Assembly: GCA_002030015.1 (NCBI GenBank)
Contig: LQBH01000013.1
Coordinates: forward strand, 145,218-209,217
Direction of reading: 5' to 3'
From: a delta proteobacterium MLS_D
GTDB taxonomy: Bacteria; Desulfobacterota; Syntrophia; Syntrophales; UBA2210
Length of the DNA stretch: 64,000 nucleotides
The first letter of the stretch is position 1. The number at the start of each line of letters is the position of its first letter. This document shows, one piece after another, positions 1-64,000 of the stretch. Under the pieces are notes generated by a model. The model made no database searches. It was not told the origin of the DNA and saw only the letters and a list, made by a program, of their open reading frames with translations. The translations under genes were made by a program, and so were the position numbers.

Positions 1-1
1 T

Positions 2-982
2 ATATCGGCAGGAGCAATGGTTGAACAGGATCGCGATTCTCTGCTGTCCACCGCCGATCTGGTGCTTCGATTGCGCGCGCCGTCGGTTGCGGAAACAGGG
101 CTCATGAAAAAAGGGAGCGTACATGTCAGTTTCTTTAATCCGTTCAGCGAGCGGGAACTGCTTGAGGAATTTGTGTCGCGAGGGATCGACGCCGTCAGCA
201 TGGAGATGATTCCGAGAATAACAAGGGCCCAGAAAATGGATGCCTTGAGTTCTCAGGCTGGACTGGCGGGGTACATTGCGGTCATCACGGCCGCGAATCG
301 GCTTAACAAGATTTTCCCGATGATGATGACGCCCGCCGGGACGATTACTCCCGCCCGGGTCTTTGTTATCGGCGCCGGCGTGGCCGGTCTTCAGGCGATT
401 GCAACAGCCAAACGGCTTGGAGCGAGAGTGCATGCGTTCGACACGAGGCCTGTCGTGGAAGAGCAGGTTCGCTCACTCGGGGCGAAGTTTCTCACTATCG
501 ATCTGGGCGGAACAGGCCAGACAAAAGAAGGATATGCCAAAGCCCTTTCCGAAGAGCAGATCGCAAAACAGCGTTCCGCGATGGCGAAACAATGCGCCGA
601 TTCTGATGTCGTGATAACCACCGCCCAGGTGTTCGGAAAGAAAGCGCCGCTTATCGTCACCAGGGAGATGGTTGAGGAAATGAAAAAAGGAGCTGTTATC
701 GTTGATCTCGCCGCTGAAAGCGGGGGAAACGTAGAAGGAACAGTAAGCGGAAAGGAAACAGTAATAAACGGGGTGACCATAATCGGGCTTGAGAACGCGG
801 CCGGTTACGCGGCGGTTCACGCGAGTCAAATGTATTCTGGAAATCTTCTGAGTTTTATAACCGAGTTCTGGAACACAGACAGCAAAACTCTTGATCTGCG
901 TCTTGATGACGAGATCATACGGGGAAGCCTTGTTTCTCACGGAAACGAGATTTTCAGTGAACCCTTGAAAAAGGTTGTGTAA
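2..982 (+). CDS. pntAA: NAD(P) transhydrogenase subunit alpha part 1 (AlaDH/PNT domains), 5'-truncated by window edge
   Basis: The frame is open from nt 2, with no stop before the ATG at 17. It aligns to E. coli PntA from roughly residue 55 onward (RITRAQKMDALSSQA, Rossmann VFVIGAGVAGLQAI, VDLAAESGGN). It is followed by pntAB and pntB. Confidence 0.9.
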   Translation: MSAGAMVEQDRDSLLSTADLVLRLRAPSVAETGLMKKGSVHVSFFNPFSERELLEEFVSRGIDAVSMEMIPRITRAQKMDALSSQAGLAGYIAVITAANRLNKIFPMMMTPAGTITPARVFVIGAGVAGLQAIATAKRLGARVHAFDTRPVVEEQVRSLGAKFLTIDLGGTGQTKEGYAKALSEEQIAKQRSAMAKQCADSDVVITTAQVFGKKAPLIVTREMVEEMKKGAVIVDLAAESGGNVEGTVSGKETVINGVTIIGLENAAGYAAVHASQMYSGNLLSFITEFWNTDSKTLDLRLDDEIIRGSLVSHGNEIFSEPLKKVV

Positions 983-999
983 AAGGAGGAGCGATCATA

Positions 1000-1317
1000 A
1001 TGGATATCGCAGTGTGTCGAAGTTCCTGCCTGATCTGCATGAGCATGGTGCTCGTACTCGCCATATTTCTCGGGTTCGAGATCATATCGAAAGTACCGGC
1101 GCGTCTGCATACGCCGCTTATGTCGGGCAGCAATGCCATTTCGGGTATAGCGCTCGTCGGTGCGGTTATGGTGGCGGGTTCGGCAGAGAGCAACCTGAAT
1201 ATTATCCTGGGAACCCTGGCGGTCATTTTCGCCACGATTAACGTGGTGGGCGGTTACCTGGTTACCGACCGCATGCTTGGAATGTTCAAGAGAGGAAAAG
1301 AAGGGGGCGGGAAATGA
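1000..1317 (+). CDS. pntAB: NAD(P) transhydrogenase subunit alpha part 2 (membrane)
   Basis: 105 aa and hydrophobic. The HTPLMSGSNAISGI motif matches the C-terminal membrane part of PntA. An AAGGAGGAG RBS lies upstream. Confidence 0.85.
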   Translation: MDIAVCRSSCLICMSMVLVLAIFLGFEIISKVPARLHTPLMSGSNAISGIALVGAVMVAGSAESNLNIILGTLAVIFATINVVGGYLVTDRMLGMFKRGKEGGGK

Positions 1318-2690
1318 CTATAGAGCACCTGGTGAACCTGGCTTACATCATTTCCGCGGTCCTGTTTGTCTTCGGTCTCAAGCTGCTTACCTCGCAGTCG
1401 ACTGCAAGAAAAGGTAACCTCATGTCGGCGGTCGGGATGTTCATCGCCGTTGTTATGACGCTTCTCATTAAAGACATCATTGATTACAAGTGGCTGATTG
1501 TGGGTGTTGTTGTGGGAGGGATCATCGGCGCGTTTGCCGCCCGACTCGTTGCCATGACGCAGATGCCCCAGATGGTTGCCCTGTTCAACGGTTTCGGCGG
1601 TATGGCAAGCCTGCTCGTCGGGTGGGCGGCATACCGCGTGATGTATAATTTTGACCTGTTCACGGCAACCACGATTTTTATCGCCGTCCTCATCGGGGGC
1701 GTCACGTTTTCCGGGAGTATCGTGGCCTGGGGAAAGCTTGCGACAGTTATAAGCGGACGTCCCATTCTTTTTCCCGGCCAGACCGTTTTGAACAGCATTT
1801 TGTTCATCGGCACCCTGGTGGCGGGAGGAATACTGCTGATGGATGCGCCGATAAGCCCGGTCATGTTGCTTACAATTATTCTGTTGTCGCTGATCCTGGG
1901 AGTGATGGCGGTTGTTCCCATCGGCGGCGCCGACATGCCTGTCGTAATCTCGCTTTTGAACAGTTATTCCGGAATCGCGGGATGCGCGGCAGGGCTCGCG
2001 GTTCAGAATAATATTCTGATAGTTGCCGGCGCTCTTGTCGGGGCGAGCGGAATTATATTGACCAACGTGATGTGCAAGGCCATGAATCGTTCGCTTACCA
2101 ATGTTCTTTTCGGCGGTTTCGGCGCCTTAACGGTCCAGCAGGAAGGCGGTCCCGAGGGAGAGGTGAAACCGATTTCGGCGGAGGATGCCTATTTTATTCT
2201 TGAGGCGGCGGATTCGGTGGTTTTCGTGCCCGGATACGGCATGGCGGTCGCACAGGCGCAGCACGCCGTTCACGAACTTGAAAGGATTCTCGAAGAAAAC
2301 GGAACCGACGTTAAATACGCCATCCACCCGGTCGCGGGCCGCATGCCCGGTCATATGAACGTGCTTCTCGCTGAAGCCGACGTGTCCTACGACAAACTCG
2401 TTGAAATGGACGATATCAACAGGATAATCGCGGGAGTGGATGTCTGCGTCGTAATCGGGGCAAACGACGTGGTCAACCCGGCCGCCCGGGAGACCAGGGG
2501 CAGCCCGATATACGGCATGCCGGTCATCAATGTCGATAAGTCCAAGACGGTTATAGTGCTGAAACGATCGATGGCGGCCGGGTTCGCGGGAATTGAAAAT
2601 AACCTGTTTTACAAGGATAATACGCGCATGCTTTTCGGTGACGCGAAATCGAGCCTGGCGGAACTTGTTGCCGAATTCAAGAAAAAATAA
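1314..2690 (+). CDS. pntB: NAD(P) transhydrogenase subunit beta
   Basis: 458 aa with an N-terminal multi-TM region and a C-terminal dIII NADP(H) domain (GYGMAVAQAQH, PVAGRMPGHMNVLLAEA, IGANDVVNP). An ATGA start/stop overlap links it to pntAB. Confidence 0.92.
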   Translation: MTIEHLVNLAYIISAVLFVFGLKLLTSQSTARKGNLMSAVGMFIAVVMTLLIKDIIDYKWLIVGVVVGGIIGAFAARLVAMTQMPQMVALFNGFGGMASLLVGWAAYRVMYNFDLFTATTIFIAVLIGGVTFSGSIVAWGKLATVISGRPILFPGQTVLNSILFIGTLVAGGILLMDAPISPVMLLTIILLSLILGVMAVVPIGGADMPVVISLLNSYSGIAGCAAGLAVQNNILIVAGALVGASGIILTNVMCKAMNRSLTNVLFGGFGALTVQQEGGPEGEVKPISAEDAYFILEAADSVVFVPGYGMAVAQAQHAVHELERILEENGTDVKYAIHPVAGRMPGHMNVLLAEADVSYDKLVEMDDINRIIAGVDVCVVIGANDVVNPAARETRGSPIYGMPVINVDKSKTVIVLKRSMAAGFAGIENNLFYKDNTRMLFGDAKSSLAELVAEFKKK

Positions 2691-2829
2691 AAATTGCTGG
2701 TCAAAGCAGGCAGCCAAAAGGATGTCGCGTACATAATCTGTCAGGGTCCTTGTGAGGATATACAATAAAACAGAAAGAGCGGGAATACACGCAGTCGTGT
2801 ACTGAATATTGAAAAGGAGCGGGGTTATT

Positions 2830-3246
2830 GTGAAATTAATGGTTGCTTTTTCAACGGATGACGGAGAACGTTTCAACGATGATCATTTCGGCATGGCGCA
2901 GTATTTTCACGTTTACGAATTTTCAGACGGTACAGAAAATTTTGTCGAATCACGGGAAAATATAAAATATCAGGAGGATGCGTCGCTGAAGCACGGGGAC
3001 CCCGGCAAGGCGAAAGCGACCTCTTCCGTGCTCGGCGGTATTGATGTGATCGCGGGCAAAAAATTTGGTCCAAATATCGTGAGGTTGCTCAAAAAATATG
3101 TTTGCGTGGCGATAAAGACAGACAGAATTTCTGATGCCGTACAGATGATACATGACAACATGGACGCGGTAATAGAGGCGAAGAAACAGGGAGAAGACAG
3201 AAAACACCTTGTGGTGAGAAATCGTCATTCGGGGCGGAAGTCTTGA
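2830..3246 (+). CDS. NifX/NifB-like (dinitrogenase FeMo-cofactor-binding fold, COG1433) protein
   Basis: KLMVAFSTDDGERFNDDHFGMAQYFHVYEF and VIAGKKFGPN are typical of the NifX_NifB family. The ORF-track TTG at 2809 contains the RBS (AAAGGAG), so I moved the start to GTG 2830. ATG 2839 is also possible. Confidence 0.7.
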   Translation: MKLMVAFSTDDGERFNDDHFGMAQYFHVYEFSDGTENFVESRENIKYQEDASLKHGDPGKAKATSSVLGGIDVIAGKKFGPNIVRLLKKYVCVAIKTDRISDAVQMIHDNMDAVIEAKKQGEDRKHLVVRNRHSGRKS

Positions 3247-3323
3247 CACAACTGCGTCTTCGAAGGCGGTGCCGACCGCGCAGACGCTCCGGATGCTGTA
3301 AATAAAGAAAGGAGTTGGTGATA

Positions 3324-3578
3324 ATGCCGAGAGGAGACGGGACAGGACCGAGAGGACAGGGCCCGGGAACCGGGCGTGGACTGGGGCGTGGTGCCGGCGG
3401 TGGCGCCGGCGGTGGTGTCGGACGCGGAGCGGGAGGTCGCGGCAGGGCGGGCGGCCAGGGTCTCGGAGGAGGCGGAGAATGCGTGTGTCCGAATTGCGGC
3501 TACACTGCTGCTCACCAGGTCGGGACGCCTTGTTATGATCTGGAATGTCCCCGATGCGGAACCAAAATGACGCGGTAA
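3324..3578 (+). CDS. DUF5320-like Gly/Arg-rich protein with C-terminal zinc ribbon
   Basis: The N-terminus MPRGDGTGPRGQGPGTGRG is the DUF5320 signature as I recall it. The C-terminus has CVCPNCG...CPRCG (CxxC x2). An AAGGAG RBS lies about 10 nt upstream of ATG 3324. Confidence 0.7.
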   Translation: MPRGDGTGPRGQGPGTGRGLGRGAGGGAGGGVGRGAGGRGRAGGQGLGGGGECVCPNCGYTAAHQVGTPCYDLECPRCGTKMTR

Positions 3579-3856
3579 CAGGGGACGTCAATTACAGAGA
3601 GTAGTGCCGGTGCCGACAGGCGGACCGAAACTCGATCAGGAAAGAGTTTTCGGTTTCGGCCCGGCGATTCGCCGCCGGTGACCGTGTGCGCCGTACGCCG
3701 GAGGTTTGGAAAGACGGGTAAAAATACGGCGTTGCCGCATGGACTGATACCGCGGGTTCACCGGAATACCGGCGTACAGAGTGACATTCCGGAATAACGA
3801 CCAGGCAGCGCTCCCTTGTAAAACCACATGATCAACATAAGTGGTAACTGTTTGCC

Positions 3857-4882
3857 ATGATTATTGAAACCACCAGGCACGCGTTGATGATAACGAGCTT
3901 TGTGTTCGTTATGATGTTGATAATTGAGTACATCAACGTGCAAACACGAGGTAACTGGCAGGAATCGTTAAAAAATTACCACTGGTTGCAGTATCTTCTG
4001 GCGGCGTTTCTGGGGGCCGTGCCCGGTTGCCTCGGCGCGTTTACGGTGGTGGCGCTCTACACCCATAACGTGGTGAGTTTCGGCGCCCTGGTCACCGTCA
4101 TGGTCGCGACGAGCGGTGACGAAGCCTTCGTGATGTTTTCGATGTTTCCGGGCAAGGCGTTTTTGCTGACGGCAATTCTTTTTCTGATCGCCCTGGCCGC
4201 GGGATACGGTGCAGACATCCTTTTCAAGCCGGAAAAAGTTACTGTGCGCGGGTTTGATCGGCGGCTTCAGTACCATGATGAAACCTGCGTGTGTTATCCG
4301 AAGGGTGAAATACTTCATCAGCTGAAAGATTTAACCCTTCAGCGCGGATTGTTGTTGACTGTTCTCGTGGCATTCATTTTATTACTGGTATCCGGCAGGC
4401 TGGGTCCCGAGTCATGGAACTGGATAAAGGTCACGTTGTTCGCCGGTTCACTCGCCGCGCTTTTTATCGCCGCGACGGTGCCCGAACATTTTCTCGAAGA
4501 GCACCTGTGGAACCACATAGTAAAAGTTCACATACCACGGGTATTTCTGTGGACATTCGGGGCTCTGCTTGTCCTGGCCCTGTTGTCGAACTACCTTGAT
4601 GTTGATGCTCTGGTCCGTTCGAACCAGCTTGTGGTTCTGCTTGTCGCCTGCCTTGTGGGACTTATTCCCGAATCCGGGCCGCATATGATGTTCGTCATTC
4701 TTTACGCGGAGGGATCGCTTCCTTTTGGAACGCTTCTGGCAAGCTCTATTGTTCAGGACGGCCATGGAATGCTGCCCCTCCTCGCCGAATCAAAGAAATC
4801 TTTCATTCTCGTCAAAGTCGTCAATTTCGGAATTGGATTGCTGGTCGGTCTGCTCTGGTACACGGCCGCCCGGTATCTCTGA
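3857..4882 (+). CDS. Polytopic membrane protein, putative 10-TM heavy-metal-exporter-like (ArsP_2-like)
   Basis: 341 aa with about 10 hydrophobic segments. IEYINVQT and TSGDEAFVMF resemble the Pfam ArsP_2 family from memory. The family assignment is not verified. Confidence 0.55.
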   Translation: MIIETTRHALMITSFVFVMMLIIEYINVQTRGNWQESLKNYHWLQYLLAAFLGAVPGCLGAFTVVALYTHNVVSFGALVTVMVATSGDEAFVMFSMFPGKAFLLTAILFLIALAAGYGADILFKPEKVTVRGFDRRLQYHDETCVCYPKGEILHQLKDLTLQRGLLLTVLVAFILLLVSGRLGPESWNWIKVTLFAGSLAALFIAATVPEHFLEEHLWNHIVKVHIPRVFLWTFGALLVLALLSNYLDVDALVRSNQLVVLLVACLVGLIPESGPHMMFVILYAEGSLPFGTLLASSIVQDGHGMLPLLAESKKSFILVKVVNFGIGLLVGLLWYTAARYL

Positions 4883-5009
4883 CGTATGTTTCAGCACTGT
4901 CTTAACGATAGAAGCGACACGAATACTATTGAGTTCTTTGCTTGTTGTCCGTGAGTCAATTATTTGAAGCGGAAAGCCTGTCATTACGGCAGGGGAAGGA
5001 GGATGTTTC

Positions 5010-6899
5010 ATGAAAATGTTGTCATCGGAATTGGCAGTCGGGAACAGGACATTGAAAAACAGGACTGTCATGGCGCCCATAAAAACGGCATACGGTGTTT
5101 TAACAGGGGAGGTGACAGACCGGCATCTCCGGTTCTTCGAAAGGCGGAACAGGTACGTGGGGGCGATTATACCGGAGCCGTTTTATCTCCATTCATCGCT
5201 TCGCGAGCTGCCCGTTCAGATAGGCATGCACCATGATGATATGATACCGGGGCTGAAAAAACTTTCCGACGTCATTCACGAGCACGGGGCACTTGCCGTC
5301 GCGCATCTGAATCACCCCGGGCGAATGGCGAATCCCCGCATACCCGGAAACCGTCTTCTGTCCGCTTCGGCACGGGCGTGCCCCACGGCCATGAAGGAAC
5401 CCGCGGAAATGAGCATATCTGACATAAAGGAATCACAGGAACTCTTCGAGAAGGCGGCCCTCAGGGCTCGGGAGGCCGGTTATGACTGTATCGAACTGCA
5501 GTTCGGTCACGGATATCTTGTCGCCCAGTTCCTGTCGGAACACGTCAACGAACGCACCGACGATTACGGCGGAACGTGGGAAAACAGGATGCGTTACGGT
5601 ATCGAGGTGCTCGAGAGAGTGAAGAAGGCGGTGGATATTCCCGTGATCGTGCGCTTCAGCGCTGATGAAATGACGCCGGACGGTCTCGGACTCGAAGACA
5701 TGATGAAACTGGCTGTTGTGCTGGAGAATCAAGGCGCCGAGGCGCTCCACGTTTCCAGTGGCTCCATCTGCGAGACGCCGCCCTGGTACTTTCAGCACAT
5801 GGCGGTACCGAAGGGGAAAACCTGGGAGTTCGCAGCGCGTATCAAGGAAAATGTCGGCATTCCAGTTATAACGGTAGGCCAGATAAATGAAAAGGATGAT
5901 CCCGAACCGGTTCTTCGAAAAGGCATGGCGGACGCGGTCGCGATCGGGCGGGCCCTGATCGCTGATCCGGATTTCGTCGGCAAAATTCTTGGGAAAGTCA
6001 GCGATCCCGTGCGTCCCTGCGCGGCCTGCCTTGAGGGGTGCATAGGAGGCGTCAGGAGCGGCAAGGGACTTATGTGCGTCATAAACCCCGAGGTGGGTCT
6101 TGACGGAAAAGAAATTTTGCCCGCGGAGGCGATCAAAAACGTTGCGGTTGTGGGCGGCGGTCCCGCCGGTATGGAGGCCGCGCTCGTTCTCGACCAACGG
6201 GGGCACAAGGTTACACTCTATGAAAAAAACAGCCTGGGTGGTCTGCTCAATCTGTCGTACCTGACGCCTCGGAAAGGGAGTCTCAAAAAAATACGTGATT
6301 ACCTGGTACAACAGACAGAGGAAAAAATTACTATCGTACGAAAGGAACCGGATCCTCAGGAGCTTATAGATGCATTCGACGCCGTGGTACTTGCAACGGG
6401 TTCACATCCGAAACCTCCCGTTATTCCAGGCCTGAAACAGTGGCACTGGGCGGAAATACTGAAAGAGAAAAATATGCCCGGCAATCAAAAGGGGATTATT
6501 GTCGGAGGTGGTTTCATTGGAGCCGAAATAGCCGAGATTCTCGCCCGGCACGGAAACGACGTAACCATCATCAAAAAGACGCGGGAGATAGCACCCGCCA
6601 TGGAACCGATGTCGAGAAATTTCCTGTTGAAGGCGTTGAAAGAGTTGGACATCCCGGTTATCACCGATGCGGACGTGGTGAACGTTGAGGGTGGCGCGGC
6701 CAGAATCAGAACGGGTTCCGAGGAACGCGTCATGGAAGGTATAGATTTTGTGGTTTACACGAAAGGCATGGTGCCGGAGCGCTCGTTGAAGGACCTGCTG
6801 GAAGGAAAAACAGACGTTTATACGATAGGCGACTGCAGTGAAATCGGCAAGGCGATTGATGCCATACACAGTGGGTACGAGTGCGCCCTGTCGATTTGA
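5010..6899 (+). CDS. 2,4-dienoyl-CoA reductase-like flavoprotein (OYE/TIM-barrel FMN domain + 4Fe-4S Cys cluster + FAD/NAD(P) domain)
   Basis: 629 aa. N-terminal OYE-type motifs are NRTVMAPI, HLNHPGR and LQFGHGYLVAQFLS. A Cys cluster follows (CAACLEGCIGG...C), then two Rossmann motifs (VVGGGPAGMEAA, IVGGGFIGAEIA). Confidence 0.85.
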   Translation: MKMLSSELAVGNRTLKNRTVMAPIKTAYGVLTGEVTDRHLRFFERRNRYVGAIIPEPFYLHSSLRELPVQIGMHHDDMIPGLKKLSDVIHEHGALAVAHLNHPGRMANPRIPGNRLLSASARACPTAMKEPAEMSISDIKESQELFEKAALRAREAGYDCIELQFGHGYLVAQFLSEHVNERTDDYGGTWENRMRYGIEVLERVKKAVDIPVIVRFSADEMTPDGLGLEDMMKLAVVLENQGAEALHVSSGSICETPPWYFQHMAVPKGKTWEFAARIKENVGIPVITVGQINEKDDPEPVLRKGMADAVAIGRALIADPDFVGKILGKVSDPVRPCAACLEGCIGGVRSGKGLMCVINPEVGLDGKEILPAEAIKNVAVVGGGPAGMEAALVLDQRGHKVTLYEKNSLGGLLNLSYLTPRKGSLKKIRDYLVQQTEEKITIVRKEPDPQELIDAFDAVVLATGSHPKPPVIPGLKQWHWAEILKEKNMPGNQKGIIVGGGFIGAEIAEILARHGNDVTIIKKTREIAPAMEPMSRNFLLKALKELDIPVITDADVVNVEGGAARIRTGSEERVMEGIDFVVYTKGMVPERSLKDLLEGKTDVYTIGDCSEIGKAIDAIHSGYECALSI

Positions 6900-6970
6900 C
6901 CCGCGGGGAATAACGCAGGAAGGTCGTATGAAAACAGCAGGAGTTTGTGAACGAGGAATGCCGGTGGAGT

Positions 6971-7016
6971 AACAAAAGAGGCGCCCGGAACGTGATGTCC
7001 CGGGCGCCTCTTTTGT
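6971..7016. terminator. Bidirectional hairpin between convergent genes
   Basis: Perfect 18-bp inverted repeat AACAAAAGAGGCGCCCGG-(10 nt)-CCGGGCGCCTCTTTTGTT. It is flanked by A/T runs between the dienoyl-CoA reductase and abfD stops. A second hairpin (GGGATTTC...GAAATCCC) lies at about 7035-7067. Confidence 0.6.
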
Positions 7017-7070
7017 TGACGTGATCGCCGGTATGGGATTTCAGGACGTCGGACGTCCGGAAATCCCGGG

Positions 7071-8603
7071 TTACTTTTTCGGCGAGCCGTATAATTTTTG
7101 AAATTTCTCAAGCATTTTTCGAGGTGTTACCGTCGGCCTGTCGTAAAGCGGCAGTTTCTCCTCTATGCCGAAGAGATATTTCGATATGCTTTTCAATTTT
7201 TCAAGGTCGTATCTCGCCATCATGGTGATGGTTTCCATCTGCGGCGATCCGCCGCCGTGGAGACCGGCGACCTGTGCCACGCCGGCCATTTCCCCCACGA
7301 TGAGGTTCTCCAGACCGCGGAAGCAACGCTGCTGGTTTTCAGCTGTTATCGCGGGATTTCTCATCAGATACTTGTTGGCCAGCGCCCCTGTCTCTTCAGA
7401 GAAAAATTCCTCCTCGAACGGCAGAGTTGCGCAGAGCCCGCCCGCGAGATCGGCGACAATTTTATACTCGTTGTAAATTTCTTCACCCGCGAGTCTTCTG
7501 CCGGCATTGGTCAGGACTTCGTCGGGAATGTATGTTCCGGACGACGATTTTTCAGCGCGGTAAGCGCTCATTTGACCGGCGGCGAAGACAAGTTCAGCCA
7601 CACCGACCATGTGGGAGATTTTCTCTCTGGCATGGTCTTCCTTCTCGATGCCGTTATACTCGGCCGCGAGGGCGGCCGCGCTGGCCAGCACTTCAGACGT
7701 TGCCGGCTTGCAACCCGTGTAGGAATGCCGGTGATAGTGAGCGAAAAGCAGGGCAAGGAAACCCGCGTACGGTGTCTGCCGGGGATCGCCTTTGCCGTCG
7801 AGAAAGACGCGCTCTCTCGGCACAAAGACATCATCAAAAATGGTAAACGATTCGGCGTCTCCTATTTCAGCAATAGGGGCCTGCTGATATTTCCGCTTGT
7901 GGTTGTATGCCGGTCTGACCAGCATCTTTACACCGTCCCAGTCGGCCGGGACAGCAAAGGCGACGGCGTATTCGCTGTCCTTGTCGGACATGAACCGCGT
8001 CGGTATGGCTATGATCTCGTCGCTGACCGGGGCGGTCGTGTTGTCGATTTTTGCTCCCCTCACGACGATCCCATCAGGCCTGCTTTCGACTATTCTCAGG
8101 TAAAGATCGGGATCAGCCTGGGCGTGGGGCCTTTTCAGGCGGTCGCCCTTCACGTCAGTCTGGGCGCAGTTCGCGGTTATGTCGTTATCCTGCCAGTACT
8201 GAAGATATTTCAGGAAATTTGTGTTGGTGTCGGTGCCCAGGGCCTGGTCCATCTCGTAGGTGACGACGGACAAAGCGTTCATGGAGTCTATGCCCATGCA
8301 TCTCATGATACAGCCGCCGACACGGTGGCATATGAGCCTGGTCATCAACTGTTTTTTCAGGAGATCATCGACGCTTTGGTGAATGTGAGTAAATCTGTTT
8401 ATTTTTTCTCCGTTCAGGTGCGATATAGCGGTGGCGAGGCCATCCCATTCAGGATCATTCGCCCGGTCGTATGTTTCTCGTATCACGCGCAACTGTGCCG
8501 CAAGCCGCTCGTCCATCCTGTCGCATTTGTCGCCGCCTATGTAGATGTTTTTCTTCAACTTCTTCAGCCGATCAAGATACTCGTCATACGTCTTTACTCC
8601 CAT
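7071..8603 (-). CDS. abfD: 4-hydroxybutyryl-CoA dehydratase / vinylacetyl-CoA delta-isomerase
   Basis: 510 aa, collinear with Clostridium aminobutyricum AbfD as I recall it. The [4Fe-4S] ligand positions are conserved (GGCIMRCMGID; HYHRHSYTGCK). DPDLYLRIVESRPDGIVVRGAK is also conserved. Confidence 0.85.
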   Translation of the reverse strand: MGVKTYDEYLDRLKKLKKNIYIGGDKCDRMDERLAAQLRVIRETYDRANDPEWDGLATAISHLNGEKINRFTHIHQSVDDLLKKQLMTRLICHRVGGCIMRCMGIDSMNALSVVTYEMDQALGTDTNTNFLKYLQYWQDNDITANCAQTDVKGDRLKRPHAQADPDLYLRIVESRPDGIVVRGAKIDNTTAPVSDEIIAIPTRFMSDKDSEYAVAFAVPADWDGVKMLVRPAYNHKRKYQQAPIAEIGDAESFTIFDDVFVPRERVFLDGKGDPRQTPYAGFLALLFAHYHRHSYTGCKPATSEVLASAAALAAEYNGIEKEDHAREKISHMVGVAELVFAAGQMSAYRAEKSSSGTYIPDEVLTNAGRRLAGEEIYNEYKIVADLAGGLCATLPFEEEFFSEETGALANKYLMRNPAITAENQQRCFRGLENLIVGEMAGVAQVAGLHGGGSPQMETITMMARYDLEKLKSISKYLFGIEEKLPLYDRPTVTPRKMLEKFQKLYGSPKK

Positions 8604-9190
8604 GTTTCCGTCTCCTTTCTTTTTGTGCGATCAAACATTGATTGCCCGCCGATCGCTTTGTTCCCGGCATGATGTTTCTCCCGCCGGGAACCAGGGCTCA
8701 CAATTCAAGGTTGCGCTCTTCGGTTTTTATAATGGCGGCCGCGGTCGCCGCGGGGCAGGTTCAAACAGGATTTACTCGTTGGAAATTCGCGTGCCTCGCC
8801 CGGAAAGCCGTTCCCGTGAGGAGATTATGTATATTTTGACATAACACTAACTCCTTTTGATGCTTTTTACAAGACACGTTATCATTGATTATGAAAGGTT
8901 TTTACATGCATGCAAAGCGTTCTGACAATCTTCCGGACATCCGGCCGGAGCACCGACTTTCGAAGAACTGATTCCCGCCTGAAAATTTCGGGGCGACTGT
9001 GATACCCGGGACAGTCTGGCGTTCAGAAAAAGAAAATGTTCCTGTCGTGATTGAATCGCGTCGCCCGTAATGAACCTGTGTACATTTTTATCCCGTTTAC
9101 GATAAAAATAAATGATAATAATTTCTGCTTTACGGCTGCTGTGTGTCGCACAAAACGTGTGAGAGTTCATTCCTTCGTGGAGGCATGAGG

Positions 9191-9430
9191 ATGTGTTTCG
9201 AGCCGGTCCGGGTTGTGTGTTACAGTGGTTCAAAGGCCGATGAAAGGCCGACGGCCTTTATTCATCGGGGGCGAAGAGTGGAAATAGCGGAAATCATGGA
9301 CCGCTGGTATGAAGGGGGCATTGATCCCCGCAGCCCGGTGGTGAATTATTTCAAAGTCAGGACGGAACACGGCGAGGAATGTCTTCTGCAATACCTGTCG
9401 TTGTTCGATGCCTGGTCCATCCGGATGTGA
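9191..9430 (+). CDS. Hypothetical small protein
   Basis: Open frame with GGAGG 7 nt upstream of ATG 9191. I recognise no family. Confidence 0.35.
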   Translation: MCFEPVRVVCYSGSKADERPTAFIHRGRRVEIAEIMDRWYEGGIDPRSPVVNYFKVRTEHGEECLLQYLSLFDAWSIRM

Positions 9431-9449
9431 CCTGTATCAGGGTTGCCCG

Positions 9450-9692
9450 TTAGGGCAGGAGATTTTTCACGGCAGGATGTTTTGCTGAAAATATGTTGGT
9501 CGTTTCGGACTCGTCATCGAAAAGGATGATTGCCGATCCTTTTTCCAGTTTTTGCATGACCGTTCTGTAGTTTGCCTCCGGCAGGACTTCGGTTTCACCG
9601 TAATCCGTGCCGAATCGTGAGATATATTCTTCTATGACGCCGCGAAGCGCTTCTTTGCTGAGCCTGTCAGGGGGAATGACGTGAACGGCCAT
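9450..9692 (-). CDS. YheU-family (UPF0270) protein
   Basis: 80 aa. LSKEALRGVIEEYISRFGTDYGETE matches the YheU signature (..REGTDYGE..). Confidence 0.7.
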   Translation of the reverse strand: MAVHVIPPDRLSKEALRGVIEEYISRFGTDYGETEVLPEANYRTVMQKLEKGSAIILFDDESETTNIFSAKHPAVKNLLP

Positions 9693-9820
9693 GAGACGAT
9701 AGTCCTCTCAGTTCAAGGGTGGGGGGAGTTTTCCATACCAAATAGAATTATGACATAGTCGATATGCGACGGAAAGAAGAAAAATCCCGGTCGTTCTGTG
9801 CGTCGCGTCGGCCATGTTCT

Positions 9821-11722
9821 TTAAGTGGGGTTATTGAAATGCGGGTCCCCGGGAATGGCAGTGAAAAATTGTGTCAGAGACAGGAAAACGGAGGCCGCCT
9901 TTTCCGTGTCGGGGCCGTCGCCGATGATGGTAAGAAAACGTTCGTCAGTGGGTGGTTGCGGAAAAATGGAGATCTGGTGTCGTCCGCCGACGTACTGGAA
10001 CAACGCCGGTTCGGGTAGATCAGAAAAATCCAGTATACCCTTTACACGAAACACGGAAGGCGGAAGTTTCTCCACGGCTCGCAGAAATTTTTCCCGGTCC
10101 ACGGGGGTGGTCAGGCGGATGCTCTTGGCCGAAAGGCCGTCGCGCAGGTGAGAAGGATGCAGAAACACGGCTTTTTCAGTATCTCCGGCTAATTTCGGAG
10201 AAAGATCGGCTCCCATAAGAAGCGCGGGGTTCAGGATGCCGTCAACGGCGGGTATCAACGGTGCGGTCGGGTTTATATCACGCAGCGTCTGTTCTATCGA
10301 GGCCAGGCGGTCAGAAGGAACCAGGTCTTTTTTATTAATCATGACAATATCCGCCCCCCGTATCTGCTCCACGGCGATGGACTGTTCACGGAGTGACCCC
10401 TCGATGTTTTCTGCGTCGACAACCGTCAGCACGCAGTCGAACCGGGCGATATCATCCATTTCTTTTATTTCGTCCTGCAGGTTGAAAGGATTGGCGAGGC
10501 CGGACGTTTCCAGGATGATGACATCTGGAGAATATTCATCGAGTATTTCACGCACCGTCCGCTTCAGGCTGCCAGACAGCGTGCAGCACACGCAACCTTC
10601 GTCGATCTCCGTCACGGTGTAATCGAGTAATTTACCGTCAAGACCGATTTCGCCGAGCTCGTTTTGAATCACCGCAACGAAGCGGCTCCGTTGAGTCTGG
10701 TAATCGATGAAATGTTGTAAAAAACTGGTTTTTCCTGATCCCAGGAATCCGGTTAAAATAATCAGGGGCGGCCGCTGGTCAATCCCTGTTATTACCGTGC
10801 CCGCGCTTGCCCCGGATTCGCCGAGCCGGTGCGAACCCCACCAGAGCTTTCCGGCGCAGGACGGCGGGGCATTTTCCGAATCACTCGCCGAAACGGCAAA
10901 CAGGCAATCCGAGCCTTCCGGTGCGATTGTCGAACTCAGTCGGTCGAAATCCGCCTCGCCGTAGCCGGTCATAACGAGACCATTCCAGAGATCGGGCGCC
11001 GGCTCGGAAGAAATTTCTCCGGATGACGAGTAGGTCTGTTGGAATCCCGTATATCTTTTCTCGATGGCGTGGTCGGGCGCCCGGTCGAGATTAAGGGTGA
11101 TCGAAGCGGTCAGTACATCGAAAAACCCGAGTGCCGTGTCAAAGGCGGGAAAATCCCGGTCAACTTCACCGGGCGACAGAAGCTGGACGGGGATTCCGTT
11201 TTTCACAAAAGTCACGCCATCTTTCGCCACGGTGCGCTGCGATGATTCACTCAGCATGGCGATGGCCAGCGCGGAATGATCTTTTCGAACGAAAAGGAAA
11301 AATGTACCGATTCCAAAAAGCGGCATCAGATCGGAATGCTTGAGAAATTCACGGATACGGTCCTGGTAGTCATCCTGCTGCGTTACCGCGGCGACTTGAA
11401 GGGAGAAACGTTCAACAAGTGACTCCTGCTCGTTTGGAAAGTAGCAGAGACCGAAACGACAGGTTATCCACTCCTGAACTGGCTCGCTGTCCAGAAAAAA
11501 AAGGCCGAACACCCCCTCGTTCCCGGCGATTCTCGCCGTCCAGCCCTCGGCGGCGGCGGAAACCTGGTGTTTCATCCCCCGCCATCCGACGGCGCGCCGT
11601 GTCGCCATCTGAAACTGAGTGCGGTACAGGATCGCCCTCAGCAACACCCGAAGAGCGATATCAGGGGACTCTTCCTCTTCGCTTGTGATAAAATGGTCAA
11701 GCGATCCGAGAATCGACGGCAT
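9821..11722 (-). CDS. Fusion protein: N-terminal unknown domain (~310 aa, paralog of ORF 30431..31414) + COG0523/CobW-type metallochaperone GTPase
   Basis: The C-terminal half carries Walker A GFLGSGKTSF, the COG0523 metal motif GCVCC, NKKD and a CobW_C-like tail. The N-terminal half shares LSPGEVDRDFPAFD and a YFPN block with the free-standing copy-B protein. Its ATG overlaps the upstream stop (TGATG). Confidence 0.8.
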   Translation of the reverse strand: MPSILGSLDHFITSEEEESPDIALRVLLRAILYRTQFQMATRRAVGWRGMKHQVSAAAEGWTARIAGNEGVFGLFFLDSEPVQEWITCRFGLCYFPNEQESLVERFSLQVAAVTQQDDYQDRIREFLKHSDLMPLFGIGTFFLFVRKDHSALAIAMLSESSQRTVAKDGVTFVKNGIPVQLLSPGEVDRDFPAFDTALGFFDVLTASITLNLDRAPDHAIEKRYTGFQQTYSSSGEISSEPAPDLWNGLVMTGYGEADFDRLSSTIAPEGSDCLFAVSASDSENAPPSCAGKLWWGSHRLGESGASAGTVITGIDQRPPLIILTGFLGSGKTSFLQHFIDYQTQRSRFVAVIQNELGEIGLDGKLLDYTVTEIDEGCVCCTLSGSLKRTVREILDEYSPDVIILETSGLANPFNLQDEIKEMDDIARFDCVLTVVDAENIEGSLREQSIAVEQIRGADIVMINKKDLVPSDRLASIEQTLRDINPTAPLIPAVDGILNPALLMGADLSPKLAGDTEKAVFLHPSHLRDGLSAKSIRLTTPVDREKFLRAVEKLPPSVFRVKGILDFSDLPEPALFQYVGGRHQISIFPQPPTDERFLTIIGDGPDTEKAASVFLSLTQFFTAIPGDPHFNNPT

Positions 11723-12419
11723 CAGGGTTTATTAAGTTCCGATTTTGGCTCCAGGAACTGAATGGCGACAAGCTTCCCTCCACGCCAGCTTGCGCGGTAA
11801 ACCTGGACGATATCTTCTCCCGGAATTTCAGTCGCTCCCCCCTCGGTACGACCTTCCACCGTGTAGGTGATCACCGGTCCGTTCCTTTCGGTCTTAACGA
11901 CATAGGGTTCTCTGATGACCAAGAGCCCATGGCCTGGCGGATCATACTCGAATCGCAGTACTTTTTCAGCACCGCTTCGTATTCAGCGGGTGTGCTGTGA
12001 GAACGCATACACTCGCGCATTTCGGGAATTATCTCTTCACGAGCAGGGGCTTTCGGCCCGGAAAATTCGAGTGAAACGAGACGGCCGTTTTCCCAGCACG
12101 CTTCATACACCTGCGTGGTGTGACCGGGGATTTCGCTTGATGTTTCCTCCACCGTGCCCTCCACGGTATAGCATATCTGTGAATTTTTCTTTTCCGTTTT
12201 TATCACGTAGGGATTTTTTATGAGGAGCAGTCCCATTGCCTGGCACATAATCCCCTGGCCGCAATATTTTGTAATAACTTTGGAATAGGCCTCCTGGGAT
12301 ACGTGGGCCTCCATACATTCGCGCATTTCCGGAATGACGCCCTTGTCTTCGGCAGGGTCCGCAAAGACCGGTTCCGCCAGAAAACAACCCAACACAATCA
12401 TAAGAACGATTCGTTTCAT
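11722..12419 (-). pseudogene. Lipoprotein with two tandem Cys-containing domains, interrupted by a 1-nt frameshift (or assembly error)
   Basis: The signal peptide has a lipobox (MKRIVLMIVLGC). Repeat 1 is IPEMRECMEAH...QAMGLLLIKNPYVIKTEK...YTVEG...LEFSGPK. Repeat 2 starts in the same frame (IPEMRECMRSH...IRQAMG). It continues only in ORF 11722..11922 (LVIREPYVVKTERN...YTVEG...IQFLEPK). The break is at the CCC/GGG run near 11925-11928. Confidence 0.6.
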
Positions 12420-12581
12420 AATATCCCTCGTTTCCCGAAACAGTCGCCGGGAGCAGCGGTTGTATAGAACAAGTCACTTTTTCAGACCCGGCCGGTTCGC
12501 CGCAATGCTTCCTCTCCTCAATGTCCATCACTTTGCCCCGAGACCGGCGGGAAAAGATTCTCCGCCGGTCCGGAGAACGGT

Positions 12582-13757
12582 TTACACGTCGATTCCAAAA
12601 CCTATCCTGTCGCCGTTTCCCAGGTAGACATCCTCCTTGGAGCGGTAGCGTGCCGTGCCTTTCACGATAGGATACCCAGCCGCCGCGAACTTCTTGGCAC
12701 ATACTATGCCCGTGCAGTGATTGCAGCCGATCTTTTTGAAGTCGTACTTGCCGAGAGAGAGCACCAGGTCGTCGTACTTGGGATCCCAATCTTCAAAGGG
12801 AGATACGTGCAGGCCGCCGTATACGCCGTACAGTTCGTCGTTCTCGTACTTAATTTCCTGGTATGCCGTTTCAGCGAACTGAATAATGCTCTGATGACAG
12901 CACCCCGTCACGCTGACCAACCCGCGGTCTTTTATATTGAAATACATGGACTGTTCGCCATAGACGCGGCATATGATCGGAATAGCGAAAACATAGGTGG
13001 CGAAACCCGGAACGATCGGCTTCAGTCCCGGTTTGACTTTGATCACTTCGCCCGTATGCCCTGAATCCTTCAGGTACTGCAGTCCCTCGGGATAAAACGT
13101 GTCGGGTATGTAGACGGGTATGTTCGGGTCGTACTTGAAGGTGACAGGAATGCCCCAGTAATGGTCAAAATGTTCGTGAGATATGAACAGGGCCTCGATT
13201 TCCCTGTTTTTCAGCATTTCGTCGATGCCCTCGCGCTTGAAGCATTCGTGGGTCCACTTGTAGCTCCAGCCGCTATCGAGGAGATACTTGTGTTGTTTTC
13301 CGTTCATTTCTTCCATTTCGATCAGGCAGGCGTAGCCACCGGCGTTCTCGGGATGAACCGAAAGCTTCTCGGTGATATCCCAGGCTTCGTCGACGTCGTT
13401 CGGCAACAGATGCTTGATCTTGGCGATGCCCTTTTCGTAACTGCCTTTGCCGAGGCCTGTCCCGTCACCGAAAGGCGGCCAGTTGTATAAATACTGGTCT
13501 ACCAATAATCCTCCGGCCCCTTTGATGTCGTTCATCAGATCGGCGTTGTTGAACCAGCTCGTTTCTGAAATATTTGTTATTTTGACATATTTACACGCCC
13601 CGATGTCGGCCATCTTACGCTTGACGGGGGAGAACTGAGCCTTGCGCCACGGCGAGTAGGAATATACTCCCATCGCAAGAACGGATCCCCCGAGCGCGCC
13701 CATGGCCGCGCCCTTGAAGAATTCCCTGCGGTTGATCGTGCTTTTGTTTTCAGACAT
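12582..13757 (-). CDS. Tat-signal metallo-beta-lactamase-fold protein (COG1237-like), copy A
   Basis: The start was trimmed to ATG 13757 (RBS AAAGGAGGAG), which removes the overlap with the upstream gene. The Tat motif is NRREFFKGAAMGALGG. The MBL motif is ISHEHFDHYWG. VTGCCH, YGGLHVSPFEDWDPK and CNHCTG are shared with copy B. Confidence 0.8.
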   Translation of the reverse strand: MSENKSTINRREFFKGAAMGALGGSVLAMGVYSYSPWRKAQFSPVKRKMADIGACKYVKITNISETSWFNNADLMNDIKGAGGLLVDQYLYNWPPFGDGTGLGKGSYEKGIAKIKHLLPNDVDEAWDITEKLSVHPENAGGYACLIEMEEMNGKQHKYLLDSGWSYKWTHECFKREGIDEMLKNREIEALFISHEHFDHYWGIPVTFKYDPNIPVYIPDTFYPEGLQYLKDSGHTGEVIKVKPGLKPIVPGFATYVFAIPIICRVYGEQSMYFNIKDRGLVSVTGCCHQSIIQFAETAYQEIKYENDELYGVYGGLHVSPFEDWDPKYDDLVLSLGKYDFKKIGCNHCTGIVCAKKFAAAGYPIVKGTARYRSKEDVYLGNGDRIGFGIDV

Positions 13758-13777
13758 GGCTCCTCCTTTATCACCAT

Positions 13778-15190
13778 TTAATGGATGATTGTAATTGATT
13801 CGTAGGCCCAGGGGAGCACCGCCAGGATGATAAAATAGATCACCACTCCGCAAACGGCGCCGACTCCCAGTCCCCACCCCAAGGTGGGATTCCACCGGAC
13901 TTCCGCCAGCCGTGCCTCTTCCTCAGCGTGATCGGCGGCGATTTCATCGGCGGTTTTCGGTACCATTTTCCAGCCCGGCCAGTTATCCATGAACCAGTGA
14001 TGCGCAAGCCAGATATTGATGAGCCAGATGGTCGGTATCATGGGAAACTGCTGAGGATGGGAAAATCCTTTCTGGGTACCGAGGAAATAATGTGATGTCG
14101 CGTAGTAGAAATAATAAAGCAGAATCGCCGCAACGGCCGTTATAAGGGTCCGGACGAGTACGTTGGTCGGCAGGCTGAACCGCTTGGGCCAGTTGCCGCA
14201 GTAGAACGTAATGAACAGAGCCGGAACGAGGAAAAAGACTGCCATCTCGCCGACATGCAGCCACCGCCAATCGGGCGCGAAATCCCGTCGTGTACCGCGG
14301 ATCGCCTGTCCCCAGGTCAGTTCCTGTGCGAAATACAGGAAAAAGTGAAGGGCCCAAGCGATGGCGATGATGCCGAAGAAGGCCGTTACCCGGCGCAGCC
14401 AGGTAGTTTTTATCAGTTTGAAGGGGAAACGTTCCCAAATAGTTTCCACAATCCACACCGTCACCGTGGCGCACATGATCCAGGAAACGTGGAAATTACC
14501 CGAAACAGTGTCGGCGAAACGCTCCCAGTAAGGCGGGGCGATGGATGTGAAATACTGCCAGGGATAGTAAAGAATGCCCATGTGAGAGTGCATTGTCATG
14601 AAGTATATCATCGTGCTCAGGAAGAATGTCATGACCAGTATGCTGATTCCCTTGGCCGGCTGACTCATATTCTGCCAGGGCGCTTCCTCGCAGGCTACAA
14701 CCCAGGCTGGACTCAGCCATGATGCGATTGCCGCGAACATCAGGCAGGCAAGGGCCGCATATTCGATGGCGAAAAATTCAGTAACGCCAGGCAACTCTAA
14801 TAAACGACCCGGATTAAAATAGGCCAGGCCTAAATTGCCAAGCAGACCCTCGAAAAATCCTTTAATGAGTATAACCAGGATACCCACCGAAATCGCGGTG
14901 AGTATTGCCCCTTTGTATAACGGATGACTGTTTTCCAACCAACTTCTTTTAAAGGGCCAGTAATTGAAAATGTACACCATCCAGATCAGCATAATCAGCC
15001 ACCACCTGGTGTACATGTACCCCACGTACGGAGTGTACATCCGCATCCACCCCCGGGAGTCCTGGAAAATCCACCACGTGACGTAAAACACCGCCAGCGT
15101 GAGAACCAGGGCCACGATTGCCGGCATGGGCTGGGGCCAGCGCTTGACCAGTTTCCGTTCTTCCAGGTATCCTACGCCATAACGCTCCAT
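13778..15190 (-). CDS. Polytopic membrane protein (~11-12 TM), Trp/Tyr-rich, unknown family, copy A
   Basis: 470 aa. It is a paralog of 29163..30407. Shared blocks are WWIF, YTP, NYWPFKRSWLENSHPLYKGA versus DYWPFSRSYLQNTHPLAKGA, and DNWPGWK versus DRWPGYR. Confidence 0.75.
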   Translation of the reverse strand: MERYGVGYLEERKLVKRWPQPMPAIVALVLTLAVFYVTWWIFQDSRGWMRMYTPYVGYMYTRWWLIMLIWMVYIFNYWPFKRSWLENSHPLYKGAILTAISVGILVILIKGFFEGLLGNLGLAYFNPGRLLELPGVTEFFAIEYAALACLMFAAIASWLSPAWVVACEEAPWQNMSQPAKGISILVMTFFLSTMIYFMTMHSHMGILYYPWQYFTSIAPPYWERFADTVSGNFHVSWIMCATVTVWIVETIWERFPFKLIKTTWLRRVTAFFGIIAIAWALHFFLYFAQELTWGQAIRGTRRDFAPDWRWLHVGEMAVFFLVPALFITFYCGNWPKRFSLPTNVLVRTLITAVAAILLYYFYYATSHYFLGTQKGFSHPQQFPMIPTIWLINIWLAHHWFMDNWPGWKMVPKTADEIAADHAEEEARLAEVRWNPTLGWGLGVGAVCGVVIYFIILAVLPWAYESITIIH

Positions 15191-15221
15191 ATGTCCCTCC
15201 TTTGGTTATCGGTTCACAATG

Positions 15222-15491
15222 TTACTGGTTATCAGGGCGTCGAGAGGAATCGGCCAATTGCTCATACAACGACCGGCGCAATTCTTCGCTGTCGGCGTCT
15301 TTCTCCTCTGCAATTCCTGTCCTTTCGGATTCCATGGCCAACAGTGACGGGCTCAATTCAGTGAAAGCCGGATAGCGATTATCGTGCTGTGTTTCACCGG
15401 AGTCTCCCTCCTGAAACGCAGTCACGACGCGAGTCGCAGCCTGTCCGATTTCCAAGCACTCTTTCCTGAAAAACTGTCTTCTGGTGATCAT
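15222..15491 (-). CDS. Small protein with Tat-like RRxFF N-terminus but no hydrophobic h-region, copy A
   Basis: MITRRQFFRKECLEIG... I trimmed the start to the ATG after AAGGGGG. The size and pattern match 31433..31696: RRxFF, then an aromatic-x-x-S...L block, R-x-GI, E-E-L/V-R...YE. Confidence 0.5.
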   Translation of the reverse strand: MITRRQFFRKECLEIGQAATRVVTAFQEGDSGETQHDNRYPAFTELSPSLLAMESERTGIAEEKDADSEELRRSLYEQLADSSRRPDNQ

Positions 15492-15692
15492 GCGCCCCCT
15501 TATTAATGGTCCTGGAAAACCCTCAGTTTGATTAACTAGCAATAGAGATGCCACGACGCGCGTTACGATACAATCTCAGTTGATTCAAAGGTGGAGGGCC
15601 CGAAAGCGGTTACAAAAGAACCGGTCGTTTTTCATGAAAGGAACAAACCGCACCGGAACGGCAGGAAAAAGGGTGCGATATGTTCCCATGGT

Positions 15693-16103
15693 TCAGGTCG
15701 TTGTTTCGATAAATCCCGGCATGCGGAAATGGTCGCGATGCAGATACCCTCGCCGGTATGCCGCCAGGACTTCATCGATATCTCCCGATATACCGTAAAT
15801 AAGACGTATATTTTTCTCTTTGAGGAAATTCGCGAAGAAGGAACTCAGGGCGCCGCAGATGACAACCTTCACGTCATGATTGGTGAATGAACCAAGACGA
15901 TCATTCATGCAGGAACATTCAATGGAGAAGTGACAAGATTCAGAATCAATGACCAGCAACCTGGTGCAGGCATCCAGTACGGGGGCGACTCTCCCCATGA
16001 ACTCAGGGATAGCGACGCGCCCGTCTGTGCCGGAAAACGACGTGCGGAAGCCGTTTTCTGTTCGCGCGTCGCCACTGTTCAGTATTGTTTTCCCGGGTTT
16101 CAT
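15693..16103 (-). CDS. NifX/NifB-like (COG1433) protein, first gene of operon A
   Basis: VAIPEFMGRVAPVLDACTRLLVID and VVICGALSSFFANFLKEKNIRLIYGISGDIDEVLAAY fit the NifX_NifB fold pattern. Confidence 0.6.
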   Translation of the reverse strand: MKPGKTILNSGDARTENGFRTSFSGTDGRVAIPEFMGRVAPVLDACTRLLVIDSESCHFSIECSCMNDRLGSFTNHDVKVVICGALSSFFANFLKEKNIRLIYGISGDIDEVLAAYRRGYLHRDHFRMPGFIETTT

Positions 16104-16157
16104 AATCCGGTGCCCGTTCGACGGAATATTTCTGCAAATAGAATGATTCCTTCACAT

Positions 16158-16173
16158 TGCAAAATTTGTACCC
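16158..16173 (-). promoter_or_regulatory. Candidate sigma54 (-24/-12) promoter of operon A
   Basis: The minus strand reads GGGTACAAATTTTGCA. It has GG-N10-GC spacing and a TTGCA -12 element, versus the consensus TGGCACG-N4-TTGCW. It lies about 55 nt upstream of the 16103 start and next to a sigma54 activator gene. Confidence 0.55.
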
Positions 16174-16207
16174 CGGCGACGCCGTTCGTTCCTGAGGATG
16201 TCGCGCC

Positions 16208-16249
16208 GGAGTCCGATTAAGCGGGATAGGAGTCCGATTAAACGGGATA
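16208..16249. repeat. Tandem 21-bp direct repeat (2 units, 1 mismatch) in the divergent control region
   Basis: GGAGTCCGATTAAGCGGGATA followed directly by GGAGTCCGATTAAACGGGATA. It sits between the sigma54 promoter of operon A and the activator gene. Confidence 0.85.
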
Positions 16250-16294
16250 AAGGTTACGTGAGGGTCTCCCGGTAAATGTTATGTAATTACTTTT

Positions 16295-16323
16295 TTGTAA
16301 AACATAATGTTATATGTTATTAA
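16295..16323 (+). promoter_or_regulatory. Possible sigma70 promoter of activator A
   Basis: TTGTAA-17 nt-TATTAA in an AT-rich stretch, about 65 nt upstream of GTG 16387. Confidence 0.3.
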
Positions 16324-16386
16324 TTATACTTTTGCTGTTGTTTATACCCGCATTCCATTCACCGGGAAAGAGATTGGAGGTGTAAC

Positions 16387-17742
16387 GTGGATGTTACACA
16401 CCACCATGAACTTATCCTCGACAGCATCGCGGAGGGCGTTTTCACCGTTGATCTGGATTGGCGTATTACTTCCTTCAACATGGCTGCTGAGAAAATAACG
16501 GGTACTCCGCGTGAGCAGGCCCTGGGGCGGTACTGTTTCGAGGTCTTCCGCGCGGATATATGCGAGACATACTGTCCGCTACGATGGACCATGCAGGGGA
16601 AGAAACAATTGTCGAACATGCCCGTATACGTGTATCGCGCCGACAAGAGGCGTATTCCCATTTGTGTCAACACGGCGCTTCTAAGAGATGAAAATAACCG
16701 GATTATCGGGGGCGTGGAAACCTTTCAGGACATGTCCGTGGTCCGGGAACTTCGGAAAGCGCTTCAACAGACGCATTCTTTTAACGATATAGTAAGTGAA
16801 AATCCTCAGATGCTGCAGATCATGAGTCTGTTGCCCCAGGTCGCGGCAAGCGGCAGCACCATTCTGATAGAAGGCGCGAGCGGGACCGGGAAGGAACTCG
16901 TGGCGCGGGCCATTCATCATCACAGTCCACAAAGCGCGGGTCCTTTCGTGGCGGTCAATTGCGGCGCCCTGCCGGACTCGCTTATTGAATCGGAACTTTT
17001 CGGGTACAAAACCGGCGCATTTACCGACGCGCGGCATGACAGGCAGGGACGTTTCGCGATGGCCCAGAACGGCACGATTTTTCTTGACGAGATCGGAGAT
17101 ATTTCACCCTCCGTCCAGGTCGTGCTGCTTCGCGTGCTTCAGGAACACATGTACGAACCCCTGGGGTCCAGCCAGCCGGTTCCGACAAACGCCAGAATCA
17201 TTGCCGCCACGCATCGCAATCTCGAGCAACTGGTGCAGGAAGAAAAATTCAGGGACGATCTTTATTACCGTATTAATGTTTTTAAACTGGTGTTACCGCC
17301 GCTCGCGGAACGTAAAGATGATATTCCCCTGCTGATCGAGTTTTTCATTGAGCGTTTCAATAACCGAAAAGGACGGTCCGTTGTGGGCGTCTCAAAAAAG
17401 GCCATGTCTGCGCTGATGATGCATGACTGGCCCGGTAACGTGCGCGAACTTGAAAACGCGGTCGAGCACGCGTTTATTCTGTGCCGGAACGACATTATCG
17501 AACTTGAGGATCTGCCCGACAACCTGGCGCCGGTTCAGGAAACAACCGTTTTTTCGGGAAAAACATTGAGAGATATAGAACAGTTTGCCATACTCCAGGC
17601 GCTTCGGCGAAACAGGGGAAAAAAGACGGCCGCGGCACACGAACTCGGCATAGATAAAAACACGCTACGCCGCAAAATGATAAGGTTGGGGATCAGTGGG
17701 AAAGGCGGTGAGCAACGCGCCGTCGGAGGCGGCAGCGGCTGA
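16387..17742 (+). CDS. Sigma54-dependent transcriptional activator (PAS + AAA+ + Fis-type HTH), activator A
   Basis: PAS domain (LILDSIAEGVFTVDLDWRITSFN). Walker A GASGTGKELVARAIH. GAFTDA loop. Walker B IFLDEIGD. WPGNVRELEN. C-terminal HTH (AAHELGIDKNTLRRKM). Confidence 0.9.
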   Translation: MDVTHHHELILDSIAEGVFTVDLDWRITSFNMAAEKITGTPREQALGRYCFEVFRADICETYCPLRWTMQGKKQLSNMPVYVYRADKRRIPICVNTALLRDENNRIIGGVETFQDMSVVRELRKALQQTHSFNDIVSENPQMLQIMSLLPQVAASGSTILIEGASGTGKELVARAIHHHSPQSAGPFVAVNCGALPDSLIESELFGYKTGAFTDARHDRQGRFAMAQNGTIFLDEIGDISPSVQVVLLRVLQEHMYEPLGSSQPVPTNARIIAATHRNLEQLVQEEKFRDDLYYRINVFKLVLPPLAERKDDIPLLIEFFIERFNNRKGRSVVGVSKKAMSALMMHDWPGNVRELENAVEHAFILCRNDIIELEDLPDNLAPVQETTVFSGKTLRDIEQFAILQALRRNRGKKTAAAHELGIDKNTLRRKMIRLGISGKGGEQRAVGGGSG

Positions 17743-17846
17743 CTCCAGTACGGAGAAGAAGGCGCCGTGAGCAGGCCGGGCTTTCTCCGGCGATTTCCGG
17801 GAAGGGCGGCCGGTTTGAACAATTCTTCCAGTGCTCGTCGTTTTTA

Positions 17847-18209
17847 TTATTCCCCGGATTCGGGAACGAGCATATTAAGTGTGTCCGTAAAAAATGTAAC
17901 AAGCGGTCCCATCGCCAGGCTTCCACCCATCATAAGGCCGACGGCCGCGGTCTCTATCAGCTCTTCCCGGGTTGCTCCGGCCTGAACGGCCTGGGCTGCG
18001 CGTGCGGAAATACAGTACTCGCAATGTGACGCTATTCCGATGGCGACGCACATCAGGCTCTTCGTTTTACGGTCCAGGGCCTTCGATTGCAAAACAGTCT
18101 CGTTAAGATTTCCAAATGCCTTGAGAGTTTCTTTGTCCACCTTGGCATACCCGCCGAGCGCGCCTTCCATGTGTTTCAGAAACACTTTCGGATCTTCCAG
18201 CATTGCCAT
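17847..18209 (-). CDS. Carboxymuconolactone decarboxylase / AhpD-like family protein
   Basis: KTKSLMCVAIGIASHCEYCI contains the CxxC typical of the CMD family. The start was trimmed to the ATG after AAGGAAGGAGA. Confidence 0.75.
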   Translation of the reverse strand: MAMLEDPKVFLKHMEGALGGYAKVDKETLKAFGNLNETVLQSKALDRKTKSLMCVAIGIASHCEYCISARAAQAVQAGATREELIETAAVGLMMGGSLAMGPLVTFFTDTLNMLVPESGE

Positions 18210-18551
18210 TCTCCTTCCTTTATTTCGGATTTCCAGATTACTTTGCCGGACCTTGTCCATTCTCGAAAAAACGGTGATGACACATGTAGGATTCTAGCCG
18301 CCTTTATGCGGGTTTTGCAAACACATATACACGGGAACAATTAATAATAACATCATTCGTCCTCGCGTGTACACGGCACGAACCCTGTCATGTTCCGTTA
18401 TTCTAGGAGGGGCCTGAATCCGGTTTTTACGATGAAACATCGATTTCTTGACATAACTGCTTAGAAATATTAGCGTAAACAAACTATGCCGTTATTCTGT
18501 TATAGGATGAAAATTCAGGTTCCTGCTGTTTTTAGTTGAAAAGGAGCATTT

Positions 18552-18887
18552 ATGAAAAGAAAGGGAAGTTACAGTCACAATTATGATCCTGATAGACTTC
18601 GTGAATTAATTCAGGACGGAAAAAGCGCCAGAGAGATTATGAGGGAGCTGAAAATCTCCAAGTACAGCCTCCAGGAACAGTTGCTCATGCTGCAGGTTGA
18701 GGACAAGAAGCTGTACATCATCAAGGACCTGCTGGATTTTAAGACAGAAGAGGAAAAGAAATGGACGAAGTACAAGAAAGACGGAGTAATATTTTCGGAA
18801 AGGATGCTGGAATTCACCGGGTTTAAACCGGGTGATGCGTTTGAAATGGTAGTCGAGGAAGGCCGAATAATTCTCAAAAAGATATAA
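18552..18887 (+). CDS. Small putative DNA-binding protein (N-terminal HTH-like, C-terminal AbrB/SpoVT-like)
   Basis: SAREIMRELKISKYSLQE is HTH-like. GFKPGDAFEMVVEEGRIILKKI resembles an AbrB/MazE swapped-hairpin C-terminus. An AAAGGAG RBS is present. Confidence 0.4.
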   Translation: MKRKGSYSHNYDPDRLRELIQDGKSAREIMRELKISKYSLQEQLLMLQVEDKKLYIIKDLLDFKTEEEKKWTKYKKDGVIFSERMLEFTGFKPGDAFEMVVEEGRIILKKI

Positions 18888-18918
18888 TGCCATAAACTGA
18901 AAATCAGCTGCAGAAGGG

Positions 18919-20490
18919 GTGATGATGGACGATAAACATGATTTATCATCTGAGTTGCGGAAGGTGCACACCTGGAAGAATCTCAGTCGCAAGGGTCTCA
19001 GATACGATATTCAACCCTGGGTTTTTTTCGGGGGAGCCGGAATTATCCTTCTCGGCGTTATATCAACACTTATTGCCGGCGAAAAAGCCGAAGCTTTTTT
19101 TGGTTTGATTCAAAGCTGGATTGCAAGCATGACGGGGTGGTTTTTCATTCTTGTCATGAATGTCGCCTTTGTTTTCTGTATTGTTCTTTTATTATCCAAG
19201 TATTCAAAGATGCGTCTCGGCGGCGAGGACGCCGAACCGGAATTCAGCCTGGCAGGCTGGTTTGCGATGCTGTTCAGCGCCGGCATGGGAATCGGCCTGC
19301 TTTTTTACGGGGTCGCGGAACCGATGTTTCATTATGTCGCCAATCCCTTTAGCGAACCGGGCACGGTTGAATCAGCGAAAAAGGCAATGGAGCTGACGTT
19401 TTTGCACTGGGGCTTTCATCCGTGGGCCATTTACGCGCTTGTCGGATTGGGACTCGGCTTTTTTGGTTTTTCCAGGGGACTGCCGCTGTCGATACGCAAC
19501 ATATTTCACCCATTGCTTGGTGACCGAATTTATGGACCTGTCGGAAATGTAATCGACATTCTCGCGACTATCGCCACGATGTTTGGTGTCGCGACATCAC
19601 TCGGACTCGGCGTTCAGCAGATAAACGCGGGACTCAATCACCTGTTCGGAGTGCCGCAGAACGTGGTGATACAGGCAATCCTGATTGCAGCGATCACGGC
19701 TGTCGCGACGTGGTCAGTCGTTCGCGGCCTGGATTCGGGAATAAAGTTATTGAGCCAGATCAATATGGTGGTCGCCGGTTTGTTAATGGTTTTTGTGCTC
19801 ATACTCGGACCCACGCTCTTCATTATTAACGGAATACTTGAAAACACGGGCAATTATATTCAAAACCTTCCCTCCCTGTCCCTGTGGTCGGAGTCGTTCA
19901 GTGAAAAAGGCTGGCAGGCCGCCTGGACGATATTTTACTGGGGCTGGTGGATAGCGTGGTCGCCCTTTGTCGGCATGTTTATAGCCCGCATCTCCTTTGG
20001 CAGAACAATACGTGAATATATTCTCGCCGTTCTGATAGTACCCGTCGCCGTTACCATCGTCTGGATGACGGTTTTCGGAAACAGCGCCATTTTCATCGAA
20101 CATTTCGGCGCGGGGGGTATGGCAAAAGCGGTCCAGGAAAATATTCCCGTATCGCTCTTTATTTTCCTCGAAAATTTCCCCTTTTCCCTGGTTACTTCGT
20201 TGACAGCAGTGGTCGTAATCATCACTTTTTTTGTCACATCGTCGGACTCGGGATCAATGGTTATCGATATCATTACGGCGGGCGGCACCCCCGATCCGCC
20301 CAGGCCGCAGCGCATATTCTGGGCCGTGTTAGAGGGCGTTGTTGCCGCGGTGCTTCTCGTCGGCGGCGGGTTGATAGCGTTGCAAACGGCTGCGATTATT
20401 ACCGGGTTTCCGTTCGCGATTATTATCCTGGTTATGTGCTGGTCGTTGTTCAAGGGGCTGCTGGAAGATTGGGAAGAGTATTACGAATAA
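18919..20490 (+). CDS. BCCT-family (betaine/carnitine/choline) transporter
   Basis: 523 aa with about 12 TM. AGWFAMLFSAGMGIGLLFYGVAEP and WTIFYWGWWIAWSPFVGMFIARIS are the BCCT signature. Confidence 0.9.
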   Translation: MMMDDKHDLSSELRKVHTWKNLSRKGLRYDIQPWVFFGGAGIILLGVISTLIAGEKAEAFFGLIQSWIASMTGWFFILVMNVAFVFCIVLLLSKYSKMRLGGEDAEPEFSLAGWFAMLFSAGMGIGLLFYGVAEPMFHYVANPFSEPGTVESAKKAMELTFLHWGFHPWAIYALVGLGLGFFGFSRGLPLSIRNIFHPLLGDRIYGPVGNVIDILATIATMFGVATSLGLGVQQINAGLNHLFGVPQNVVIQAILIAAITAVATWSVVRGLDSGIKLLSQINMVVAGLLMVFVLILGPTLFIINGILENTGNYIQNLPSLSLWSESFSEKGWQAAWTIFYWGWWIAWSPFVGMFIARISFGRTIREYILAVLIVPVAVTIVWMTVFGNSAIFIEHFGAGGMAKAVQENIPVSLFIFLENFPFSLVTSLTAVVVIITFFVTSSDSGSMVIDIITAGGTPDPPRPQRIFWAVLEGVVAAVLLVGGGLIALQTAAIITGFPFAIIILVMCWSLFKGLLEDWEEYYE

Positions 20491-20543
20491 GTGAAAAGGA
20501 TCCCGACGAAGCCTCATCGGGATCCCGCTGGTAATCTGAGGCG

Positions 20544-21479
20544 ATGACAGAGGTCTGGATCATGGTCAAATGGCACTACCTGTTTACTGTGGTATTCCTG
20601 GTATCGGCGCTTTTTGTGAACGGAGCTTCAACAGCGTACGGCCAGGAGGAAAAACCGACGGTCCGCCTTGCATACGTTGAATGGTCGTCGGAAATAGCCA
20701 GCACAAACCTGGTAAAGGTGATTATTGAAGAAGAGTTGGGATATCCCTGTGAGATAACAGCCATGACCACGGACAATATGTGGCGGGCGGTCGCCGAGGG
20801 CGAAGTCGACGCGATGGTCGCGGCATGGCTTCCCGGTACACACGCTCATTTCTATGAACAGTACGGCGAATGCGTGGACGACCTTGGTCCCAATCTCGAA
20901 GGTACGCGTACCGGCCTCGTGGTGCCGCAGGTGGCCCCGGGAAGGCAGACTGCTCGTTCCGGCCTTAAAAACGAACCGTATATCACGATCGATTCAATTC
21001 CCGAGATAAAGGAACATGTCGACAAATTCCGCGGCCGGATAATCGGGATTGATCCCGAGGCCGGCATTATGCGTCAGACAAGGGAAGCCATGAAGGTATA
21101 CGGGCTTGAGGACATGAAACTGGTATCGGGAAGCGAAATTTCGATGACCGCGGAGCTGGCAAGCGCCATAAGAAAACTGGACTGGATCGTTATCACCGGG
21201 TGGGTGCCCCACTGGAAATTCGCCCGCTACAGGTTGAAGTTTCTTGATGATCCGGAAAAAGTGTACGGCGGCGAGGAAACTATCCACACGATGGTTCGCG
21301 AAGGACTCAAAGAAGACATGCCTGAAATTTACGCGTTCCTCGACAATTTTTACTGGACACCGGAGGACATGGAGCAGCTTATGCTGTGGATCGAAGCCCG
21401 GAAGGGCGTATATCCCGAGGACAGCGCACACCGGTGGATGAGCTATCACCGGGACAGGGTTCGGGAATGGCTTCCCTGA
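20544..21479 (+). CDS. Glycine-betaine-binding protein (OpuAC/ProX-like substrate-binding domain)
   Basis: Signal peptide, then VRLAYVEWSSEIASTNLVKVIIEEELGY...DAMVAAWLPGTH, typical of OpuAC. The true start may be ATG 20562. Confidence 0.8.
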   Translation: MTEVWIMVKWHYLFTVVFLVSALFVNGASTAYGQEEKPTVRLAYVEWSSEIASTNLVKVIIEEELGYPCEITAMTTDNMWRAVAEGEVDAMVAAWLPGTHAHFYEQYGECVDDLGPNLEGTRTGLVVPQVAPGRQTARSGLKNEPYITIDSIPEIKEHVDKFRGRIIGIDPEAGIMRQTREAMKVYGLEDMKLVSGSEISMTAELASAIRKLDWIVITGWVPHWKFARYRLKFLDDPEKVYGGEETIHTMVREGLKEDMPEIYAFLDNFYWTPEDMEQLMLWIEARKGVYPEDSAHRWMSYHRDRVREWLP

Positions 21480-21602
21480 CGGGGGAAAAGGAAACTTTCT
21501 TCGGTTCATCGGGAATGCCATCCCTAACGAGAAAACAGAGCCAATCCCGATCGGCGATTGTCGTACCGGCAAATCGAGGGCGGCGGTTCCGTCCCCGTGT
21601 CA

Positions 21603-22292
21603 TTATTCTCCCGCGAGTATTCGGAGTGTTTCCGTGGGGGACTTTCCCAGCCTCGCGGCCAGGCTTCTCAGCCGGTCATCCGGTTTTGCCTCAATTCCCT
21701 GCGATTCAAGCCGTGGAATGACGTCTTCCCACGAAAGCCCCTGTTCCTCGACAACTTCCTCCAGGGTTTTTCTTCCCATTCCAGAACTGTGACCGTTTCC
21801 GGCCTGGCTGGATACGTCGCTTCCGGCAGGGTCCTTAAAAGCCTCGGACTTTGTGCTCGAGGAAGGCGTTGTTGAGCCGTCTTGTTCCCACCTGTCAGTG
21901 AAATATTTTCCAAGATCCATGACGGTGCTAAAGGGGGGAACATTCCACACGGAACCAAAGAACAGGACAAGACAAAGCACCGAAGCCGCCGCCAATTCAC
22001 GTTTTAGAGTCAGAACCTTTCGGGCCTTGTTCCAGACATAATGAGCGAAGATTTTCCAGTTGTAATACAAGTGAATGACCGCGATGAAAAAAAGAACAAA
22101 CCCGAAAATGGTATGTAACGCGATCCATTGGTCTTTTGTGAGTCCCCAGAGCTTCCACATGGTCCAGTCGGCGACCCTGTGCTGAGGAGCAATATAAAGA
22201 ATAACCCCGGAGATGAAGTCTATGACAAAGGAGATGGTGAGCACAAACGTCGTACATCCCCGCCAGTGAAATATTTTCTTGTTTTTCGTCAT
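21603..22292 (-). CDS. DUF4405-like membrane protein (cytochrome-b-like 4 TM)
   Basis: The start was trimmed from 22568 to ATG 22292 because the upstream part overlaps the thioesterase gene. TM pattern with conserved His residues (IALHTIFGFVLFFIAVIHLYYNWK). Confidence 0.5.
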   Translation of the reverse strand: MTKNKKIFHWRGCTTFVLTISFVIDFISGVILYIAPQHRVADWTMWKLWGLTKDQWIALHTIFGFVLFFIAVIHLYYNWKIFAHYVWNKARKVLTLKRELAAASVLCLVLFFGSVWNVPPFSTVMDLGKYFTDRWEQDGSTTPSSSTKSEAFKDPAGSDVSSQAGNGHSSGMGRKTLEEVVEEQGLSWEDVIPRLESQGIEAKPDDRLRSLAARLGKSPTETLRILAGE

Positions 22293-22306
22293 GGATCGGC
22301 TGTTTC

Positions 22307-22693
22307 TTATTTTGCCAGTATATGATTGGTCGTCACGTCCGCGATAAGCCTTTCCTCTTCTCCGTAAACGCAGGTCCGAACGGTGCTCACGGTTTTGCCC
22401 CGCTTCACGAATGACGAGATCGCCCTGAACACGCCTTCCGTCTGGTTGCTGATGAAATTGGCGTTCAGCGTAATGGCAAGAGGAAACCCCTTCTGGCCTG
22501 TTGTTGCCCGTTCCCCCGGCCGGAAAGAGCCGAAAACCAGTATTGTGGCCAGGATATCCGCGAACCACAGCATCGCCCCCACGTGAACAACGCCGTAAGG
22601 GTTCTTGATGCCGTCATGAATGGGCATTTCACCCACGACGCGGTCGGGGGTCTGCTCAACAACAGAAAATCTAATCGAACCTTCGTAATCCAT
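22307..22693 (-). CDS. PaaI/hotdog-fold thioesterase
   Basis: 128 aa. GVVHVGAMLWFADILAT and the overall hotdog pattern. Confidence 0.7.
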   Translation of the reverse strand: MDYEGSIRFSVVEQTPDRVVGEMPIHDGIKNPYGVVHVGAMLWFADILATILVFGSFRPGERATTGQKGFPLAITLNANFISNQTEGVFRAISSFVKRGKTVSTVRTCVYGEEERLIADVTTNHILAK

Positions 22694-22815
22694 GTGTTCT
22701 CCTTTTGCAGTTCCGAATCAGAGGAACGGTAGTATTAACGTTCCCGTGCCAAATAGGGGACACACGTCCCGTATTTTTGTTGGAAGAATAATTCAAAACA
22801 GAGAATATTTTTGTC

Positions 22816-23142
22816 ATGCAGAGAGTAATCGTGATTTCAGCGCCACAGTAACCGTACCCTGTCATCAAGCGAGGTAATAACCGCGTCGATGTGTTCTTTG
22901 ATGACAAGAATAAAGCACCATATCTCGTTTCCGAAAAAATGTCGAGATCGGTTTTCTGGAGGAAAACAGGGAACCCCAGAACACCGTTCCAGCGAGTCAT
23001 GGAATCGGAATCGACGCATGTGGAAGAATCGATCAAAAGGAAGCTCGCCAGGCAGCTTGAAGGACTCAATCCCTTCGTGCTAAGAAAAGCCATCGATACA
23101 CGGATTAGAAAAGTCTCTGCCGTCAACACCATACGTCGGTAA
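22816..23142 (+). pseudogene. Remnant of an IS200-like/REP-associated tyrosine transposase-like (COG1943) gene with in-frame stop
   Basis: MQRVIVISAPQ-TAA-PYPVIKRGNNRVDVFFDDKNK resembles the YHV(I/M)SRGN..(D/E)IF.DD.D N-terminal block of COG1943 proteins. The rest is divergent. The call is tentative. Confidence 0.3.
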
Positions 23143-23159
23143 CATTTATGTATGAAGCA
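23080..23159 (+). repeat. Left copy of ~80-bp direct repeat
   Basis: CTAAGAAAAGCCATCGATACACGGATTAGAAAAGTCTCTGCCGTCAACACCATACGTCGGTAACATTT...TATGAAGCA. The 68-nt core differs at 2 positions from the copy at 32551..32629. Confidence 0.85.
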
Positions 23160-23560
23160 AGGCGTCACCTTATGAATCTCTTTGTCGCCATACGGCTTCG
23201 AACCTGGCGGTTTGCCCTTGAATAGGGACAAACCTTACGACAGAAAACGGTTCTTTGTACAATAGATGTCAAGGTGTTTCCGCAGAGCATGAAAAAACTG
23301 ATCTATCCCGGAAATCGACCGACGGGGGGTGTTTTGATCCGGGTTCTGTGATCACTCCGGCCGTATAATAATTTTCAGGACATCAAATGGCTCATACTCC
23401 CGTGAACCAAGAATCAATCACGGATTGTTGGGGTCTGTCGCATAGAGAATTTTTTAATGGAAAACGACATAGTTTGTCTCCTTTCCCAAGTTTGCTGGGA
23501 CAGAGAAATTGATATTTTCAACCTCCCTCACAATCACATTTTACCCTGTGGCAATCCCGG

Positions 23561-25561
23561 TTATCCCCCGCCCGATTTCAATGCCCTCTGTGCCTCTTCT
23601 TTGCTTTCGTACATGCTTGATATTACTTGCTTCTCCTCAAGGGCTTCTCCGATTTTCATCCGAGCAAAGGCGTTTGTTGAGTAGCGTGTCGTGTTGATGT
23701 AACAATCCTTAACGAGTTTCTTAACCATTTCCGTGTACTCATCAATCAGGTGCGGCAGGATGTTGAAATTGTCATAATTGACGATGGTATAGACTTTTTT
23801 CCCGACGGGTCCGAGGATATTCCTCACCGCACGGTCTATTTCCTGAATTTGTTCGCTCAATTTAACATGGTATCCCTCGAAGTTGACGAAGAAAAGATTC
23901 TCCTCGGAGTTATAGGTCAGACGTTCCTCCAAGGGAATGCTGATGAGATCAGTCTCCAAGCCCATTGGTTCGGGACAGAAGATCCTCTCATCCATGAGAC
24001 GGAGATTTTTGATGACTGGTTTAAAGTCCATCAGGGCGAGGATGTCCTTCTCAAGGTCAATTCCGGGTGCGATCTCGATAAGCTCAAGCCCTTCACTGGT
24101 CAATGCAAAGACACAACGCTCGGTTACATACCGCACATATTGCCTCTGTTCCGCACTGTATTTCCCTCCGAATGTCATATGGTCGACTTGACTTACGAAC
24201 TTTTTCGCCTTTCCTTCTTGGTCGATTTGGAGCTGTTTGTCGTTCACGGAGACCTTCAGCCCAGCCGCTGTAAATGTACCAACGAATATACACTTCTTCG
24301 CGCACTGGCTGATATTGATAAATCCGCCGCACCCGGCGAGTTTCGGGCCGAACTTGCTGACATTGACATTTCCGTCCTTGTCTGTTTCGGCCATGCCGAG
24401 GCAGGTGATGTCCAGACCGCCGCCGTCATAGAAATCGAACTGATAGGGTTGGTCAATAAGGCAATCGGTGTTGGTGGCGGCGCCGAAGTTCAGCCCCCCG
24501 GCGGGCACCCCGCCGATAACGCCCGGTTCGGCGGTAAGGGTGAAATATTTCAGGATCTTTTCTTCGTTGGCGACATTCGCGACGCCTTCGGGAATGCCGA
24601 TTCCGAGATTAACGATATCATTAACTCTCAGCTCGAATGCCGCCCTTCTCGCGATGATTTTTCTCGCGTCCATTGCCAAGGGAGCCAACGAATCCAGAGG
24701 AACTTTTGTTTCGCCGCTGAAAGAGGGATTATAGACCTCAGCAAAGGTCTGCCAGTGGTTCTCGGGACGGGCGACAACGACGCAGTCAACCATGATTCCG
24801 GGCACCTTCACCTGTCTGGAATTCAAGGTTCCCTTCTCGGCGATCCGTTCAACCTGAGCGATGACAACACCGTTAGAATTCTTAACAGCGGTCGCAATGG
24901 AAAGATTCTCCAGGGTCAGCGCCTCCTTCTCCATAGTTATGTTGCCGTCCGTATCGGACGTCGTGCCCCGTATCAGTCCGACATTTATGGGCATGAGCTT
25001 ATAGGCAAGATACTGTATGCCATCAAATTCAACCAACTCCACAATATCATCTTCGGTTATATCATTAAACTTTCCGCCTCCATACCGTGGATCTACATAT
25101 GTTCCCATCCCAACGCTCGAGATGGTTCTGGGTTTATGGGCAGCGGTATCCCTGTACATGTGAGATATCACCCCCTGGGGCAGATTGTAGGCGATGATTT
25201 TGTTTTCGCTTGCCAGTTGCCCCAGCTTGGGTGCCAGTCCCCAGTGTCCCCCGATGACTCTTTTTACCAAGCCTTCGTGGGCAAAGTGGTTTAAACCCTT
25301 ATCTTTCCCGTCGCCCTGGCCGGCTGCATACATGAGGGTGAGGTCACGGGGATGACCGGTTCTTAGAAAAAAAGCTTCAACCGCAATGGCGATCTCCTCG
25401 GCAAAGCATGTTCCGACAAACCCGCCGAATGCAATTGTGTCTCCGTCTTGTATCAGTTGAACAGCCTCTTCCGAGGTGACCACTTTATTCCGAGCCCGCA
25501 TGACGCCCCGTAGGATGGGATGGCCGCTCTTCGTGTTTGAGGGGGTTCCGTTTAAAACCAT
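23561..25561 (-). CDS. Acyl-CoA:acetate/3-ketoacid CoA-transferase family protein (long form)
   Basis: 666 aa. The N-terminus (EEAVQLIQDGDTIAFGGFVG...GLNHFAHEGLVKRVIGGHWG) and overall layout are typical of COG4670/propionate CoA-transferase-like enzymes. An AAGGAGA RBS is present. Confidence 0.8.
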   Translation of the reverse strand: MVLNGTPSNTKSGHPILRGVMRARNKVVTSEEAVQLIQDGDTIAFGGFVGTCFAEEIAIAVEAFFLRTGHPRDLTLMYAAGQGDGKDKGLNHFAHEGLVKRVIGGHWGLAPKLGQLASENKIIAYNLPQGVISHMYRDTAAHKPRTISSVGMGTYVDPRYGGGKFNDITEDDIVELVEFDGIQYLAYKLMPINVGLIRGTTSDTDGNITMEKEALTLENLSIATAVKNSNGVVIAQVERIAEKGTLNSRQVKVPGIMVDCVVVARPENHWQTFAEVYNPSFSGETKVPLDSLAPLAMDARKIIARRAAFELRVNDIVNLGIGIPEGVANVANEEKILKYFTLTAEPGVIGGVPAGGLNFGAATNTDCLIDQPYQFDFYDGGGLDITCLGMAETDKDGNVNVSKFGPKLAGCGGFINISQCAKKCIFVGTFTAAGLKVSVNDKQLQIDQEGKAKKFVSQVDHMTFGGKYSAEQRQYVRYVTERCVFALTSEGLELIEIAPGIDLEKDILALMDFKPVIKNLRLMDERIFCPEPMGLETDLISIPLEERLTYNSEENLFFVNFEGYHVKLSEQIQEIDRAVRNILGPVGKKVYTIVNYDNFNILPHLIDEYTEMVKKLVKDCYINTTRYSTNAFARMKIGEALEEKQVISSMYESKEEAQRALKSGGG

Positions 25562-25600
25562 GGCATGTCTCCTTAAGAATAATTTTAGATGTATGAGTTT

Positions 25601-26017
25601 TTATTTCGGCGGACTGACCACGGCCTCGCCTTCCAATACCGTGATTCCGTCCTGATTGTAGCAGGTGGTTTTTAGCCGCACCTTGTTCTTGACGGCCGTG
25701 ATTTCTATAATTTCCGCCTTGGCGGTAATGGTATCGCCTATCCTGACCGGGGCCAGGAACTTGAGGCTCTGATCAAGGTAGATTGTTCCGGGGCCTGGCA
25801 GTTTCATCGCTATAACCGTTGAAATAAAACCCGCCGACAGCATGCCGTGGGCGATACGTGTCTTGAAAAAGGTGCTTTTCGCATACTCTTCGTTGGTGTG
25901 CGCCGGGTTAAAATCGCCGCTTACGCCGGCATAGAGATAAATATCCGCCTCGGAAATCGTTTTAGCAAAATCCGCCTGATCACCGACCTCTAGTTCTTCT
26001 ATGGTCTTTCCGTGCAT
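25601..26017 (-). CDS. MaoC-like (R)-specific enoyl-CoA hydratase / dehydratase
   Basis: 138 aa. The hydratase-2 motif is YAGVSGDFNPAHT. Hotdog fold. Confidence 0.85.
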   Translation of the reverse strand: MHGKTIEELEVGDQADFAKTISEADIYLYAGVSGDFNPAHTNEEYAKSTFFKTRIAHGMLSAGFISTVIAMKLPGPGTIYLDQSLKFLAPVRIGDTITAKAEIIEITAVKNKVRLKTTCYNQDGITVLEGEAVVSPPK

Positions 26018-26082
26018 ATTCTGTTCACCTCGCTAAGATTAGGGTAAGTTGCAATTCTAAAATGATAATATGATCTGAATAT

Positions 26083-26098
26083 CTCAAGAAACATGCCA
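26083..26098 (-). promoter_or_regulatory. Candidate sigma54-like promoter with atypical -12 (TTGA) upstream of MaoC/CoA-transferase
   Basis: The minus strand reads TGGCATGTTTCTTGAG, with a perfect -24 TGGCA and correct spacing. The -12 is TTGA instead of TTGC. It lies about 66 nt upstream of the 26017 start. Confidence 0.3.
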
Positions 26099-26233
26099 GG
26101 ACGGAAAGCGGAGGAGAGATAAAAGTTCAAGGTTAGGAAATATCAAGCAGGCTCTCTGTTCGGTCGGCGAAAAGCCACTTGGAGAGTTGCCGGAAAGGGG
26201 GGTGTTGAGATAACCGGGAGTGTATCAGCAAGG

Positions 26234-27682
26234 CTACACTGTAGATACCCCGCTGCCGTCGTGAAGGGGGATATTATGTTTTTTCATCTTCTTGTACAAT
26301 AAGGTACGATGAATACCCAAAATCTTTGAGGCTTGTTGCTTGTTGTACTTCGCACTAGTAAGTGCGTGGAGAAGCGCCTCTCTTTCGGCTTCTTCATGTA
26401 CATTTTTCAGGGAGATCTTGTCTGTATCAAGAGATATAAGGTGCTGTCTTTTTTTACTGGGTGGCAGGGTCCGCCTCAAATAAAAGGGGAGATCTTCGGG
26501 GTAAATGGTATGGCCCTCCAGAGCCGAAAGCGTCCTTTCAAGTACATTCTGAAGCTCCCTCGTGTTCCCCGGCCAGTTGCTCTTCTTCAATAATTCCTCG
26601 GCCTCGGGTGTGATTGATATTTCGGATATATCGACATTTTCTGTAAGATTCTTCAGTAAATGCCTGGCAAGGGGGATGATATCATCTCTCCGTTCGCGCA
26701 GGGGAGGGATGTGGAGCGATATAACGTTCAAACGATAAAAAAGGTCAAGTCGAAACCTCTTTTCCGGAACCATCTCTTCGAGGTTCTGATTGGTGGCAGC
26801 GATAAGGCGGAAGTCGGAATGAACCGCCGCCGTTCCTCCCAACCGAGTAAATTCCTTGTCCTCGAGGACCCTCAAAAGCTTCGGTTGCATGTCAAGGGAC
26901 ATGTCGCCGATCTCGTCCAGGAATATGGTGCCGTTATCAGCCAGTTCAAACTTTCCTTTCTTGCCGCTGCTACTGGCCCCGGTGAAGGCTCCTTTTTCAT
27001 ATCCGAACAGTTCCGATTCGATCAATTCCTTCGGAATAGCTGAACAGTTGAGGCGAACAAAGGGATACACCTTCCGGGAACTGGCACTGTGGATTGCATG
27101 GGCGAAAAGTTCTTTGCCGGTGCCGCTTTCACCCGTTATCAGTACGGTGAAAGAGTTGGCCGCCGCCTTTATGGCTTCTTGTTTCAGGGAGAGCATGGAC
27201 TCGCTCACCCCGACAATGTTGTCAAATGTAAAGCGCCTTGATCGAAGGCTGAGGAGTTCTCTTTCATACTCTTTCACCTTTGTCTCCAGAGTGGAAAGTT
27301 TCTTGGCGAGTTTTGTTAAATCTTTGGTATTCTTGAACATCACTTGGCCGTACACGGCGGTCACTTTGTCGCCCTCCTTTATGGGAATGCGCTGGACCAC
27401 CATATTCTGCCCCTTGATCAAATGAGAATGGTTAATTTCGGGGATCCCCGTTTTTGCCACAATGTGCATTCTGGAGTTCTCAACAACTTCAGTGCAATGC
27501 TTGCCGATTTGCTTCTCCGGGTCTACATTGAGAAACTTGCCGTAGGGCTTATTAAAGTGGGTCACGTAACCATCCGCGTCTGTAACGACAGCGCCATTGT
27601 ATATGCTGTCGAAGACCAGCGGATCGATTCTAAGCTGATTCGTTATCTTCTTTAAAGACTTACGTTCCTTTGACGGAATAAT
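26234..27682 (-). CDS. Sigma54-dependent transcriptional activator (PAS + AAA+ + HTH), activator B; probable non-ATG start
   Basis: Walker A GESGTGKELFAHAIH, GAFTGA, IFLDEIGD, WPGNTRELQN, and the HTH QASKILGIHRTLLYKKM. The ORF-track GTG (27565) would cut the PAS domain. The frame stays open to 27700 and encodes ...LRIDPLVFDSIYNGAVVTDADGYV. An AAGGAGG RBS (27691-27697) lies 8 nt before ATT 27682. Confidence 0.8.
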   Translation of the reverse strand: MIPSKERKSLKKITNQLRIDPLVFDSIYNGAVVTDADGYVTHFNKPYGKFLNVDPEKQIGKHCTEVVENSRMHIVAKTGIPEINHSHLIKGQNMVVQRIPIKEGDKVTAVYGQVMFKNTKDLTKLAKKLSTLETKVKEYERELLSLRSRRFTFDNIVGVSESMLSLKQEAIKAAANSFTVLITGESGTGKELFAHAIHSASSRKVYPFVRLNCSAIPKELIESELFGYEKGAFTGASSSGKKGKFELADNGTIFLDEIGDMSLDMQPKLLRVLEDKEFTRLGGTAAVHSDFRLIAATNQNLEEMVPEKRFRLDLFYRLNVISLHIPPLRERRDDIIPLARHLLKNLTENVDISEISITPEAEELLKKSNWPGNTRELQNVLERTLSALEGHTIYPEDLPFYLRRTLPPSKKRQHLISLDTDKISLKNVHEEAEREALLHALTSAKYNKQQASKILGIHRTLLYKKMKKHNIPLHDGSGVSTV

Positions 27683-27847
27683 CGGGGTTGCCTCCTTTAT
27701 CTATCTATAAAGTGTACCAAAAAAACTACATGTTACCATTCTAATACTTATTCGCTCTTCTGTTTGTCAACTATTTTTTTCACGTTAGTCGAGATATCCC
27801 GCGTCAAATCACGAATACAATGGAACCTTTCCGGCGGGACGGCACGC

Positions 27848-27863
27848 TGGTCTGAAACTTGCA
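27848..27863 (+). promoter_or_regulatory. Candidate sigma54 (-24/-12) promoter of operon B
   Basis: TGGTCTGAAACTTGCA has GG-N10-GC spacing and a TTGCA -12. It lies about 100 nt upstream of ATG 27962 and is divergent from activator B. Confidence 0.55.
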
Positions 27864-27961
27864 TCACTGGGAACTACTGAAAAGGTTGTGAAGCGCTTTG
27901 TGGAAGGTACCCTTCGCACAGGCGATATTGTGAGTTAACAATTACCGAAAGGAGAAGTATT

Positions 27962-29029
27962 ATGAAGAGACGAAATTTCTTGAAGGGCATGGCCGCAACG
28001 GGCGCTGGTGTGGCCCTGTCCGGTGGTGTCGGAACTCTGTCAAAGGCCCAAGCACGGAAGCAGGAGGACTTCGGTGTAATTAAGAGCCTGAAAGTACACG
28101 TTATTTCGGAGACGAGTTGGTTTGACAATCCCACCCTTGGCAAGGACATCAAGGCGGCCGGCGGAATCAACACCAACCAGTACGACGTTGTCTATACCGA
28201 GGAAAACCTCGGCGGCTATGCCGCTCTGGTTGAAGTGGAAGCACTCGACGGCAAGAAAACCAAGTATCTCCTCGATACGGGCTGGAGCAACGACTGGATG
28301 GATTACTGTTTTGAAAAAGACGGTATCGACAAGATGCTTCAGAACAGAGAGATCGATACCATGATCATTTCTCATGATCACATCGACCACTACTTCGGCC
28401 TGGAGAGTACGCTGAAACATCAGGACGATATCAAGATTTACTTCCCGCCTACGGCGATGAAGAAAAGCTTCGAACTGCTCAAGGGTGCCGACTTCTCGGC
28501 CACGCCGGGCTGTCCGAAGAACAGCATTCCACACAAGGGTGAACTTATTGTGACGGAAACCGATAAGCTGTACAAACTTCAGGACGGCGCGGCGCTCGTT
28601 TTCTTCGATGCACCGGCAACGCTCCAGGTGCGCGGTGAGAACGTCATGTACTTCAATATCAAGGACAAAGGATATGTCACCGTTACCGGTTGCTGCCATC
28701 CCGGCATCATGACGCTTATTAATTATGCGCGGAGGAATTTCAAGGACGGTAGCAATAATTACGGTTGCTACGGCGGTCTGCACATTTCTCCCTTTGAAAA
28801 CTGGGATCCCAAGATGGATGACATCCTCAAAGGTGTGAAGGCCATGAACATGACCAAGGTCGCCTGCAACCACTGCACCGGCTGGATCTGGGCGGAGAAA
28901 GCGGACAAGATGGGCATTCCCATAGTTCACGGCACGAACAAAAACCTGTCCTACAAGAAGACGGGTACTCTGGCTAAGGCAAATACATCCAACGTTTATC
29001 TCGGAAATGGGGATGAGGTCATTTTCTAA
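27962..29029 (+). CDS. Tat-signal metallo-beta-lactamase-fold protein (COG1237-like), copy B
   Basis: Canonical Tat signal MKRRNFLKGMAATGAGVALSGG...AQA. MBL motif ISHDHIDHYFG. VTGCCH, YGGLHISPFENWDPK and CNHCTG. An AAAGGAGAAG RBS is present. Confidence 0.85.
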   Translation: MKRRNFLKGMAATGAGVALSGGVGTLSKAQARKQEDFGVIKSLKVHVISETSWFDNPTLGKDIKAAGGINTNQYDVVYTEENLGGYAALVEVEALDGKKTKYLLDTGWSNDWMDYCFEKDGIDKMLQNREIDTMIISHDHIDHYFGLESTLKHQDDIKIYFPPTAMKKSFELLKGADFSATPGCPKNSIPHKGELIVTETDKLYKLQDGAALVFFDAPATLQVRGENVMYFNIKDKGYVTVTGCCHPGIMTLINYARRNFKDGSNNYGCYGGLHISPFENWDPKMDDILKGVKAMNMTKVACNHCTGWIWAEKADKMGIPIVHGTNKNLSYKKTGTLAKANTSNVYLGNGDEVIF

Positions 29030-29162
29030 AGAAGGATAATACGATTCTCCGTTCACCGTGAGGATGAAGGGGTCGACTACTCCAGGAGAGTAGGGTACTT
29101 GGGGTTTGACCCCTTCTTTACGGAGGTGTGACTCATTTTAAACCGAATTAGGGGGTTCTTTC

Positions 29163-30407
29163 ATGAGCAACAATCAATCGCTTGAGAACTGGCTTACAAC
29201 GAGACAGTTGGAGCCTCGATGGTCTGTCGGTCTGTCAGGGGTTGCAAACCTGATCGTCCTTCTCATCGGCGTCTTTGCCGTATGGTGGATCTTTTTCTCC
29301 AATGGCGGGATATTCAAACTGTATACGCCTCTCCTGGGCTTCTCGCTGGTCATATGGACGCTGCTCATACTGCTCTGGCAGACGGAACTGTTTGACTACT
29401 GGCCGTTCTCACGCTCCTACCTGCAGAATACCCATCCGCTCGCCAAGGGCGCGACGATGTCACTCCTCATGCTTGTCATCTACCTCGTCCTTATCATCGG
29501 GTGTGTCTACCTGATCATGGGCAAACTCGGCATCACCTATTTCAACTGGAACAGTCTCATGACCTATGGAGATTTCGGCCAGGACGCCACATCCACACGG
29601 GAAGCCGCGTCATGGGCGATGCTGTGCCTCTCTGTTCCGTTCTTCCTCGTGAGTGTCTGGTTCATGTTCGGGATCGGAAAGGATCTCTTTCCTGAATTGA
29701 AACAGCCAAAGTTCGGGATCGCCATGTGGTCGATTATCGCGGTCCTGGGTATCTACTTCTATTTCATTTTCTTCCATCCCCACATTGGATCCATGTTCTA
29801 TCCGAAACAGATCTATGCCGCGGTGCCTCCCTGGTGGGAAAGCATAGCGCAGACCAACAGCGCCGAATACAGTCTTGGCATCCTGTTCGTCACCGTCGTC
29901 GGCATTTTCTATGCTTTCCATCTCTGGGACGGCTGGCCATATAACTACGTTCAGAAACAGCCGTGGCGCTTTATTTATTTCGCCGTTGTCAGTCTTGTCA
30001 TCGGCTATATTATCTTCCGCGTTCAGTTGTTCATTTTCGACTATATCTGGTATGAAGCCTATGTCGGCGGTCAGAATGAAGCCAACTTCGGTTGGCGGTA
30101 TAGCCATACCGTCACGATGGCGAATTTTGTCCTTGTCATCGCTCTGATTCAAAACGTCTTCTTCGGACAGGCATACGAAAAGATGAACGCTGTCGTGCGA
30201 GGCCTTATCAAGACCATCGTCGCTGTTGTCGTTGGCCTGCTTTTCGCGTGGGCCTACTATGCCTGGGGACCGGCGCTTCTCGGGATATGTGGGGGTATTT
30301 CCCATCCGTCGGAGAATGCCGCCGCCTTCCTGATTATGGTTATTAACCTGATCATGATTCAGGATTACTTTATGGATCGATGGCCCGGGTATCGGCTCAA
30401 AAAATAA
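29163..30407 (+). CDS. Polytopic membrane protein (~10 TM), Trp/Tyr-rich, unknown family, copy B
   Basis: 414 aa. It is a paralog of 13778..15190 (see the shared blocks listed there). Confidence 0.8.
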   Translation: MSNNQSLENWLTTRQLEPRWSVGLSGVANLIVLLIGVFAVWWIFFSNGGIFKLYTPLLGFSLVIWTLLILLWQTELFDYWPFSRSYLQNTHPLAKGATMSLLMLVIYLVLIIGCVYLIMGKLGITYFNWNSLMTYGDFGQDATSTREAASWAMLCLSVPFFLVSVWFMFGIGKDLFPELKQPKFGIAMWSIIAVLGIYFYFIFFHPHIGSMFYPKQIYAAVPPWWESIAQTNSAEYSLGILFVTVVGIFYAFHLWDGWPYNYVQKQPWRFIYFAVVSLVIGYIIFRVQLFIFDYIWYEAYVGGQNEANFGWRYSHTVTMANFVLVIALIQNVFFGQAYEKMNAVVRGLIKTIVAVVVGLLFAWAYYAWGPALLGICGGISHPSENAAAFLIMVINLIMIQDYFMDRWPGYRLKK

Positions 30408-30430
30408 CCGTTCTGAAGGGATAGATAAAC

Positions 30431-31414
30431 ATGACCGTGACCAGGCATATTGATCCTCTTGTTTCTTTCGAGATGCTTCTGCTCGAGCTGTTTCAAGGGG
30501 TATTTCAGAACGATGCGGCGCGGCGGCAATTCGGTTTTTCCCAGATATCGCAGGTGACAACCTCTGACGGTCTGCTTTCATGGTATTTGTGGTTTTCTGA
30601 AAAGCCCGGCGCCTACTCTCTTACTGTTACCGAGGGGCAGGTGGTGTCTGAGTCAGACAATGTGTCCGGTAACCAGCAAGATACGGATATCTTGGAGGGC
30701 CGTCTTGCTATACGGTATTTCCCTGATATGGAAGATGAGATGTTTGATTCCCTTTCCTGTTATGAGCAGATATTTCGGATGGGACCTTCCTTCGATGCTA
30801 ATGGTACGCCCTCTTTTGAAGGGGGGCGTACCATGCATGACGGTTTTTTTGTCGCCGGGTATATGAATATTCTCATCCATTCTTCGAAAGCCGATGTGGA
30901 TTTTTTCTGCTCTGCACCGGACAGATGGCGGGATTACCGCCTCGACGGCCTCACATTGACCAATGATAAGGGAGAGTCCCGCCGGGTCCTCTCTCCCGGT
31001 GCCGTTGACCGGGACTTCCCCGGCTGGGATATCTCGTTCTTTATCTTAGATAAAATTATTTCATCGTTCTGTTTTGTGTTCGGTCAGGCGCCCCGGTGCG
31101 TGGGAGCCGCCTCCAGGCCGTTTGTTCACTACGAGATCGATTCGAAACAAACGGTCCGTACTGTGAAGGACCCGGATATAACCGAGTGCGCCTTTGGCGT
31201 CTCATTTTCCAACCACGCTGGAGAAAATCTTTTGAAAAAAAGATATGGCTCTTTTGCTGAACGGTTTGATTCACCGGATTACTCCGTGATCGGCATGTGG
31301 AAAGATCCTGACGGTATCCCCGCGCGGTGGAAGAGGCCGGAGTGGTGGACGATCAGGACCACACATTTTCATGCCGACCCCGATTACGTCTGCTCCTGCT
31401 ACGCGGACGTCTAA
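30431..31414 (+). CDS. Unknown-domain protein, free-standing paralog of the N-terminal half of the COG0523 fusion
   Basis: 327 aa. LSPGAVDRDFPGWD versus LSPGEVDRDFPAFD, and RLAIRYFPDMEDEMFDSL versus RFGLCYFPNEQESLVERF. I recognise no known motif. Confidence 0.7.
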   Translation: MTVTRHIDPLVSFEMLLLELFQGVFQNDAARRQFGFSQISQVTTSDGLLSWYLWFSEKPGAYSLTVTEGQVVSESDNVSGNQQDTDILEGRLAIRYFPDMEDEMFDSLSCYEQIFRMGPSFDANGTPSFEGGRTMHDGFFVAGYMNILIHSSKADVDFFCSAPDRWRDYRLDGLTLTNDKGESRRVLSPGAVDRDFPGWDISFFILDKIISSFCFVFGQAPRCVGAASRPFVHYEIDSKQTVRTVKDPDITECAFGVSFSNHAGENLLKKRYGSFAERFDSPDYSVIGMWKDPDGIPARWKRPEWWTIRTTHFHADPDYVCSCYADV

Positions 31415-31432
31415 GGAAAGGATTGAACTGGT

Positions 31433-31696
31433 ATGATTGACAAGTCACGTCGCAGTTTTTTTAATGAATTCTTTGTGAAAAACGCGATCAAATGTGTTTC
31501 CGAAGCCCATAAAGCCTACGAGGACACCAAAAATGATCTCGACTACTTCAATTCCTTTGAGTCGGCCTATCCCCTTATATCTGAGAGCTACTCTTTTCTC
31601 GAAGATGAAGTGATACGCCTTGGGATCGACACCGAGGGGATGACAAAACTCGAAATCGTTAGGGAGATTTACGAACGAAACAAAAATGTTCCTTAA
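31433..31696 (+). CDS. Small protein with RRxFF N-terminus, copy B
   Basis: MIDKSRRSFFNEFF... is 87 aa. The pattern is shared with 15222..15491 and the gene is tightly spaced after 31414. Confidence 0.55.
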   Translation: MIDKSRRSFFNEFFVKNAIKCVSEAHKAYEDTKNDLDYFNSFESAYPLISESYSFLEDEVIRLGIDTEGMTKLEIVREIYERNKNVP

Positions 31697-31792
31697 CCAA
31701 AGTTTTATCCCACGGTGGACACAAAAATAGTGATATCGGGTGATTAGTGCTAGAGTGTCAAATTTATGGTCACTACATCTTTACATTTCAAC

Positions 31793-32259
31793 CTACGTAG
31801 GTTTCAGTGGAGCACTGGTAATTCCAAGCGCACTATACACATCCGCCTGTTTCGGTGTCAGGATACCGCAATACCGTAGATGAACTATTGTACCGTCGGC
31901 CGTGGGAAGATGTGTGCTAAGAGCAACGTGTGTCTTCAGTAGTGAATGAACCGTATTCCAACGATGACTGAGATACCGGCTGTTGGTCACGTCAAGTAAG
32001 GTTCGCAATTTCCAGTAACGAGTCCATCGACACCTTCCGTTTACGCTGCCTTTCCTAGTGCCGCCCGAAGGCAGCAGACTTGAATGTCGCGCAGGCTCTC
32101 TCGGTACGGGAGCTGGGCGAAGGCCATGCAGAGGTACTGATCCCAGCAGGAGAAACTGATCACCTTGTGGTTGCCGTCGTAGCGATCGACGCATTTCCGA
32201 AACTCGTAGGGGGTGACAAAATCCATTAACTGGGGAAAAATCGTTTTCCCGGTATTCAT
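31793..32259 (-). mobile_element. Internally deleted / frameshifted IS4-family (DUF4372-type) transposase remnant
   Basis: MNTGKTIFPQLMDFVTPYEFRKCVDRYDGNHKVISFSCWDQYLCMAFAQLPYRESLRDI matches the DUF4372 N-terminus of IS4-family transposases. It breaks off after about 70 aa. A different frame carries a YLSHRWNTVHSLLK block like the Y..RW.IE..FK.LK C-terminal motif. The total of about 470 nt is far too short for an intact gene. Confidence 0.7.
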
Positions 32260-32550
32260 GCGCTGCCTCCACTATCGTCGATGGCGGAGACTGGCATATC
32301 GGGGAAACTATTTTCAAATCGATAAATGACATTTTTCGCTCAATCTAGTTATATTTCAGTCATTTGAAACAGGTGAAAAGTTCAACCTTGGGACAGAAGT
32401 GTATTAATAACAGTATTAATAGCATATTATCGGTCACTGTTCGGCCCCCCCCAAAGAACTGCATGTAATATTATCAATGGGTTACACGTGACCAATCACT
32501 TAAAATAGCCGTATTTTGTTGCTTTTTGTGAAAATGTGGTTAAAGTTGGG

Positions 32551-32629
32551 CTAGGAAAAGCCATCGACACACGGATTAGAAAAGTCTCTGCCGTCAACAC
32601 CATACGTCGGTAACATTTTTTATGAAGCA
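32551..32629 (+). repeat. Right copy of ~80-bp direct repeat (plus partial third copy of its tail at 32653..32671)
   Basis: CTAGGAAAAGCCATCGACACACGGATTAGAAAAGTCTCTGCCGTCAACACCATACGTCGGTAACATTT..TATGAAGCA. The tail CGGTAACATTTATGAAGCA is repeated 24 nt further on. Confidence 0.85.
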
Positions 32630-32870
32630 CCGTTACCGCTTCCACGCTCTTTCGGTAACATTTATGAAGCAACTGGGCAGTTCTTCTATCCTGATTCTAC
32701 ACATGCCCTGATTTTCGGGGCCGGTTCCAACACAGCGTGAAAGACGACGTCTCTAACGTGGTTTCGTCTCGGGAGTGGTTACGACGCGCGACGGGACCGG
32801 ATGGGGGAATACAGGCGGATGTTGGAACTTCGTAGAAATTTCGCAGCACCTGCAGGGAGACAGAATAAGA

Positions 32871-33530
32871 ATGGCCGACAAAATTTATCCCGATTCCGGC
32901 GTTGAGTTGACGACCACTCTCGCAAAGCATTACGACAGGGTTTTGAACATCGGGTCGCTGGGTCTGTACGCTGGTTTCATACGAAAAGCCATACAAGAAA
33001 TGCGCATCAATCCCGAAGATCACATCCTGGACCTGGGGTGCGGGACGGGAAGAAACGCCCGTCTCATGACGCAATTTCTTAACGAGCGGGGAAAGGTTAC
33101 CGGGCTGGACATTTCCGACCACATGGGAAAACATTTTTTACGCACGTTTCAAAACGACAGGCGGGCGGAGTTTATTCGCACGCGTATCGATCAGCGGTTC
33201 GATCTGGGAATTTCCGTCGACAAGGTATTTATCAGTTTCGTCATCCACGGGTTCCCGCACGATGTCCGCGACATCATCATTCAGAACGCGTATCGCCATC
33301 TCAAGCCGGGCGGAACATTTCACATACTTGACTATGCCGAATTCAACCTGGACACGATACCGGTTCACCACCGTCTGATCTTCAAAACCTTTGAATGTAA
33401 GTACGCCTTTGATTTCGTGAGCAGAGACTGGAAAAAAATTTTACGGGGACACGGGTTCGAAGAATTCACCGAGTGGTTTCACTTCAGGGGATATGTCAGG
33501 TTGCTCAGCGCAAGGAAATCCCGAGAGTAA
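32871..33530 (+). CDS. Class I SAM-dependent methyltransferase
   Basis: Motif I ILDLGCGTGRNA. Post-I/II blocks are also present. The start was trimmed to ATG 32871. Confidence 0.75.
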   Translation: MADKIYPDSGVELTTTLAKHYDRVLNIGSLGLYAGFIRKAIQEMRINPEDHILDLGCGTGRNARLMTQFLNERGKVTGLDISDHMGKHFLRTFQNDRRAEFIRTRIDQRFDLGISVDKVFISFVIHGFPHDVRDIIIQNAYRHLKPGGTFHILDYAEFNLDTIPVHHRLIFKTFECKYAFDFVSRDWKKILRGHGFEEFTEWFHFRGYVRLLSARKSRE

Positions 33531-33823
33531 CGCTTTCCCCCTCCGGGAGGGGGTGGTTCAGACGGTCATCGGCTGCCTCCGGAATTTCATCCCTCCGCTC
33601 AGATCGGCTGTTGAAGCTGCTGCATGTTGTTTCAACAGGTGGACCGGCAATCACCCACCAGGCGCGTGGTCCGGCTGAAGACTGGTAAACAGGACCATTG
33701 CGGTGTACAATCAAAAATAACGTTAAAAGGGCACACTAAGGCAACAGGCATCGTGCCGCTGCACGGGTGCGGACTGACGTCCGTTTCTGCGTCTCCGGCT
33801 TTCATAAAAAAGTTGGGTCGCGT

Positions 33824-35950
33824 ATGAATATTTATTCTCTCCCGGCGATCATCTCTTTTACGGTCAATTTCAGCACCGCTTTCATCGTCCTGATGGAAAA
33901 TCCGCGGGCAACCTTGCACCGGTGGTTTGCGGCTTTCATCTTCAGTTTCGCCGTCTGGAACCTGGCCGAAATTCTCATGTTAAACAGCGCCGACCTGTTA
34001 CCAGCCATGCTGGGTGCGCAGATTCTTTACAGGGTTATTTTTCTCACTCCGGCATTCTACGTGATTATTTCCTATCTCTTCCCCAAGAACTTGGGCACGT
34101 TTGCGACGAGGCCCATCTTTTATGTGGCCGTTTTCTCGCTGCCGGTTCTGGGCCTGTGCCTGTCTTTTCCTGACTTTCAGATAGAACTGGTTTCCCTGAA
34201 AGAGGCACTCAATATTTACCATTATCATCTTACGTTCAACCTCAATCCTGTTTTCTTATTTCTCCTGCTTGTTTCACTGAGTTACATCGTGTGGGGAAGC
34301 GTTGTTCTTGTTATGAAGATCAAGCACTTGCGCACTATCCGTCTCAAAAACCAGACCCGTTTTTTCGTGTCGGGGATGGTATTCATCTTTGTCGGGTTTA
34401 TAGCGATCATTCTGCTGAAGGCCAGCCTGCGGAATCCGGCGTCCTTTTATTGGCTTTCAACCATTTTCACTTTTATTGTCGCTCTTTTTTTCCTCATAAC
34501 CATCATGAAGTTTCACCTGTTCAAGCCCGGGAAGATGCTCAGCGGGGGAATGACCTATACCATTCTTTCCGCCGCGACCCTCAGCGTCTACTTTTTTGTT
34601 GTCAGGGCCGCCAGTACCGGCCTGGAGTCGTGGATCGGAATTGACTCGTACATGCTCAACGCCGCCCTGATTGTTGCCTTGATCTTCGCCATTGTGCCGT
34701 TCGAAAAGCGTCTCAGGAGATTATTCGATCGGCTGCTCAACAGGGATTTACATCAGCAGCGTGGTAATATCCTCGCCTTGTTTCGTGAGTTACAGGGATA
34801 TCACGAAAGGTCGGCGTTCTTCGAGATTATCGAACGGTTTTTGGTCGATAATCTGAAGAGTTCGGCGGTTTTTATCTTTGATTATCGTCCGGAAGTTAAT
34901 CAATTTGTTGAAAGCCACGCTGACGGTACGATACCGCCTGTCCCGGAAAGCTCTTCTCTCGTGAGAGAACTAAAAAGGAAGAAGGGCGTAGCAGAGTTCT
35001 ATGAAATCACCCATACAGAAGAGAGTCATGAATATCACAAATTTCTGGAAGATGTGCACGCGAGATTTCTTGTGCCCCTCACGTACGCAGGCAACCTTAT
35101 GGCCATCGTGGTCCTGTGCCGCAAGAAGTACGGTCTCGAATATAATGAAAACGAAAAGGAAATCTTGTCTATCCTGGGTAGTGAAGTAGCAGCCTCGCTG
35201 CGCAGGAACCAGATGATCGAAGAAATGCGCGTGAAGGATCGGCAGCGGTTCCAGGTGGAAAAACTCGCCTCTGTCGGTCAGCTCGCCGCCAGCCTCGCCC
35301 ACGAAATCCGTAATCCACTTAACACCATTTCCACGTCGGCGCAGACACTGCTGCAAAAAAGTATTACCGAAATCGACAGGAAAAACCTCATGCGGTTTAT
35401 CATTGAAGAGGCAGGCCGCCTGAACCGTATACTGGAAGATTTTCTGAGCCTTGCACGAATCGGGATGGGGACCCTTGTCCCCATAGACATGGAGGGCATG
35501 TTCGACAGGCTCTGCCTTGAACTGAAGAATCTGGACGATCTGGATATACCTGTCTCGTACGAAATTACGACACGCCACGGGGGACTTGTCAGCGATCCCG
35601 ATTTGCTGTTCCAGGCGCTCCTGAATCTGGGAATTAACGCGCGAGCCGCGATACGGGAACGCTGCAGCAATGACGAGGACTTTACCTGCACGGATGGAAT
35701 GATTCAGTGCGTGGTGAGCGCGGATACGCATCATTTTATAGTTTCAGTTACCGACAACGGTATCGGAATTTCTCCTGATGCCAGGAAATTATTATATGAT
35801 CCATTTTTTACGACAAGGGAGAAAGGTACCGGGCTGGGGTTGTCCATTGTTCACCAGATTGTCGCGGTCCTGTCCGGGAGTATCGAGTTCGCGTCGCGGC
35901 CCGGTCATACACGTTTCTCCATTTTACTGCCCAGGAAAACAGCGGAATAA
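33824..35950 (+). CDS. Sensor histidine kinase with N-terminal 7-TM domain
   Basis: About 7 TM at the N-terminus, a central GAF-like region, the HisKA H-box (LAASLAHEIRNPLN), and HATPase N/G boxes (NLGINARAA, DNGIGI, GTGLGLSIV). The start was trimmed to ATG 33824. Confidence 0.85.
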   Translation: MNIYSLPAIISFTVNFSTAFIVLMENPRATLHRWFAAFIFSFAVWNLAEILMLNSADLLPAMLGAQILYRVIFLTPAFYVIISYLFPKNLGTFATRPIFYVAVFSLPVLGLCLSFPDFQIELVSLKEALNIYHYHLTFNLNPVFLFLLLVSLSYIVWGSVVLVMKIKHLRTIRLKNQTRFFVSGMVFIFVGFIAIILLKASLRNPASFYWLSTIFTFIVALFFLITIMKFHLFKPGKMLSGGMTYTILSAATLSVYFFVVRAASTGLESWIGIDSYMLNAALIVALIFAIVPFEKRLRRLFDRLLNRDLHQQRGNILALFRELQGYHERSAFFEIIERFLVDNLKSSAVFIFDYRPEVNQFVESHADGTIPPVPESSSLVRELKRKKGVAEFYEITHTEESHEYHKFLEDVHARFLVPLTYAGNLMAIVVLCRKKYGLEYNENEKEILSILGSEVAASLRRNQMIEEMRVKDRQRFQVEKLASVGQLAASLAHEIRNPLNTISTSAQTLLQKSITEIDRKNLMRFIIEEAGRLNRILEDFLSLARIGMGTLVPIDMEGMFDRLCLELKNLDDLDIPVSYEITTRHGGLVSDPDLLFQALLNLGINARAAIRERCSNDEDFTCTDGMIQCVVSADTHHFIVSVTDNGIGISPDARKLLYDPFFTTREKGTGLGLSIVHQIVAVLSGSIEFASRPGHTRFSILLPRKTAE

Positions 35951-35966
35951 AGCGGGAAGGATTGCC

Positions 35967-37364
35967 ATGGAACAGGCTGAACGGACCATTTTAATCGTCG
36001 ATGATGAAGAAAAGATCCTGAAGGTTCTGGAGATAAACCTGAAGGAGAAGTACCGCCTTCTGCTGGCGCGAAACGGTGACGAAGCCATAAACTGCCTCAG
36101 GAATGCCGCCGTCGATCTGATGCTGACCGATGAGCGTATGCCCGGGCGGAATGGCATGGATCTGCTCAGCTTCGTGCAACAGCATTACAGGCATGTCCCC
36201 GTGATTATCGTGACAGCCTTCGGTTCGGTGGAGCATGCCGTGCATGCCATGAAGATGGGAGCGTACGACTACATTTTGAAGCCGATAAAGATAGACGAGT
36301 TACAGCGGCTTATCGAAAAAGCCCTCCATTATTCCCGCCTTCTCAGTGAAAATGTCGAGTTGAAAGAACGACTCAAGAAATATGAAGGGGTCAAAGAAAT
36401 TATCACCGCGAATCCCGGGATGAGGGCCCTGTTCGAGACCCTGAAGCAGGTCGCTGCGACATCCGCAAGCGTGCTGATAGAAGGAGAATCGGGGACGGGG
36501 AAGCAGCTGGTGGCCTCATCAATCCACTATATGAGTTCCCGGGCCGATAATCCTTTTATTGAGATTAACTGCGGCGCTATCCCGGTGAACCTGCTGGAAA
36601 GTGAATTGTTCGGTCATGAGAAGGGAGCTTTCACGGGAGCGGTGCATATGAAGAAGGGCAAGTTCGAACTCGCGGACAACGGCACCCTCTTTCTGGACGA
36701 GATTGGTGAATTGCCGCTGGAGCTGCAGGTCAAGCTGCTGCATGTACTGGAGAACCAGACGTTCACCAGGCTGGGCGGCACCCAGCTTATCAGGACGCAT
36801 GCCCGCATCGTAACAGCGACAAATCGAATATTGAGCGAGGAAGTCGAGGCGAAGCGATTCCGCAGCGACCTGTATTATCGTCTCAAGGTTGTGTATGTGC
36901 GCATACCTCCCCTGCGGGAACGCAGAGAGGATATTCCTCTTCTGGTGCGCCATTTCATGGAAAAATATAATCAATTACGTGATGACAGAAAGACAGAAGT
37001 TGAACTATCCGGCGAGGCGCTCGATATCCTGCAATCATACAGCTGGCCGGGGAATGTTCGCGAGCTGGAAAACGTTATTCAGCAGGTTATCATTTTCGCG
37101 AAGGGTGGCCTTGTTACGCCGGATGCGCTTCCGCCCGAGATCGTACAGGATACGGAGCCGTCCATGACGAAAGAAGAACTCCGGGAAGAAAAGAACAGGC
37201 GAACAAAGGCGATTCTGCGTGATGCCGAGCATAGCTTTTTGAAACGAATCCTTGAAAAAACCCGGGGGAACATAACCCGGGCGGCCGAGATAAGCGGCTA
37301 TGATCGCAGGCAACTTCAAAACCTGATCAAAAAACATGGTATTAAAACGGACTATTTCAAGTAG
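35967..37364 (+). CDS. NtrC-family sigma54-dependent response regulator
   Basis: REC domain (ILIVDDEE...DLMLTDERMPG). AAA+ domain (GESGTGKQLVASSIH, GAFTGA, LFLDEIGE, WPGNVRELEN). HTH (AAEISGYDRRQLQNLIKK). The start was trimmed to ATG 35967, 14 nt after the kinase stop. Confidence 0.9.
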   Translation: MEQAERTILIVDDEEKILKVLEINLKEKYRLLLARNGDEAINCLRNAAVDLMLTDERMPGRNGMDLLSFVQQHYRHVPVIIVTAFGSVEHAVHAMKMGAYDYILKPIKIDELQRLIEKALHYSRLLSENVELKERLKKYEGVKEIITANPGMRALFETLKQVAATSASVLIEGESGTGKQLVASSIHYMSSRADNPFIEINCGAIPVNLLESELFGHEKGAFTGAVHMKKGKFELADNGTLFLDEIGELPLELQVKLLHVLENQTFTRLGGTQLIRTHARIVTATNRILSEEVEAKRFRSDLYYRLKVVYVRIPPLRERREDIPLLVRHFMEKYNQLRDDRKTEVELSGEALDILQSYSWPGNVRELENVIQQVIIFAKGGLVTPDALPPEIVQDTEPSMTKEELREEKNRRTKAILRDAEHSFLKRILEKTRGNITRAAEISGYDRRQLQNLIKKHGIKTDYFK

Positions 37365-37535
37365 CGTGAAATCGAATTGCACAGCTCCCAGCCCCCGTCT
37401 TTTCTGATATTTCCTCGTAAGCCCTTCTGTCGCCTGTGAAACGGCATTTCCCGATATCACTGACTCATCAATAGCGACGCGGAAAAGTGCCTTCCTAACA
37501 TATTGTATTTATTATATAAAAAAATTGTCCGTCGG

Positions 37536-37551
37536 TGGCATGGATTTTGAT
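37536..37551 (+). promoter_or_regulatory. Weak candidate sigma54-like promoter (atypical -12 TTGA)
   Basis: TGGCATGGATTTTGAT lies about 60 nt upstream of ATG 37613, downstream of the kinase/NtrC pair. It has the same TGGCATG-N4-TTGA form as 26083..26098. Confidence 0.25.
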
Positions 37552-37612
37552 CAATAGAGTTACAAAAGGGTCATTATCATAAAGCCCGCTTATAGCAGAA
37601 AGGAGGCACGGC

Positions 37613-37948
37613 ATGTCGAAGATGTGGCAAGCATGGACGGTTGGCATTTTGGGAGTATGGCTTTTTATAGCCGCATTCCTGTCCTTTTCATCAATGGGGA
37701 ATTTGTGGAATGATTTAATTGTTGGCGTTATCGTCGGCATTGCGGGGTTTACGATGATCAAAGAAAAGAGCTGGCAGGGCTGGACGGCCGGTATTCTGGG
37801 AATCTGGTTGATCATCGCGGCCTTTATCCCCTCGTTGCAGGCCCACGCCGGGAATATGTGGAACTGCATCATCGTGGGCGTATTGCTGATGGTCGCAGGG
37901 TTTGGCGCCTTTGAAGGACAAGGGCGTCAGATTCCCCACACCGCGTAA
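37613..37948 (+). CDS. Small 4-TM membrane protein with internal duplication (SPW-repeat-like)
   Basis: WQAWTVGILGVWLFIAAF and WQGWTAGILGIWLIIAAF are two clear internal repeats. An AAAGGAGG RBS is present. Confidence 0.5.
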   Translation: MSKMWQAWTVGILGVWLFIAAFLSFSSMGNLWNDLIVGVIVGIAGFTMIKEKSWQGWTAGILGIWLIIAAFIPSLQAHAGNMWNCIIVGVLLMVAGFGAFEGQGRQIPHTA

Positions 37949-37975
37949 AACTCTTTTCGAAAAAGAGACCACCAC

Positions 37976-38003
37976 AAAGGCCGGGCCGGGAGACCCGGCC
38001 TTT
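37976..38003 (+). terminator. Hairpin downstream of the membrane-protein gene
   Basis: AAAGGCCGGG-(8 nt)-CCCGGCCTTT. It is preceded by a second small palindrome, CTCTTTTCGAAAAAGAG, at 37951..37967. Confidence 0.4.
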
Positions 38004-38386
38004 GCGTATGGCAGGCCTGACTTTCTGCCAGCAGATCGCCTATCTGAAAAATAGCTTCGAATTCCGGGCCATCTTTTTTTACCAGCGGGTATGTATCCCT
38101 CCGTGGTAATATGGTTTTGTGATTGAATCAATTCCCTGAAGTCGATGATTGACCGTATTGAAGAATCATGCGAAGTTATGAACTGTCTGTTACGGGTTCT
38201 CCTGGCAATCTTCGTATGGTCGGTAGTGGCAAAGAGTTAAATAACCTGAGAACAGGTGAGAGTTTCTGGATTCCGGATCAAGCTTCGCTTGTCCGGAATG
38301 ACGGGAAATAAGGTTTTTCAGGGGGCAAGTCTTTCGGAAAATGACTTGAAGCGAAAAACCCGCACGCCGACAAAGGAGGAGCTAAC

Positions 38387-38788
38387 ATGAAACTGAGTCC
38401 CGGATCTTCCGCACCGGAGTTCAACACAAGCGACAGTAATGATGTCGGCATACGTCTTTCCGGATTGATCACAGACGGACCGGTGGTGCTTGTTTTTCTC
38501 AGGGGATTCACCTGACCTTTTGCACGAAAACATCTGGGTCGGATGAAATCAGCTATCGCGTCGTTCGAGGAAAGGAAAGCTCACATTGTTGTCGTTGCGC
38601 CGCATGGGAAGTCTCGAGTAAGGGCCTACTGGGAAAAAGAAAATCTCCCCTTTATCGGCATTCCCGATCCCGACGGAACGTTGGGAAAGCTCTACGGACA
38701 GGAATGGAACCTGGTCAAGCCGGGGAATCTGGGGGACGTACTTCAACTTATCAATACATTCAAATGCATGAGCTTTTGTACAGAGTGA
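38387..38788 (+). CDS. Peroxiredoxin-like (AhpC/TSA, thioredoxin-fold) protein with in-frame TGA at the redox-Cys position: candidate selenoprotein (or nonsense pseudogene)
   Basis: AAAGGAGGA RBS + ATG 38387. The product reads MKLSPGSSAPEFNTSDSNDVGIRLSGLITDGPVVLVFLRGFT-[TGA 38513..38515]-PFARKHLGRMKSAIASFEERKAHIVVVAPH.... This continues in frame into ORF 38543..38788. The TGA aligns with the first Cys of the RG.WCP.C block of Prx-like proteins. Confidence 0.55.
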
Positions 38789-38983
38789 GTTCGTTCATAA
38801 AAAATGATGTGCGCTATCGTTCGACAACACCTGCCAGTCAGTAGACGGCACGATTTGTGGTATCGCAGATTAACAAAGGAAATGGTTGGCGTATCTGCGG
38901 CTAAGCGGCGGGCGGACAGGCGAGCTTGATCGCGTCGGCGACCGTCCCGCGCAGCCGCTTGATGGCCAGGCAAGAATTAAATG

Positions 38984-39730
38984 CTATGTACTCTGAATTC
39001 CACGCTCCATCGCTTCCTGCGGGGTTACTCCTGCGTCGATGTATGCCTGCCACATGTTATTGCCGTACTCGCGCATCGTCTCGAGATCAACGATGGGCTG
39101 CGTGATCCGTTTCATGGTCTCGTCCGACACCGTGAAGGTTTGTACAAGCTCCGCGCCGGCCTGTTTGACCGCGTCACAAATATCGGCGCGGACCTGTTCA
39201 AATCCCGGCTGGGTCATCGTCTCGGCGGCAGGCCGGTAGATTTCCCCTATGAGTGCTTTGCCGTAAATGTATCGCAGGTGTGAAGACATCAGGTCGAATA
39301 TGGAGGGCTCGGGAAAACCGGCAACGGAAAGGGAGACAATGAGCGGATGACGCCCGCGAAGTGGGTGTGCGGCCTTGCCTTTGTTCTCGATGATAAACGG
39401 TTCAACAGCGGGGAGTGTTCGTTCGATAAACGTCTTGAGCTGCGCGTTGACGCCGAAATGATAGAGCGGCGTGGCATAGACCGCAAGGTCGGATTCCAGG
39501 AATTTCGGGAACAGTTCTCTGCTCATGTCGTCCTTATGGACACAGATCCCCGGTGTCTTTGTCCAGCATGTGTAGCAGCCGATACAGTACCTGATCTTGC
39601 GGGAACGGAGGTTGATAACCTCCACATCGGCATGTGCCGAACGCATACCCTCGACAAGCGAATTGAGCAGGAGCTCCGTTTTGCTCTGACCCTTCCCCCG
39701 CGGACTTGCATTGAGCGCAATTACTTTCAT
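38984..39730 (-). CDS. Flavodoxin-like NAD(P)H-dependent FMN reductase / iron-sulfur flavoprotein (Isf)-like
   Basis: MKVIALNASPRGKGQSKT N-terminus. Compact Cys motif CIGCYTCWTKTPGIC. Confidence 0.75.
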   Translation of the reverse strand: MKVIALNASPRGKGQSKTELLLNSLVEGMRSAHADVEVINLRSRKIRYCIGCYTCWTKTPGICVHKDDMSRELFPKFLESDLAVYATPLYHFGVNAQLKTFIERTLPAVEPFIIENKGKAAHPLRGRHPLIVSLSVAGFPEPSIFDLMSSHLRYIYGKALIGEIYRPAAETMTQPGFEQVRADICDAVKQAGAELVQTFTVSDETMKRITQPIVDLETMREYGNNMWQAYIDAGVTPQEAMERGIQST

Positions 39731-40272
39731 GGATCTCTCCTTTTCTATGTTTCCCTTTGAGCACAGGGTGAAAAAATCATGAATGCTCCGGCATCATCGA
39801 CACGTTGCACCGCAGGCAATGTGTCGGCTGGAGCATATGAAGACGGGAAACAACTGTCAAGCGGAAAGAATCAGCGGTATCGGGAGGAAAGACAAGGACT
39901 ACGACCAATCGTCGGAGAAATAGGTCGGGCAACATCTCAAATAATTAAATGTTATGTCCCGGAACACCCCTCAACTTGACATTACTCCTATCCTGCGGAT
40001 CTGGTCTGGACTGACGAGTTCCCCTGAGATCGCATGGCGGGGAAGCCTTTCCGGTGCAGCAGGTTTTGTTCCCGCCTTTGAAAACAGGGATTGCCGCTTG
40101 TCATTGGAAAATTAATCCACCCGGGCCTGCATGGATGAAGTACCACACTCCCAACATTTAATCTGGAAAGTTTTGACTAAAGGAACTACTATCATGCCGA
40201 AAAAAATGGGGAATGGCTATACTGTCATTGGTGTTTCTTCATGACGCTGCATAATCAAAAGGAGAGAACGGA

Positions 40273-41448
40273 ATGCGTGAAGCCGTTATTGTCAGTGCGG
40301 TGCGAACCCCCTTGGGATCGTATAACGGAACTCTTGCCGGCATCGGGGCCACCGATCTTGGTGGCCTCGTGATCGCCGAGGCGATTCGTCGGGCCGGAAT
40401 CGAGCCCGCGCTGGTCAACGAGGCAATCATAGGGCAGGTTCTGCCCTGTGGCTACGGTCAGAATCCGGCAAAACAGGCTTCCGTCAAGGCAGGCCTGCCC
40501 TGGGAGACCGAGTGCATCACCATCAACAAGGTCTGCGGTTCATCCCTCAAGGCGGTGATGCTGGCCGCCCAGGCCATTCAACTGGGCGATGCCGACGTGG
40601 TGGTGGCTGGCGGCATGGAAAACATGAGCATGGCGCCATATTACCTGGAGAAGGCGCGATTCGGCTACCGCATGGGGCCCGGGGTGTTGCAGGACCATAT
40701 GATGCACGACGGTCTCTGGGACGTAGTCAATGATTTTCACATGGGCATTTCCAACGAATTGTGCTCAGAAAAATACGGCATATCACGGGAAGAGCAGGAC
40801 CGGTATGCCCTGCGCTCATATGAGCGCTCCCTCGCGGCGATTGCGGAAGGCCGATTCAGGGAGGAAATTGTGCCGGTACCCATTCCCAGACGCAAGGGTG
40901 AACCGGCGCTGTTCGACACCGACGAGTGCCCCCGTGAAACCAGCTACGAAGTCCTGGCCGCCATGGGAGGCGCCTTTAAAGAAGGAGGAGTTACCACGGC
41001 AGGTAATGCCTCGGCAATCAGCGACGGCGCTGCAGCCGTGGTGGTGATGGCCCGGGAACGGGCCGAAGCGTTGGGTTGTACCGTGATGGCCACTATCGGA
41101 GCGCAGGCCTCCTACGGCATCGACATGAAGTACGTGCTGGTGGCGCCCATCGGGGCGGTTCCAAAGTGTCTGGCCAAGGAAGGCATTACCATCGACCAGG
41201 TGGACCTCTTTGAGATCAACGAAGCCTTTGCCGGTTCCACCTGCGCCGTCATACAGGAACTTAACCTCGATCCGGACAAGGTCAACGTCAACGGGGGCTG
41301 TGTGGCCCTGGGCCACCCCATCGGCTCCAGCGGCTGCCGGGTGCTGGTAACTATGCTCTATGAAATGATTCGGCGAAACAGCACGACCGGTCTGGCAACC
41401 CTGTGTCTGGGAGGCGGTGAGGCTGTTGCCATGGTGGTGAAACGATAG
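40273..41448 (+). CDS. Acetyl-CoA acetyltransferase (thiolase II)
   Basis: 391 aa. The active-site blocks are NKVCGSSLKAV, NASAISDGAAAV and NGGCVALGHPIGSSG. Confidence 0.92.
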   Translation: MREAVIVSAVRTPLGSYNGTLAGIGATDLGGLVIAEAIRRAGIEPALVNEAIIGQVLPCGYGQNPAKQASVKAGLPWETECITINKVCGSSLKAVMLAAQAIQLGDADVVVAGGMENMSMAPYYLEKARFGYRMGPGVLQDHMMHDGLWDVVNDFHMGISNELCSEKYGISREEQDRYALRSYERSLAAIAEGRFREEIVPVPIPRRKGEPALFDTDECPRETSYEVLAAMGGAFKEGGVTTAGNASAISDGAAAVVVMARERAEALGCTVMATIGAQASYGIDMKYVLVAPIGAVPKCLAKEGITIDQVDLFEINEAFAGSTCAVIQELNLDPDKVNVNGGCVALGHPIGSSGCRVLVTMLYEMIRRNSTTGLATLCLGGGEAVAMVVKR

Positions 41449-41525
41449 GGCGTAACGGACGGTGTGACGGGCACGCCCGGCGAAGATGCACTGAACGGAT
41501 AACAGGAAATGAAGGAGCGGAAATA

Positions 41526-42374
41526 ATGATGATCAAGACCTTCGGCGTAGTCGGAGCTGGCCAGATGGGCAACGGTATCGCACAGGTGGCGGCCATGAGC
41601 GGCCTGAACGTGGTGATGAACGATATCCAGGATACCTTCGTGAAAAAGGGCCTGAAGACCATCGAAAACTTTTTCGATCGCGGTATTGAAAAGGGGAAAC
41701 TGACGGCGGAACAGAAAGCGGACGTGATGGGGCGCATTACGCCCAGTACCGACATGGGAGACATGGCGGCGGCTGACTTCGTGGTGGAGGCGGCCACGGA
41801 AAAGGAACCCCTGAAATTTGAAATTTTCCGCAAGCTGGACCAGGTCTGCCGCCCGGAGGTAATCCTCAGTTCCAACACCTCGTCCATTCCTATCGGCCGC
41901 ATTGCCGCTCAGACCGGACGGCAGGACAAAGTCATCGGTATGCATTTCATGAATCCCGTGCCCCTGATGAAGCTGGTGGAGGTGATCCGGGGACTGGCTA
42001 CCTCGGAGGAAACCTTTCAGACCACGTGGCGGTTGTGTGAGAAATTCAACAAGACGCCTGCCGAGGCCAATGATTATCCGGGATTCCTGGCCAATCGCAT
42101 CCTGATGCCCATGATCAACGAAGCCGTATACGCTCTCTATCATGGCGTGGGTACCCGGGAGGCCATAGACACAGTGATGACCCTGGGGATGAACCATCCC
42201 ATGGGACCCCTGACTCTGGCGGACCTGATCGGCCTGGACACCTGTCTGGCCATTATGGAAACCCTCTATGACGGGTTCAAGGATTCCAAGTACCGTCCCT
42301 GTCCGCTGTTGCGAAAGTACGTGGAAGCCGGATGGCTGGGGCGTAAAACGGGAAGGGGCTTCTACAGTTATTAA
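41526..42374 (+). CDS. hbd: 3-hydroxybutyryl-CoA dehydrogenase
   Basis: 282 aa. GVVGAGQMGNGIAQ Rossmann motif, MHFMNPVPLMKLVE and GFLANRIL. Confidence 0.9.
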   Translation: MMIKTFGVVGAGQMGNGIAQVAAMSGLNVVMNDIQDTFVKKGLKTIENFFDRGIEKGKLTAEQKADVMGRITPSTDMGDMAAADFVVEAATEKEPLKFEIFRKLDQVCRPEVILSSNTSSIPIGRIAAQTGRQDKVIGMHFMNPVPLMKLVEVIRGLATSEETFQTTWRLCEKFNKTPAEANDYPGFLANRILMPMINEAVYALYHGVGTREAIDTVMTLGMNHPMGPLTLADLIGLDTCLAIMETLYDGFKDSKYRPCPLLRKYVEAGWLGRKTGRGFYSY

Positions 42375-42429
42375 GTTCCGAATAGTCACAGAACCGCTGT
42401 CCGAAAGCCGGCCGAGAGGAGGAGCCGTC

Positions 42430-42975
42430 ATGCCGAGCCCTGAAAAAACCACTCCCATTGGCGCGCGGATAAAAAAAATTCGCGGCAGGAAAAAAATTGC
42501 CCTGAACCAACTGGCCAACGAAACGGGATACAGCGTCGACTATCTGAAGGCCCTGGAAAAGGGAGCCGAGATGCCTCCGGTGGGCACCCTGCTTCAGATA
42601 TCGCGGGCCTTGCACGTCAATTCCGGCGAACTGTTGCGCGATGAGAAGGAAGCCCTTGATCAGCGGACCGAAGCCTATGCCAAGCGTACCCGGAACTATG
42701 CCTATACCAACCTGACGCCTGCCGCCGAACACAACCACCTGGGCGCCTTTCGCATTTACATCAAGGCCGGTCAGGCCCACGAGGGCGTGGGGTACCGGCA
42801 CGAAGGCGAGGAGTTTGTGTACGTGCTCGCAGGCAGTATCGAGGTGACCGTGGGCGAGCAGGTCAATCGCCTGAAAAAAGGCCAGTCACTTCACTTCAAT
42901 TCGGGCATTCAGCATCACATGCGCAATATCGGAAAGATTGATGCCGAACTGCTGGTGGTGCTTTACAATCCCTGA
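42430..42975 (+). CDS. XRE-family HTH + cupin-domain transcriptional regulator
   Basis: The start was trimmed to ATG 42430. The HTH is IGARIKKIRGRKKIALNQLANETGYSVDYLKALEKG. The cupin is HEGEEFVYVLAGSIEVTVG...LHFNSGIQHHMRN. Confidence 0.8.
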   Translation: MPSPEKTTPIGARIKKIRGRKKIALNQLANETGYSVDYLKALEKGAEMPPVGTLLQISRALHVNSGELLRDEKEALDQRTEAYAKRTRNYAYTNLTPAAEHNHLGAFRIYIKAGQAHEGVGYRHEGEEFVYVLAGSIEVTVGEQVNRLKKGQSLHFNSGIQHHMRNIGKIDAELLVVLYNP

Positions 42976-43047
42976 TCACCATGCAAAGTGATCATTTGTG
43001 CCCATAGATCTGTGTCAAAATCCTCATCGGGAAGGCGGGAGTTGCCC

Positions 43048-44199
43048 ATGTCGATACTGCTTACAGAGGAACAGCGCATGATTCAGACCATGGCCCGGGA
43101 TTTCGCCCGGGAGGTCGTGGCCGTGGGGGCCGCCGAGAGAGACCTCACAAAGATCTTCCCTGCCCGGGTGCTTGCCCAGATGGGCGAACTGGGGTTCATG
43201 GGTATGATGGTGCCTCCTGAATTTGACGGCAGCGGAACCGATGCCGTGAGCTACGTGTCAGCCCTGTCAGAGATTGCCTATGCCTGCGCCTCCACGGCGG
43301 TGGTCATGTCCGTGCAGAACTCCATTGTCTGCGAGAGCCTGCTCAATTTCGGCACCCGGGAACAGAAAGAACGATTTCTCAGACCATTGGCGGCGGGGAA
43401 GGCCATAGGCGCCTTTGCCATGACCGAACCAGACGCCGGCTCCGACCCGGTGAGCCAGAAGACGACGGCACGCCGGGACGGCGACCATTACGTCATCGAC
43501 GGCACCAAGCGATTCATTACTTCCGGCGGCAACGCGCGGACAGTGCTGGTCACTGCCAAGACGGATCCCTCAAAGAAGCACAGGGGAATCAGCGTTTTCG
43601 TTGTGCCCCGGGAGACGCCCGGCATGACTGTCGGCCATGGGGAAGAGAAGATGGGCCTGAGGGCCTCCGATACCACCGACCTGATTTTCAATGAATGCCG
43701 CGTTCCCGCTGATCAGCGCCTGGGTGAAGAGGGGCAGGGATTCAAGATCGCCATGCGGGGACTCGACAGCGGCCGTATCGGTATCGCGGCCCAGAGCGTC
43801 GGCGTGGCTCAGGCAGCGGTTGACGCGGTGGTGGAATATACCACCACGCGGGAACAGTTCGGCCAGCCTGTCTCCAGATTCCAGGGATTGCGGTGGATGG
43901 TGGCCGACATGGCTGTGGAAGTGTCTGCCGCGCGGCAGCTGGTTCTTTCCGCCGCCGCCATGAAGGACCGGGGGGAGAACTACACCATGCAGGCCGCCAT
44001 GGCAAAACTGTACGCCTCCGAGATGGTGAACCGTGTTACGGGAACCGCTGTCCAACTGCACGGAGGCTACGGGTACACTATGGACTATCCAGTTGAGCGC
44101 TACTACCGCGACGCGCGCGTCTTCACCATCTACGAAGGAACTTCTGAAATCCAGCGTACGGTTATCTCCAACCATATCTTCAATGACAAAAAAAAGTAG
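43048..44199 (+). CDS. Acyl-CoA dehydrogenase (short/butyryl-CoA type)
   Basis: The start was trimmed to ATG 43048. Motifs are GAFAMTEPDAGSD, GYGYTMDYPVERYYRDARVFTIYEGTSEIQR. Confidence 0.9.
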   Translation: MSILLTEEQRMIQTMARDFAREVVAVGAAERDLTKIFPARVLAQMGELGFMGMMVPPEFDGSGTDAVSYVSALSEIAYACASTAVVMSVQNSIVCESLLNFGTREQKERFLRPLAAGKAIGAFAMTEPDAGSDPVSQKTTARRDGDHYVIDGTKRFITSGGNARTVLVTAKTDPSKKHRGISVFVVPRETPGMTVGHGEEKMGLRASDTTDLIFNECRVPADQRLGEEGQGFKIAMRGLDSGRIGIAAQSVGVAQAAVDAVVEYTTTREQFGQPVSRFQGLRWMVADMAVEVSAARQLVLSAAAMKDRGENYTMQAAMAKLYASEMVNRVTGTAVQLHGGYGYTMDYPVERYYRDARVFTIYEGTSEIQRTVISNHIFNDKKK

Positions 44200-44268
44200 G
44201 GACACTGCCCACTTTTTCCGTACTTTCTTTCAGTAAAAAACCGGGCAGCGTCCCTGTTTTTAACCCTT

Positions 44269-44460
44269 CAGCCGGATGAACCGAATCAAAACGCGTTTGT
44301 CAAACGCTTTAACCGGACCTACAGGAATGAACTGCTTGATCTTTACCTGTTTCGTGCCCTTGATGAGGTCAGAAAGTCAACCTACCGGTGGATGATTGAA
44401 TACAACAATGAACAGCGGCCCCATGCTGCCGTACGGGGGGCCGCCTATTTTTGTTCCTGA
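44269..44460 (+). pseudogene. C-terminal fragment of an integrase-core (rve) transposase, IS3/IS481-like
   Basis: ...QNAFVKRFNRTYRNELLDLYLFRALDEVRKSTYRWMIEYNNEQRPHAAV... matches the conserved ..QNG.IERFN.T.R.E......F.sl.E.r.....W...YN.eRPH tail. There is no N-terminal part and no start codon. Confidence 0.7.
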
Positions 44461-44535
44461 GGGTTACACAGCGGTCACACGAGACATAATGTGGAAAAAA
44501 GTATTAACGTGGACGTTTGTGGACGCTGAAGCATG

Positions 44536-44566
44536 AAAAAAGGGGTTGCGGAAGTACCGTAACCCC
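44536..44566 (-). terminator. Rho-independent terminator of the tRNA pair
   Basis: The minus strand reads GGGGTTACGG-TACTT-CCGCAACCCC followed by TTTTTT, directly downstream of tRNA-Lys. Confidence 0.6.
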
Positions 44567-44575
44567 TTGATTTTA

Positions 44576-44651
44576 TGGTGAGCTGCCGGGGACTCGAACC
44601 CCGAACCTACTGATTAAGAGTCAGTTGCTCTACCAGCTGAGCTAGCAGCCC
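44576..44651 (-). tRNA. tRNA-Lys (anticodon CTT), CCA encoded
   Basis: The reverse complement is GGGCTGCTAGCTCAGCTGGTAGAGCAACTGACTCTTAATCAGTAGGTTCGGGGTTCGAGTCCCCGGCAGCTCACCA. It folds into a cloverleaf by hand, with the anticodon loop CTCTTAA. Confidence 0.93.
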
Positions 44652-44684
44652 TTTTATATGTAAGACGTGTAACGGTCTTTTTTC

Positions 44685-44761
44685 TGGTACGCCCGGTAGG
44701 ATTCGAACCTACGACCAACAGATTCGAAGTCTGCGACTCTATCCAGCTGAGCTACGGGCGC
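44685..44761 (-). tRNA. tRNA-Arg (anticodon TCG), CCA encoded
   Basis: The reverse complement is GCGCCCGTAGCTCAGCTGGATAGAGTCGCAGACTTCGAATCTGTTGGTCGTAGGTTCGAATCCTACCGGGCGTACCA. The cloverleaf is checked by hand, with the anticodon loop CTTCGAA. Confidence 0.93.
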
Positions 44762-44859
44762 ATGTATTGTTTGAAGTTCTTTCAGCCCGTTCCGGGGCAA
44801 CCGCTGTTTGAAAATTGGTGTCACTCATAATCTTTTGCGCATGTTCCGTCAAGTATTTT

Positions 44860-45921
44860 TTAACGGAGTCGCTCGACCTGAACCTCGGGCAGGTCTGATC
44901 CTGACAGATGACAGGCCGCGAAATGGCCGTCTTCGCATTGTGTAAGTTCGGGCGTCCTGGTCGAACAGATGTCCATCCGGTAGGGACAGCGGGGATGAAA
45001 GGCACAGCCGGGCGGCGGGGCGAAGGGACTGGGAATATCTCCGGGAAGGGGTATCCGTGTCTTTTTTGACCCAGGATCCGGTACGGGGACTGCCGACAGG
45101 AGGGCGCGGGTGTAGGGATGACGGGGCGATTGAAGAATCTGCGATTTTTCGCCCAGCTCCACGATTTTCCCCAGGTACATGACGGCGATCCGGTCGCTTA
45201 CGTGTCCTACGACGCCCAGGTCGTGGCTGATGAAAATATAGGTCAACCCGAACTCGCGCTGAAGCCGTTTCAGCAGGTTGAGTATCTGCGCCTGGATTGA
45301 GACGTCCAGGGCTGAAACCGGTTCATCGGCGATAATGAGATCGGGGTTGACCGACAGGGCCCGGGCGATGCCGATGCGCTGGCGCTGTCCGCCGCTGAAC
45401 TCATGGGGGTAACGATCGGCCTGTTCTTCGGTAAGGCCGACGGTTGTGAGAAGTTCGGTTACGCGTCGCTTTCGCTCTTTACCGGTCGCGAGATTGTGTA
45501 TGCCCAGGGCTTCCCCGACGATGGCGCCCGCGCTCATGCGTGGATTAAGCGAGGAATAGGGGTCCTGGAAGATGAGTTGAACCCGTTTTCTGAAGTTTCG
45601 CAGCTCGTTGCCTTCGATGTCGGTGACGTTCATGCCGTCGAAAATAATGCGGCCGTCCGTGGGTGTATCAAGGCGGGCTATGACGCGACCCAGCGTTGAT
45701 TTTCCGCAACCGCTTTCTCCCACCAGGCCGAGTGTTTCTCCCCTGATAACACTGAGCGAAACACCGTCCACGGCTTTGACGGTTGCCCGGCTGCGTGTGA
45801 AAAGGCCGCTTACGACGTGAAAATATTTTTTGAGATCGACCGCCTCCAGCAGGACGGGGGCGTTCCCTTGGTTTTCACCGGGTTGTCCCGTTCCCGTCTT
45901 TTTCAGATAAGACCAGTTCAT
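44860..45921 (-). CDS. Oligopeptide/dipeptide ABC transporter ATP-binding protein (OppF/DppF-like)
   Basis: Walker [10 protein letters not shown], signature [15 protein letters not shown], Walker [13 protein letters not shown], and the C-terminal oligopeptide-type Cys/His tail. Confidence 0.85.
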
Positions 45922-45931
45922 AATCGCTCAC

Positions 45932-46906
45932 TCACCGGTATTTCCAGCAGCGCACGTCGTGCCCGCCGGGTAACCCGATCATGGGGGGATCTTCCTTCCT
46001 GCACCGGGGCATGGTAAAAGAGCATCGGTCCTGAAACCTGCAACCGGGAGGAAGATCGAGCAGGTTGGGCACAGTGCCCGGAATGACCTTGAGATCGCCC
46101 CGGCGATCCTCGAGGACTGACATGCGCGGTGTCGATTCCATGAGACCGACCGTGTAGGGATGGAGAGGGTTCGAGAAAAGTTCTTCAACGGAACAGTATT
46201 CGACGACTTTGCCCGCGTACATGACAGCGGCGTACTGGGCGGCTTCGGCGATCACGCCGAGGTCGTGCGTTATCATGATGACGGACGTTCCCGACTCTGT
46301 TTTCAGCCGGTTTATCAAGTCGAGTATCTGTGCCTGTATGGTGACGTCGAGCGCGGTGGTGGGTTCATCGGCAAGCATCAGCGACGGGCCGCAGGAAAGG
46401 GCCATAGCGATCATTACGCGCTGACGCATGCCGCCGCTCAACTGGTGAGGATAACTTTTCAAGCGTTCCTCGGCCGAGGGCATGCCGACCAGTTGCAGCA
46501 TTTCCAGGGCCTGGGCCAGGGCCGCTTTTTTTGAAAGTCCCCGGTGAAGCCTGATCGCTTCGGCGACCTGTTCACCGATTTTGATGACGGGATTGAGGGA
46601 GTTCATCGGTTCCTGAAAGATCATGGACAGTTCCCGGCCTCGAAGGCTTCTCATCTCTTTTTCCGGAAGACCGAGCAGATCACGGCCCTTGAAGCGTATC
46701 GCGCCGTCCGCGATATCGCCCGGGGGATGCGGAATGAGACGCATGATCGAGAGGGCCAGCACGGTTTTGCCGCATCCCGATTCACCAACGATGCCCAGGG
46801 TGTCTCCGCGGTTCAGCACGAGATTGACACCGTCGACGGCGCCGACCGTGCCTCTGCGCGTGTGAAACAGGGTTTTCAGGTTTTCTATCTCAAGAATTGG
46901 ATCCAT
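45932..46906 (-). CDS. Oligopeptide/dipeptide ABC transporter ATP-binding protein (OppD/DppD-like)
   Basis: Walker A GESGCGKTV, signature LSGGMRQRVMIAMAL, Walker B LMLADEPTTALD. Confidence 0.85.
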   Translation of the reverse strand: MDPILEIENLKTLFHTRRGTVGAVDGVNLVLNRGDTLGIVGESGCGKTVLALSIMRLIPHPPGDIADGAIRFKGRDLLGLPEKEMRSLRGRELSMIFQEPMNSLNPVIKIGEQVAEAIRLHRGLSKKAALAQALEMLQLVGMPSAEERLKSYPHQLSGGMRQRVMIAMALSCGPSLMLADEPTTALDVTIQAQILDLINRLKTESGTSVIMITHDLGVIAEAAQYAAVMYAGKVVEYCSVEELFSNPLHPYTVGLMESTPRMSVLEDRRGDLKVIPGTVPNLLDLPPGCRFQDRCSFTMPRCRKEDPPMIGLPGGHDVRCWKYR

Positions 46907-48416
46907 TCGCGTCCCGCGACCATTGTTTCAGGAATTCAAGCAACAGGCGGACGCCGACGCCGGATGCGCCCTTCGGGATGTATCCCTTGTCTTTGGCCAG
47001 GAACGACGGTCCCGCGATGTCCAGGTGCGCCCATGGTGTGTCCCCCACGAATTTTTTCAGAAAGAGCGCCGCGGTGATGGCGCCTCCGGATCGGGCACCC
47101 GCGTTTTTCATGTCCGCCACGTCACTTTTGATAAGATCGTCATATTCCTCCCAGAGGGGGAGTTCCCAGAGCGTCTCGCCTGTTGTTTCGGAGGCAGTTC
47201 TGAGAAGATCCTTGAGGCTGTTGTCGTTGCCCAGCATGCCTGTCAGGTGGTCGCCCAGGGCGACTATGCAGGCGCCCGTCAGGGTGGCGATATCGATCAG
47301 GACGGCCGGTTTGAAACGTCGAGCGTAGGTGAGCGCGTCGGCGAGAATCAAGCGTCCCTCGGCGTCGGTATTGACGACTTCGATGGTTTGTCCCGAAAGC
47401 GAGCGAAGAACATCCCCGGGTCTGTAAGCGCGGTCTCCCGGCATGTTTTCGACAGACGGAACCAGCCCGACGAGATTCAGGGGAAGCTTCAGGGCGGCGG
47501 CGGCCTTGAGGACAGACAGTACCACGGCGCCGCCGGCCATGTCGTCTTTCATGGTTTCCATGCCCGAGGTGGGCTTGAGATCGAGACCGCCGCTGTCGAA
47601 CGTAACGCCCTTGCCAACCAGTACGACCGGTGCTGATTTCGACGCGCCCCCCTGATAATTGAGGACGATCAGTTTCGGCGGCTGGGCGCTTCCGCAGGCG
47701 ACGCCGAGCAGGGCGTTCATGCCGATTCGTTTCATCGCCGTGGCGTCGATAATATTGACCGAAAGTGTTTTTGATCGGCCCGCCTGCCGGGCGGTGTCCG
47801 CCAGTTTCGAAGGGGTCATTTCGTTGGCCGGGGTAGTGACAAGGTCGCGGGTGAGTGTTACGGCGTCACAGATTATGCGAGCTTCGTGGAGCGACTTTCT
47901 CGCCATTTCCGCGGATGACGGATCGTCGGCTATAAGCGTGATGGACGAAACATCGGGCGGGTCGGTCCGCGCTGTTTTGAAGGTTTCGAAACGATAAAGT
48001 CCCAGGAGCATTCCTTCGACGGCGGCGCTCGTCGATTCGTAGAGGTGAAGCGTGTCGTTTCCGAAATCCAGGGAAAGGGAGAAGCTCCGAATCCTGCTTT
48101 CGCGAAGCGTCCGCGCCGCGCCGGCAAAGGCGACTCGTATCTTTTCCCGCGTTAATTCTTTCTGCGGGCCGAGTCCGAGCATGAGAATACGTTTCGACGG
48201 CAATTTTCCTTCCGTGTATACCAGCTTGGTTTCATTGAGTTTGCCGGTGAAATCGCCTAAATCGACTATCCGGGAAAGCAGCCCGCCGCCTTTTTCATTC
48301 AGGCGTCGTGCGGCGCCTTCAAGCGAAGTTACCGTATCTTCGTGACAACCGACGATCAGGGCTTCGGTTTTGCAGCTTTCCGGTGTTTTTTTCGCGATCG
48401 AGATTTTCATGGCCAA
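46890..48416 (-). CDS. pepA: Leucyl aminopeptidase (M17)
   Basis: 508 aa. VGKGVTFDSGGLDLK and NTDAEGRLILADAL are the M17 signatures. Confidence 0.9.
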   Translation of the reverse strand: MAMKISIAKKTPESCKTEALIVGCHEDTVTSLEGAARRLNEKGGGLLSRIVDLGDFTGKLNETKLVYTEGKLPSKRILMLGLGPQKELTREKIRVAFAGAARTLRESRIRSFSLSLDFGNDTLHLYESTSAAVEGMLLGLYRFETFKTARTDPPDVSSITLIADDPSSAEMARKSLHEARIICDAVTLTRDLVTTPANEMTPSKLADTARQAGRSKTLSVNIIDATAMKRIGMNALLGVACGSAQPPKLIVLNYQGGASKSAPVVLVGKGVTFDSGGLDLKPTSGMETMKDDMAGGAVVLSVLKAAAALKLPLNLVGLVPSVENMPGDRAYRPGDVLRSLSGQTIEVVNTDAEGRLILADALTYARRFKPAVLIDIATLTGACIVALGDHLTGMLGNDNSLKDLLRTASETTGETLWELPLWEEYDDLIKSDVADMKNAGARSGGAITAALFLKKFVGDTPWAHLDIAGPSFLAKDKGYIPKGASGVGVRLLLEFLKQWSRDANGSNS

Positions 48417-48549
48417 TGAACTCTCCTTTCCGAATCAATGTCAAGCAGGTACGTCCCGCGAACTTCGCTCCCACATATCACATGCGGCGGTATAATCAAA
48501 GACGGTGGTGATGCTGAAAAGGGCAGGGCGACAGAGATTATATGGACCG

Positions 48550-49959
48550 TCACGCCTCCATTGTTTCCATCGCCTTTCGAATATCACCGGCCTGGGTGCT
48601 GTCGGTGGACAGATGCTCGAGGGCGGTGCGGAAATGGAAGAGGGCGCTTTGCGTCTTGCCGATTTTTTTAAAATAAAACCCAAAATAATAATGTGACTGG
48701 CCGAGCTCACCCGTGTTCCCGTAATTGACGGCGAGATGGTAGAGGGTGTCTTCATCTTCGGGATCGATCGTGTTGACATGCCGCAAATACGTGATGGCCT
48801 CTGCCGGTCGATTCATGGTTTCATGACACCTTCCCAGGTAAAAGAGAATGTCACGGTCTTCTTTTTTCAAGCCGTAGGCTCGTTTCAGCATGGCGAGCGC
48901 GTATTCCACGTTGCCTTGTTGAAAGAGACTTATACCGAAGTCCCTGGTAATTTCCCAGTCGAGTGGGCTCAGCTCCAGTGCCCTGCGAAAATGCCGGTGC
49001 GACGATTCGATTCGTCCCATTTCACTCTCCGACACGGCAAGTCCGTAGAGAGCTTCCGCGTCGTCGGGGGTGCGGTTGATCCGGTCGGAAAAGATGCGCA
49101 CGTTGTCTCGCGGTGTGCCGAACGCAAGATGTAACCGTGTCTGATACCGGGTGAGGCCGCCGATGATTTCTTTCGACCCTTTGTCGGAATAGCGCGTTTC
49201 CAGCAGCATGGTAAGATAGGTGATGCGATCCGAAGTTTTCGGATGGGTGAGAAAGTACGAAGGTACCGCTGTAGAATAATACTGGTTGAATTGCATGATC
49301 TTTAAGAATTCGAGCATGCCCCTGCCGTTGTAACCCGCGCCGGTCAGGTAGGCCATGCCGAGGCGGTCCGCTTCCTCTTCATGTTCACGGCTGTATTTCA
49401 GGCTCATCGTCGTTGAAGTGGCGCTTGCCAGACCTCCCATGACGGCCGCTCCTTCACCGCCGCCGAGGAACGCCCCGGCAATGATCGCGGCCAGCGTGGC
49501 GATACTTTGCTGCTTTGATTTGGCGATCATCTGGGCGATGTGCCGGGCCTGAATATGGGCTATCTCGTGGGCCAGGACTCCTGCCAGCTGGCTCTCGTTT
49601 TCCACCAGATTGATAAGTCCCGTGAAGAGGTAAATGTAGCCGCCTGGAGTCGCGAAGGCGTTGATGCCCGAACTGCGGATGACGGAAAAGGTGAAATCAA
49701 GAGGATATTGATTGTCCTGCGTGAGAAGACGCCGCCCGACTTTATCAATATACTCGGTCAGCCGCTCATCTTTCACGAGCATGTCGGCTTCCTTGATTTT
49801 GTCGTAGAATTCCTTTCCCAGCCGCTTCTCATCCTCGTAAGTGAAAGCGGCGCAAGAAGGCACGGGAAACGCCGTCCCGAAAACGGTCACCAGTGTGACC
49901 AGGAAGATCACCCGCAGCACTATAGAAATCCGGTTCTTCTTCATAAAACGTTTCGTCAC
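48550..49959 (-). CDS. M48-family Zn metalloprotease with C-terminal TPR repeats (BepA/YfgC-like)
   Basis: Signal peptide, HEIAH zinc motif (VLAHEIAHIQARH), and a TPR-like C-terminal half. Confidence 0.8.
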   Translation of the reverse strand: MTKRFMKKNRISIVLRVIFLVTLVTVFGTAFPVPSCAAFTYEDEKRLGKEFYDKIKEADMLVKDERLTEYIDKVGRRLLTQDNQYPLDFTFSVIRSSGINAFATPGGYIYLFTGLINLVENESQLAGVLAHEIAHIQARHIAQMIAKSKQQSIATLAAIIAGAFLGGGEGAAVMGGLASATSTTMSLKYSREHEEEADRLGMAYLTGAGYNGRGMLEFLKIMQFNQYYSTAVPSYFLTHPKTSDRITYLTMLLETRYSDKGSKEIIGGLTRYQTRLHLAFGTPRDNVRIFSDRINRTPDDAEALYGLAVSESEMGRIESSHRHFRRALELSPLDWEITRDFGISLFQQGNVEYALAMLKRAYGLKKEDRDILFYLGRCHETMNRPAEAITYLRHVNTIDPEDEDTLYHLAVNYGNTGELGQSHYYFGFYFKKIGKTQSALFHFRTALEHLSTDSTQAGDIRKAMETMEA

Positions 49960-50468
49960 TTCCGCTTATAATTGTGAATGATGATAACGTGTTTTGGGTT
50001 TTCAGGCAAGGCAATGCAGTGATCCATAATCTGCGATCAATTGTCTGTAAAGCACGTTATTTACCCCGGCCACCCTGAGGCCCATATTTACCCGGTCATC
50101 CTGAGCTCCGTTGAAGGATAGACCGGGCGAGCACGAGATTTGAACTGTCTGTACCATGAACAGGCAAAACCAATCGCTGATTTTGGGGGTAAACGGCAAC
50201 GCGGTCGTCCTTCGTACCGCGTGACGTCTAATCCGTTTGAAAAATCGGGACAAAAAAAGTACATCCAGAACGAAACGTATGTCTTTCGTCCGGCAGGAAG
50301 AATTGCGCCTCATATGAAACATGCCGGTGTACGATTCGTGCTTTGACAGCATTACGGTTCTGTGGTAGTGGGGCTTTTTTATTTTCCCGGGTGACGTGTT
50401 TTTTCGGGAAGATTTCCCCGGTGGGGCGGCGTTTGTGACTGTTCCGGGGCGGTTGACGAGGGGGGCTG

Positions 50469-51176
50469 GTGGACGGCAGGAGAAAAAGACCGATTATCGT
50501 GGTTGACGGTCCAGCCGGTACGGGTAAAAGTACTGTGTGCAGCCTGTTTGCCGAACGAGCGGGCTACTGTTGCCTCGATACGGGGGCCCTGTACAGGACT
50601 GTCGCCTGGCTTGCCCGTGAACGGTCAGTGTCGCTGGATGATGAAGACCGCCTGGCCCTTTTATGCGGTGCCATCTCGGTCGTCGTGGATGAGGCCGCCG
50701 GTCGAATGAGAATTTTTGCCGACGGAGAAGAGATGGATCAGCGGATTCGGACGGACGAGACAGGAATGGCGGCCTCCCGGGTTTCGGGCCTGCCGGGCGT
50801 CCGGCGGGCGTTGCTGCCGCTTCAGAGAGCGGCAGGAGCGGCGGGCGGTATTATCGCGGAAGGGCGTGATATGGGAACGGTCGTGTTCCCGGATGCCGAC
50901 ATAAAAATATTTTTGGACGCCGACCCGTCGGAACGGGCGAAACGACGATATCGGGAATTGACCGAACGTGGTGAAAAAGCGGATTACGATGAAGTGTTGA
51001 AAGACATGTCGTTTCGGGACGAACAGGATATGACGAGGTCGGTAGCGCCGCTGAGACCGGCCGATGACGCGATAGTCCTGGATACGACGAGGATGAACCG
51101 TGAGGAGGTCGTTCAGTCGGTCATGGAAATCGTCCGGTCGAAAAGGGCGGTTTCTCACGAGTCTTCGGTCCTTTAA
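50469..51176 (+). CDS. cmk: Cytidylate kinase
   Basis: IIVVDGPAGTGKSTV P-loop. GRDMGTVVFPDADIKIFLDA. Conserved cmk-rpsA synteny. Confidence 0.9.
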   Translation: MDGRRKRPIIVVDGPAGTGKSTVCSLFAERAGYCCLDTGALYRTVAWLARERSVSLDDEDRLALLCGAISVVVDEAAGRMRIFADGEEMDQRIRTDETGMAASRVSGLPGVRRALLPLQRAAGAAGGIIAEGRDMGTVVFPDADIKIFLDADPSERAKRRYRELTERGEKADYDEVLKDMSFRDEQDMTRSVAPLRPADDAIVLDTTRMNREEVVQSVMEIVRSKRAVSHESSVL

Positions 51177-51267
51177 ATCGCCAAATTGCTTGATATTTCA
51201 TTTTCACTGTGGTAGCAGTTGAAGTTCAAACAATAGCTATATATTAAGCCCAGGGGGTATTTGGTTA

Positions 51268-53016
51268 ATGGTTAACGATGATAACGTAACAACCGGACAT
51301 CCGGAAGAAACGCCGGAAACGGAAAACATGCTTGACGAGAAAAAAGCGGCGCCGGACCAGAGTGAGACGATGTCCTTCGACGAGCTGTTTGAACAGAGCC
51401 TGCAGGACATATCGACCGGCAGGATGGTAACAGGTCGTGTGGTGGAAATTACCGGTGAATCAATCATGGTCGACGTGGGATATAAGACTGAGGGGCGGAT
51501 AAACGCGGCTGAGTTCAAGGACGAAAACGGTGTCATAGCCTGTTCCGTTGGCGACGAGATAGAAGTTGTGGTGGACCGGAAGACCGAAGAAGATCTTATC
51601 CTTTCCCGTGACAAGGCAATAAGGGCGAGAGTATGGGATGACATAGTCGAGGCACATAACAACAACACCTGTATCGAAGGAACGATCGTCAGGAAGGTCA
51701 AGGGCGGTCTCACCGTCGACATAGGCGGTTGCCAGGCTTTTCTGCCGGGATCACAGGTCGATGTGCGGCCCGTGCGCGATCTTGACCGGTATATCGGCGA
51801 GACGACGGAATTCGAGATTCTGAAATACGACAGAAAAAGAAACAACGTCGTTATATCACGAAAAACGATTCTCGAACGAGAGCAGGAAGAACGCAAGAAA
51901 GAGATTCTGGCGACCATCGAAGAAGGCATGGTAATGGACGGGGTGGTAAAGAATATAACAGATTACGGCCTCTTCGTAGACCTGGGAGGTATCGACGGTC
52001 TTCTTCATATCACGGATATGTCCTGGGGCAGGATCAGACACCCCTCGGAAAATTTTTCGCGTGGGGACACCATCACTGTCAAGGTTCTCAGCTTTGATCC
52101 GGAGAGGGAGCGAGTATCCCTGGGGTTGAAGCAGTTGACGGAAAACCCCTGGGATTCGATCGTTGAAACCTATACCGTCGGATCCACCGTCGAAGGTCAC
52201 GTGGTCAGCATCATGGATTACGGTGTTTTCGTTGAACTGGAGCCTGGTGTGGAAGGCCTGGTTCACGTATCGGAAATGTTCTGGACAAAGAAAATACGCC
52301 ATCCATCAAAAATCGTGTCCGTCGGCGACGAAGTCCAGGTCCAGGTGCTGGAGGTCGATCCGACCAACAAGCGGATTTCACTGGGCTTGAAGCAGACCAT
52401 GCCGAATCCTTGGGAACTCATCAAGGAACAATATCCCGAGGGAAGCGTCATTACGGGTAAAATTAAAAATATTACGGACTTCGGTGTTTTTGTCGGTATC
52501 GATGAAGAGATAGACGGTCTGGTGCATGTGTCCGACCTTTCGTGGAAAAAGCGGGTTCGGCATCCTTCGGAGCTGTACAAAAAGGGGCAGGAAATCGAGG
52601 CGATGGTGCTCAACATAGATGTGGAAAACGGCAAGTTTTCCCTTGGCGTGAAACAGCTCGAACCGAATCCCTGGGAATTGTTGAAAGAGAAGTACGGTGT
52701 CGGCGGTGTGATAACGGGCGTCGTGACGAATGTGACGGACTTCGGTGTTTTTGTGGAAATAGAGGAAGACATCGAAGGGCTGGTTCATATATCGGAAATA
52801 AGCAAGAACCGCGTCAAGGCGGCCGGCGATGTGCTGCACGAAGGCGATACGGTAACGGCAGTCATCAAGAGTATCGACATGGAAAACCAGAAGGTGGCTC
52901 TCAGCATCAAGGATTACGAACAGTCAGCGGAACCTTCATCGCAACGACAGTATGTCAATAATAATGAGAAAGTCGTTTCCAACCTCGGTGATCTTCTGGC
53001 GAATATAAAAATGTAG
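51268..53016 (+). CDS. rpsA: 30S ribosomal protein S1
   Basis: 582 aa with six S1 repeats (e.g. GVVKNITDYGLFVDLGGIDGLLHITDMSW). Confidence 0.95.
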   Translation: MVNDDNVTTGHPEETPETENMLDEKKAAPDQSETMSFDELFEQSLQDISTGRMVTGRVVEITGESIMVDVGYKTEGRINAAEFKDENGVIACSVGDEIEVVVDRKTEEDLILSRDKAIRARVWDDIVEAHNNNTCIEGTIVRKVKGGLTVDIGGCQAFLPGSQVDVRPVRDLDRYIGETTEFEILKYDRKRNNVVISRKTILEREQEERKKEILATIEEGMVMDGVVKNITDYGLFVDLGGIDGLLHITDMSWGRIRHPSENFSRGDTITVKVLSFDPERERVSLGLKQLTENPWDSIVETYTVGSTVEGHVVSIMDYGVFVELEPGVEGLVHVSEMFWTKKIRHPSKIVSVGDEVQVQVLEVDPTNKRISLGLKQTMPNPWELIKEQYPEGSVITGKIKNITDFGVFVGIDEEIDGLVHVSDLSWKKRVRHPSELYKKGQEIEAMVLNIDVENGKFSLGVKQLEPNPWELLKEKYGVGGVITGVVTNVTDFGVFVEIEEDIEGLVHISEISKNRVKAAGDVLHEGDTVTAVIKSIDMENQKVALSIKDYEQSAEPSSQRQYVNNNEKVVSNLGDLLANIKM

Positions 53017-53062
53017 GACAACCCCGGAATATTTCCGCGTTGGGGGCATTCGACGCGTCATT

Positions 53063-53971
53063 ATGCGTATGAGAAACCACCCCATATTCTTCGGCCTGTT
53101 GCTGCTCGCGGCAATAGGCCTGTTCTTTGTCCTGGCGGCGTATGCTGTTCTCACCGCCGCGAAGGGAGATGCTTTTCTGTCGGCAGGCGGTCCGAAGATA
53201 GCAGTCGTCGAGGTTGAGGGTATAATAAGCGATTCGCGGGATGTGGTTGAGCAGCTCGACATCTACGAAAAGAATAACGATGTCAGGGCCGTCATACTGA
53301 GGATCAATTCGCCGGGCGGTGGCGTCGTTCCGTCTCAGGAGATCTACGCGAAGGTTTTGAAGGTTCGTGAACGGAAGACAGTTGTTGTCTCGATGGGCGT
53401 TCTCGCGGCCTCGGGCGGGTATTATATAGCCTCGGCGGCGGACCGCATCGTGGCCAATCCGGGAACGGTCACCGGCAGCATCGGCGTCATCATGCAGTTT
53501 TCACAATTCGACGAGCTTCTTGAAAAAATCGGGTTGAAAACCCGGGTTATCAAGAGCGGCGTATACAAGGACACGGGATCGCCGTTCAGGGACATGACCG
53601 CCGAGGAACGGCTCATTCTGCAGGACATGGTCGATGATATTCACGACCAGTTCATCGAGGCGGTTCTGGCCAATCGCGATATTTCCAGGGAGAAGCTTAT
53701 GGAAATATCCGAAGCGCGGATATTCACCGGGCGGCAGGCATTGAAGGAGGGGCTCGTCGATGAACTGGGAGGGTTCGAGGATGCCGTGACGGTAGCGGCG
53801 ACTCTCGCGGGTATCGTGGGTGAACCGACGGTACTGTATCCACAAAAGAAGAAAGGCCTTCTTCGTTACCTTTTGAGCGAGGCGGCTTCGGCACTGACCG
53901 GGGCATTGCTGGAAAACGACGTGAATGTGAGCTACCTCTACCGGGACGGCATTCCTTCTCTTTCCAGGTAA
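53063..53971 (+). CDS. sppA: Signal peptide peptidase SppA, 36K type
   Basis: N-terminal TM, INSPGGGV and SGGYYIASAADRIVANPGTVTGSIGV. Confidence 0.85.
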   Translation: MRMRNHPIFFGLLLLAAIGLFFVLAAYAVLTAAKGDAFLSAGGPKIAVVEVEGIISDSRDVVEQLDIYEKNNDVRAVILRINSPGGGVVPSQEIYAKVLKVRERKTVVVSMGVLAASGGYYIASAADRIVANPGTVTGSIGVIMQFSQFDELLEKIGLKTRVIKSGVYKDTGSPFRDMTAEERLILQDMVDDIHDQFIEAVLANRDISREKLMEISEARIFTGRQALKEGLVDELGGFEDAVTVAATLAGIVGEPTVLYPQKKKGLLRYLLSEAASALTGALLENDVNVSYLYRDGIPSLSR

Positions 53972-54071
53972 ACGATAAAACAGGAAGAAACGGGAGCCGG
54001 TGGAGACATTAGGGGTGCTTTTCCCTTTCAGGGTCGGCACATAATTACAAATCAGGCGGATTACTGAAACA

Positions 54072-54860
54072 ATGGAAAAAGAGTACAAAACCATACTCGT
54101 AGTTGAGGAAGAAGGATTCGCGACGATAACCCTGAACCGGCCCGATGAAATGAACGCCATTTCACGGGAGATGCAGCTGGAATTGCTCGACTGTTTCACC
54201 CGCATGGAGGACAATGACGGTGTACGGGCCGTGGTCATAACAGGCGGCGATTACGTATTTTCGGCCGGCATAGACCTGAAGGAGCTGTCTTCGCTGCCGC
54301 GCGAGGACGACAACGGAGAATACATCACGTCAATGATAAAATATCTCCAGCAGATCTATACCTTTAAACGCCCCGTCATCGCGGCCGTCGGCGGCATTGC
54401 TCTGGGCGGCGGGTTTAATCTGGTAACGGTGTGCGACATGATCATCGCTTCAGAAACCGCCATTTTCGGGCACCCGGAACTGAAATTCGGCCTCAACCCG
54501 CTTTTCAATCCCCTTGCCCGTTTTGTCGGAACCGCGAAAGCGAAGGAAATCACCATGCTTGGTGAACCCATCGGCGCCCGCGAGGCGATGCGCATCGGAT
54601 TGGTCAACAAGGTGATGCCGCCGGAAATGTTCCTTGAAGAGGCGAAGTCCATGGCACGGGAACTTGCGCGGCGACCGGCCCGGGCAATCGAGGCGGTGAA
54701 AAAACTTTCAGACATCGTTCGGCGTTTGGATAAGAAAACAGCGCTGGAACATGAATTCGAAATAACCGCGTTACTTTACACCCTCAAGGAAAGCAAGGAG
54801 CATATGAGTCGCTTTCTGGAAGAGATGGAGACGCGAAAAATAAAAAAGGATCCATCGTAG
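54072..54860 (+). CDS. Enoyl-CoA hydratase/isomerase (crotonase family)
   Basis: VITGGDYVFSAGIDLKE and GGGFNLVTVCDMIIASETAIFGHPELKFGL. Confidence 0.85.
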   Translation: MEKEYKTILVVEEEGFATITLNRPDEMNAISREMQLELLDCFTRMEDNDGVRAVVITGGDYVFSAGIDLKELSSLPREDDNGEYITSMIKYLQQIYTFKRPVIAAVGGIALGGGFNLVTVCDMIIASETAIFGHPELKFGLNPLFNPLARFVGTAKAKEITMLGEPIGAREAMRIGLVNKVMPPEMFLEEAKSMARELARRPARAIEAVKKLSDIVRRLDKKTALEHEFEITALLYTLKESKEHMSRFLEEMETRKIKKDPS

Positions 54861-54911
54861 CGGATCCCTTGTTTAATAAAAAGCGGCAGAAAAATTATAA
54901 TGTTAAAGTGC

Positions 54912-55187
54912 TTATTCTTCGTAGAGCTGGCTTGCGAAGTCCAGTAGCTGGTCTTTCCGTTTCTTGTGCTGAAGTTTTTTGAGAGCCTTTGCTTCTATCT
55001 GGCGTATCCGTTCACGGGTGACGCCCATCATTTCGCCGACCTCTTCAAGCGTAAAAGGACCATAATTACACGCAACCCAAGTACAGTTGCAGAATGTATC
55101 GGTCTTGAGCCACCAGTCGCAGGTCTTGTCCTGGCAAGGCTTCACGATGATTTCTCCCGTCTTTTTGCATCGGTAAAGACTGGTCAC
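54912..55187 (-). CDS. Stand-alone sigma70 region-4-like HTH protein with Cys-rich N-terminus
   Basis: 91 aa. [30 protein letters not shown] is a near-consensus sigma70 region 4.2. It is preceded by 7 Cys in about 40 aa (CKK...CQDKTCDWW...CNCTWVAC). Confidence 0.6.
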
Positions 55188-55398
55188 TCGTTGTTTCCTT
55201 TCTTCCCCCGAGGGAGAGTCAACGGTTGTTCGCTGTTTTCTGTTTCCGCGTCACTCAGTGGATGGATGACAGCAATACATAACTAAACCTGATTACATAT
55301 AATGCTTGACCGTATTTTGTCAATTGAAAAGGTGCCGGAATACGCGATTGTTTTTACATGGTCGATCCCGAAAAAACTCGTTATCTGGATCGACTATA

Positions 55399-58300
55399 CT
55401 AAGGTTTCACTTCACGCCAGATCCCCGGGGCCGTGAAAAATATTCCCGCCCTGATCGGGGCTGATTGTGACTCTTCACGGGCTTCAACAAGTCGCCGGTA
55501 TGCCTTGATCTGATTCCGGTACCTGTTTGATTCAGACGTTATGTAATCATCGACACTCTGTCCGCCGGCGGGGCTGCCGCTCTTGAAATCAACGATCCAC
55601 CAGCACGTACCGTCGAACACGGCCAAGTCGATGGCGCCGGATCGAATCGACTCCGATGAAAGCGCCTCTTCCAGCTTCCATTCGGTATGAATAATGGCGC
55701 CGTCGGCGTTGAGCAGGCCCGCAATGAAAGGGGAATCCACTGTGTCGGCGGCTTCTTTGAGGAGGGTGGGGGCGATGTCGAGCGCGGATTGCCCGTCCAG
55801 TCCCTCACGTTTCAAGGCTTCTACGACCGATCGGGACGAGGGGAATCGCTTCTTTTCGATATAGTATTTCAAAAGTCGATGAAGAACAGTACCCCGTATC
55901 GCCGCTCTTGCGGGGATGAGCGCCGTATCCGCCGCGCTTTTGCCTGTTTCGGGGACGGGTTCTCCGGGGAAATCCCTGCCGGATGTTGCCTCGGGTATAA
56001 ACGAAGGCGACGGCGTCACGGTAAATTCAGGTTTTTCTGGCGTGATTATTATTGGAGGCGGCAGGGAAACAACCGTGCTATTTTTCACGTTCCTTCCGTC
56101 GTCGCCGGGGGGAGGAGGATTGACCGAGACAGAAAGGAATGAGTCTCCCGAAGAAGGAGTTTCTACGCCTGGATTGACCCGGCTTCTCGTTTCGTGTCCC
56201 AGGATCCACGTGAGCGGGCTGTCGGAAGGCGGCGAGAGACAGTCGTTCTTCTTGTCCGCGACACCGCTCATGACGAGATGGAACCGGGCACGGGTCGCCG
56301 CCACGTAGAACAGGCGTTTCGCCTCACCCCACGCCCTCTGTTTGCTGAACCGCTGGAGTATCTTGTAGAGGGGATGAGGGACGGAAGCTCGCCGGTCTTT
56401 CGCCGTGGCTATGAGGTGATCTTCACGCCGTCCCGGAATGCGCTCCACGAGGTAGGGAGGATTCTTGCTGTTACCCCCGGAAAGAGACCGCCAGTCAAGA
56501 AAGGGAAGAAATACTATGTCAAATTCAAGTCCCTTGGCGCGGTGAATGGTCATCATTTTTACGGGAGATCGGGCCGTCGTCGGGTCGACAGGTTCGTAAA
56601 AACCATCCATGAGGTTCTCGAAACGGGTCAGGCTTTCCTGGGGGGTTCCCCGATCGGCTTCGTTTAAAATTTCGCACAGGCGAATACAGTTGGCAACGCC
56701 GGCCATGCCGTAGACGGCCGCCGTTATTCCCGGGCCGTCCAGATCTTCCCAGAATTTTCGCACCACCGTACCAAGAGGATCCCTCCCGATCCGCATCATT
56801 CCCCGGTCAAGCGCGCGTATGATCGGCTGCAGTTCCCGCCGGTCGCGGCTTGTCCGCCGTATTTTGTCGATCCATGAATGACCTTCGGACAGGGCTGTCT
56901 CCACCAGAATGGAGATGTCGCACCACGACCAGGGTGAACGCAGCAGCGACGCCCAGGCAAGGTCGTCATGAGGGCGGACGAGAAGCCTGGCCATCTGAAT
57001 GAGGTGAGCCGTCTCCGGTCTGTCGGCGAGTCGAAGACCTTCTTCAACCTGGACGGGAACTCCAGCTTCGCGCAGGGCTCTCAGGTATCTTGTGAGTCGG
57101 TTTCTGGTAAAGAGAAGGATACCCAGGGACTGTGTTCCGCCCGTTTCGACGACGAGTTTTTTTACTTGCGACGCGAGCCAGACGGCTTCATTTTCACGAG
57201 CCCTGTCACGGTCGGGGTCGGAAAAGACGGCCAGGTCGAGACGGGGCGTCTCCCGTTCGCCGTTGATGCCCGCGGCCGTTGAGGGACTGAAGGGTGTTTC
57301 GTCGGCGTCCGCGTCGGGATCAGTCATCACTGTTGTTCCGAAAAGATCGTTCGTCCATTCGATCAGACGCTGGTGGGATCTGAAGTTCGTATCGAGGCGG
57401 AGGCTCGAGAGAATGAGAGGCGGCAATCCGGGGCGGGGAATACCGTCTTTCGCCTCGTAGAACAGGCCGACTTCGGCATTGCGAAAGGCGTAGATGGACT
57501 GTTTGGGGTCGCCGACGATGAAGACCGTTTTACCGTCGCCGGGTTCCCATCCGCTGACGAGGTATTTGAGCAGTTTCCACTGGGTCCGGTTCGTATCCTG
57601 AAATTCATCGATGAGAATATGTATGAGCCGGTGATCCAGAAAAAGAGACAACTCGGAGGGATCCGCGGTGTCGAGGATTCGGAGAGCGCACTGTTCGAGG
57701 CCCGTGAAATCGACGAGCGAGCGCCTCCGGCAGAGTTTTTCGTAATCGCCGATAACCTCGGCGCAGAGGATGATGAGATCGAAAAGCACGTCGATGTCAG
57801 CCGGGGACTCATCCTCGGCCGGGAATTCGCAGGTTTCCTTGAGAAGCGAGGCAAGGCGGTGCGGCATGCCGGTGATGCGGCTTCCCCACTCGCTTTTTTG
57901 AAAACCCTGGTAGAATCCCGTTTTCGGACCAAGTTGCTTGCGGGGCGTTCCTTCCTTTGTCAGGAGCACGCCGGCGACGGCCTTCCAGAGGTAAAGATTC
58001 TCCCAGCGGGCTGACGGAGCCTGTCGGGGAAGCATTCCCGCTGCCGCGGCGCCCTCGGCTTCAAGGTGATGAATGAATTCGTTCCAGCGGTGGCCCAGTT
58101 CGCTTCGCACGAAATATTTCTCGAGTTCGGCAAGTCGTCGCTCTACGTAAAAACAGGTGCGTTCTTTCAGGACGGCGGTCAGGCGGGTGGGGTCGGATCC
58201 TCCCGATTCACGTATCGTTCCCGTCAGGTCGGCGAAGCTGTCTCTCCGCTGGATAATGTCCGCCAGTTCATCCTCCAGGTCGCGCCGGTTGTTGTCGTGG

Positions 58301-58812
58301 TAAAGAAGCCGGTTTTCAAGGGCGGTTCTCGAGGCGTGACCGACAGGAAGCCGGCCGAGCCGCTCCATGGTAAAATCAACTGATTCCTTCGCCATCTGCG
58401 GTTGCATTGTTTCATCGATTATATCGAACTCGGGGTTGATTCCGCCCTCCAGGGGCGCCCGGGCCGCCAGGTAACGGCAGAAGCCGTGGAATGTCATTAT
58501 GTTAAGGGCGTTTGACGATGCGGCAAGGTCGATCCGCCCGCCGTGGCGCTCCAGTGCCCCGGCTGCGGACTGCAACAGCACGCCGTCCGCGTCGCCATCG
58601 GCGGGCGATCCGCGACGTGCCCGCTGCAGGGCGTTCACAACACGGCTTCGCATTTCCTGGGCGGCTTTTTCCGTGTAGGTGAGGGCCAGTATTTCGGAAG
58701 GATGCTCCACCGTTCCGAGGAGTTTCACAAATCGGATGGTCAGCAGCATCGTTTTGCCCGATCCGGCGGGAGACTCCACGTGAAACGACCGGGTGACGTC
58801 AAGGGCATTCAT
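55399..58812 (-). CDS. UvrD/PcrA-type helicase with C-terminal PD-(D/E)XK nuclease (AddA/RecB-like)
   Basis: Walker A ESPAGSGKT, ILIDEFQDTN, helicase motifs (FIVGDPKQSIY, TIHRAKGLEFD), and a C-terminal nuclease (IDLAVFDG...WIVDFKSG). I chose the start at ATG 58812 (AGGAA RBS), 22 nt after the upstream stop. ATG 58866 is also possible. Confidence 0.8.
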   Translation of the reverse strand: MNALDVTRSFHVESPAGSGKTMLLTIRFVKLLGTVEHPSEILALTYTEKAAQEMRSRVVNALQRARRGSPADGDADGVLLQSAAGALERHGGRIDLAASSNALNIMTFHGFCRYLAARAPLEGGINPEFDIIDETMQPQMAKESVDFTMERLGRLPVGHASRTALENRLLYHDNNRRDLEDELADIIQRRDSFADLTGTIRESGGSDPTRLTAVLKERTCFYVERRLAELEKYFVRSELGHRWNEFIHHLEAEGAAAAGMLPRQAPSARWENLYLWKAVAGVLLTKEGTPRKQLGPKTGFYQGFQKSEWGSRITGMPHRLASLLKETCEFPAEDESPADIDVLFDLIILCAEVIGDYEKLCRRRSLVDFTGLEQCALRILDTADPSELSLFLDHRLIHILIDEFQDTNRTQWKLLKYLVSGWEPGDGKTVFIVGDPKQSIYAFRNAEVGLFYEAKDGIPRPGLPPLILSSLRLDTNFRSHQRLIEWTNDLFGTTVMTDPDADADETPFSPSTAAGINGERETPRLDLAVFSDPDRDRARENEAVWLASQVKKLVVETGGTQSLGILLFTRNRLTRYLRALREAGVPVQVEEGLRLADRPETAHLIQMARLLVRPHDDLAWASLLRSPWSWCDISILVETALSEGHSWIDKIRRTSRDRRELQPIIRALDRGMMRIGRDPLGTVVRKFWEDLDGPGITAAVYGMAGVANCIRLCEILNEADRGTPQESLTRFENLMDGFYEPVDPTTARSPVKMMTIHRAKGLEFDIVFLPFLDWRSLSGGNSKNPPYLVERIPGRREDHLIATAKDRRASVPHPLYKILQRFSKQRAWGEAKRLFYVAATRARFHLVMSGVADKKNDCLSPPSDSPLTWILGHETRSRVNPGVETPSSGDSFLSVSVNPPPPGDDGRNVKNSTVVSLPPPIIITPEKPEFTVTPSPSFIPEATSGRDFPGEPVPETGKSAADTALIPARAAIRGTVLHRLLKYYIEKKRFPSSRSVVEALKREGLDGQSALDIAPTLLKEAADTVDSPFIAGLLNADGAIIHTEWKLEEALSSESIRSGAIDLAVFDGTCWWIVDFKSGSPAGGQSVDDYITSESNRYRNQIKAYRRLVEAREESQSAPIRAGIFFTAPGIWREVKP

Positions 58813-58834
58813 GCGTGATTCCTGGTCGATAAGA

Positions 58835-61555
58835 TCAATCGTCACGGCCGGTCTCCTCGTCTCCATTCTCTGCCGCCGGAAGGTCGTGCGAAAGGCCGCG
58901 AATACAGGTTGTTCGAAAGGGACACTCGGTGCAGAGGGCATCGGGTTTCCTGACATTCGAGAATGGGTAGGGGCGGGGGTCAAAACGGCCATCGGCGAGG
59001 AGGCGTCCCATGTCGGCGATAATCTCACGCCACTGGTCGAGTGATTCACCGACGCATGAAACAATACGATATTCCATGGCGTTCAATGATTTGACGTGAA
59101 TATATCCTGCAGCACAGGGCGCATTGTCGATAGTATTTTTCTGCGACGAGGCCCATTCCCGCAGCGCCATGAAGTAAACCGCGAGCTGGGGCTCGGTGAA
59201 ACGGCTGCAGAGGTCTCCCCGTGACGGAAGCCTGCCCGTTTTGTAATCAAGGCACAACCATCCTTCCTGTTCGTTGAAATCGATCCGGTCCATAATGCCG
59301 CGGACGGGGAAGGGACATCCCTGAACGGTAAGATCCGTGAAGGAACGTTCTTCGGTCAGGCAACGCCATCCTTTCGATCGGTGTTCGGCTTCCAGATCGA
59401 GCCACTGCTCGAAAATGCCGGGGAAAGCGGCATCGGCAGATCCCAGCAGCCTCCGTGCTTCGAGACGCCAGCCGGGATGATCCGCCACGTCGGCAAGTTC
59501 TTTCGAAACGCAGCGTTCGATCAATTGTTGAGCTTCATTCCGGTTATGAACGGGATCAATGCCGGATTTCCTGGCCATATCGGTGAACGAGGCGAAAATT
59601 CGGTGCAGACGTTCGCCGCGTTCCCGGCGGCTCGGGGGCGCTTCCGCTTCTTCAAGTGGTTCAATACTGAGCATCTCCTTCACCAGAAAAGTGAAGGGGC
59701 AGGAAAGGGCGGTTTTCAGGCGCGATGGCGAAAGCCCCCGTGAAAGTTTTTTGAGAAGAGCCGGGTGTGATGAAAGGGCCTGGTCGGCGTAAGGCGGGGC
59801 GTTTGCCCCGTTGCTTTCGGAATCCGCGGTGCGTTCCCATGCCGCCCGGAGCCAGGAGGCTCGGAGCCACGCCGGGTCGGGATCAGTCCAGATGTTGATG
59901 GTGTGATGTGCCGATTTTTCGGGCCAGAAGGGCGAGGGCGTGAGTGGTTTCGTGCCGTCCTGTTCGGCCCGAAACAGTTCGATCACCGGTGCCGAATGAA
60001 GAATACGGTTAAACACGACGCGGGCGAATTCAAACTGACTTTCCGCCGTTCCGCCCTGGACGAGGGCTCGTTCTGACCCGTCCATCAGGGGCAGGGGGCG
60101 CACGGGTTGCGGCAGGGAGTGGTCGTTCATGTCGAGCAGATACAGCTTGTCGAATTCAAGCCCCCGCGCTTCGATGATGCCCATGATCTGAATGCCCGCG
60201 TCTTCCGGGCGTTCGGGTTGCGTCCGTTCGAGTGACGCCCGGTGGGTCAGCCATTCGACGCATTCGGCGGCGCTCATAACCTGGTCGTTCATGTCGGTCC
60301 GGAATTCCCGAATAACGGTCGCAAGGTGTCGCCAGGCAAGACGGTCCTGCTCGTCGGCCAGTACGGGGAAACCGAGGTTTTCCCAGGTTCGGGACAAAAG
60401 ATCGATCCAGAAAGAAGGGGTACGTCCGCCGGAGGCCAGGCTGTCCCGGAGTTCTTTCAGCCTTTCGAACCAGTCTCTCAGAAGATCGTTCTCATCGCGG
60501 CCGGCGGATTCGATACAACGGCGCAGTTCTTCCAGATTCGATGAGACACCCTTTTTAAGCCACGTTCGATCGGCGCGGGCGGCCGAGTGGCGTTCTTCCC
60601 GACGCAATCCGTAATAGGAAGACAGAACCAGGGAGAGCAGGGTTTCGCGCTTTTCTCCTTCAAGGAAAAAACGCAGGGGCAGGAGGGATGCCGTAAACAG
60701 GGGAAGCCGTGAGAGCGGGGACCCCAGGGTGATGTTGAACCAGTTTTCGCCGGTTGGGAGGGTGCTTCCCAGGAGGTCTTCCAGATTCGACGACAAGGCC
60801 GGTCCGCAGGTTTCAACGTTTGGAACGATCACGCCGATCCGGTGAAGGGGAACATGCCTTGCATCTTCGACGAGCCGGCCGCAGAGGCAGGTAATTTCCT
60901 GCTCAGGCGTGGGAAGCGTTGTCGCCGTGACATCTCCCGGAACAGATCGTTGCGATTGTATGAAGGAGACCTTTGAGACTTTCCGGAGATACGAAAAAAG
61001 ATCCTTTTCGCGGGGTGATGGGAACTCGAATCCCAGGATGGAACAATCGATCGGCGGTGTAATCGCCTGCTGGCGCATGGCCGTGATTACGCGGAGAACC
61101 AGTTCCTCGGGGTGAAAATATCCCTGAGCTTCAATCCGGGCGCTGAATCGGCGTGAGACGTATCTTCGCCATTCAACGAGTGGGGTGGAAGGCGGACCCG
61201 CGAGGGGATCGATTCCGTGGCGGACCAGGATCCCGTAAGTATCGTCCAGGAGCCGGCAGAGGGAAGCCCCCCTTTCCAGCGGTTCCGGCGGGGGAGCGTC
61301 TTTCATGACGGCGCTCCAGGTACCCATGCGCCTCAGGTCCGGAGCGGGCAGTGTTTCCGGCCAGGATTCGTTCCATTCCCGGTCCAGCCATACCTTGAGA
61401 CTGACGGCGTCAGGACGCTCCCAGGCGGGATGTTCCCCTTGAATCCGGGCTCGTCGGAAATCATGAAGAAGCCGCCTGGCCAGTCTTCCCGTCGACGTCA
61501 ACCACAGACCGCCCGCGAGGTTCATAGGCATTTTTTTACCCTGTTCGCTGTTCAT
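58835..61555 (-). CDS. AddB-like PD-(D/E)XK nuclease subunit (no intact Walker A seen)
   Basis: The C-terminal nuclease is IMDRIDF...LCLDYKTG with a Cys cluster CTECPFRTTC (Fe-S type). It is adjacent to and co-oriented with the AddA-like gene. The start is uncertain (61555, 61528 or 61654). Confidence 0.7.
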   Translation of the reverse strand: MNSEQGKKMPMNLAGGLWLTSTGRLARRLLHDFRRARIQGEHPAWERPDAVSLKVWLDREWNESWPETLPAPDLRRMGTWSAVMKDAPPPEPLERGASLCRLLDDTYGILVRHGIDPLAGPPSTPLVEWRRYVSRRFSARIEAQGYFHPEELVLRVITAMRQQAITPPIDCSILGFEFPSPREKDLFSYLRKVSKVSFIQSQRSVPGDVTATTLPTPEQEITCLCGRLVEDARHVPLHRIGVIVPNVETCGPALSSNLEDLLGSTLPTGENWFNITLGSPLSRLPLFTASLLPLRFFLEGEKRETLLSLVLSSYYGLRREERHSAARADRTWLKKGVSSNLEELRRCIESAGRDENDLLRDWFERLKELRDSLASGGRTPSFWIDLLSRTWENLGFPVLADEQDRLAWRHLATVIREFRTDMNDQVMSAAECVEWLTHRASLERTQPERPEDAGIQIMGIIEARGLEFDKLYLLDMNDHSLPQPVRPLPLMDGSERALVQGGTAESQFEFARVVFNRILHSAPVIELFRAEQDGTKPLTPSPFWPEKSAHHTINIWTDPDPAWLRASWLRAAWERTADSESNGANAPPYADQALSSHPALLKKLSRGLSPSRLKTALSCPFTFLVKEMLSIEPLEEAEAPPSRRERGERLHRIFASFTDMARKSGIDPVHNRNEAQQLIERCVSKELADVADHPGWRLEARRLLGSADAAFPGIFEQWLDLEAEHRSKGWRCLTEERSFTDLTVQGCPFPVRGIMDRIDFNEQEGWLCLDYKTGRLPSRGDLCSRFTEPQLAVYFMALREWASSQKNTIDNAPCAAGYIHVKSLNAMEYRIVSCVGESLDQWREIIADMGRLLADGRFDPRPYPFSNVRKPDALCTECPFRTTCIRGLSHDLPAAENGDEETGRDD

Positions 61556-61701
61556 GGTAATTTCTGCCCAAACTGTACTGCATGACGGACGCCATGGCAA
61601 GTCCCCTGAAAATATCGATTTGAATTTGCAATTTTTGAGGGGTAGGTGGTACAAAAAAACCCTATCCCCCGCGGCGGAGGCCGTGACGTGAGGAGCGTGC
61701 C

Positions 61702-62151
61702 ATGGACTTTATAAAGATTCGGTTTAACGATGATCGAAATGCGGGTACCGGAGCCGAGCAGACAGGAACAGGTCCGACGCTTCGGTTTTTTGAACCGATG
61801 TTTACTGTCTATCGTCGCATGTGGCGTCCGGCAGTCGATATCTGCGAGACAGAGGATGACTACATTGTTTTCGTCGAGCTGGCAGGTGTGCAGGGAGATG
61901 ATCTCAGCCTTGAGATCAGCAACCGGACGGTTCGTATTTATGGAAACCGGCAGGAACGCTTGCAGACAAACAGGACCCGTTATCATCTTGCCGAGATAAC
62001 CTACGGGTACTTCGAGCGGTCGCTCACCCTTCCTATCCCCGTTGACCGGGACAGCGTGGAAGCCGTTTTCTCAGAGGGATTGCTGGAAATTCGAATACCC
62101 AAAGCCGACCAGGACACCACTGTTCGAAAGATCCTGGTGCAGGGGCGGTAA
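61702..62151 (+). CDS. Hsp20/alpha-crystallin small heat-shock protein
   Basis: WRPAVDICETEDDYIVFVELAGVQGDDLSLEI...GYFERSLTLP...AVFSEGLLEIRIPK. Confidence 0.85.
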   Translation: MDFIKIRFNDDRNAGTGAEQTGTGPTLRFFEPMFTVYRRMWRPAVDICETEDDYIVFVELAGVQGDDLSLEISNRTVRIYGNRQERLQTNRTRYHLAEITYGYFERSLTLPIPVDRDSVEAVFSEGLLEIRIPKADQDTTVRKILVQGR

Positions 62152-62198
62152 CAAGCGGACGCCGAACCGCCTAACCAAATCGAACTCTGGAGGATCCC

Positions 62199-64000
62199 AT
62201 GATTGAACAGCAGATTCCGGGAGACCTGAAAGATATAAAAATTCCCGATATTATTCCGATTATGCCTGTACTTAACGTTGTCGTTTTTCCTCACATGACC
62301 TTTCCCATGGAGGTTGTGGGGGAACGTGCCATCACCCTCGTCGACGAGGCGATGTCGGCTGACCGCCTGATAGGCATCGTGGCGATGGAAAAGCAGCCGG
62401 AAGAGGAATTGCCCAGGCCGGAAGAAATACACCACATGGGCACGGTGACGGCAATTCTGAAAATGGCCAAGACGGGAGACAACAAAGCCCAGCTCATCCT
62501 GCAGGGAGTCAGCCGTTTCAAAATAATCGAGTTCGTCGAGGGCAAGGCTTACCTCGAGGCGAAAGTGGAGAGACTTGCCGAGAAGGAGGCAACGGGTCTT
62601 GAAGTCGAGGCGCTCATGGCAAACCTGGTGGGACTGTTCGATCGAATCGTCAAACTGTCTCCCTTTCTGCCTCAGGAATTCGGCGCCATGGCGAAATCAA
62701 TCAAGGAGCCGGGCCCCCTGTCAGACATGATCGCCACCGTTATTAACGCTTCCGTTGAAGAGAAACAGGATGTCCTGGAAACCCTGGACGTAAAAAAACG
62801 TCTCGAGAAGGTGACGCGCCTGGTCAACCACCAGGTCGATATCCTGGAGTTGGGTAACAAAATACAGACGCAGATCAAGGGCGATTTCGATAAGAGCCAG
62901 CGAGAGTATTTTCTTCGCCAGCAGTTGAAGGCGATCAAGGAGGAGCTGGGCGAGGGTGAGGACGACGGGAAGCTGGAAATAGAAGAATACCGTAAAAAGA
63001 TCGAAGAAAAAGAATTGCCGGATGAGGCAAGAAAAGAAGCGGAGCGTGAACTGTCGAGACTTTCGCGCATGCATTCATCGTCGGCCGAATATACTGTTGC
63101 GGCCACCTATCTTGACTGGATAACGGAGCTTCCCTGGAACGAGGAAACAAAAGACAGGCTCGACATCAAAAGAGCGAGAAGGATTCTCGATGAAGACCAT
63201 TACGGGCTCGAGAAGCCGAAAAGAAGGGTCATCGAGTACCTGTCAGTCCGCAAGCTGAAGCCGGATACGAAAGGGCCGATCCTCTGTTTTGCCGGTCCTC
63301 CGGGGACGGGGAAAACATCTCTCGGAACGTCGATCGCGCGAGCGCTGGGACGGAAATTCGTCAGGATTTCTCTCGGGGGCGTTCGGGACGAGGCTGAAAT
63401 ACGGGGTCACCGCCGCACCTATGTCGGGGCGCTTCCCGGAAGAATCATTCAGGGTATGCGGCGGGCCGAAACGAAAAATCCCGTGTTCATGCTCGATGAA
63501 ATAGACAAGCTGGGAAGCGATTTCCGCGGCGATCCCTCGTCCGCTCTGCTGGAAGTCCTTGATCCTGAGCAGAACAACAGCTTTGTCGATCATTACCTCG
63601 ATGTCAGTTTTGATCTTTCGCGGGTCATGTTTATCACGACGGCGAATATTCTGGAAACGATTCCGCCGGCGCTGCGTGACCGTCTCGAAGTGATCGAGCT
63701 GCCGGGCTACACGCTGGAAGAAAAAATAAAGATTGCCGAACGGTACCTCATTCCGCGCCAGATCAGGGAAAACGGATTGAAACCTGGACTCATACGTTTT
63801 ACGAAGGCGGCCAAGAAGGAAATAATCACGTCTTACACCAGGGAAGCGGGGGTCAGGAATCTCGAACGCGAGTTAGCCAACGTCTGCAGAGCTGTGGCCA
63901 GTTCCGTCGCCGCTGGAGAAACCTCGAAGGCGGTCATCGGTATGAAAAATCTTCAGAAATATCTTGGACCTCCGAAGGTCACCTACGAGAAAAACACCCG
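62199..64000 (+). CDS. lon: ATP-dependent Lon protease, 3'-truncated by window edge (absent from ORF track because no stop in window)
   Basis: GGAGGA RBS + ATG 62199. My translation gives MIEQQIPGDLKDIKIPDIIPIMPVLNVVVFPHMTFPMEV (LON N-domain). It also gives ...EYFLRQQLKAIKEELGE..., Walker A GPPGTGKTSLG, Walker B VFMLDEIDK, and TREAGVRNLERE. The frame is open to nt 64000. Confidence 0.95.
   Translation, partial: MIEQQIPGDLKDIKIPDIIPIMPVLNVVVFPHMTFPMEVVGERAITLVDEAMSADRLIGIVAMEKQPEEELPRPEEIHHMGTVTAILKMAKTGDNKAQLILQGVSRFKIIEFVEGKAYLEAKVERLAEKEATGLEVEALMANLVGLFDRIVKLSPFLPQEFGAMAKSIKEPGPLSDMIATVINASVEEKQDVLETLDVKKRLEKVTRLVNHQVDILELGNKIQTQIKGDFDKSQREYFLRQQLKAIKEELGEGEDDGKLEIEEYRKKIEEKELPDEARKEAERELSRLSRMHSSSAEYTVAATYLDWITELPWNEETKDRLDIKRARRILDEDHYGLEKPKRRVIEYLSVRKLKPDTKGPILCFAGPPGTGKTSLGTSIARALGRKFVRISLGGVRDEAEIRGHRRTYVGALPGRIIQGMRRAETKNPVFMLDEIDKLGSDFRGDPSSALLEVLDPEQNNSFVDHYLDVSFDLSRVMFITTANILETIPPALRDRLEVIELPGYTLEEKIKIAERYLIPRQIRENGLKPGLIRFTKAAKKEIITSYTREAGVRNLERELANVCRAVASSVAAGETSKAVIGMKNLQKYLGPPKVTYEKNT

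Follow-up and report, generated by a model that had tools for sequence, protein, structure and literature searches.

Direct repeats of probable insertion-sequence origin around a seven-gene module in a Desulfobacterota genome

Composite transposons, for example those of the Tn9/Tn10 type, consist of two IS copies around cargo genes. We analyzed a 64,000-nucleotide stretch of the delta proteobacterium MLS_D genome (contig LQBH01000013.1, hereafter “the window”) in which a pair of direct repeats brackets a similar arrangement. As in Tn9/Tn10-type elements, a direct pair derived from the same IS surrounds horizontally exchanged accessory metabolic and regulatory genes. The window differs in that it has neither an intact transposase nor an outer left end, the cargo occurs elsewhere without the IS, and the island defined by composition exceeds the bracketed unit in size. 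Genomic islands of the attL/attR type also have direct repeats edging foreign-looking DNA, and here a tRNA pair lies at the edge of a larger tract. However, Pfam scans of ORFs in and beside the segment found no integrase, and the repeats are IS ends inside a variable tract rather than its edges. The IS behind both repeats, to which we give the working name “IS-X,” is a DDE-type insertion sequence. It resembles IS481-related elements in having a single transposase of ~390 aa and terminal inverted repeats, and in being multicopy and assembly-breaking. IS-X differs from these in that each end has two ~24-bp repeats rather than a single inverted repeat, and the window retains only right ends, of ~120 and ~190 bp.

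The repeats and the element behind them

A repeat search of the window revealed a 69-nt match with 97% identity between 23079-23147 and 32550-32618, both on the same strand and spaced by 9471 bp from start to start. After the 69-nt match there is a small indel between the copies, and then ATGAAGCA is identical again; the left ~80-bp copy spans 23079..23159 (+ strand; repeat search and genome search). The repeat tail, CGGTAACATTTATGAAGCA, was found again at 32653-32671. The near-identity, shared orientation and extra tail copy described in an earlier note were thus all recovered by the self- and genome comparison. In a whole-genome search, the 69-nt repeat occurred only twice in the 2.5-Mb genome (G000), solely as this pair, which places it far beyond chance. 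The right copy begins with six nucleotides (GCTAGG, 32550-32555) that form the end of an IS1634-family element, so the IS-X-derived identity is 63 nt with one mismatch.

Both copies comprise final transposase codons plus a ~24-bp terminal repeat, and by sequence comparison each is a 5′-truncated right end of IS-X. This element is ~1.35 kb in size and encodes a DDE-type transposase of ~386-392 aa (392 aa in an intact relative from G018, a genome with three intact and five partial copies). In intact copies, both ends carry the ~24-bp repeat twice, as inner and outer versions of CGGTAACAT..ATGARGCAA, and these paired repeats are taken to be putative transposase-binding sites. Homology between IS-X copies stops at ...ATGAAGCAATAGG, beyond which the sequence is unique in each; copies in G002 and G004, two genomes of the same genus as G000, terminate at CGGTAACATTTATTTATGAAGCAATAGG and continue into unique flanks. 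One of the G018 copies is flanked by a 7-bp duplication.

The transposase has D..D..E spacing, as judged by eye. A Pfam scan yielded no scoring domain, rve included, and the IS481 profile (NCBIfam NF033577) gave 29 bits against a cut-off of 224 (E 7e-7). With a score below the cut-off and no Pfam rve, we rejected IS481 family membership and retain only a distant similarity. Full-length homologues occur on 169 plasmid records; among the records listed, they are annotated as DDE-type integrase/transposase/recombinase, as “transposase family protein,” or not at all. The comparison documents a widespread, Pfam-unrecognized DDE transposase family with two repeats per end.

In sister genomes the 80-mer is located at contig termini (G002 and G004, with at least four contig-end IS-X copies in G002), whereas in G027 the ~25-nt terminal repeat alone is found, at least 10 times, ~100 nt in from contig ends. 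G024 and G009 also have contig-end matches to the IS-X right end, 11 of them in G024. Contig ends are where a multicopy IS is expected to sit. The IS-X body is missing from the G002, G004 and G027 assemblies, which contain ends only; multicopy IS bodies often drop out of genome bins.

No intact IS-X and no IS-X left end was detected among the assembled contigs of G000 (a 70-contig metagenome-assembled genome, MAG, that is 96% complete) by a terminal-repeat motif scan combined with a transposase search. The motif occurred three times, always in + orientation, and tblastn found no transposase match in G000 beyond two C-terminal stubs. IS-X is dead in G000 and today incapable of transposition. 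The two fossils are 90-93% identical to the G002/G004 copies and ~71% identical to those of G018. Both carry three substitutions that are absent from the G002/G004 copies, indicating that they are sister copies.

The left fossil (22972..23163, + strand; tblastn, end comparison and motif scan) comprises the last ~52 transposase codons and one outer-type terminal repeat. In this copy the stop codon is fused straight to the terminal repeat (23137-~23163), with loss of the ~45-nt spacer between inner and outer repeats, and the 5′ ~1.15 kb of IS-X is missing as well. Positions 22960-23130 align with aa 335-389 (also 339-388) of the intact G018 transposase (tblastn E 3.7e-12). Upstream is a degenerate COG1943/RAYT-like (Y1 transposase-like) pseudogene, reduced to its 5′ stub (22757..22956, + strand) and recognized by alignment with G005:C168 and G004:C29. 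The stub includes the upstream region and ~50 codons with one in-frame stop, and matches its relatives with a tblastn E of 3.8e-7. Their frames read MPRTARII..GANNRADVFFDDEDRATYL..YCPMTHHVHIL, and these counterparts are RAYT-like pseudogenes. The stub forms the N-terminal part of a chimeric ORF of 96 codons (22852-23142). In a profile search, PF01797 (Y1_Tnp) scored neither at C13:168069 nor on the left ORF. The label COG1943-like, which the earlier note gave to the entire ORF, suits the N-terminal stub only; its repeated 3′ portion encodes the C-terminal end of a DDE transposase.

The right fossil (32556..32677, + strand; end comparison and motif scan) retains the last ~19 transposase codons, followed by two terminal repeats (inner, 32608-32629; outer, 32653-~32677) and the spacer between them. 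The right copy matches the last ~27 aa of the transposase. The fossil is 88-90% identical to the complete right ends with which contigs of G002 and G004 begin. IS-X ends normally carry both an inner and an outer terminal repeat, which explains the extra tail copy.

The right fossil is truncated at precisely the point where it meets the end of the IS1634-family (IS4-related) element, here termed “IS-Y.” Two stretches, both on the − strand, match the two ends of this element: the 3′ end with the last ~55 transposase codons (31692..31954, 79% to G016:C131), which adjoins the stop codon of an 87-aa gene, and the 5′ terminal ~100 nt (32452..32555, ~80% to contig-end copies in G046 and to G016:C131). 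IS-Y copies, which lie at contig ends in G046 and G048, diverge immediately past ..GGGCTA[A/G]G. The intact relative, in G016:C131, is 2.08 kb long and encodes a 617-aa transposase scoring 253 bits on NF033559 (cut-off 100). In the window, both ends and the transposase C-terminus are kept, ~1.2 kb of the interior is lost and there is no flanking duplication. Nested within IS-Y is a DUF4372-type IS4-family element reduced to 0.43 kb of its 5′ part (31983..32410, − strand), encoding the frameshifted N-terminal ~95 codons (PF14294, E 2.7e-24) and 90-91% identical to G002:C57 and G001:C144; this element is multicopy across the family. An IS4-family remnant just inside the right repeat had been noted correctly; it sits within an internally deleted IS1634-family element. 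Both elements are dead in the window.

The enclosed module and the variable tract

The bracketed segment encodes seven genes. On the − strand are an intact 666-aa CoA-transferase (23561..25561; PF01144, FadX-like by NCBIfam), a MaoC-like dehydratase (25601..26017; PF01575) and a sigma54-dependent activator (26234..27565; PF00158, PF02954). The CoA-transferase has an extra C-terminal domain of ~130 aa, with a 50%-identical homologue in loci L092 and L126. On the + strand is operon B (27962..31696; Pfam and NCBIfam), with a Tat-signal MBL-fold gene and genes for proteins of 414, 327 and 87 aa (p414, p327 and p87). Operon B synteny was found at >60 loci, and the entire block (CoA-transferase, MaoC and activator, with MBL-p414-p327-p87) is syntenic in L049, L050, L080 and L113. 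By gene order, the block is a conserved syntenic module.

This module appears to have reached the lineage horizontally, probably as part of a larger variable tract, as deduced from a patchy distribution, a p414 tree that conflicts with genome relatedness and atypical composition. B-type p414 occurs in 6 of 38 genomes of the family. The p414 protein shares 92-93% identity with that of another genus versus 70% with that of the congeneric G003, core proteins show the opposite order of relatedness, and the p414 tree places the window and G003 in separate well-supported clades. The segment has a G+C content of 49.0% versus 55.2% for the genome (lowest 0.9% of 9.4-kb genome windows), and by tetranucleotide distance it ranks in the top 1.5%. 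Horizontal acquisition of the enclosed genes, as first proposed in the earlier note, is thus supported. Its impression that they are lower in G+C than their surroundings holds against the genome and barely against the immediate flanks (50.6-50.9%). In L049, L050 and L113, the G+C of the module is native.

The low-GC tract extends from ~16 to ~40 kb of the window, and G004 and G005 possess it only patchily. To the right of the repeats, a block encoding a methyltransferase and the 5′ half of a histidine kinase (32871..34845, + strand) is 99.3% identical to G004:C216 versus a G000-G004 baseline of ~90%. A tRNA-Lys/tRNA-Arg pair at 44576-44761, the sole tRNA genes, borders the larger variable tract. 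Both flanks are present in G004, on short contigs that continue into DNA missing from G000. No empty site was recovered in G004 or G005, where contigs break near the junctions (the G005 contigs end).

These data are independent evidence that the uncharacterized MBL module travels with its activator, CoA-transferase and MaoC as one exchanged unit, which supports treating the seven genes as a functional set.

Origin of the bracketed arrangement

We consider it probable that the repeats are right-end fossils of two IS-X copies in the same orientation, amid transposon debris around the acquired module. On this reading, the repeat structure is an ordinary genome scar, and the repeats are scars, not recombination sites or an integration site.

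Repeats are break points in short-read assemblies, and G000 is a MAG, so the 80-mer might have generated a chimeric join and the bracketing would then be unreal. However, contigs from three independent JGI metagenome assemblies (Ga0643563_0000156, MLSed_10000120 and Ga0643562_0000188; 54-70 kb) show the identical arrangement across both repeats. They match window positions 12307-32693 or 19403-32693 with 0-1 mismatch over 13-20 kb, and private substitutions and differing tails tell the two copies apart. A contig from Logan stops exactly 30 nt short of where the 69-mer common to both copies ends, which is the behavior of a k=31 assembly graph at a two-copy repeat. The bracketing structure is not an assembly artefact; a chimeric join is extremely improbable. 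The earlier note had likened the pattern to an attL/attR duplication, in which a site-specific recombinase placed the 9.4-kb segment into a gene 3′ end and duplicated that end. The direct repeats do include the 3′ end of an ORF. Against this, the duplicated ORF end belongs to an IS transposase gene and continues into IS terminal repeats, relatives carry the same sequence as a dispersed multicopy element, and the only tRNA genes are those at 44576-44761. Pfam detected no integrase, and thus no tyrosine or serine recombinase, among the scanned ORFs in or beside the segment (main ORFs of 18.9-37.4 kb and eight more at 7.1-8.6, 17.8-18.3 and 37.5-44.2 kb). Given the missing integrase and the IS-derived repeats, we rejected such integration, whose probability we regard as negligible. 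The note's other proposal, the two ends of one decayed mobile element, was right about mobile-element origin, but the repeats represent the same right end of two copies.

A direct IS-X pair could also have captured the module and delivered it as a unit, with the IS copies decaying later. We think this unlikely, although the two flanking copies are present, as fossils only, in direct orientation 9.47 kb apart. They are sister copies with derived substitutions in common, and the sole IS-X traces in the genome bracket a syntenic, horizontally exchanged module. Moreover, in L092, L120 and L126, all members of the window's own p414 clade, the MBL gene has a nearly intact IS-X relative ~90 bp upstream, so that IS-X and this module lineage meet repeatedly; in L092 and L126, the single IS-X lies within the module region, not at its flanks. 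Capture and delivery would explain the patchy, incongruent distribution of the module. On the other hand, neither a left end nor a transposase is left in G000, tblastn found no continuation of the COG1943-like stub downstream of either fossil, and the low-GC tract reaches well past both repeats. A motif scan of L049, L050, L080, L113 and many other module loci did not find flanking IS-X ends, or an IS-X-module-IS-X unit in another genomic context. There are no IS-X ends near the closest module relatives (L049, L050, L091; G055, G022), and the fossils resemble copies from their own genus far more than those of G018, which belongs to the genus with the closest module relatives. The earlier note had named two observations that would tell against a mobile cassette, and both occur in part: the module is found elsewhere without repeats at native composition, and the 80-mer is multicopy and dispersed in sister genomes. 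As limits of the transferred unit, the repeats are unproven. It is doubtful that an uncatalogued double-repeat DDE IS moved a complete sigma54-controlled module, with its Tat-exported MBL-fold operon, between anaerobic Desulfobacterota genera.

For the preferred history of two separate fossils, we infer that the variable, low-GC tract, being tolerant of ISs, formerly contained two complete IS-X copies at a distance of 9.5 kb. Both would then have been trimmed by further IS insertions and by deletions or recombination that ISs mediated, with removal of the 5′ portions and only the right ends left. The left copy would have become fused to the COG1943-like stub and the right copy cut at the IS-Y terminus, where the lack of a target duplication is consistent with recombination or with a deletion next to it. 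Insertions arising independently and at random would seldom share an orientation and be separated by only 9.5 kb beside an exchanged module, so retention in an IS-tolerant tract or local hopping must be invoked.

An apparent att-site or cassette signal is thereby replaced by a map of two IS-X remnants, an IS1634-family element, an IS4/DUF4372 fragment and a COG1943-like stub. Its value is mostly housekeeping, with nothing surprising for mobile-element specialists. The only plausible present activity of the repeats would be as homologous-recombination substrates of 63-69 nt, which may delete or amplify the 9.47-kb block.

Direct repeats as ends of an insertion sequence

The sequences at 23079-23147 and 32550-32618 match in the same orientation over 69 nt with 97% identity, are 9471 bp apart, and align again over ATGAAGCA beyond a small indel. 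A search of the whole MLS_D genome (G000, a MAG of 2.51 Mb in 70 contigs, in which the window is C13:145218-209217) returned these two copies only, and thus the near-identical direct repeats of ~80 bp described in an earlier note are genuine. Assembly artefact was excluded as the source of the arrangement by three independent JGI metagenome assemblies, whose contigs have it in identical form with 0-1 mismatch over 13-20 kb. A Logan contig starts at the point where exactly 30 nt of the common 69-mer remain, the position at which a k=31 graph branches at a two-copy repeat. When alternative genomic contexts were sought by exact-protein look-up, all that was recovered were identical assemblies or contigs broken at repeats.

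No Pfam match was obtained for the 96-codon frame terminating in the left repeat. In related genomes the 80-mer is found at contig termini (C102, C94, C57 and C4 of G002; C208 of G004), whereas about 10 contigs of G027 share with it just the ~25-nt terminal repeat, located ~100 nt inside the contig end. Such positions are typical of multicopy elements at which short-read assemblies break. G018 is a nearly closed genome from the genus to which the closest relatives of the module belong; here the homologous sequence forms the 3′ end of a 392-aa ORF, of which there are three intact and five partial copies, and window 22960-23130 aligns with residues 335-389 of this protein (E 3.7e-12). The protein has a D..D..E spacing, as judged by eye, and a weak match to the NCBIfam IS481 model (29 bits against a cut-off of 224, E 7e-7). 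We refer to this DDE-type insertion sequence as IS-X. Its transposase (386-392 aa; loci L037, L039 and L040 of G018, and metagenome contig L126) matched no Pfam domain, a cluster look-up provided no name, and a PDB sequence search was without match. Full-length homologues of the G018 transposase (36-39% identity) occur on 169 plasmid records and, among the records listed, are annotated as “DDE-type integrase/transposase/recombinase,” as “transposase family protein,” or not at all. The family appears to be uncatalogued in domain libraries.

Comparison of intact copies (G018 and L126) with contig-end copies in G002 indicated that IS-X is ~1.35 kb long and that a ~24-bp motif, CGGTAACAT..ATGARGCAA, is present twice at each end. 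The inner motif lies beside the gene and the outer one is terminal, ~45 nt further out; past it the copies diverge into unique DNA. One G018 copy is flanked by a 7-bp duplication, TTCGATC. A nearly intact but frameshifted IS-X relative with 70% amino acid identity to the G018 transposase was also detected on three metagenome contigs (L092 5830-7130, L120, and L126 8606-9915), with ~90 bp between its left end and the downstream MBL start codon.

The right remnant in the window (32556 to ~32677) retains a complete right end comprising inner motif, spacer and outer motif. The repeat tail, CGGTAACATTTATGAAGCA, which the earlier note had seen once more at 32653-32671, does recur there, and the repetition represents the inner and outer motifs of this end. 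In the left remnant (~22972 to ~23163), a single outer-type motif is fused straight onto the stop codon, indicating that the spacer was deleted. The junction sequences are GAAGCAAGGCGTCACCTTATGAATC (IS-X end to cargo, the enclosed genes) and ATGAAGCAACTGGGCAGTTCTTC (IS-X end to right flank). In the MLS_D genome the ~24-bp motif occurs only at its three positions in the two remnants, all on the + strand, and no further IS-X coding sequence was found there beyond them. Each repeat is therefore a 5′-truncated right end, left by a separate copy of a single IS. The suggestion that they are two ends of a decayed mobile element is therefore correct as to origin, but it is the same end, from two copies, that is preserved.

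Nested IS debris beside the remnants

The left repeat had been described as the 3′ end of a degenerate COG1943-like ORF. Window 22757-22956 aligns with RAYT/COG1943-like pseudogenes in the genomes G004 and G005 (..GANNRADVFFDDEDRATYL..YCPMTHHVHIL), so the assignment is right for this N-terminal stub and wrong for the repeated part, which matches the DDE transposase. A PF01797 search of the genome matched other loci but not the left-repeat locus, and in a split-target test no continuation of a COG1943-like gene was found behind either remnant.

On the right side, 32452-32555 and 31692-31954 match both ends of an element of 2.08 kb, an intact copy of which lies on contig C131 of genome G016. The 617-aa transposase of that copy scores 253 bits against an IS1634-family cut-off of 100. 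Many contigs of G046 and G048 begin or stop within these ends. The terminus of this element (...GTTGGGCTAGG) falls at 32555 and thus accounts for the initial 6 nt of the right “repeat,” leaving 63 nt with one mismatch as the identity derived from IS-X. Nested within the element, 31983-32410 represents the 5′ part, with a frameshift, of a DUF4372-type IS4-family element (E 2.7e-24; 90-91% identity to G002 and G001 copies), confirming the IS4-family remnant noted just inside the right repeat. A 67-nt multicopy piece within it (31983-32062) was considered as a small RNA or MITE and rejected, as it has no fold signal; in translation it corresponds to a conserved part of the DUF4372-type transposase, ..VS.STLA.ANE.RDW... 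No credible match to a known RNA family was found across 20-36 kb. No target duplication was seen around the IS1634-family element in the window, which fits removal of the IS-X body of the right remnant by recombination or adjacent deletion.

Probable acquisition of the enclosed module and its limits

The segment encodes a CoA-transferase (23561-25561), a MaoC dehydratase (25601-26017) and a sigma54 activator (26234-27565) on the - strand, and a Tat-signal MBL-fold protein (27962-29029) followed by three uncharacterised proteins (414, 327 and 87 aa; to 31696) on the + strand, the latter four forming operon B. The seven-gene order is kept in four compared loci (L049, L050, L080 and L113). Operon A, the paralogue in the same window, is ancient (39% identity for MBL and 28% for p414).

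A B-type p414 is present in only 6 of 38 family genomes. That of the window shares 92-93% identity with two genomes of another genus vs 70% with the congeneric G003, and two core proteins have the reverse order (60-81% to G003, 55-67% to the L049, L050 and L080 genomes). In the p414 tree, the window falls in a supported seven-member clade with L049, L050, L091, L047, L089 and L092, and G003 in a different supported clade. With 49.0% G+C (genome, 55.2%), the segment belongs to the lowest 0.9% of 9.4-kb windows, and by tetranucleotide distance it ranks within the top 1.5%; in L049, L050 and L113, module and surroundings have the same G+C. The lower G+C of the enclosed genes, estimated by eye in the earlier note, thus holds against the genome, but barely against the immediate flanks (50.6-50.9%). 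Together, the patchy distribution, the conflicting core-protein order, the tree and the composition provide good support for a horizontal origin of the module in this lineage.

The low-GC tract extends from ~16 to 40 kb. Relative to G004 and G005 (~90% ANI), conserved synteny is lost from ~8.8-12 kb and returns only at 44.5 kb; genus-wide synteny resumes from ~44536, at tRNA-Lys(CTT)/tRNA-Arg(TCG) (44576-44761, - strand). No integrase was seen beside this tRNA pair at the edge of the variable tract. An attL/attR-type duplication of a gene 3′ end was also considered and is rejected, as the repeats are IS-X right ends and no recombinase was found among the ORFs scanned with Pfam in and beside the segment.

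In the empty-site comparison, 12011 and 38866 are the points at which the G005 contigs break off. Both flanks are present in G004, the left one (18490-22728) with 85% and the right one (32871-34845) with 99% identity, on the short contigs C147 and C216. The far ends of these contigs show no overlap with each other and no match to G000, as each continues into sequence that G000 lacks, which is 419 bp long in one case and contains an ArsR plus permease-HMA gene in the other. The identities and differing continuations indicate adjacent blocks with different histories. The right block, a methyltransferase and the 5′ half of a histidine kinase, is 99.3% identical to C216, vs 85-92% in other synteny blocks of the two genomes. 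This identity begins ~9 nt inside the methyltransferase gene, upstream of which G004 has the ArsR and HMA-domain permease genes in place of IS debris. The pattern suggests a very recent interspecies exchange or a mis-binned G004 contig.

It is unlikely that two IS-X copies delivered the module as a composite transposon. In its favour, the genome has no trace of IS-X other than these two, which are sister copies with three derived substitutions in common and flank an exchanged module in direct orientation. The IS-X relative of L092, L120 and L126, moreover, lies just upstream of an MBL gene in contigs that fall with the window in one p414 clade. However, no IS-X ends were found at the closest module relatives, the remnants are nearer to the G002/G004 copies (90-93% identity) than to those of G018 (~71%), and both the low-GC tract and the loss of synteny reach past the two repeats. 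The proposal that copy B arrived as a mobile cassette thus stands for the horizontal origin of the cargo, but the evidence does not show the repeats to be boundaries or vehicle of a moved unit. The locus consists of nested IS debris of an ordinary kind, within a flexible part of the genome.

Variation within the module

The two closest relatives of the module (L049 4300-9900 and L050 4420-9900) have a ~5.3-kb insert between activator and MBL gene, with four ORFs in L050 (371, 169, 443 and 454 aa). The C-terminal ~130 aa of the 666-aa CoA-transferase (23561-23960) comprise an extra domain without a Pfam family, missing from the 539-aa orthologues in L049, L050, L113 and apparently also L080, and found with 50% identity in a more distant CoA-transferase of L092 and L126. 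The gene looks like a domain mosaic.

In a congeneric genome (L034, G001:C190), the orthologous activator (62% amino acid identity) divergently adjoins the CoA-transferase (71%), and a MaoC gene between them was not detected at E<=1e-6. Given this arrangement, the CoA-transferase genes may be under the control of the activator, either in addition to the MBL operon or in its place.

Downstream of the CoA-transferase, a 133-nt intergenic stretch (23301-23432) shares 84% identity with the first 133 nt of G004:C95. Past those, C95 is 96.7% identical to G000:C68:38517-45697, and C68 has different sequence where C95 carries the stretch, which is possibly a small mobile or recombinogenic element.

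Follow-up and report, generated by a model that had tools for sequence, protein, structure and literature searches.

We analyzed a 64,000-nucleotide window from the delta proteobacterium MLS_D (contig LQBH01000013.1), which carries two copies of a four-gene cassette (Table 1). Copy B consists of four intact plus-strand genes encoding an exported metallo-beta-lactamase-fold protein (MBL_B), a membrane protein (MEM_B), a cytoplasmic protein (UNK_B), and a small twin-arginine protein (MINI_B); the reading frames listed in an earlier note on this DNA proved exact in position, strand, and length. As that note stated, gene order differs between the copies: copy A reads MINI-MEM-MBL-lipoprotein-UNK, with UNK fused to a COG0523 GTPase, and copy B reads MBL-MEM-UNK-MINI. 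A transposase fragment lies downstream of copy B.

Table 1. Features of the two cassette copies and of the DNA flanking copy B (window positions)
Feature	Position	Strand	Remarks
Copy A, whole	9821-16103	-	
UNK~COG0523 fusion	9821-11722	-	
Copy A lipoprotein	11871-12419	-	
MBL_A	12582-13757	-	
MEM_A	13778-15190	-	
MINI_A	15222-15491	-	
Copy A sigma54 promoter	15538-15553	-	TGGCATCTCTATTGCT
Copy A NifX-like	15693-16103	-	
Copy A PAS-sigma54 activator	16387-17742	+	PF00989, 46 bits; PF00158, 224 bits
CoA-transferase	23561-25561	-	Single chain, family I
MaoC-type hydratase	25601-26017	-	
Sigma54-like element	26084-26098	-	TGGCATGTTTCTTGA; 81 nt upstream of the MaoC gene; -12 is GA, not GC
Sigma54 enhancer-binding protein	26234-27565	-	Divergent from copy B
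Sigma54-type -24/-12 promoter	27848-27863	+	TGGTCTGAAACTTGCA (16-mer); predicted now to drive copy B
NifX-like gene, 3' remnant	27870-27938	+	69 bp; PF02579 type; 22 codons, ending TEKVVKRFVEGTLRTGDIVS, and stop
Copy B, four genes	27962-31696	+	
MBL_B	27962-29029	+	355 aa; COG1237 type; Tat signal (MKRRNFLKG...AQA)
MEM_B	29163-30407	+	414 aa; 10 TM, N-in/C-in
UNK_B	30431-31414	+	327 aa; cytoplasmic; C-terminal HFHxDxDxxCSCYxDH tail
MINI_B	31433-31696	+	87 aa; acidic; N-terminal SRRSFF twin-arginine motif

The earlier description of all four pairs as clear paralogs holds by BLASTP for MBL (39% identity, E = 7e-89, with all ten sequence blocks listed at the time visible in the alignment) and MEM (28% identity over 405 aa, E = 2e-57), and at the profile level only for UNK and MINI. 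Pairwise, UNK_A and UNK_B align over only 55 aa (E = 3e-7) and the MINI proteins at E = 0.068. Profile-profile alignment with hhalign, by comparison, joined clade-B UNK to the N-terminal domain of the clade-A COG0523 fusion (99.4% probability, E = 2.5e-21, 254 columns) and the two MINI clades to each other (95.7%, E = 8.5e-9, 75 columns). UNK and MINI evolve faster (mean identity of 37% and 48%) than MBL and MEM (81% and 66%).

More than 100 public loci have the four genes together, arranged in no fewer than four orders. Clade B, to which copy B belongs, keeps the strict order MBL-MEM-UNK-MINI in ∼30 genomes, and the clade-A arrangement, MINI-MEM-MBL-(lipoprotein)-UNK~COG0523, was found at 86 loci; two deep branches have other orders, MBL-MEM-MINI with UNK on the opposite strand and MBL-MEM-MINI-UNK. 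The four families have correlated distance matrices (Mantel r of 0.65 to 0.85), a signal inseparable from shared species phylogeny. Adjacency in both clades, varied order in the deep branches, and these correlations argue that the four proteins function as a unit, as had been proposed from the retention of all four; consistent with this, every pair aligned at least as profiles, and the genes were colocated throughout the >100 loci.

Neighbors at 34 clade-B loci include sigma54 activators (19 loci), SDR genes (8), CoA-transferases (6), TRAP dctPQM genes (4), and MaoC (3). At clade-A loci we found Mrp/MinD-FeS ATPases (9 loci), NifU-like (7), radical SAM (5), Fur (4), TonB/ExbB (4), and DtxR-like (3) genes, together with a Cys-rich duplicated lipoprotein at 25. 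A NifX-like gene is optional in both clades (11 of ∼32 clade-B loci and 29 of 86 clade-A loci). Most loci use GntR/FCD regulators or PAS-sigma54 activators, and both regulatory versions of the cassette include regulators with PAS domains. Desulfovibrio ORP (orange-protein) clusters are likewise sigma54 regulated and carry NifX-like/Mrp genes. The PAS-sigma54 activator and small PF02579 proteins are common to these clusters and the cassette, Mrp/MinD-FeS ATPases are shared with some clade-A loci, and the copy-A NifX-like protein weakly matches NCBIfam MrpORP; MBL, MEM, UNK, and MINI are not known from ORP clusters.

The -24/-12 site reported for copy B is present in intergenic DNA ∼100 nt upstream of the MBL_B gene, and at 20 of 32 related loci a site of similar type lies ahead of the MBL operon; across the whole window, there is no enrichment of the loose pattern TGG-N9-TGCW (18 found, 12.7 expected). 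The copy-B site originated as the TRAP-operon promoter of relatives: the 18-mer GCTGGTCTGAAACTTGCA is identical upstream of dctP in the related loci L003 (3310-3325) and L004. Between the promoter and MBL_B, the NifX-like remnant aligns with the last codons of an intact 107-aa gene (L003, 8450-8773; L002, 8445-8768) and marks the right-hand edge of a ∼5.4-kb deletion. Compared with the closest MAGs, what was lost is the TRAP transporter, the native promoter of the operon together with its own PAS-sigma54 activator, and the greater part of the NifX-like gene, and the same junction recurs in three other assemblies. The deletion joined the cassette's four core genes to the promoter of the TRAP operon. 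Copy B does lack a COG0523 gene, the lipoprotein, and an intact NifX-like gene, as the earlier note had it; that NifX is missing does not reflect how this copy is designed, since 11 clade-B loci have such a gene before MBL and here it was lost by deletion, leaving the 69-bp remnant.

The statement that both copies have a PAS-sigma54 activator of their own is true only nominally. The ancestral, codirectional activator of copy B (L003, 6860-8224) was deleted, and the one now adjoining it is an orthologue (74% identity) of an activator that flanks MaoC/CoA-transferase and TRAP genes in L003 and L004. Its frame runs on upstream, with no canonical start codon that takes in the whole PAS domain, which was found only below the Pfam threshold on the upstream-extended translation; its PAS domain is therefore clipped at the N terminus, and the protein may be truncated there. 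Most likely, copy B now answers to this activator, which also flanks the MaoC hydratase and CoA-transferase genes, both of which are recurrent neighbors of clade-B cassettes. The sigma54-like element upstream of MaoC is identical in the window, L003, and L004, whereas the surrounding intergenic DNA has diverged.

MBL_B exceeds the cutoffs of PF00753 (29 bits; cutoff, 22.7) and of the Tat models PF10518 (25; 22.7) and TIGR01409 (18.5; 16.7). It carries the motifs HxHxDH, GCCH, GGLH, and CNHCTG, giving a full set of binuclear-site ligands and extra invariant cysteines; the RR pair and the metal-ligand residues, including HxHxDH, H246, H274, and CNHCTG, are invariant in 20 of 20 sequences. Against the PDB, MBL_B matches 2p4z (9e-14), and the family profile matches only 7dck, 2p4z, and 3h3e (E of about 4e-16). 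The above-threshold Tat models, the invariant RR and ligand motifs, and the solved COG1237-type relatives together suggest an exported metalloenzyme. HxHxDH, GC.H, GG.H, and HCTG are common to the cassette MBLs and these homologues (2P4Z, 7DCK, and 3H3E/TM1679), which are short (248 to 284 aa) and have no assigned function, whereas the cassette MBLs add a Tat signal, ∼80 N-terminal residues (the ISETSWF...GG block), the second Cys of GCCH, and the CNHC motif and come with three obligate partner genes. Another COG1237-type MBL-fold protein is the archaeal dihydropterin-RFAP synthase MJ0301. SoxH, a periplasmic MBL-fold protein of sulfur-oxidation clusters whose function is still unclear, shares fold and Tat export with the cassette MBLs; it is not known to have membrane, UNK, or MINI partners, and none of our searches returned it as a relative.

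MEM_B is a novel membrane protein of no known family or fold: there was no Pfam, NCBIfam, or PDB-profile match, and a confident model (AF2 pLDDT, 87.6; pTM, 0.90) gave no Foldseek match in the PDB at E ≤ 1e-3. An exhaustive profile search of 1.84 billion representatives returned only 159 matches. Lys and Arg residues number 11 inside and 2 outside, and positions at least 90% conserved concentrate in periplasmic (44) rather than cytoplasmic (18) loops, which suggests a periplasmic partner. The conserved periplasmic loops read FHPHxGSMFYPxQIYTAVPPWW, GGQNEANFGWRY, and GVSHPSEN, and the only two invariant histidines share one periplasmic loop.

UNK_B, which also lacks Pfam, NCBIfam, and PDB relatives, is predicted to have a novel fold (confident AF2 model with pLDDT, 86, and pTM, 0.85; no Foldseek PDB match). 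It has no signal peptide, is homologous to a domain fused to cobW/CobW_C, and bears its conserved Cys/His tail (HFH..CSCYxDH) exactly where UNK_A runs into the GTPase. From these features, we infer that UNK_B may be a maturation factor, a chaperone for metal insertion. Dependence on copy A in trans and a simpler maturation route had both been suggested; the latter fits better, as COG0523 genes are absent for 10 kb around every clade-B locus and UNK_B has its own tail. Client-specific COG0523 metallochaperones include eukaryotic ZNG1 (client METAP1), the Fe-nitrile-hydratase activator Nha3, and CobW. Like them, the copy-A fusion has cobW and CobW_C domains and a GCVCC motif, and it adjoins an obvious binuclear-metal client, as ZNG1 serves binuclear METAP1 (PMC11672702). 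No bacterial COG0523 clients are established beyond those of CobW and Nha3 (PMC11672702). Unlike these chaperones, the cassette fusion has a ∼310-aa domain of putatively novel fold before its G-domain, clade B (including copy B) is GTPase free and keeps only the N-domain with its tail, and the client would be a Tat-exported protein. MINI_B lacks a hydrophobic h-region despite its twin-arginine motif, and the family, with the conserved core DYFxSFESAYPLISE...LGID, has no Pfam, NCBIfam, or PDB relative; that it is an accessory to maturation or export is a guess.

Our tentative reading of the cassette, to which we give a little less than an even chance, is a periplasmic metalloenzyme that has a membrane partner and its own cytoplasmic maturation factors, the whole being linked to the catabolism of short-chain acyl-CoA compounds. 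MBL would receive its metal cofactor in the cytoplasm, aided by UNK as a client-specific insertion factor (COG0523 fused in clade A and GTPase free in clade B), be exported folded via the Tat pathway, and act at the periplasmic face of MEM, possibly in a complex with it; MINI might serve as an escort or in proofreading. The cassette would carry out one step, outside the cytoplasm and probably hydrolytic, in the breakdown of a small organic compound, and the CoA-transferase would then activate the carboxylate formed. The catabolic link comes from the clade-B neighbors (SDR, CoA-transferase, TRAP, and MaoC) and the conserved element upstream of MaoC. These neighbors occur at a minority of clade-B loci only, a simple hydrolase has no obvious need of a polytopic partner, NifX-like proteins, and a GTPase, and clade-A neighborhoods point to metal and Fe-S biology, not carbon catabolism. 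DmsABC/DmsD and MsrPQ are systems of a Tat-exported enzyme, a membrane subunit, and a cytoplasmic maturation chaperone. The cassette resembles them in overall logic, in that a catalytic subunit would be loaded with its cofactor and exported by Tat, with a polytopic partner in the membrane and an accessory protein of its own in the cytoplasm, but no component is homologous, no molybdopterin-, Fe-S-, or heme-binding family is present, and MEM and UNK have no structural PDB match.

The NifX-like genes (11 clade-B and 29 clade-A loci), the Mrp/MinD-FeS, NifU-like, and radical SAM neighbors, the PAS regulators of both regulatory versions, and the extra invariant cysteines in GCCH and CNHCTG would also suit a periplasmic redox enzyme, an unlikely alternative. 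MBL would then carry an iron or Fe-S/heterometal cofactor built with NifX-like, Mrp/MinD, and NifU-like help, and MEM would serve as an anchor that interacts with quinones but holds no cofactor, an analogue of NrfD/PsrC not related to them. The molecule reduced or oxidized would be small, for instance O2, NO, a peroxide, or a compound of sulfur or a metalloid. Export via Tat is a typical trait of redox enzymes that bear cofactors, and MBL-fold proteins include redox enzymes (flavodiiron proteins and the persulfide dioxygenase ETHE1). However, the ligand motif is the hydrolase-type HxHxDH rather than flavodiiron HxExDH, cytoplasmic COG1237 proteins, 2p4z among them, have the GC.H and HCTG cysteines too, MEM has only its two periplasmic histidines and no structural likeness to known quinone-binding anchors, and the core has no cytochrome or ferredoxin subunit. 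Less probable still is a device for metal uptake, storage, or periplasmic delivery, with MEM as permease and MBL as a periplasmic metal-binding or -processing protein. The COG0523 fusion, the Cys-rich lipoprotein of 25 clade-A loci, the His-rich periplasmic loops of MEM, and the Fur, DtxR-like, TonB/ExbBD, or ArsP-like genes adjoining some clade-A loci favor it, yet metal-related neighbors occur at just 3 to 9 of 86 loci, most loci use GntR/FCD or PAS-sigma54 activators rather than Zur or Fur, clade B has carbon-catabolic neighbors, and the enzyme-type active site is fully conserved.

JGI product names make MEM an ordinary amino-acid transporter of the AAT/APC family, its adjacency to MBL being incidental. 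This assignment is effectively refuted and has scarcely any probability left: Pfam, NCBIfam, and PDB profiles give no match, comparison of the AF2 model with the APC transporter ApcT gives a TM-score of 0.16, the exhaustive profile search with its 159 matches did not lead into the vast APC superfamily, and the MEM-MBL adjacency is retained in >100 loci. Copy B itself is a genuine, intact second copy of the conserved cassette, and as a best overall explanation, held provisionally and just short of evenly, we take it to be a functional sigma54-driven operon, the B-type paralogue of a cassette that is conserved but uncharacterized. It would instead be a decaying duplicate if the loss of activator, native promoter, and NifX-like gene had left its reading frames without useful expression and copy A as the sole working copy. 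That outcome would fit the 5.4-kb deletion with its NifX remnant, the possibly truncated activator, the downstream transposase fragment, and the MAG L035, whose cassette is pseudogenized by frameshifts in activator, MBL, and MEM. We consider it improbable, because all four reading frames are intact and under purifying selection (dN/dS of 0.06 to 0.25 against L003) and the junction kept a conserved sigma54 promoter intact at normal distance, all of which argues that copy B still functions. Furthermore, NifX is naturally absent from many Desulfobacterales cassettes, which have the same type of activator placed divergently.

The four open reading frames that an earlier note had drawn between 27848 and 31696 on the plus strand match our gene coordinates exactly: a metallo-beta-lactamase-fold protein (MBL_B), a membrane partner (MEM_B), an unknown domain (UNK_B), and an RRxFF mini-protein (MINI_B), together forming copy B. 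The order of the paralogous genes in copy A does differ, as that note had reported, and UNK is there part of a 633-aa fusion in which the N-terminal unknown domain is joined to a COG0523 GTPase. The observation on copy B is confirmed, and its interpretation is supported in part. The window is 100% identical in protein sequence to MLS_D, a population from Mono Lake sediment; its nearest genome relatives are the Syntrophaceae MAGs L003 and L004, with MEM identity of 92-93%. Directly 3' of MINI_B lies a transposase fragment (PF14294 DUF4372 in the JGI gene calls for the identical contig) at 31793-32332 (-), especially 32041-32259.

Features of copies A and B, and of the L003 segment that is absent from the window
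Feature	Sequence	Position	Strand	Remark
MBL_B	window	27962-29029	+	
MEM_B	window	29163-30407	+	
UNK_B	window	30431-31414	+	
MINI_B	window	31433-31696	+	
Copy-B promoter TGGTCTGAAACTTGCA	window	27848-27863	+	TGGTCT-GAAAC-TTGCA; divergent EBP gene
Divergent activator	window	26234-27565	-	Orthologue of L003 activator preceding MaoC and CoA-transferase genes
Copy A	window	9821-16103	-	In order: NifX-like gene, sigma54 promoter, MINI_A, MEM_A, MBL_A, lipoprotein, UNK-COG0523 fusion
Copy-A sigma54 promoter TGGCATCTCTATTGCT	window	15538-15553	-	
TRAP dctPQM	L003 deleted segment			
PAS-sigma54 activator	L003 deleted segment	6860-8224		Co-directional
Native promoter of the operon TGGCATGGCCGTTGCA	L003 deleted segment			
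NifX-like gene	L003 deleted segment			107 aa

All four pairs of genes are homologous, because MBL and MEM match pairwise and UNK and MINI match as family profiles. MBL_B aligns with MBL_A at 39% identity (E = 7e-89), all of the shared sequence blocks listed in the earlier note being present in the alignment, and MEM_B aligns with MEM_A at 28% identity across 405 residues (E = 2e-57). BLASTP found a local match of 55 residues only between UNK_B and UNK_A (E = 3e-7), and the MINI pair was marginal (E = 0.068); the family profiles align over 254 columns for UNK (hhalign, 99.4%, E = 2.5e-21) and also match for MINI (95.7%, E = 8.5e-9). The claimed paralogy of all four pairs therefore holds, with UNK and MINI resting on family profiles. 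Homology between the UNK copies ends where the copy-A GTPase starts.

When one genome per species was scanned, 37 loci came up, and every complete one carries MBL, MEM, UNK, and MINI in this same order. The scan used patterns from clade B (cassettes of copy-B type) and under-samples clade A (cassettes of copy-A type), for which a metagenome scan was added to compensate. Clade A is the larger, with 427+ clusters at 90% identity; its loci (n = 86) include MEM in 76, MBL in 60, the UNK-COG0523 fusion in 54, MINI in ∼42, and the lipoprotein in 25. All four families also occur, in other arrangements, on two deep branches of MEM (37% and 27% identity). The argument that the four proteins work together is thus strengthened by their co-occurrence in clade-B, clade-A, and two deep-branch loci. 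Among 26 clade-B loci, the distance matrices of the four families are correlated (Mantel r, 0.65-0.85; p <= 0.001), a signal inseparable from shared phylogeny. MBL and MEM evolve slowly (mean identity, 81% and 66%), whereas UNK and MINI evolve faster (37% and 48%), the pattern expected of catalytic versus accessory proteins. Both clades occur in Desulfobacterota, and clade A is also found in some Alphaproteobacteria. Given this spread and the transposase genes that flank some copies, including the clade-A cassettes in L046 and L047, the cassette is apparently mobile; no homologue was detected among PLSDB plasmids. Clade-A loci are regulated in two versions, one with a GntR/FCD repressor and a PAS protein and the other with a PAS-sigma54 activator and a NifX-like gene.

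DNA comparison showed that the window is collinear with L003 and L004 on either side of a gap, window 26261-27615 corresponding to L003 1719-3073 and window 27875-31684 to L003 8710-12519, and that roughly 5.4 kb of L003 is absent from the window. The junction falls directly after the -12 element of the copy-B promoter, and three independent assemblies share this arrangement. Taking a sigma54 promoter to be an intergenic GG-N10-GC element resembling TGGCAC-N5-TTGCW with a sigma54 enhancer-binding protein (EBP) nearby, we predict sigma54-dependent transcription from 27848-27863, a site conserved in L003 and L004. The -24/-12 element that had been assigned to copy B is thus present, but, together with 230 bp of upstream sequence, it is orthologous to the TRAP promoter region of L003 and L004, with 18 identical bases over -24/-12. 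Copy B is also an example of regulation rewired through one deletion, by which a neighbouring promoter was captured. All four genes are intact, and their dN/dS values relative to L003 (0.06-0.25) point to strong purifying selection on the cassette. MBL has a dS of 1.28, against 0.42 for the MEM gene next to it (window 27962-30407 versus L003 8797-11245), a threefold difference that may reflect recombination inside the operon.

Copy B had also been described as lacking NifX and a COG0523 GTPase. The former is correct as regards an intact gene, but the last 22 codons persist at 27870-27938. We used an intact Nitro_FeMo-Co domain (PF02579) to recognize NifX/NafY-type proteins and found none in copy B; the copy-A NifX-like protein scores 28 bits (cutoff, 26.3) and the clade-B orthologue in L003 a sub-cutoff 18.6 bits. 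COG0523/CobW proteins were defined by a P-loop G-domain (PF02492) with CxCC and CobW_C. The product of copy-A 9821-11722 belongs here (PF02492, 1.1e-42; PF07683, 1.4e-11). The statement that copy B has no such GTPase is borne out, as there is none in copy B, where UNK_B has no Pfam match, or within 10 kb of any clade-B locus.

The activator beside copy B has strong matches to PF00158, AAA_lid_14, and HTH_8, and in Desulfosarcina widdelii and other Desulfobacterales, too, the cassette has an activator of this type next to it in divergent orientation. A PAS domain emerges only when the translation is extended upstream, and then with a sub-threshold score (PAS_9, 20.7 bits; cutoff, 27). Reading frame and homology to L003 run ∼45 codons beyond the GTG at 27565, to ∼27700, and there is no ATG, GTG, or TTG start upstream of that GTG (26234-27721, -). 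Because no canonical start would include it, the PAS domain appears to be clipped N-terminally, barring a non-canonical start. At 26084-26098 (-), 81 nt upstream of MaoC, a sigma54-like element (TGGCATGTTTCTTGA) whose -12 dinucleotide is GA, not GC, is shared without change by the window, L003, and L004 amid diverged intergenic DNA.

MBL_B belongs to the metallo-beta-lactamase superfamily (PF00753, 29 bits; cutoff, 22.7), and MBL_A scores exactly at the cutoff (22.7 bits). Across 20 sequences, H138-x-H140-x-D142-H143, H246, and H274 are invariant, as are the RR, HxHxDH, GCCH, GGLH, WDPK, and CNHCTG motifs in the MBLs of both clades. The only solved relatives retrieved by the MBL profile were 7dck (3.9e-16), 2p4z (4.4e-16), and 3h3e (4.2e-6), and the GC.H / HCTG signature aligns, placing MBL in the COG1237-type subgroup; this membership implies no reaction because the solved relatives are themselves uncharacterised. 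We looked for Tat substrates by an S/T-R-R-x-F-L-K motif together with an h-region of moderate hydrophobicity and cleavage at AxA. The MBL_B N-terminus (MKRRNFLKGMAATGAGVALSGGVGTLSKAQA), in which RR is invariant, matches the Tat models PF10518 (25 bits; cutoff, 22.7) and TIGR01409 (18.5 bits; cutoff, 16.7), and the protein is a predicted Tat substrate.

No relative in Pfam, NCBIfam, or PDB sequences was found for three of the four core families (MEM, UNK, and MINI), and the copy-A lipoprotein likewise has no Pfam or NCBIfam match. Only 159 MEM proteins, mostly fragments, were recovered when 1.84 billion representatives were searched exhaustively with the profile. MEM has ten transmembrane helices with the N terminus inside (2 K+R outside versus 11 inside), and its conservation is densest in periplasmic loops, which include an invariant HPH. 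We reject the label given to MEM by JGI, "AAT family amino acid transporter", in view of the absence of Pfam, NCBIfam, or PDB-profile matches, and likewise an APC/LeuT-fold transporter (Foldseek TM-score of 0.16 to ApcT, 3gi8). UNK has neither a signal peptide nor a match among Pfam, NCBIfam, and PDB profiles; its clade-B C-terminus carries a conserved HFHxDxDxxCSCYxDH. AF2 models of MEM (pTM 0.90, pLDDT 87.6) and UNK (pTM 0.85, pLDDT 86) are confident and matched nothing in PDB at E <= 1e-3 (Foldseek), which suggests that neither protein has a known fold; weak matches to PebS, PYL, and GPCR structures, with TM-scores of 0.3 or below, were discarded. In MINI, R6/R7 are invariant or nearly so, and the core is conserved and acidic/aromatic. 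Its RRxFF is not a Tat signal peptide because the charged, amphipathic segment FFNEFFVKNAIKCVSEAHK comes next, where a Tat substrate would have an uncharged hydrophobic h-region; no Pfam or NCBIfam Tat model matches.

Recurrent clade-B neighbours are SDR (8 loci), single-chain CoA-transferase (6), TRAP transporter (4), and MaoC (3) genes, and those of clade A are more often related to metals and to the assembly of Fe-S clusters. Around the two copies are a 4-hydroxybutyryl-CoA dehydratase-family gene (HpaB; 7071-8603, -), CoA-transferase and MaoC hydratase genes (23561-26017, -), and a thiolase gene (40273-41448, +), a set of C4 hydroxy-acid/crotonyl-CoA type. The clade-B neighbours and the HpaB and thiolase genes suggest that the cassette is connected with the metabolism of short-chain hydroxy acids or acyl-CoA. 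The cassette could instead be a redox enzyme or have a metal-trafficking role, and we keep both as rivals; we favour a Tat-exported metalloenzyme. Such an enzyme would be paired with the membrane partner, matured by UNK either together with the COG0523 GTPase or in its absence, and probably hydrolytic and tied to catabolism, an overall logic like that of known Tat-enzyme/chaperone systems. Specific substrates (3- or 4-hydroxybutyrate esters/lactones, phosphocholine esters, and DMSP) were set aside, the support being neighbourhood hints at most. Genes for a BCCT transporter and a betaine-binding protein of OpuAC type lie between the copies (18919-21479, +); a quaternary-amine link was rejected as too sporadic (BCCT/OpuAC by copy A and, beside other clade-A cassettes, MTTB in L047 and GMC oxidoreductase in L048).

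Searches of the published literature returned no description of the cassette, which is undescribed. It is conceivable, though we consider it rather unlikely, that it represents a new class of bacterial periplasmic metalloenzyme system, a COG1237 MBL active only with a novel-fold MEM and matured by a novel chaperone fold, either COG0523-fused or GTPase-free with a Cys/His tail. If true, a bacterial COG0523 protein would for the first time be explicitly paired, on genomic grounds, with an exported enzyme as its client; the metal cofactor might be non-canonical and the chemistry new. Apart from CobW and the nitrile-hydratase activator Nha3, practically no bacterial COG0523 GTPase has a known client (PMC11672702), and for this reason the cassette, in which gene fusion and synteny indicate the client, is an unusually clean handle on such clients, with copy B as a matched GTPase-free paralogue within one genome. 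Once identified, the substrate could point to a reaction outside the cytoplasm that is new to the anaerobic metabolism of carbon or metals.

The copy-A lipoprotein (11871-12419, -; lipobox VLGC) is internally duplicated, with IPEMRECM...H...Y..V.KKYC present twice, and has homologues between the MBL and UNK-GTPase genes at 25 loci of clade A; it may handle metals or thiols in the periplasm. Of two small open reading frames adjoining copy A (9143-9430 and 18552-18887, both +), one is a weak DUF6504 match and the other encodes 111 aa without a family match. MAG MFD02416.bin.2.187 carries two clade-B cassettes (L029 and L030) on separate contigs, one with and one without the NifX-like gene. In Desulfobacterales MAG HOU_bin.0076 (L035 7131-11136), activator, MBL, and MEM are each split into fragments, through either pseudogenization or frameshifts in the assembly. 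At the deep-branching locus L129 (5194-8591), the cassette is closely followed by an APS kinase gene lying between two PF01663 phosphodiesterase-family genes.

Follow-up and report, generated by a model that had tools for sequence, protein, structure and literature searches.

The locus at 38387–38788 of the 64-kb window, i.e., of the whole stretch of DNA that was analyzed, is most likely a pseudogene (probability about 0.7), namely a selenoprotein gene of the peroxiredoxin-like (Prx-like) redoxin type that has recently been truncated at its 3′ end. The ribosome-binding site (RBS), start codon, selenocysteine (Sec) codon, downstream hairpin, and first 113 codons are intact, and from 38726 onward the ancestral sequence is gone, with two core β-strands, the C-terminal helix, and the Arg-containing GRMPA motif. 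The product would be a 42-aa peptide if UGA terminates translation, or a 133-aa Sec protein that would be unable to complete the thioredoxin fold; for this reason, we regard the locus as most likely a recent pseudogene that would have lost its function.

The features of the locus are as follows.

38372..38380, plus strand: Shine-Dalgarno sequence AAAGGAGGA, 6–7 nt 5′ of the start codon, read directly from the sequence
38387..38389, plus strand: start codon ATG, from the sequence
38387..38512, plus strand: ATG and N-terminal 42 codons (MKLSPGSSAPEF...VVLVFLRGFT), from the translation, homologous to the N-termini of intact members
38513..38515, plus strand: in-frame TGA at position 1 of U-P-F-A, assigned as the ancestral Sec codon from the aligned codons of relatives
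38516..38725, plus strand: conserved coding part 3′ of the Sec codon (PFARKHLGRMK...GKLYGQEWNLVKPG), from a DNA profile
38531..38545, plus strand: SECIS-like hairpin CAUCUG-GGU-CGGAUG, from comparison with intact homologues
38726..38788, plus strand: non-homologous tail NLGDVLQLINTFKCMSFCTE with the stop codon TGA (38786–38788), unmatched by profile, tblastn, and local alignment
38811..38830, minus strand: terminator-like hairpin and T-run, from a consensus scan that gave about as many hits as chance would, so that the assignment is positional only

An earlier note on this DNA had proposed that a strong RBS and the ATG at 38387 open a frame broken only by TGA 38513–38515, and this arrangement is indeed present in the sequence; translation shows that the frame is closed by TGA 38786–38788. 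The same note had taken an 81-aa ORF starting at 38543 to be the sole ORF called here. The 81-aa ORF (38543..38788) is listed as described, but the list also contains a 42-aa ORF (38387..38515), and these two ORFs are the pieces of one selenoprotein gene. Met 38543, which serves as the gene callers' start for the 81-aa ORF, lies within the conserved part of the gene; no RBS-like sequence precedes this ORF, and its start falls inside helix 1 of the fold. When the TGA is replaced by a Cys codon, the 133-aa read-through product matches the Pfam families AhpC-TSA (E 8.7e-13) and Redoxin (E 2.4e-8) above the gathering scores, though only over profile positions 2–101 of 124. Consensus scans found no sigma-70 site upstream of the gene, and matches to the sigma-54 pattern were at or below the chance level, with none directly upstream of the gene. 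The terminator-like hairpin at 38811..38830 lies 23 nt past the stop codon of the truncated gene and probably belongs to a convergent flavodoxin-like gene at 38984..39730.

The in-frame TGA is shared by the relatives of the gene. DNA of the relatives was collected from 80 loci of species-representative genomes, a search that has at least 589 matches, and from 50 loci of metagenomes. The codon aligned to TGA 38513–38515 is TGA in 127 of 127 related loci, which are all those where the motif could be located. The matches are mostly MAGs labeled Deltaproteobacteria, Desulfobacterales, Syntrophales, Anaerolineae, or Chloroflexi, and they also include Desulfobulbus alkaliphilus and Leptolinea sp. 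HRD-7. Protein conservation in the relatives extends both N- and C-terminal of the TGA. A more distant homologue of the Cys type, P0081, has C-P-I-C opposite U-P-F-A. The TGA thus falls on the first Cys of the redox motif, as the earlier note had claimed, and the alignment of Cys- and Sec-type homologues that it had put forward as a check places either Cys (P0081) or TGA (127/127) at this position. Because TGA is found in all 127 relatives, coding conservation flanks it on both sides, and the hairpin downstream is constrained, the TGA was, as judged from these alignments, certainly a Sec codon in the ancestor. On the same comparison, it is a character of the family and not a mutation, and we infer that Sec would actually be inserted at 38513–38515.

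The misreading of this codon is also widespread in the family. When the read-through product was used as the query in a protein search, about nine-tenths of the 100 homologues listed were ORFs of approximately 101 aa, which match only the second half of the query. These ORFs begin at a Met after the TGA (MKxDI...) and are therefore mis-called, in the same manner as the 81-aa ORF of the window; the suggestion that a Prx-like candidate Sec gene had been missed by ORF calling was correct in this respect. Five "full-length" database entries have Trp at the TGA position. One of these five entries, P0002, was checked, and the codon underlying its Trp is TGA, so that this Trp is the gene caller's reading of TGA.

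Subfamily 1, which includes the window gene, carries the labels Deltaproteobacteria, Syntrophales, or Desulfobacterales and has the signature RGFxU-PFA-RKHLGQMK. U-P-F-A is found in the window gene and in 38 of 42 unique subfamily-1 proteins, the second Cys of UxxC being absent, and 37 of the 42 unique full-length proteins are free of Cys. Subfamily 2 is mostly from Chloroflexota (RGFxU-PFC-QRHMAQLRQD), has the motif U-P-F/Y/H-C, and in 56 of its 59 unique proteins has a single Cys. In an alignment to solved peroxiredoxins, including Mycobacterium tuberculosis AhpE, Sec lies opposite the Thr of the Prx motif T-x-x-C and therefore takes the first, nucleophilic place in a CxxC-type motif. Opposite the peroxidatic Cys, subfamily 2 has Cys, and the window gene and its subfamily have Ala. 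R114 of GRMPA, which is invariant in the family and aligns near the catalytic Arg region of Prx, is Asn in the window.

These positions bear on the chemistry of the family. Since the alignment pairs Sec with the Thr of TxxC and Ala with the peroxidatic Cys, it points to an oxidoreductase of the CxxC type or with a single Sec rather than to a Prx that depends on a peroxidatic Cys. The description of the TGA as standing at the "catalytic Cys" accordingly holds in the sense of a thiol:disulfide oxidoreductase and fails in the sense of a peroxidatic Cys. In the intact relatives, which are approximately 150 aa long, the UGA at codon 43 would be decoded as Sec, and this residue would lie at the N-terminus of helix 1, the site of the nucleophilic Cys in CxxC oxidoreductases. 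Members of the U-P-F-A clade, being usually Cys-free, would act as single-Sec redox proteins. A small hairpin inside the coding sequence, approximately 21–25 nt downstream, is presumed to be the SECIS element that binds SelB in these relatives.

The earlier note had placed a hairpin with a 4-bp stem at 38531..38545, 15 nt past the UGA. Its position is correct, but a better drawing of the structure has a 6-bp stem (CAUCUG/CGGAUG, including one U·G pair) with a 3-nt GGU loop, a free energy of −4.8 kcal/mol, and a spacing of 21 nt between the UGA and the loop. Published bSECIS criteria specify an apical loop of 3–9 nt (3 nt in the window), an upper stem of 4–16 bp (6 bp), a G within the first two loop positions (GGU), a UGA-loop distance of 16–37 nt (21 nt), and a minimum free energy no higher than −7.5 kcal/mol (−4.8 kcal/mol for the window hairpin alone) (PMC13188914). 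A 68-nt fold that contains the hairpin reaches −11.8 kcal/mol, as compared with the threshold of −7.5, and is no better than the folds of shuffled sequences; likewise, the region after the UGA folded alone is no more stable than shuffles (z +0.8 and +1.7). A covariance-model search for SECIS, another check that had been proposed, brought no support, as Rfam gave no SECIS family match in 38300–38900 at E values up to 10, and at gathering scores the whole window yielded only two tRNAs and no SECIS family. Single-sequence folding thus does not rise above shuffles, and the conserved hairpin has the loop, stem, G, and spacing of a bSECIS.

Comparison among the relatives is more informative. The 21-nt hairpin segment of the window is identical in five intact homologues (L003, L087, L088, L091, and L127). 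In subfamily 1, a hairpin of the form CAUCUG-GGN-C(A/G)GAUG at +19 can be formed in all 44 unique sequences, and its energy ranges from −3.2 to −9.4 kcal/mol across the intact members. The codons of the stem are nearly uniform (His CAT 21/21, Leu CTG 17/21, Gln CAG 13/13, and Lys AAA 16/16), and the third position of the loop Gly codon is free, all four codons being in use. In sequences that have lost the inner G-C pair (CUC Leu), the stem gains an outer one. RNAalifold applied to 38 subfamily-1 sequences recovered only a 5-pair core; it showed no compensatory changes, just U-A/U-G exchanges, and no conserved lower stem. The hairpin of subfamily 2 (UGGCGC-AGUU-GCGCCA) begins 22 nt after the U of UGA. 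Its codons +8 to +10 are invariant (Ala GCG 58/58, Gln CAG 60/60, and Leu TTG 60/60), and the Arg codon at +11 takes two forms (CGC 45/60, 0.81 bits); other 4- and 6-fold codons in these genes have an entropy of approximately 1.2–2.3 bits. These codon counts argue strongly for synonymous-site constraint on the hairpin in subfamily 2 and are suggestive of it in subfamily 1, which we grade lower because the conservation there is not accompanied by covariation. It is from the relatives, and not from the window sequence by itself, that the hairpin would draw its significance.

The 3′ end of the window gene differs from that of the intact homologues. These homologues end with ...GQEWNLIKLGRMPALFIIDxKGxIxFxQYAxxMADIPENxxL..., and the window reads ...GQEWNLVKPGNLGDVLQLINTFKCMSFCTE followed by the stop codon. 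A DNA profile built from 46 unique subfamily-1 genes (462 nodes, nhmmer) aligns with nodes 1–339 at 38387..38725 (E 1.3e-85), and nodes 340–462 have no match in 38201–39200. By tblastn, residues 1–115 of an intact homologue align at 38387..38731 with 70% identity (E 3e-54), and neither its C-terminal 40 residues nor two C-terminal peptides were matched in the 64 kb, the best C-terminal score (E 0.035) lying inside an unrelated kinase gene. Local DNA alignment of 38719–38900 to the 3′ ends of 18 homologues gave scores not above those of shuffles (z −1.3 to 2.0). The short and divergent C-terminus that had been remarked on is thus real, with homology ending at 38725, node 339 of 462, and it decides how the locus is to be read. 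Approximately 41 codons (about 27% of the gene) are missing and are replaced by twenty unrelated codons and a stop codon. The other two frames past 38700 contain no family motifs, and rescue by a frameshift was rejected.

The loss falls on the conserved part of the protein. Among 80 unique members, 36 columns are conserved at 95% or more, and the window violates 13 of them; D56A is the only violation in residues 1–113, and the other twelve all come after residue 113. The conserved columns lost include the Arg of GRMPA, the D of FIID, Y, and M-D-I-P-N. Leave-one-out controls gave 0–5 violations. With twelve of the 13 violated columns after residue 113 and approximately 41 codons absent from the window, an intact selenoprotein, as the earlier note had considered, does not fit the locus. 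When an intact homologue was modeled with AlphaFold (pLDDT 69), strands 117–121 and 126–132 and helix 143–152 fell within the lost part, which on this model is the C-terminal β-β-α unit of the thioredoxin fold. When residues 1–113 of the window are compared with the subfamily consensus, 4 of 58 columns deviate, as compared with 0–15 in intact members. Since the 5′ part is no more deviant than that of intact members, the truncation looks recent, and the sharp boundary of homology suggests deletion or rearrangement, not slow decay. The alternative of a decaying gene, which had also been raised, is therefore a better reading than that of an intact selenoprotein, although the abruptness of the truncation speaks against gradual decay.

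The replacing tail shows a faint strand-turn-strand pattern resembling ALFIID-QKG-AIAFAQY. Scored by C-terminal HMMs against shuffled sequences, it gave p of approximately 0.03 for the whole family (57 of 2000 shuffles reach its score) and approximately 0.17 for subfamily 1; these values are only marginal, and a diverged but homologous tail was not accepted. The tail pattern NTFKCMSF was found in no other contig of the metagenome collection.

The genomic surroundings consist of genes for a 7TM histidine kinase, a sigma-54 response regulator, and an SPW-repeat membrane protein, together with the convergent flavodoxin-like gene and β-oxidation genes. A synteny comparison showed that none of the approximately 130 homologue loci shares these neighbors, and the ancestral state of the locus was therefore not recovered. 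Relatives of the adjacent flavodoxin-like gene (79–95% identity) lie in other contexts or on contigs that end before the junction. Most flavodoxin homologues contain an additional SCP2 domain, but there is no SCP2 remnant between the two genes, and a joint deletion with the flavodoxin gene was rejected. The metagenome collection yielded no relative of the window gene above 74% identity. Other degenerate copies exist in the family, so that a broken copy is not unusual: a further in-frame TGA interrupts L008, the C-termini of L104 and L120 are disrupted, the 5′ half is missing from L131, L132, and L135, and L133 and L134 are fragments.

The most serious rival to a pseudogene is a functional short selenoprotein, in which UGA encodes Sec, the product is a 133-aa redox protein, and the tail (VLQLIN-TFK-CMSFC) takes the place of the two lost strands. 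In its favor, the RBS and start codon are intact, as are the Sec codon and the hairpin, residues 1–113 are as conserved as in the intact members and free of disabling mutation at the codon level, and several assemblies contain the allele; in length and hydrophobic pattern the tail resembles a β-hairpin, and it has the marginal whole-family HMM score. Against this stand the absence of the twelve conserved columns and, by the structural model, of the C-terminal helix, the subfamily-1 score of the tail, a tail found in no other sequence of the metagenome collection, and an end of DNA homology so abrupt as would be expected of deletion or rearrangement rather than adaptive divergence. We consider this reading unlikely, although the shortened protein may still be under selection; the further copies of the allele are 100% identical and thus provide neither polymorphism for a selection test nor evolutionary information. 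A more specific form of it, in which the window copy belongs to an undescribed branch of single-Sec, Cys-free U-P-F-A proteins with a minimal 6-bp SECIS and has been remodeled into a still-translated 133-aa selenoprotein, its new tail, which brings in the only two Cys (C-M-S-F-C), replacing the strands and perhaps supplying a resolving thiol, appears quite improbable.

We give still less weight to the reading that the TGA is a plain stop codon in an organism without Sec decoding, so that the locus yields the 42-aa peptide and/or the 81-aa ORF, or nothing. TGA does serve as an ordinary stop in 8 of the 29 Pfam-supported ORFs of the window, Rfam has no SECIS match, and the window and 8.7 kb upstream contain no gene for tRNA-Sec, SelA, SelB, or SelD; a six-frame TGA scan and Pfam searches of 37 ORFs over the same DNA also found no other selenoprotein or read-through candidate. 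However, 64 kb is only about 2% of a genome, and the absence of the machinery from the window therefore says little. The invariance of the TGA in 127 loci, the coding conservation on both sides of it, and the constrained hairpin speak against a plain stop, as does the 81-aa ORF itself, which has no RBS-like sequence and begins inside helix 1. The affiliation of the organism is a hint in the same direction: its ribosomal protein S1 has its closest named relatives in a Deltaproteobacteria MAG (97%) and in Syntrophales MAGs (83% and 76%), and for Syntrophus aciditrophicus, which is in culture and belongs to the deltaproteobacterial syntrophs, 19 selenoproteins are listed, among them a Prx-like thiol:disulfide oxidoreductase (PMC1794560). 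Finally, metagenome contigs can be chimeric and the break falls between two convergent genes, so that an intact gene could have been joined to foreign sequence by an assembly or sequencing artefact. This is hardly credible, since the identical 81-aa product is present on seven contigs of up to 218 kb from JGI, NCBI, and Logan assemblies, two of which, JGI contigs from different projects, match the window at 100% identity along 6.2 kb that include the break. A recently truncated pseudogene thus remains our preferred reading.

The predicted bacterial selenoproteins given in reviews include a Prx-like thiol:disulfide oxidoreductase (PF00578; UxxC or UxxU) and a Redoxin family protein (PF08534; UxxC), with predictions in Geobacter, Syntrophus aciditrophicus, and Desulfotalea and in the GOS Prx-like 1 and 3 groups (PMC1794560, PMC2398784, PMC13188914). 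The window family fits the description of these selenoproteins. It shares with them the thioredoxin fold, matches to the AhpC-TSA and Redoxin Pfam families, Sec as the first residue of a CxxC-type motif where helix 1 begins, hosts among the deltaproteobacteria, a hairpin within the ORF just 3′ of the UGA, and routine mis-annotation as short ORFs. Unlike the UxxC proteins, the clade of the window gene has U-P-F-A and no resolving Cys, and unlike intact Prx-like selenoproteins, the window copy is without the last quarter of the domain. A Cys-free "UxxA" clade was not found named in the literature searched.

More distant systems show similar limits. NF040769, "SelL-related redox protein," is the best NCBIfam match for both the window product and its intact relatives (positions 2–99 of 173), but the window scores 51.5 bits and the relatives 66 and 89 bits, all below the curated cut-off of 120, and NF040769 is therefore a related family of which the gene is not a member. 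Among solved structures, the closest by sequence are peroxiredoxins of the PrxQ/BCP and AhpE types (PDB 3drn and 5c04/1xxu; E 4e-7 to 8e-11), which resemble the family in their fold and in having a basic residue ahead of the FxxD strand. True peroxiredoxins differ in that the family has Sec on the Thr of T-x-x-C and the window subfamily has Ala at the peroxidatic Cys. As in the E. coli fdhF-type and consensus bSECIS, the window hairpin follows the UGA directly within the ORF, and as in the consensus, its loop begins with G followed by G or U, lies 21 nt from the UGA, and is carried on a 6-bp upper stem. Compared with the fdhF-type element, however, the putative hairpin of the window is a far smaller structure of much lower stability (−4.8 kcal/mol), with no conserved lower stem.

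The proper annotation of the locus would be a pseudogene of the Sec type and not a new selenoprotein. Its family is poorly represented in databases, in which about nine-tenths of the closest entries are half-proteins and a few have Trp wrongly placed at the Sec residue. Gene fragments are common in the family, which agrees with published accounts in which selenoproteins are often lost. The Cys-free UxxA character belongs to the family and not to the window locus, and this clade and its tiny conserved hairpin would make useful test cases for models of the bacterial SECIS.

Besides the Prx-like selenoprotein gene, the following features of the window were considered:

37536-37551, + strand: sigma-54 -24/-12-like site, TGGCATGGATTTTGAT, found by pattern match
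38984-39730, - strand: convergent flavodoxin-like gene (Flavodoxin_2/FMN_red), 248 aa
13778-15190, - strand: ORF of 470 aa with no Pfam match
29163-30407, + strand: ORF of 414 aa with no Pfam match
30431-31414, + strand: ORF of 327 aa with no Pfam match
9821-11722, - strand: CobW/HypB/UreG-type GTPase, 633 aa, CobW domain from residue 319

The sigma-54-like site lies 60 nt upstream of the SPW-repeat gene (37613-37948) and shortly past the sigma-54 activator gene (35778-37364), and matches to the pattern across the whole window are fewer than expected by chance. The longest ORF of this response regulator (+ strand) encodes 528 aa and overlaps the 3' end of the histidine-kinase ORF (33767-35950); gene callers place its start internally, giving 465 aa (called gene at 425-1822 of the fetched locus L001). 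The closest relatives of the flavodoxin-like protein are likewise 248 aa long; the majority of its homologues comprise 354-363 aa with an extra C-terminal SCP2 domain (PF02036), of which no remnant was found downstream of the gene in the window. The three long ORFs gave no Pfam match at E values up to 0.001, a neighbouring ORF at 12582-13895 gave a weak metallo-beta-lactamase match only, and the N-terminal 318 residues of the GTPase had no Pfam match.

Five database proteins of the Prx-like family (P0002, P0003, P0041, P0042 and P0046; fetched locus L139, 501-962) carry Trp at the selenocysteine position. The codon behind this Trp in P0002 is TGA; thus, a gene caller had applied a TGA=Trp code to an ordinary bacterial contig.

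One metagenome-assembled genome, MFD04716.bin.2.216, contains two paralogues, L007 and L008. The second copy, L008 (3127-3174), has an extra in-frame TGA four codons past the Sec codon (PFA*IHLG, AGA to UGA) and is probably another pseudogene next to the intact L007. Further degenerate copies were seen on metagenome contigs: the C-termini of L104 and L120 lose frame or end early, L120 stopping directly after KLGR; L131, L132 and L135 retain the 3' half alone, preceded by stop-rich sequence; and L133 and L134 are scrambled fragments. Part of these seven may reflect sequencing errors on short contigs.

The subfamily to which the window's copy belongs is characterised by the motif U-P-F-A (family-wide L003-L128; 38513-38524 in the window); the designation 'UxxA' was not found in the literature searched. 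The non-homologous tail of the window's copy brings in two cysteines (C-M-S-F-C, 38765-38779), whereas its relatives are Cys-free, and these cysteines are probably there by chance. Given that 37 of the 42 unique proteins of the subfamily are devoid of any cysteine, its members would be single-Sec redox proteins without a resolving thiol.
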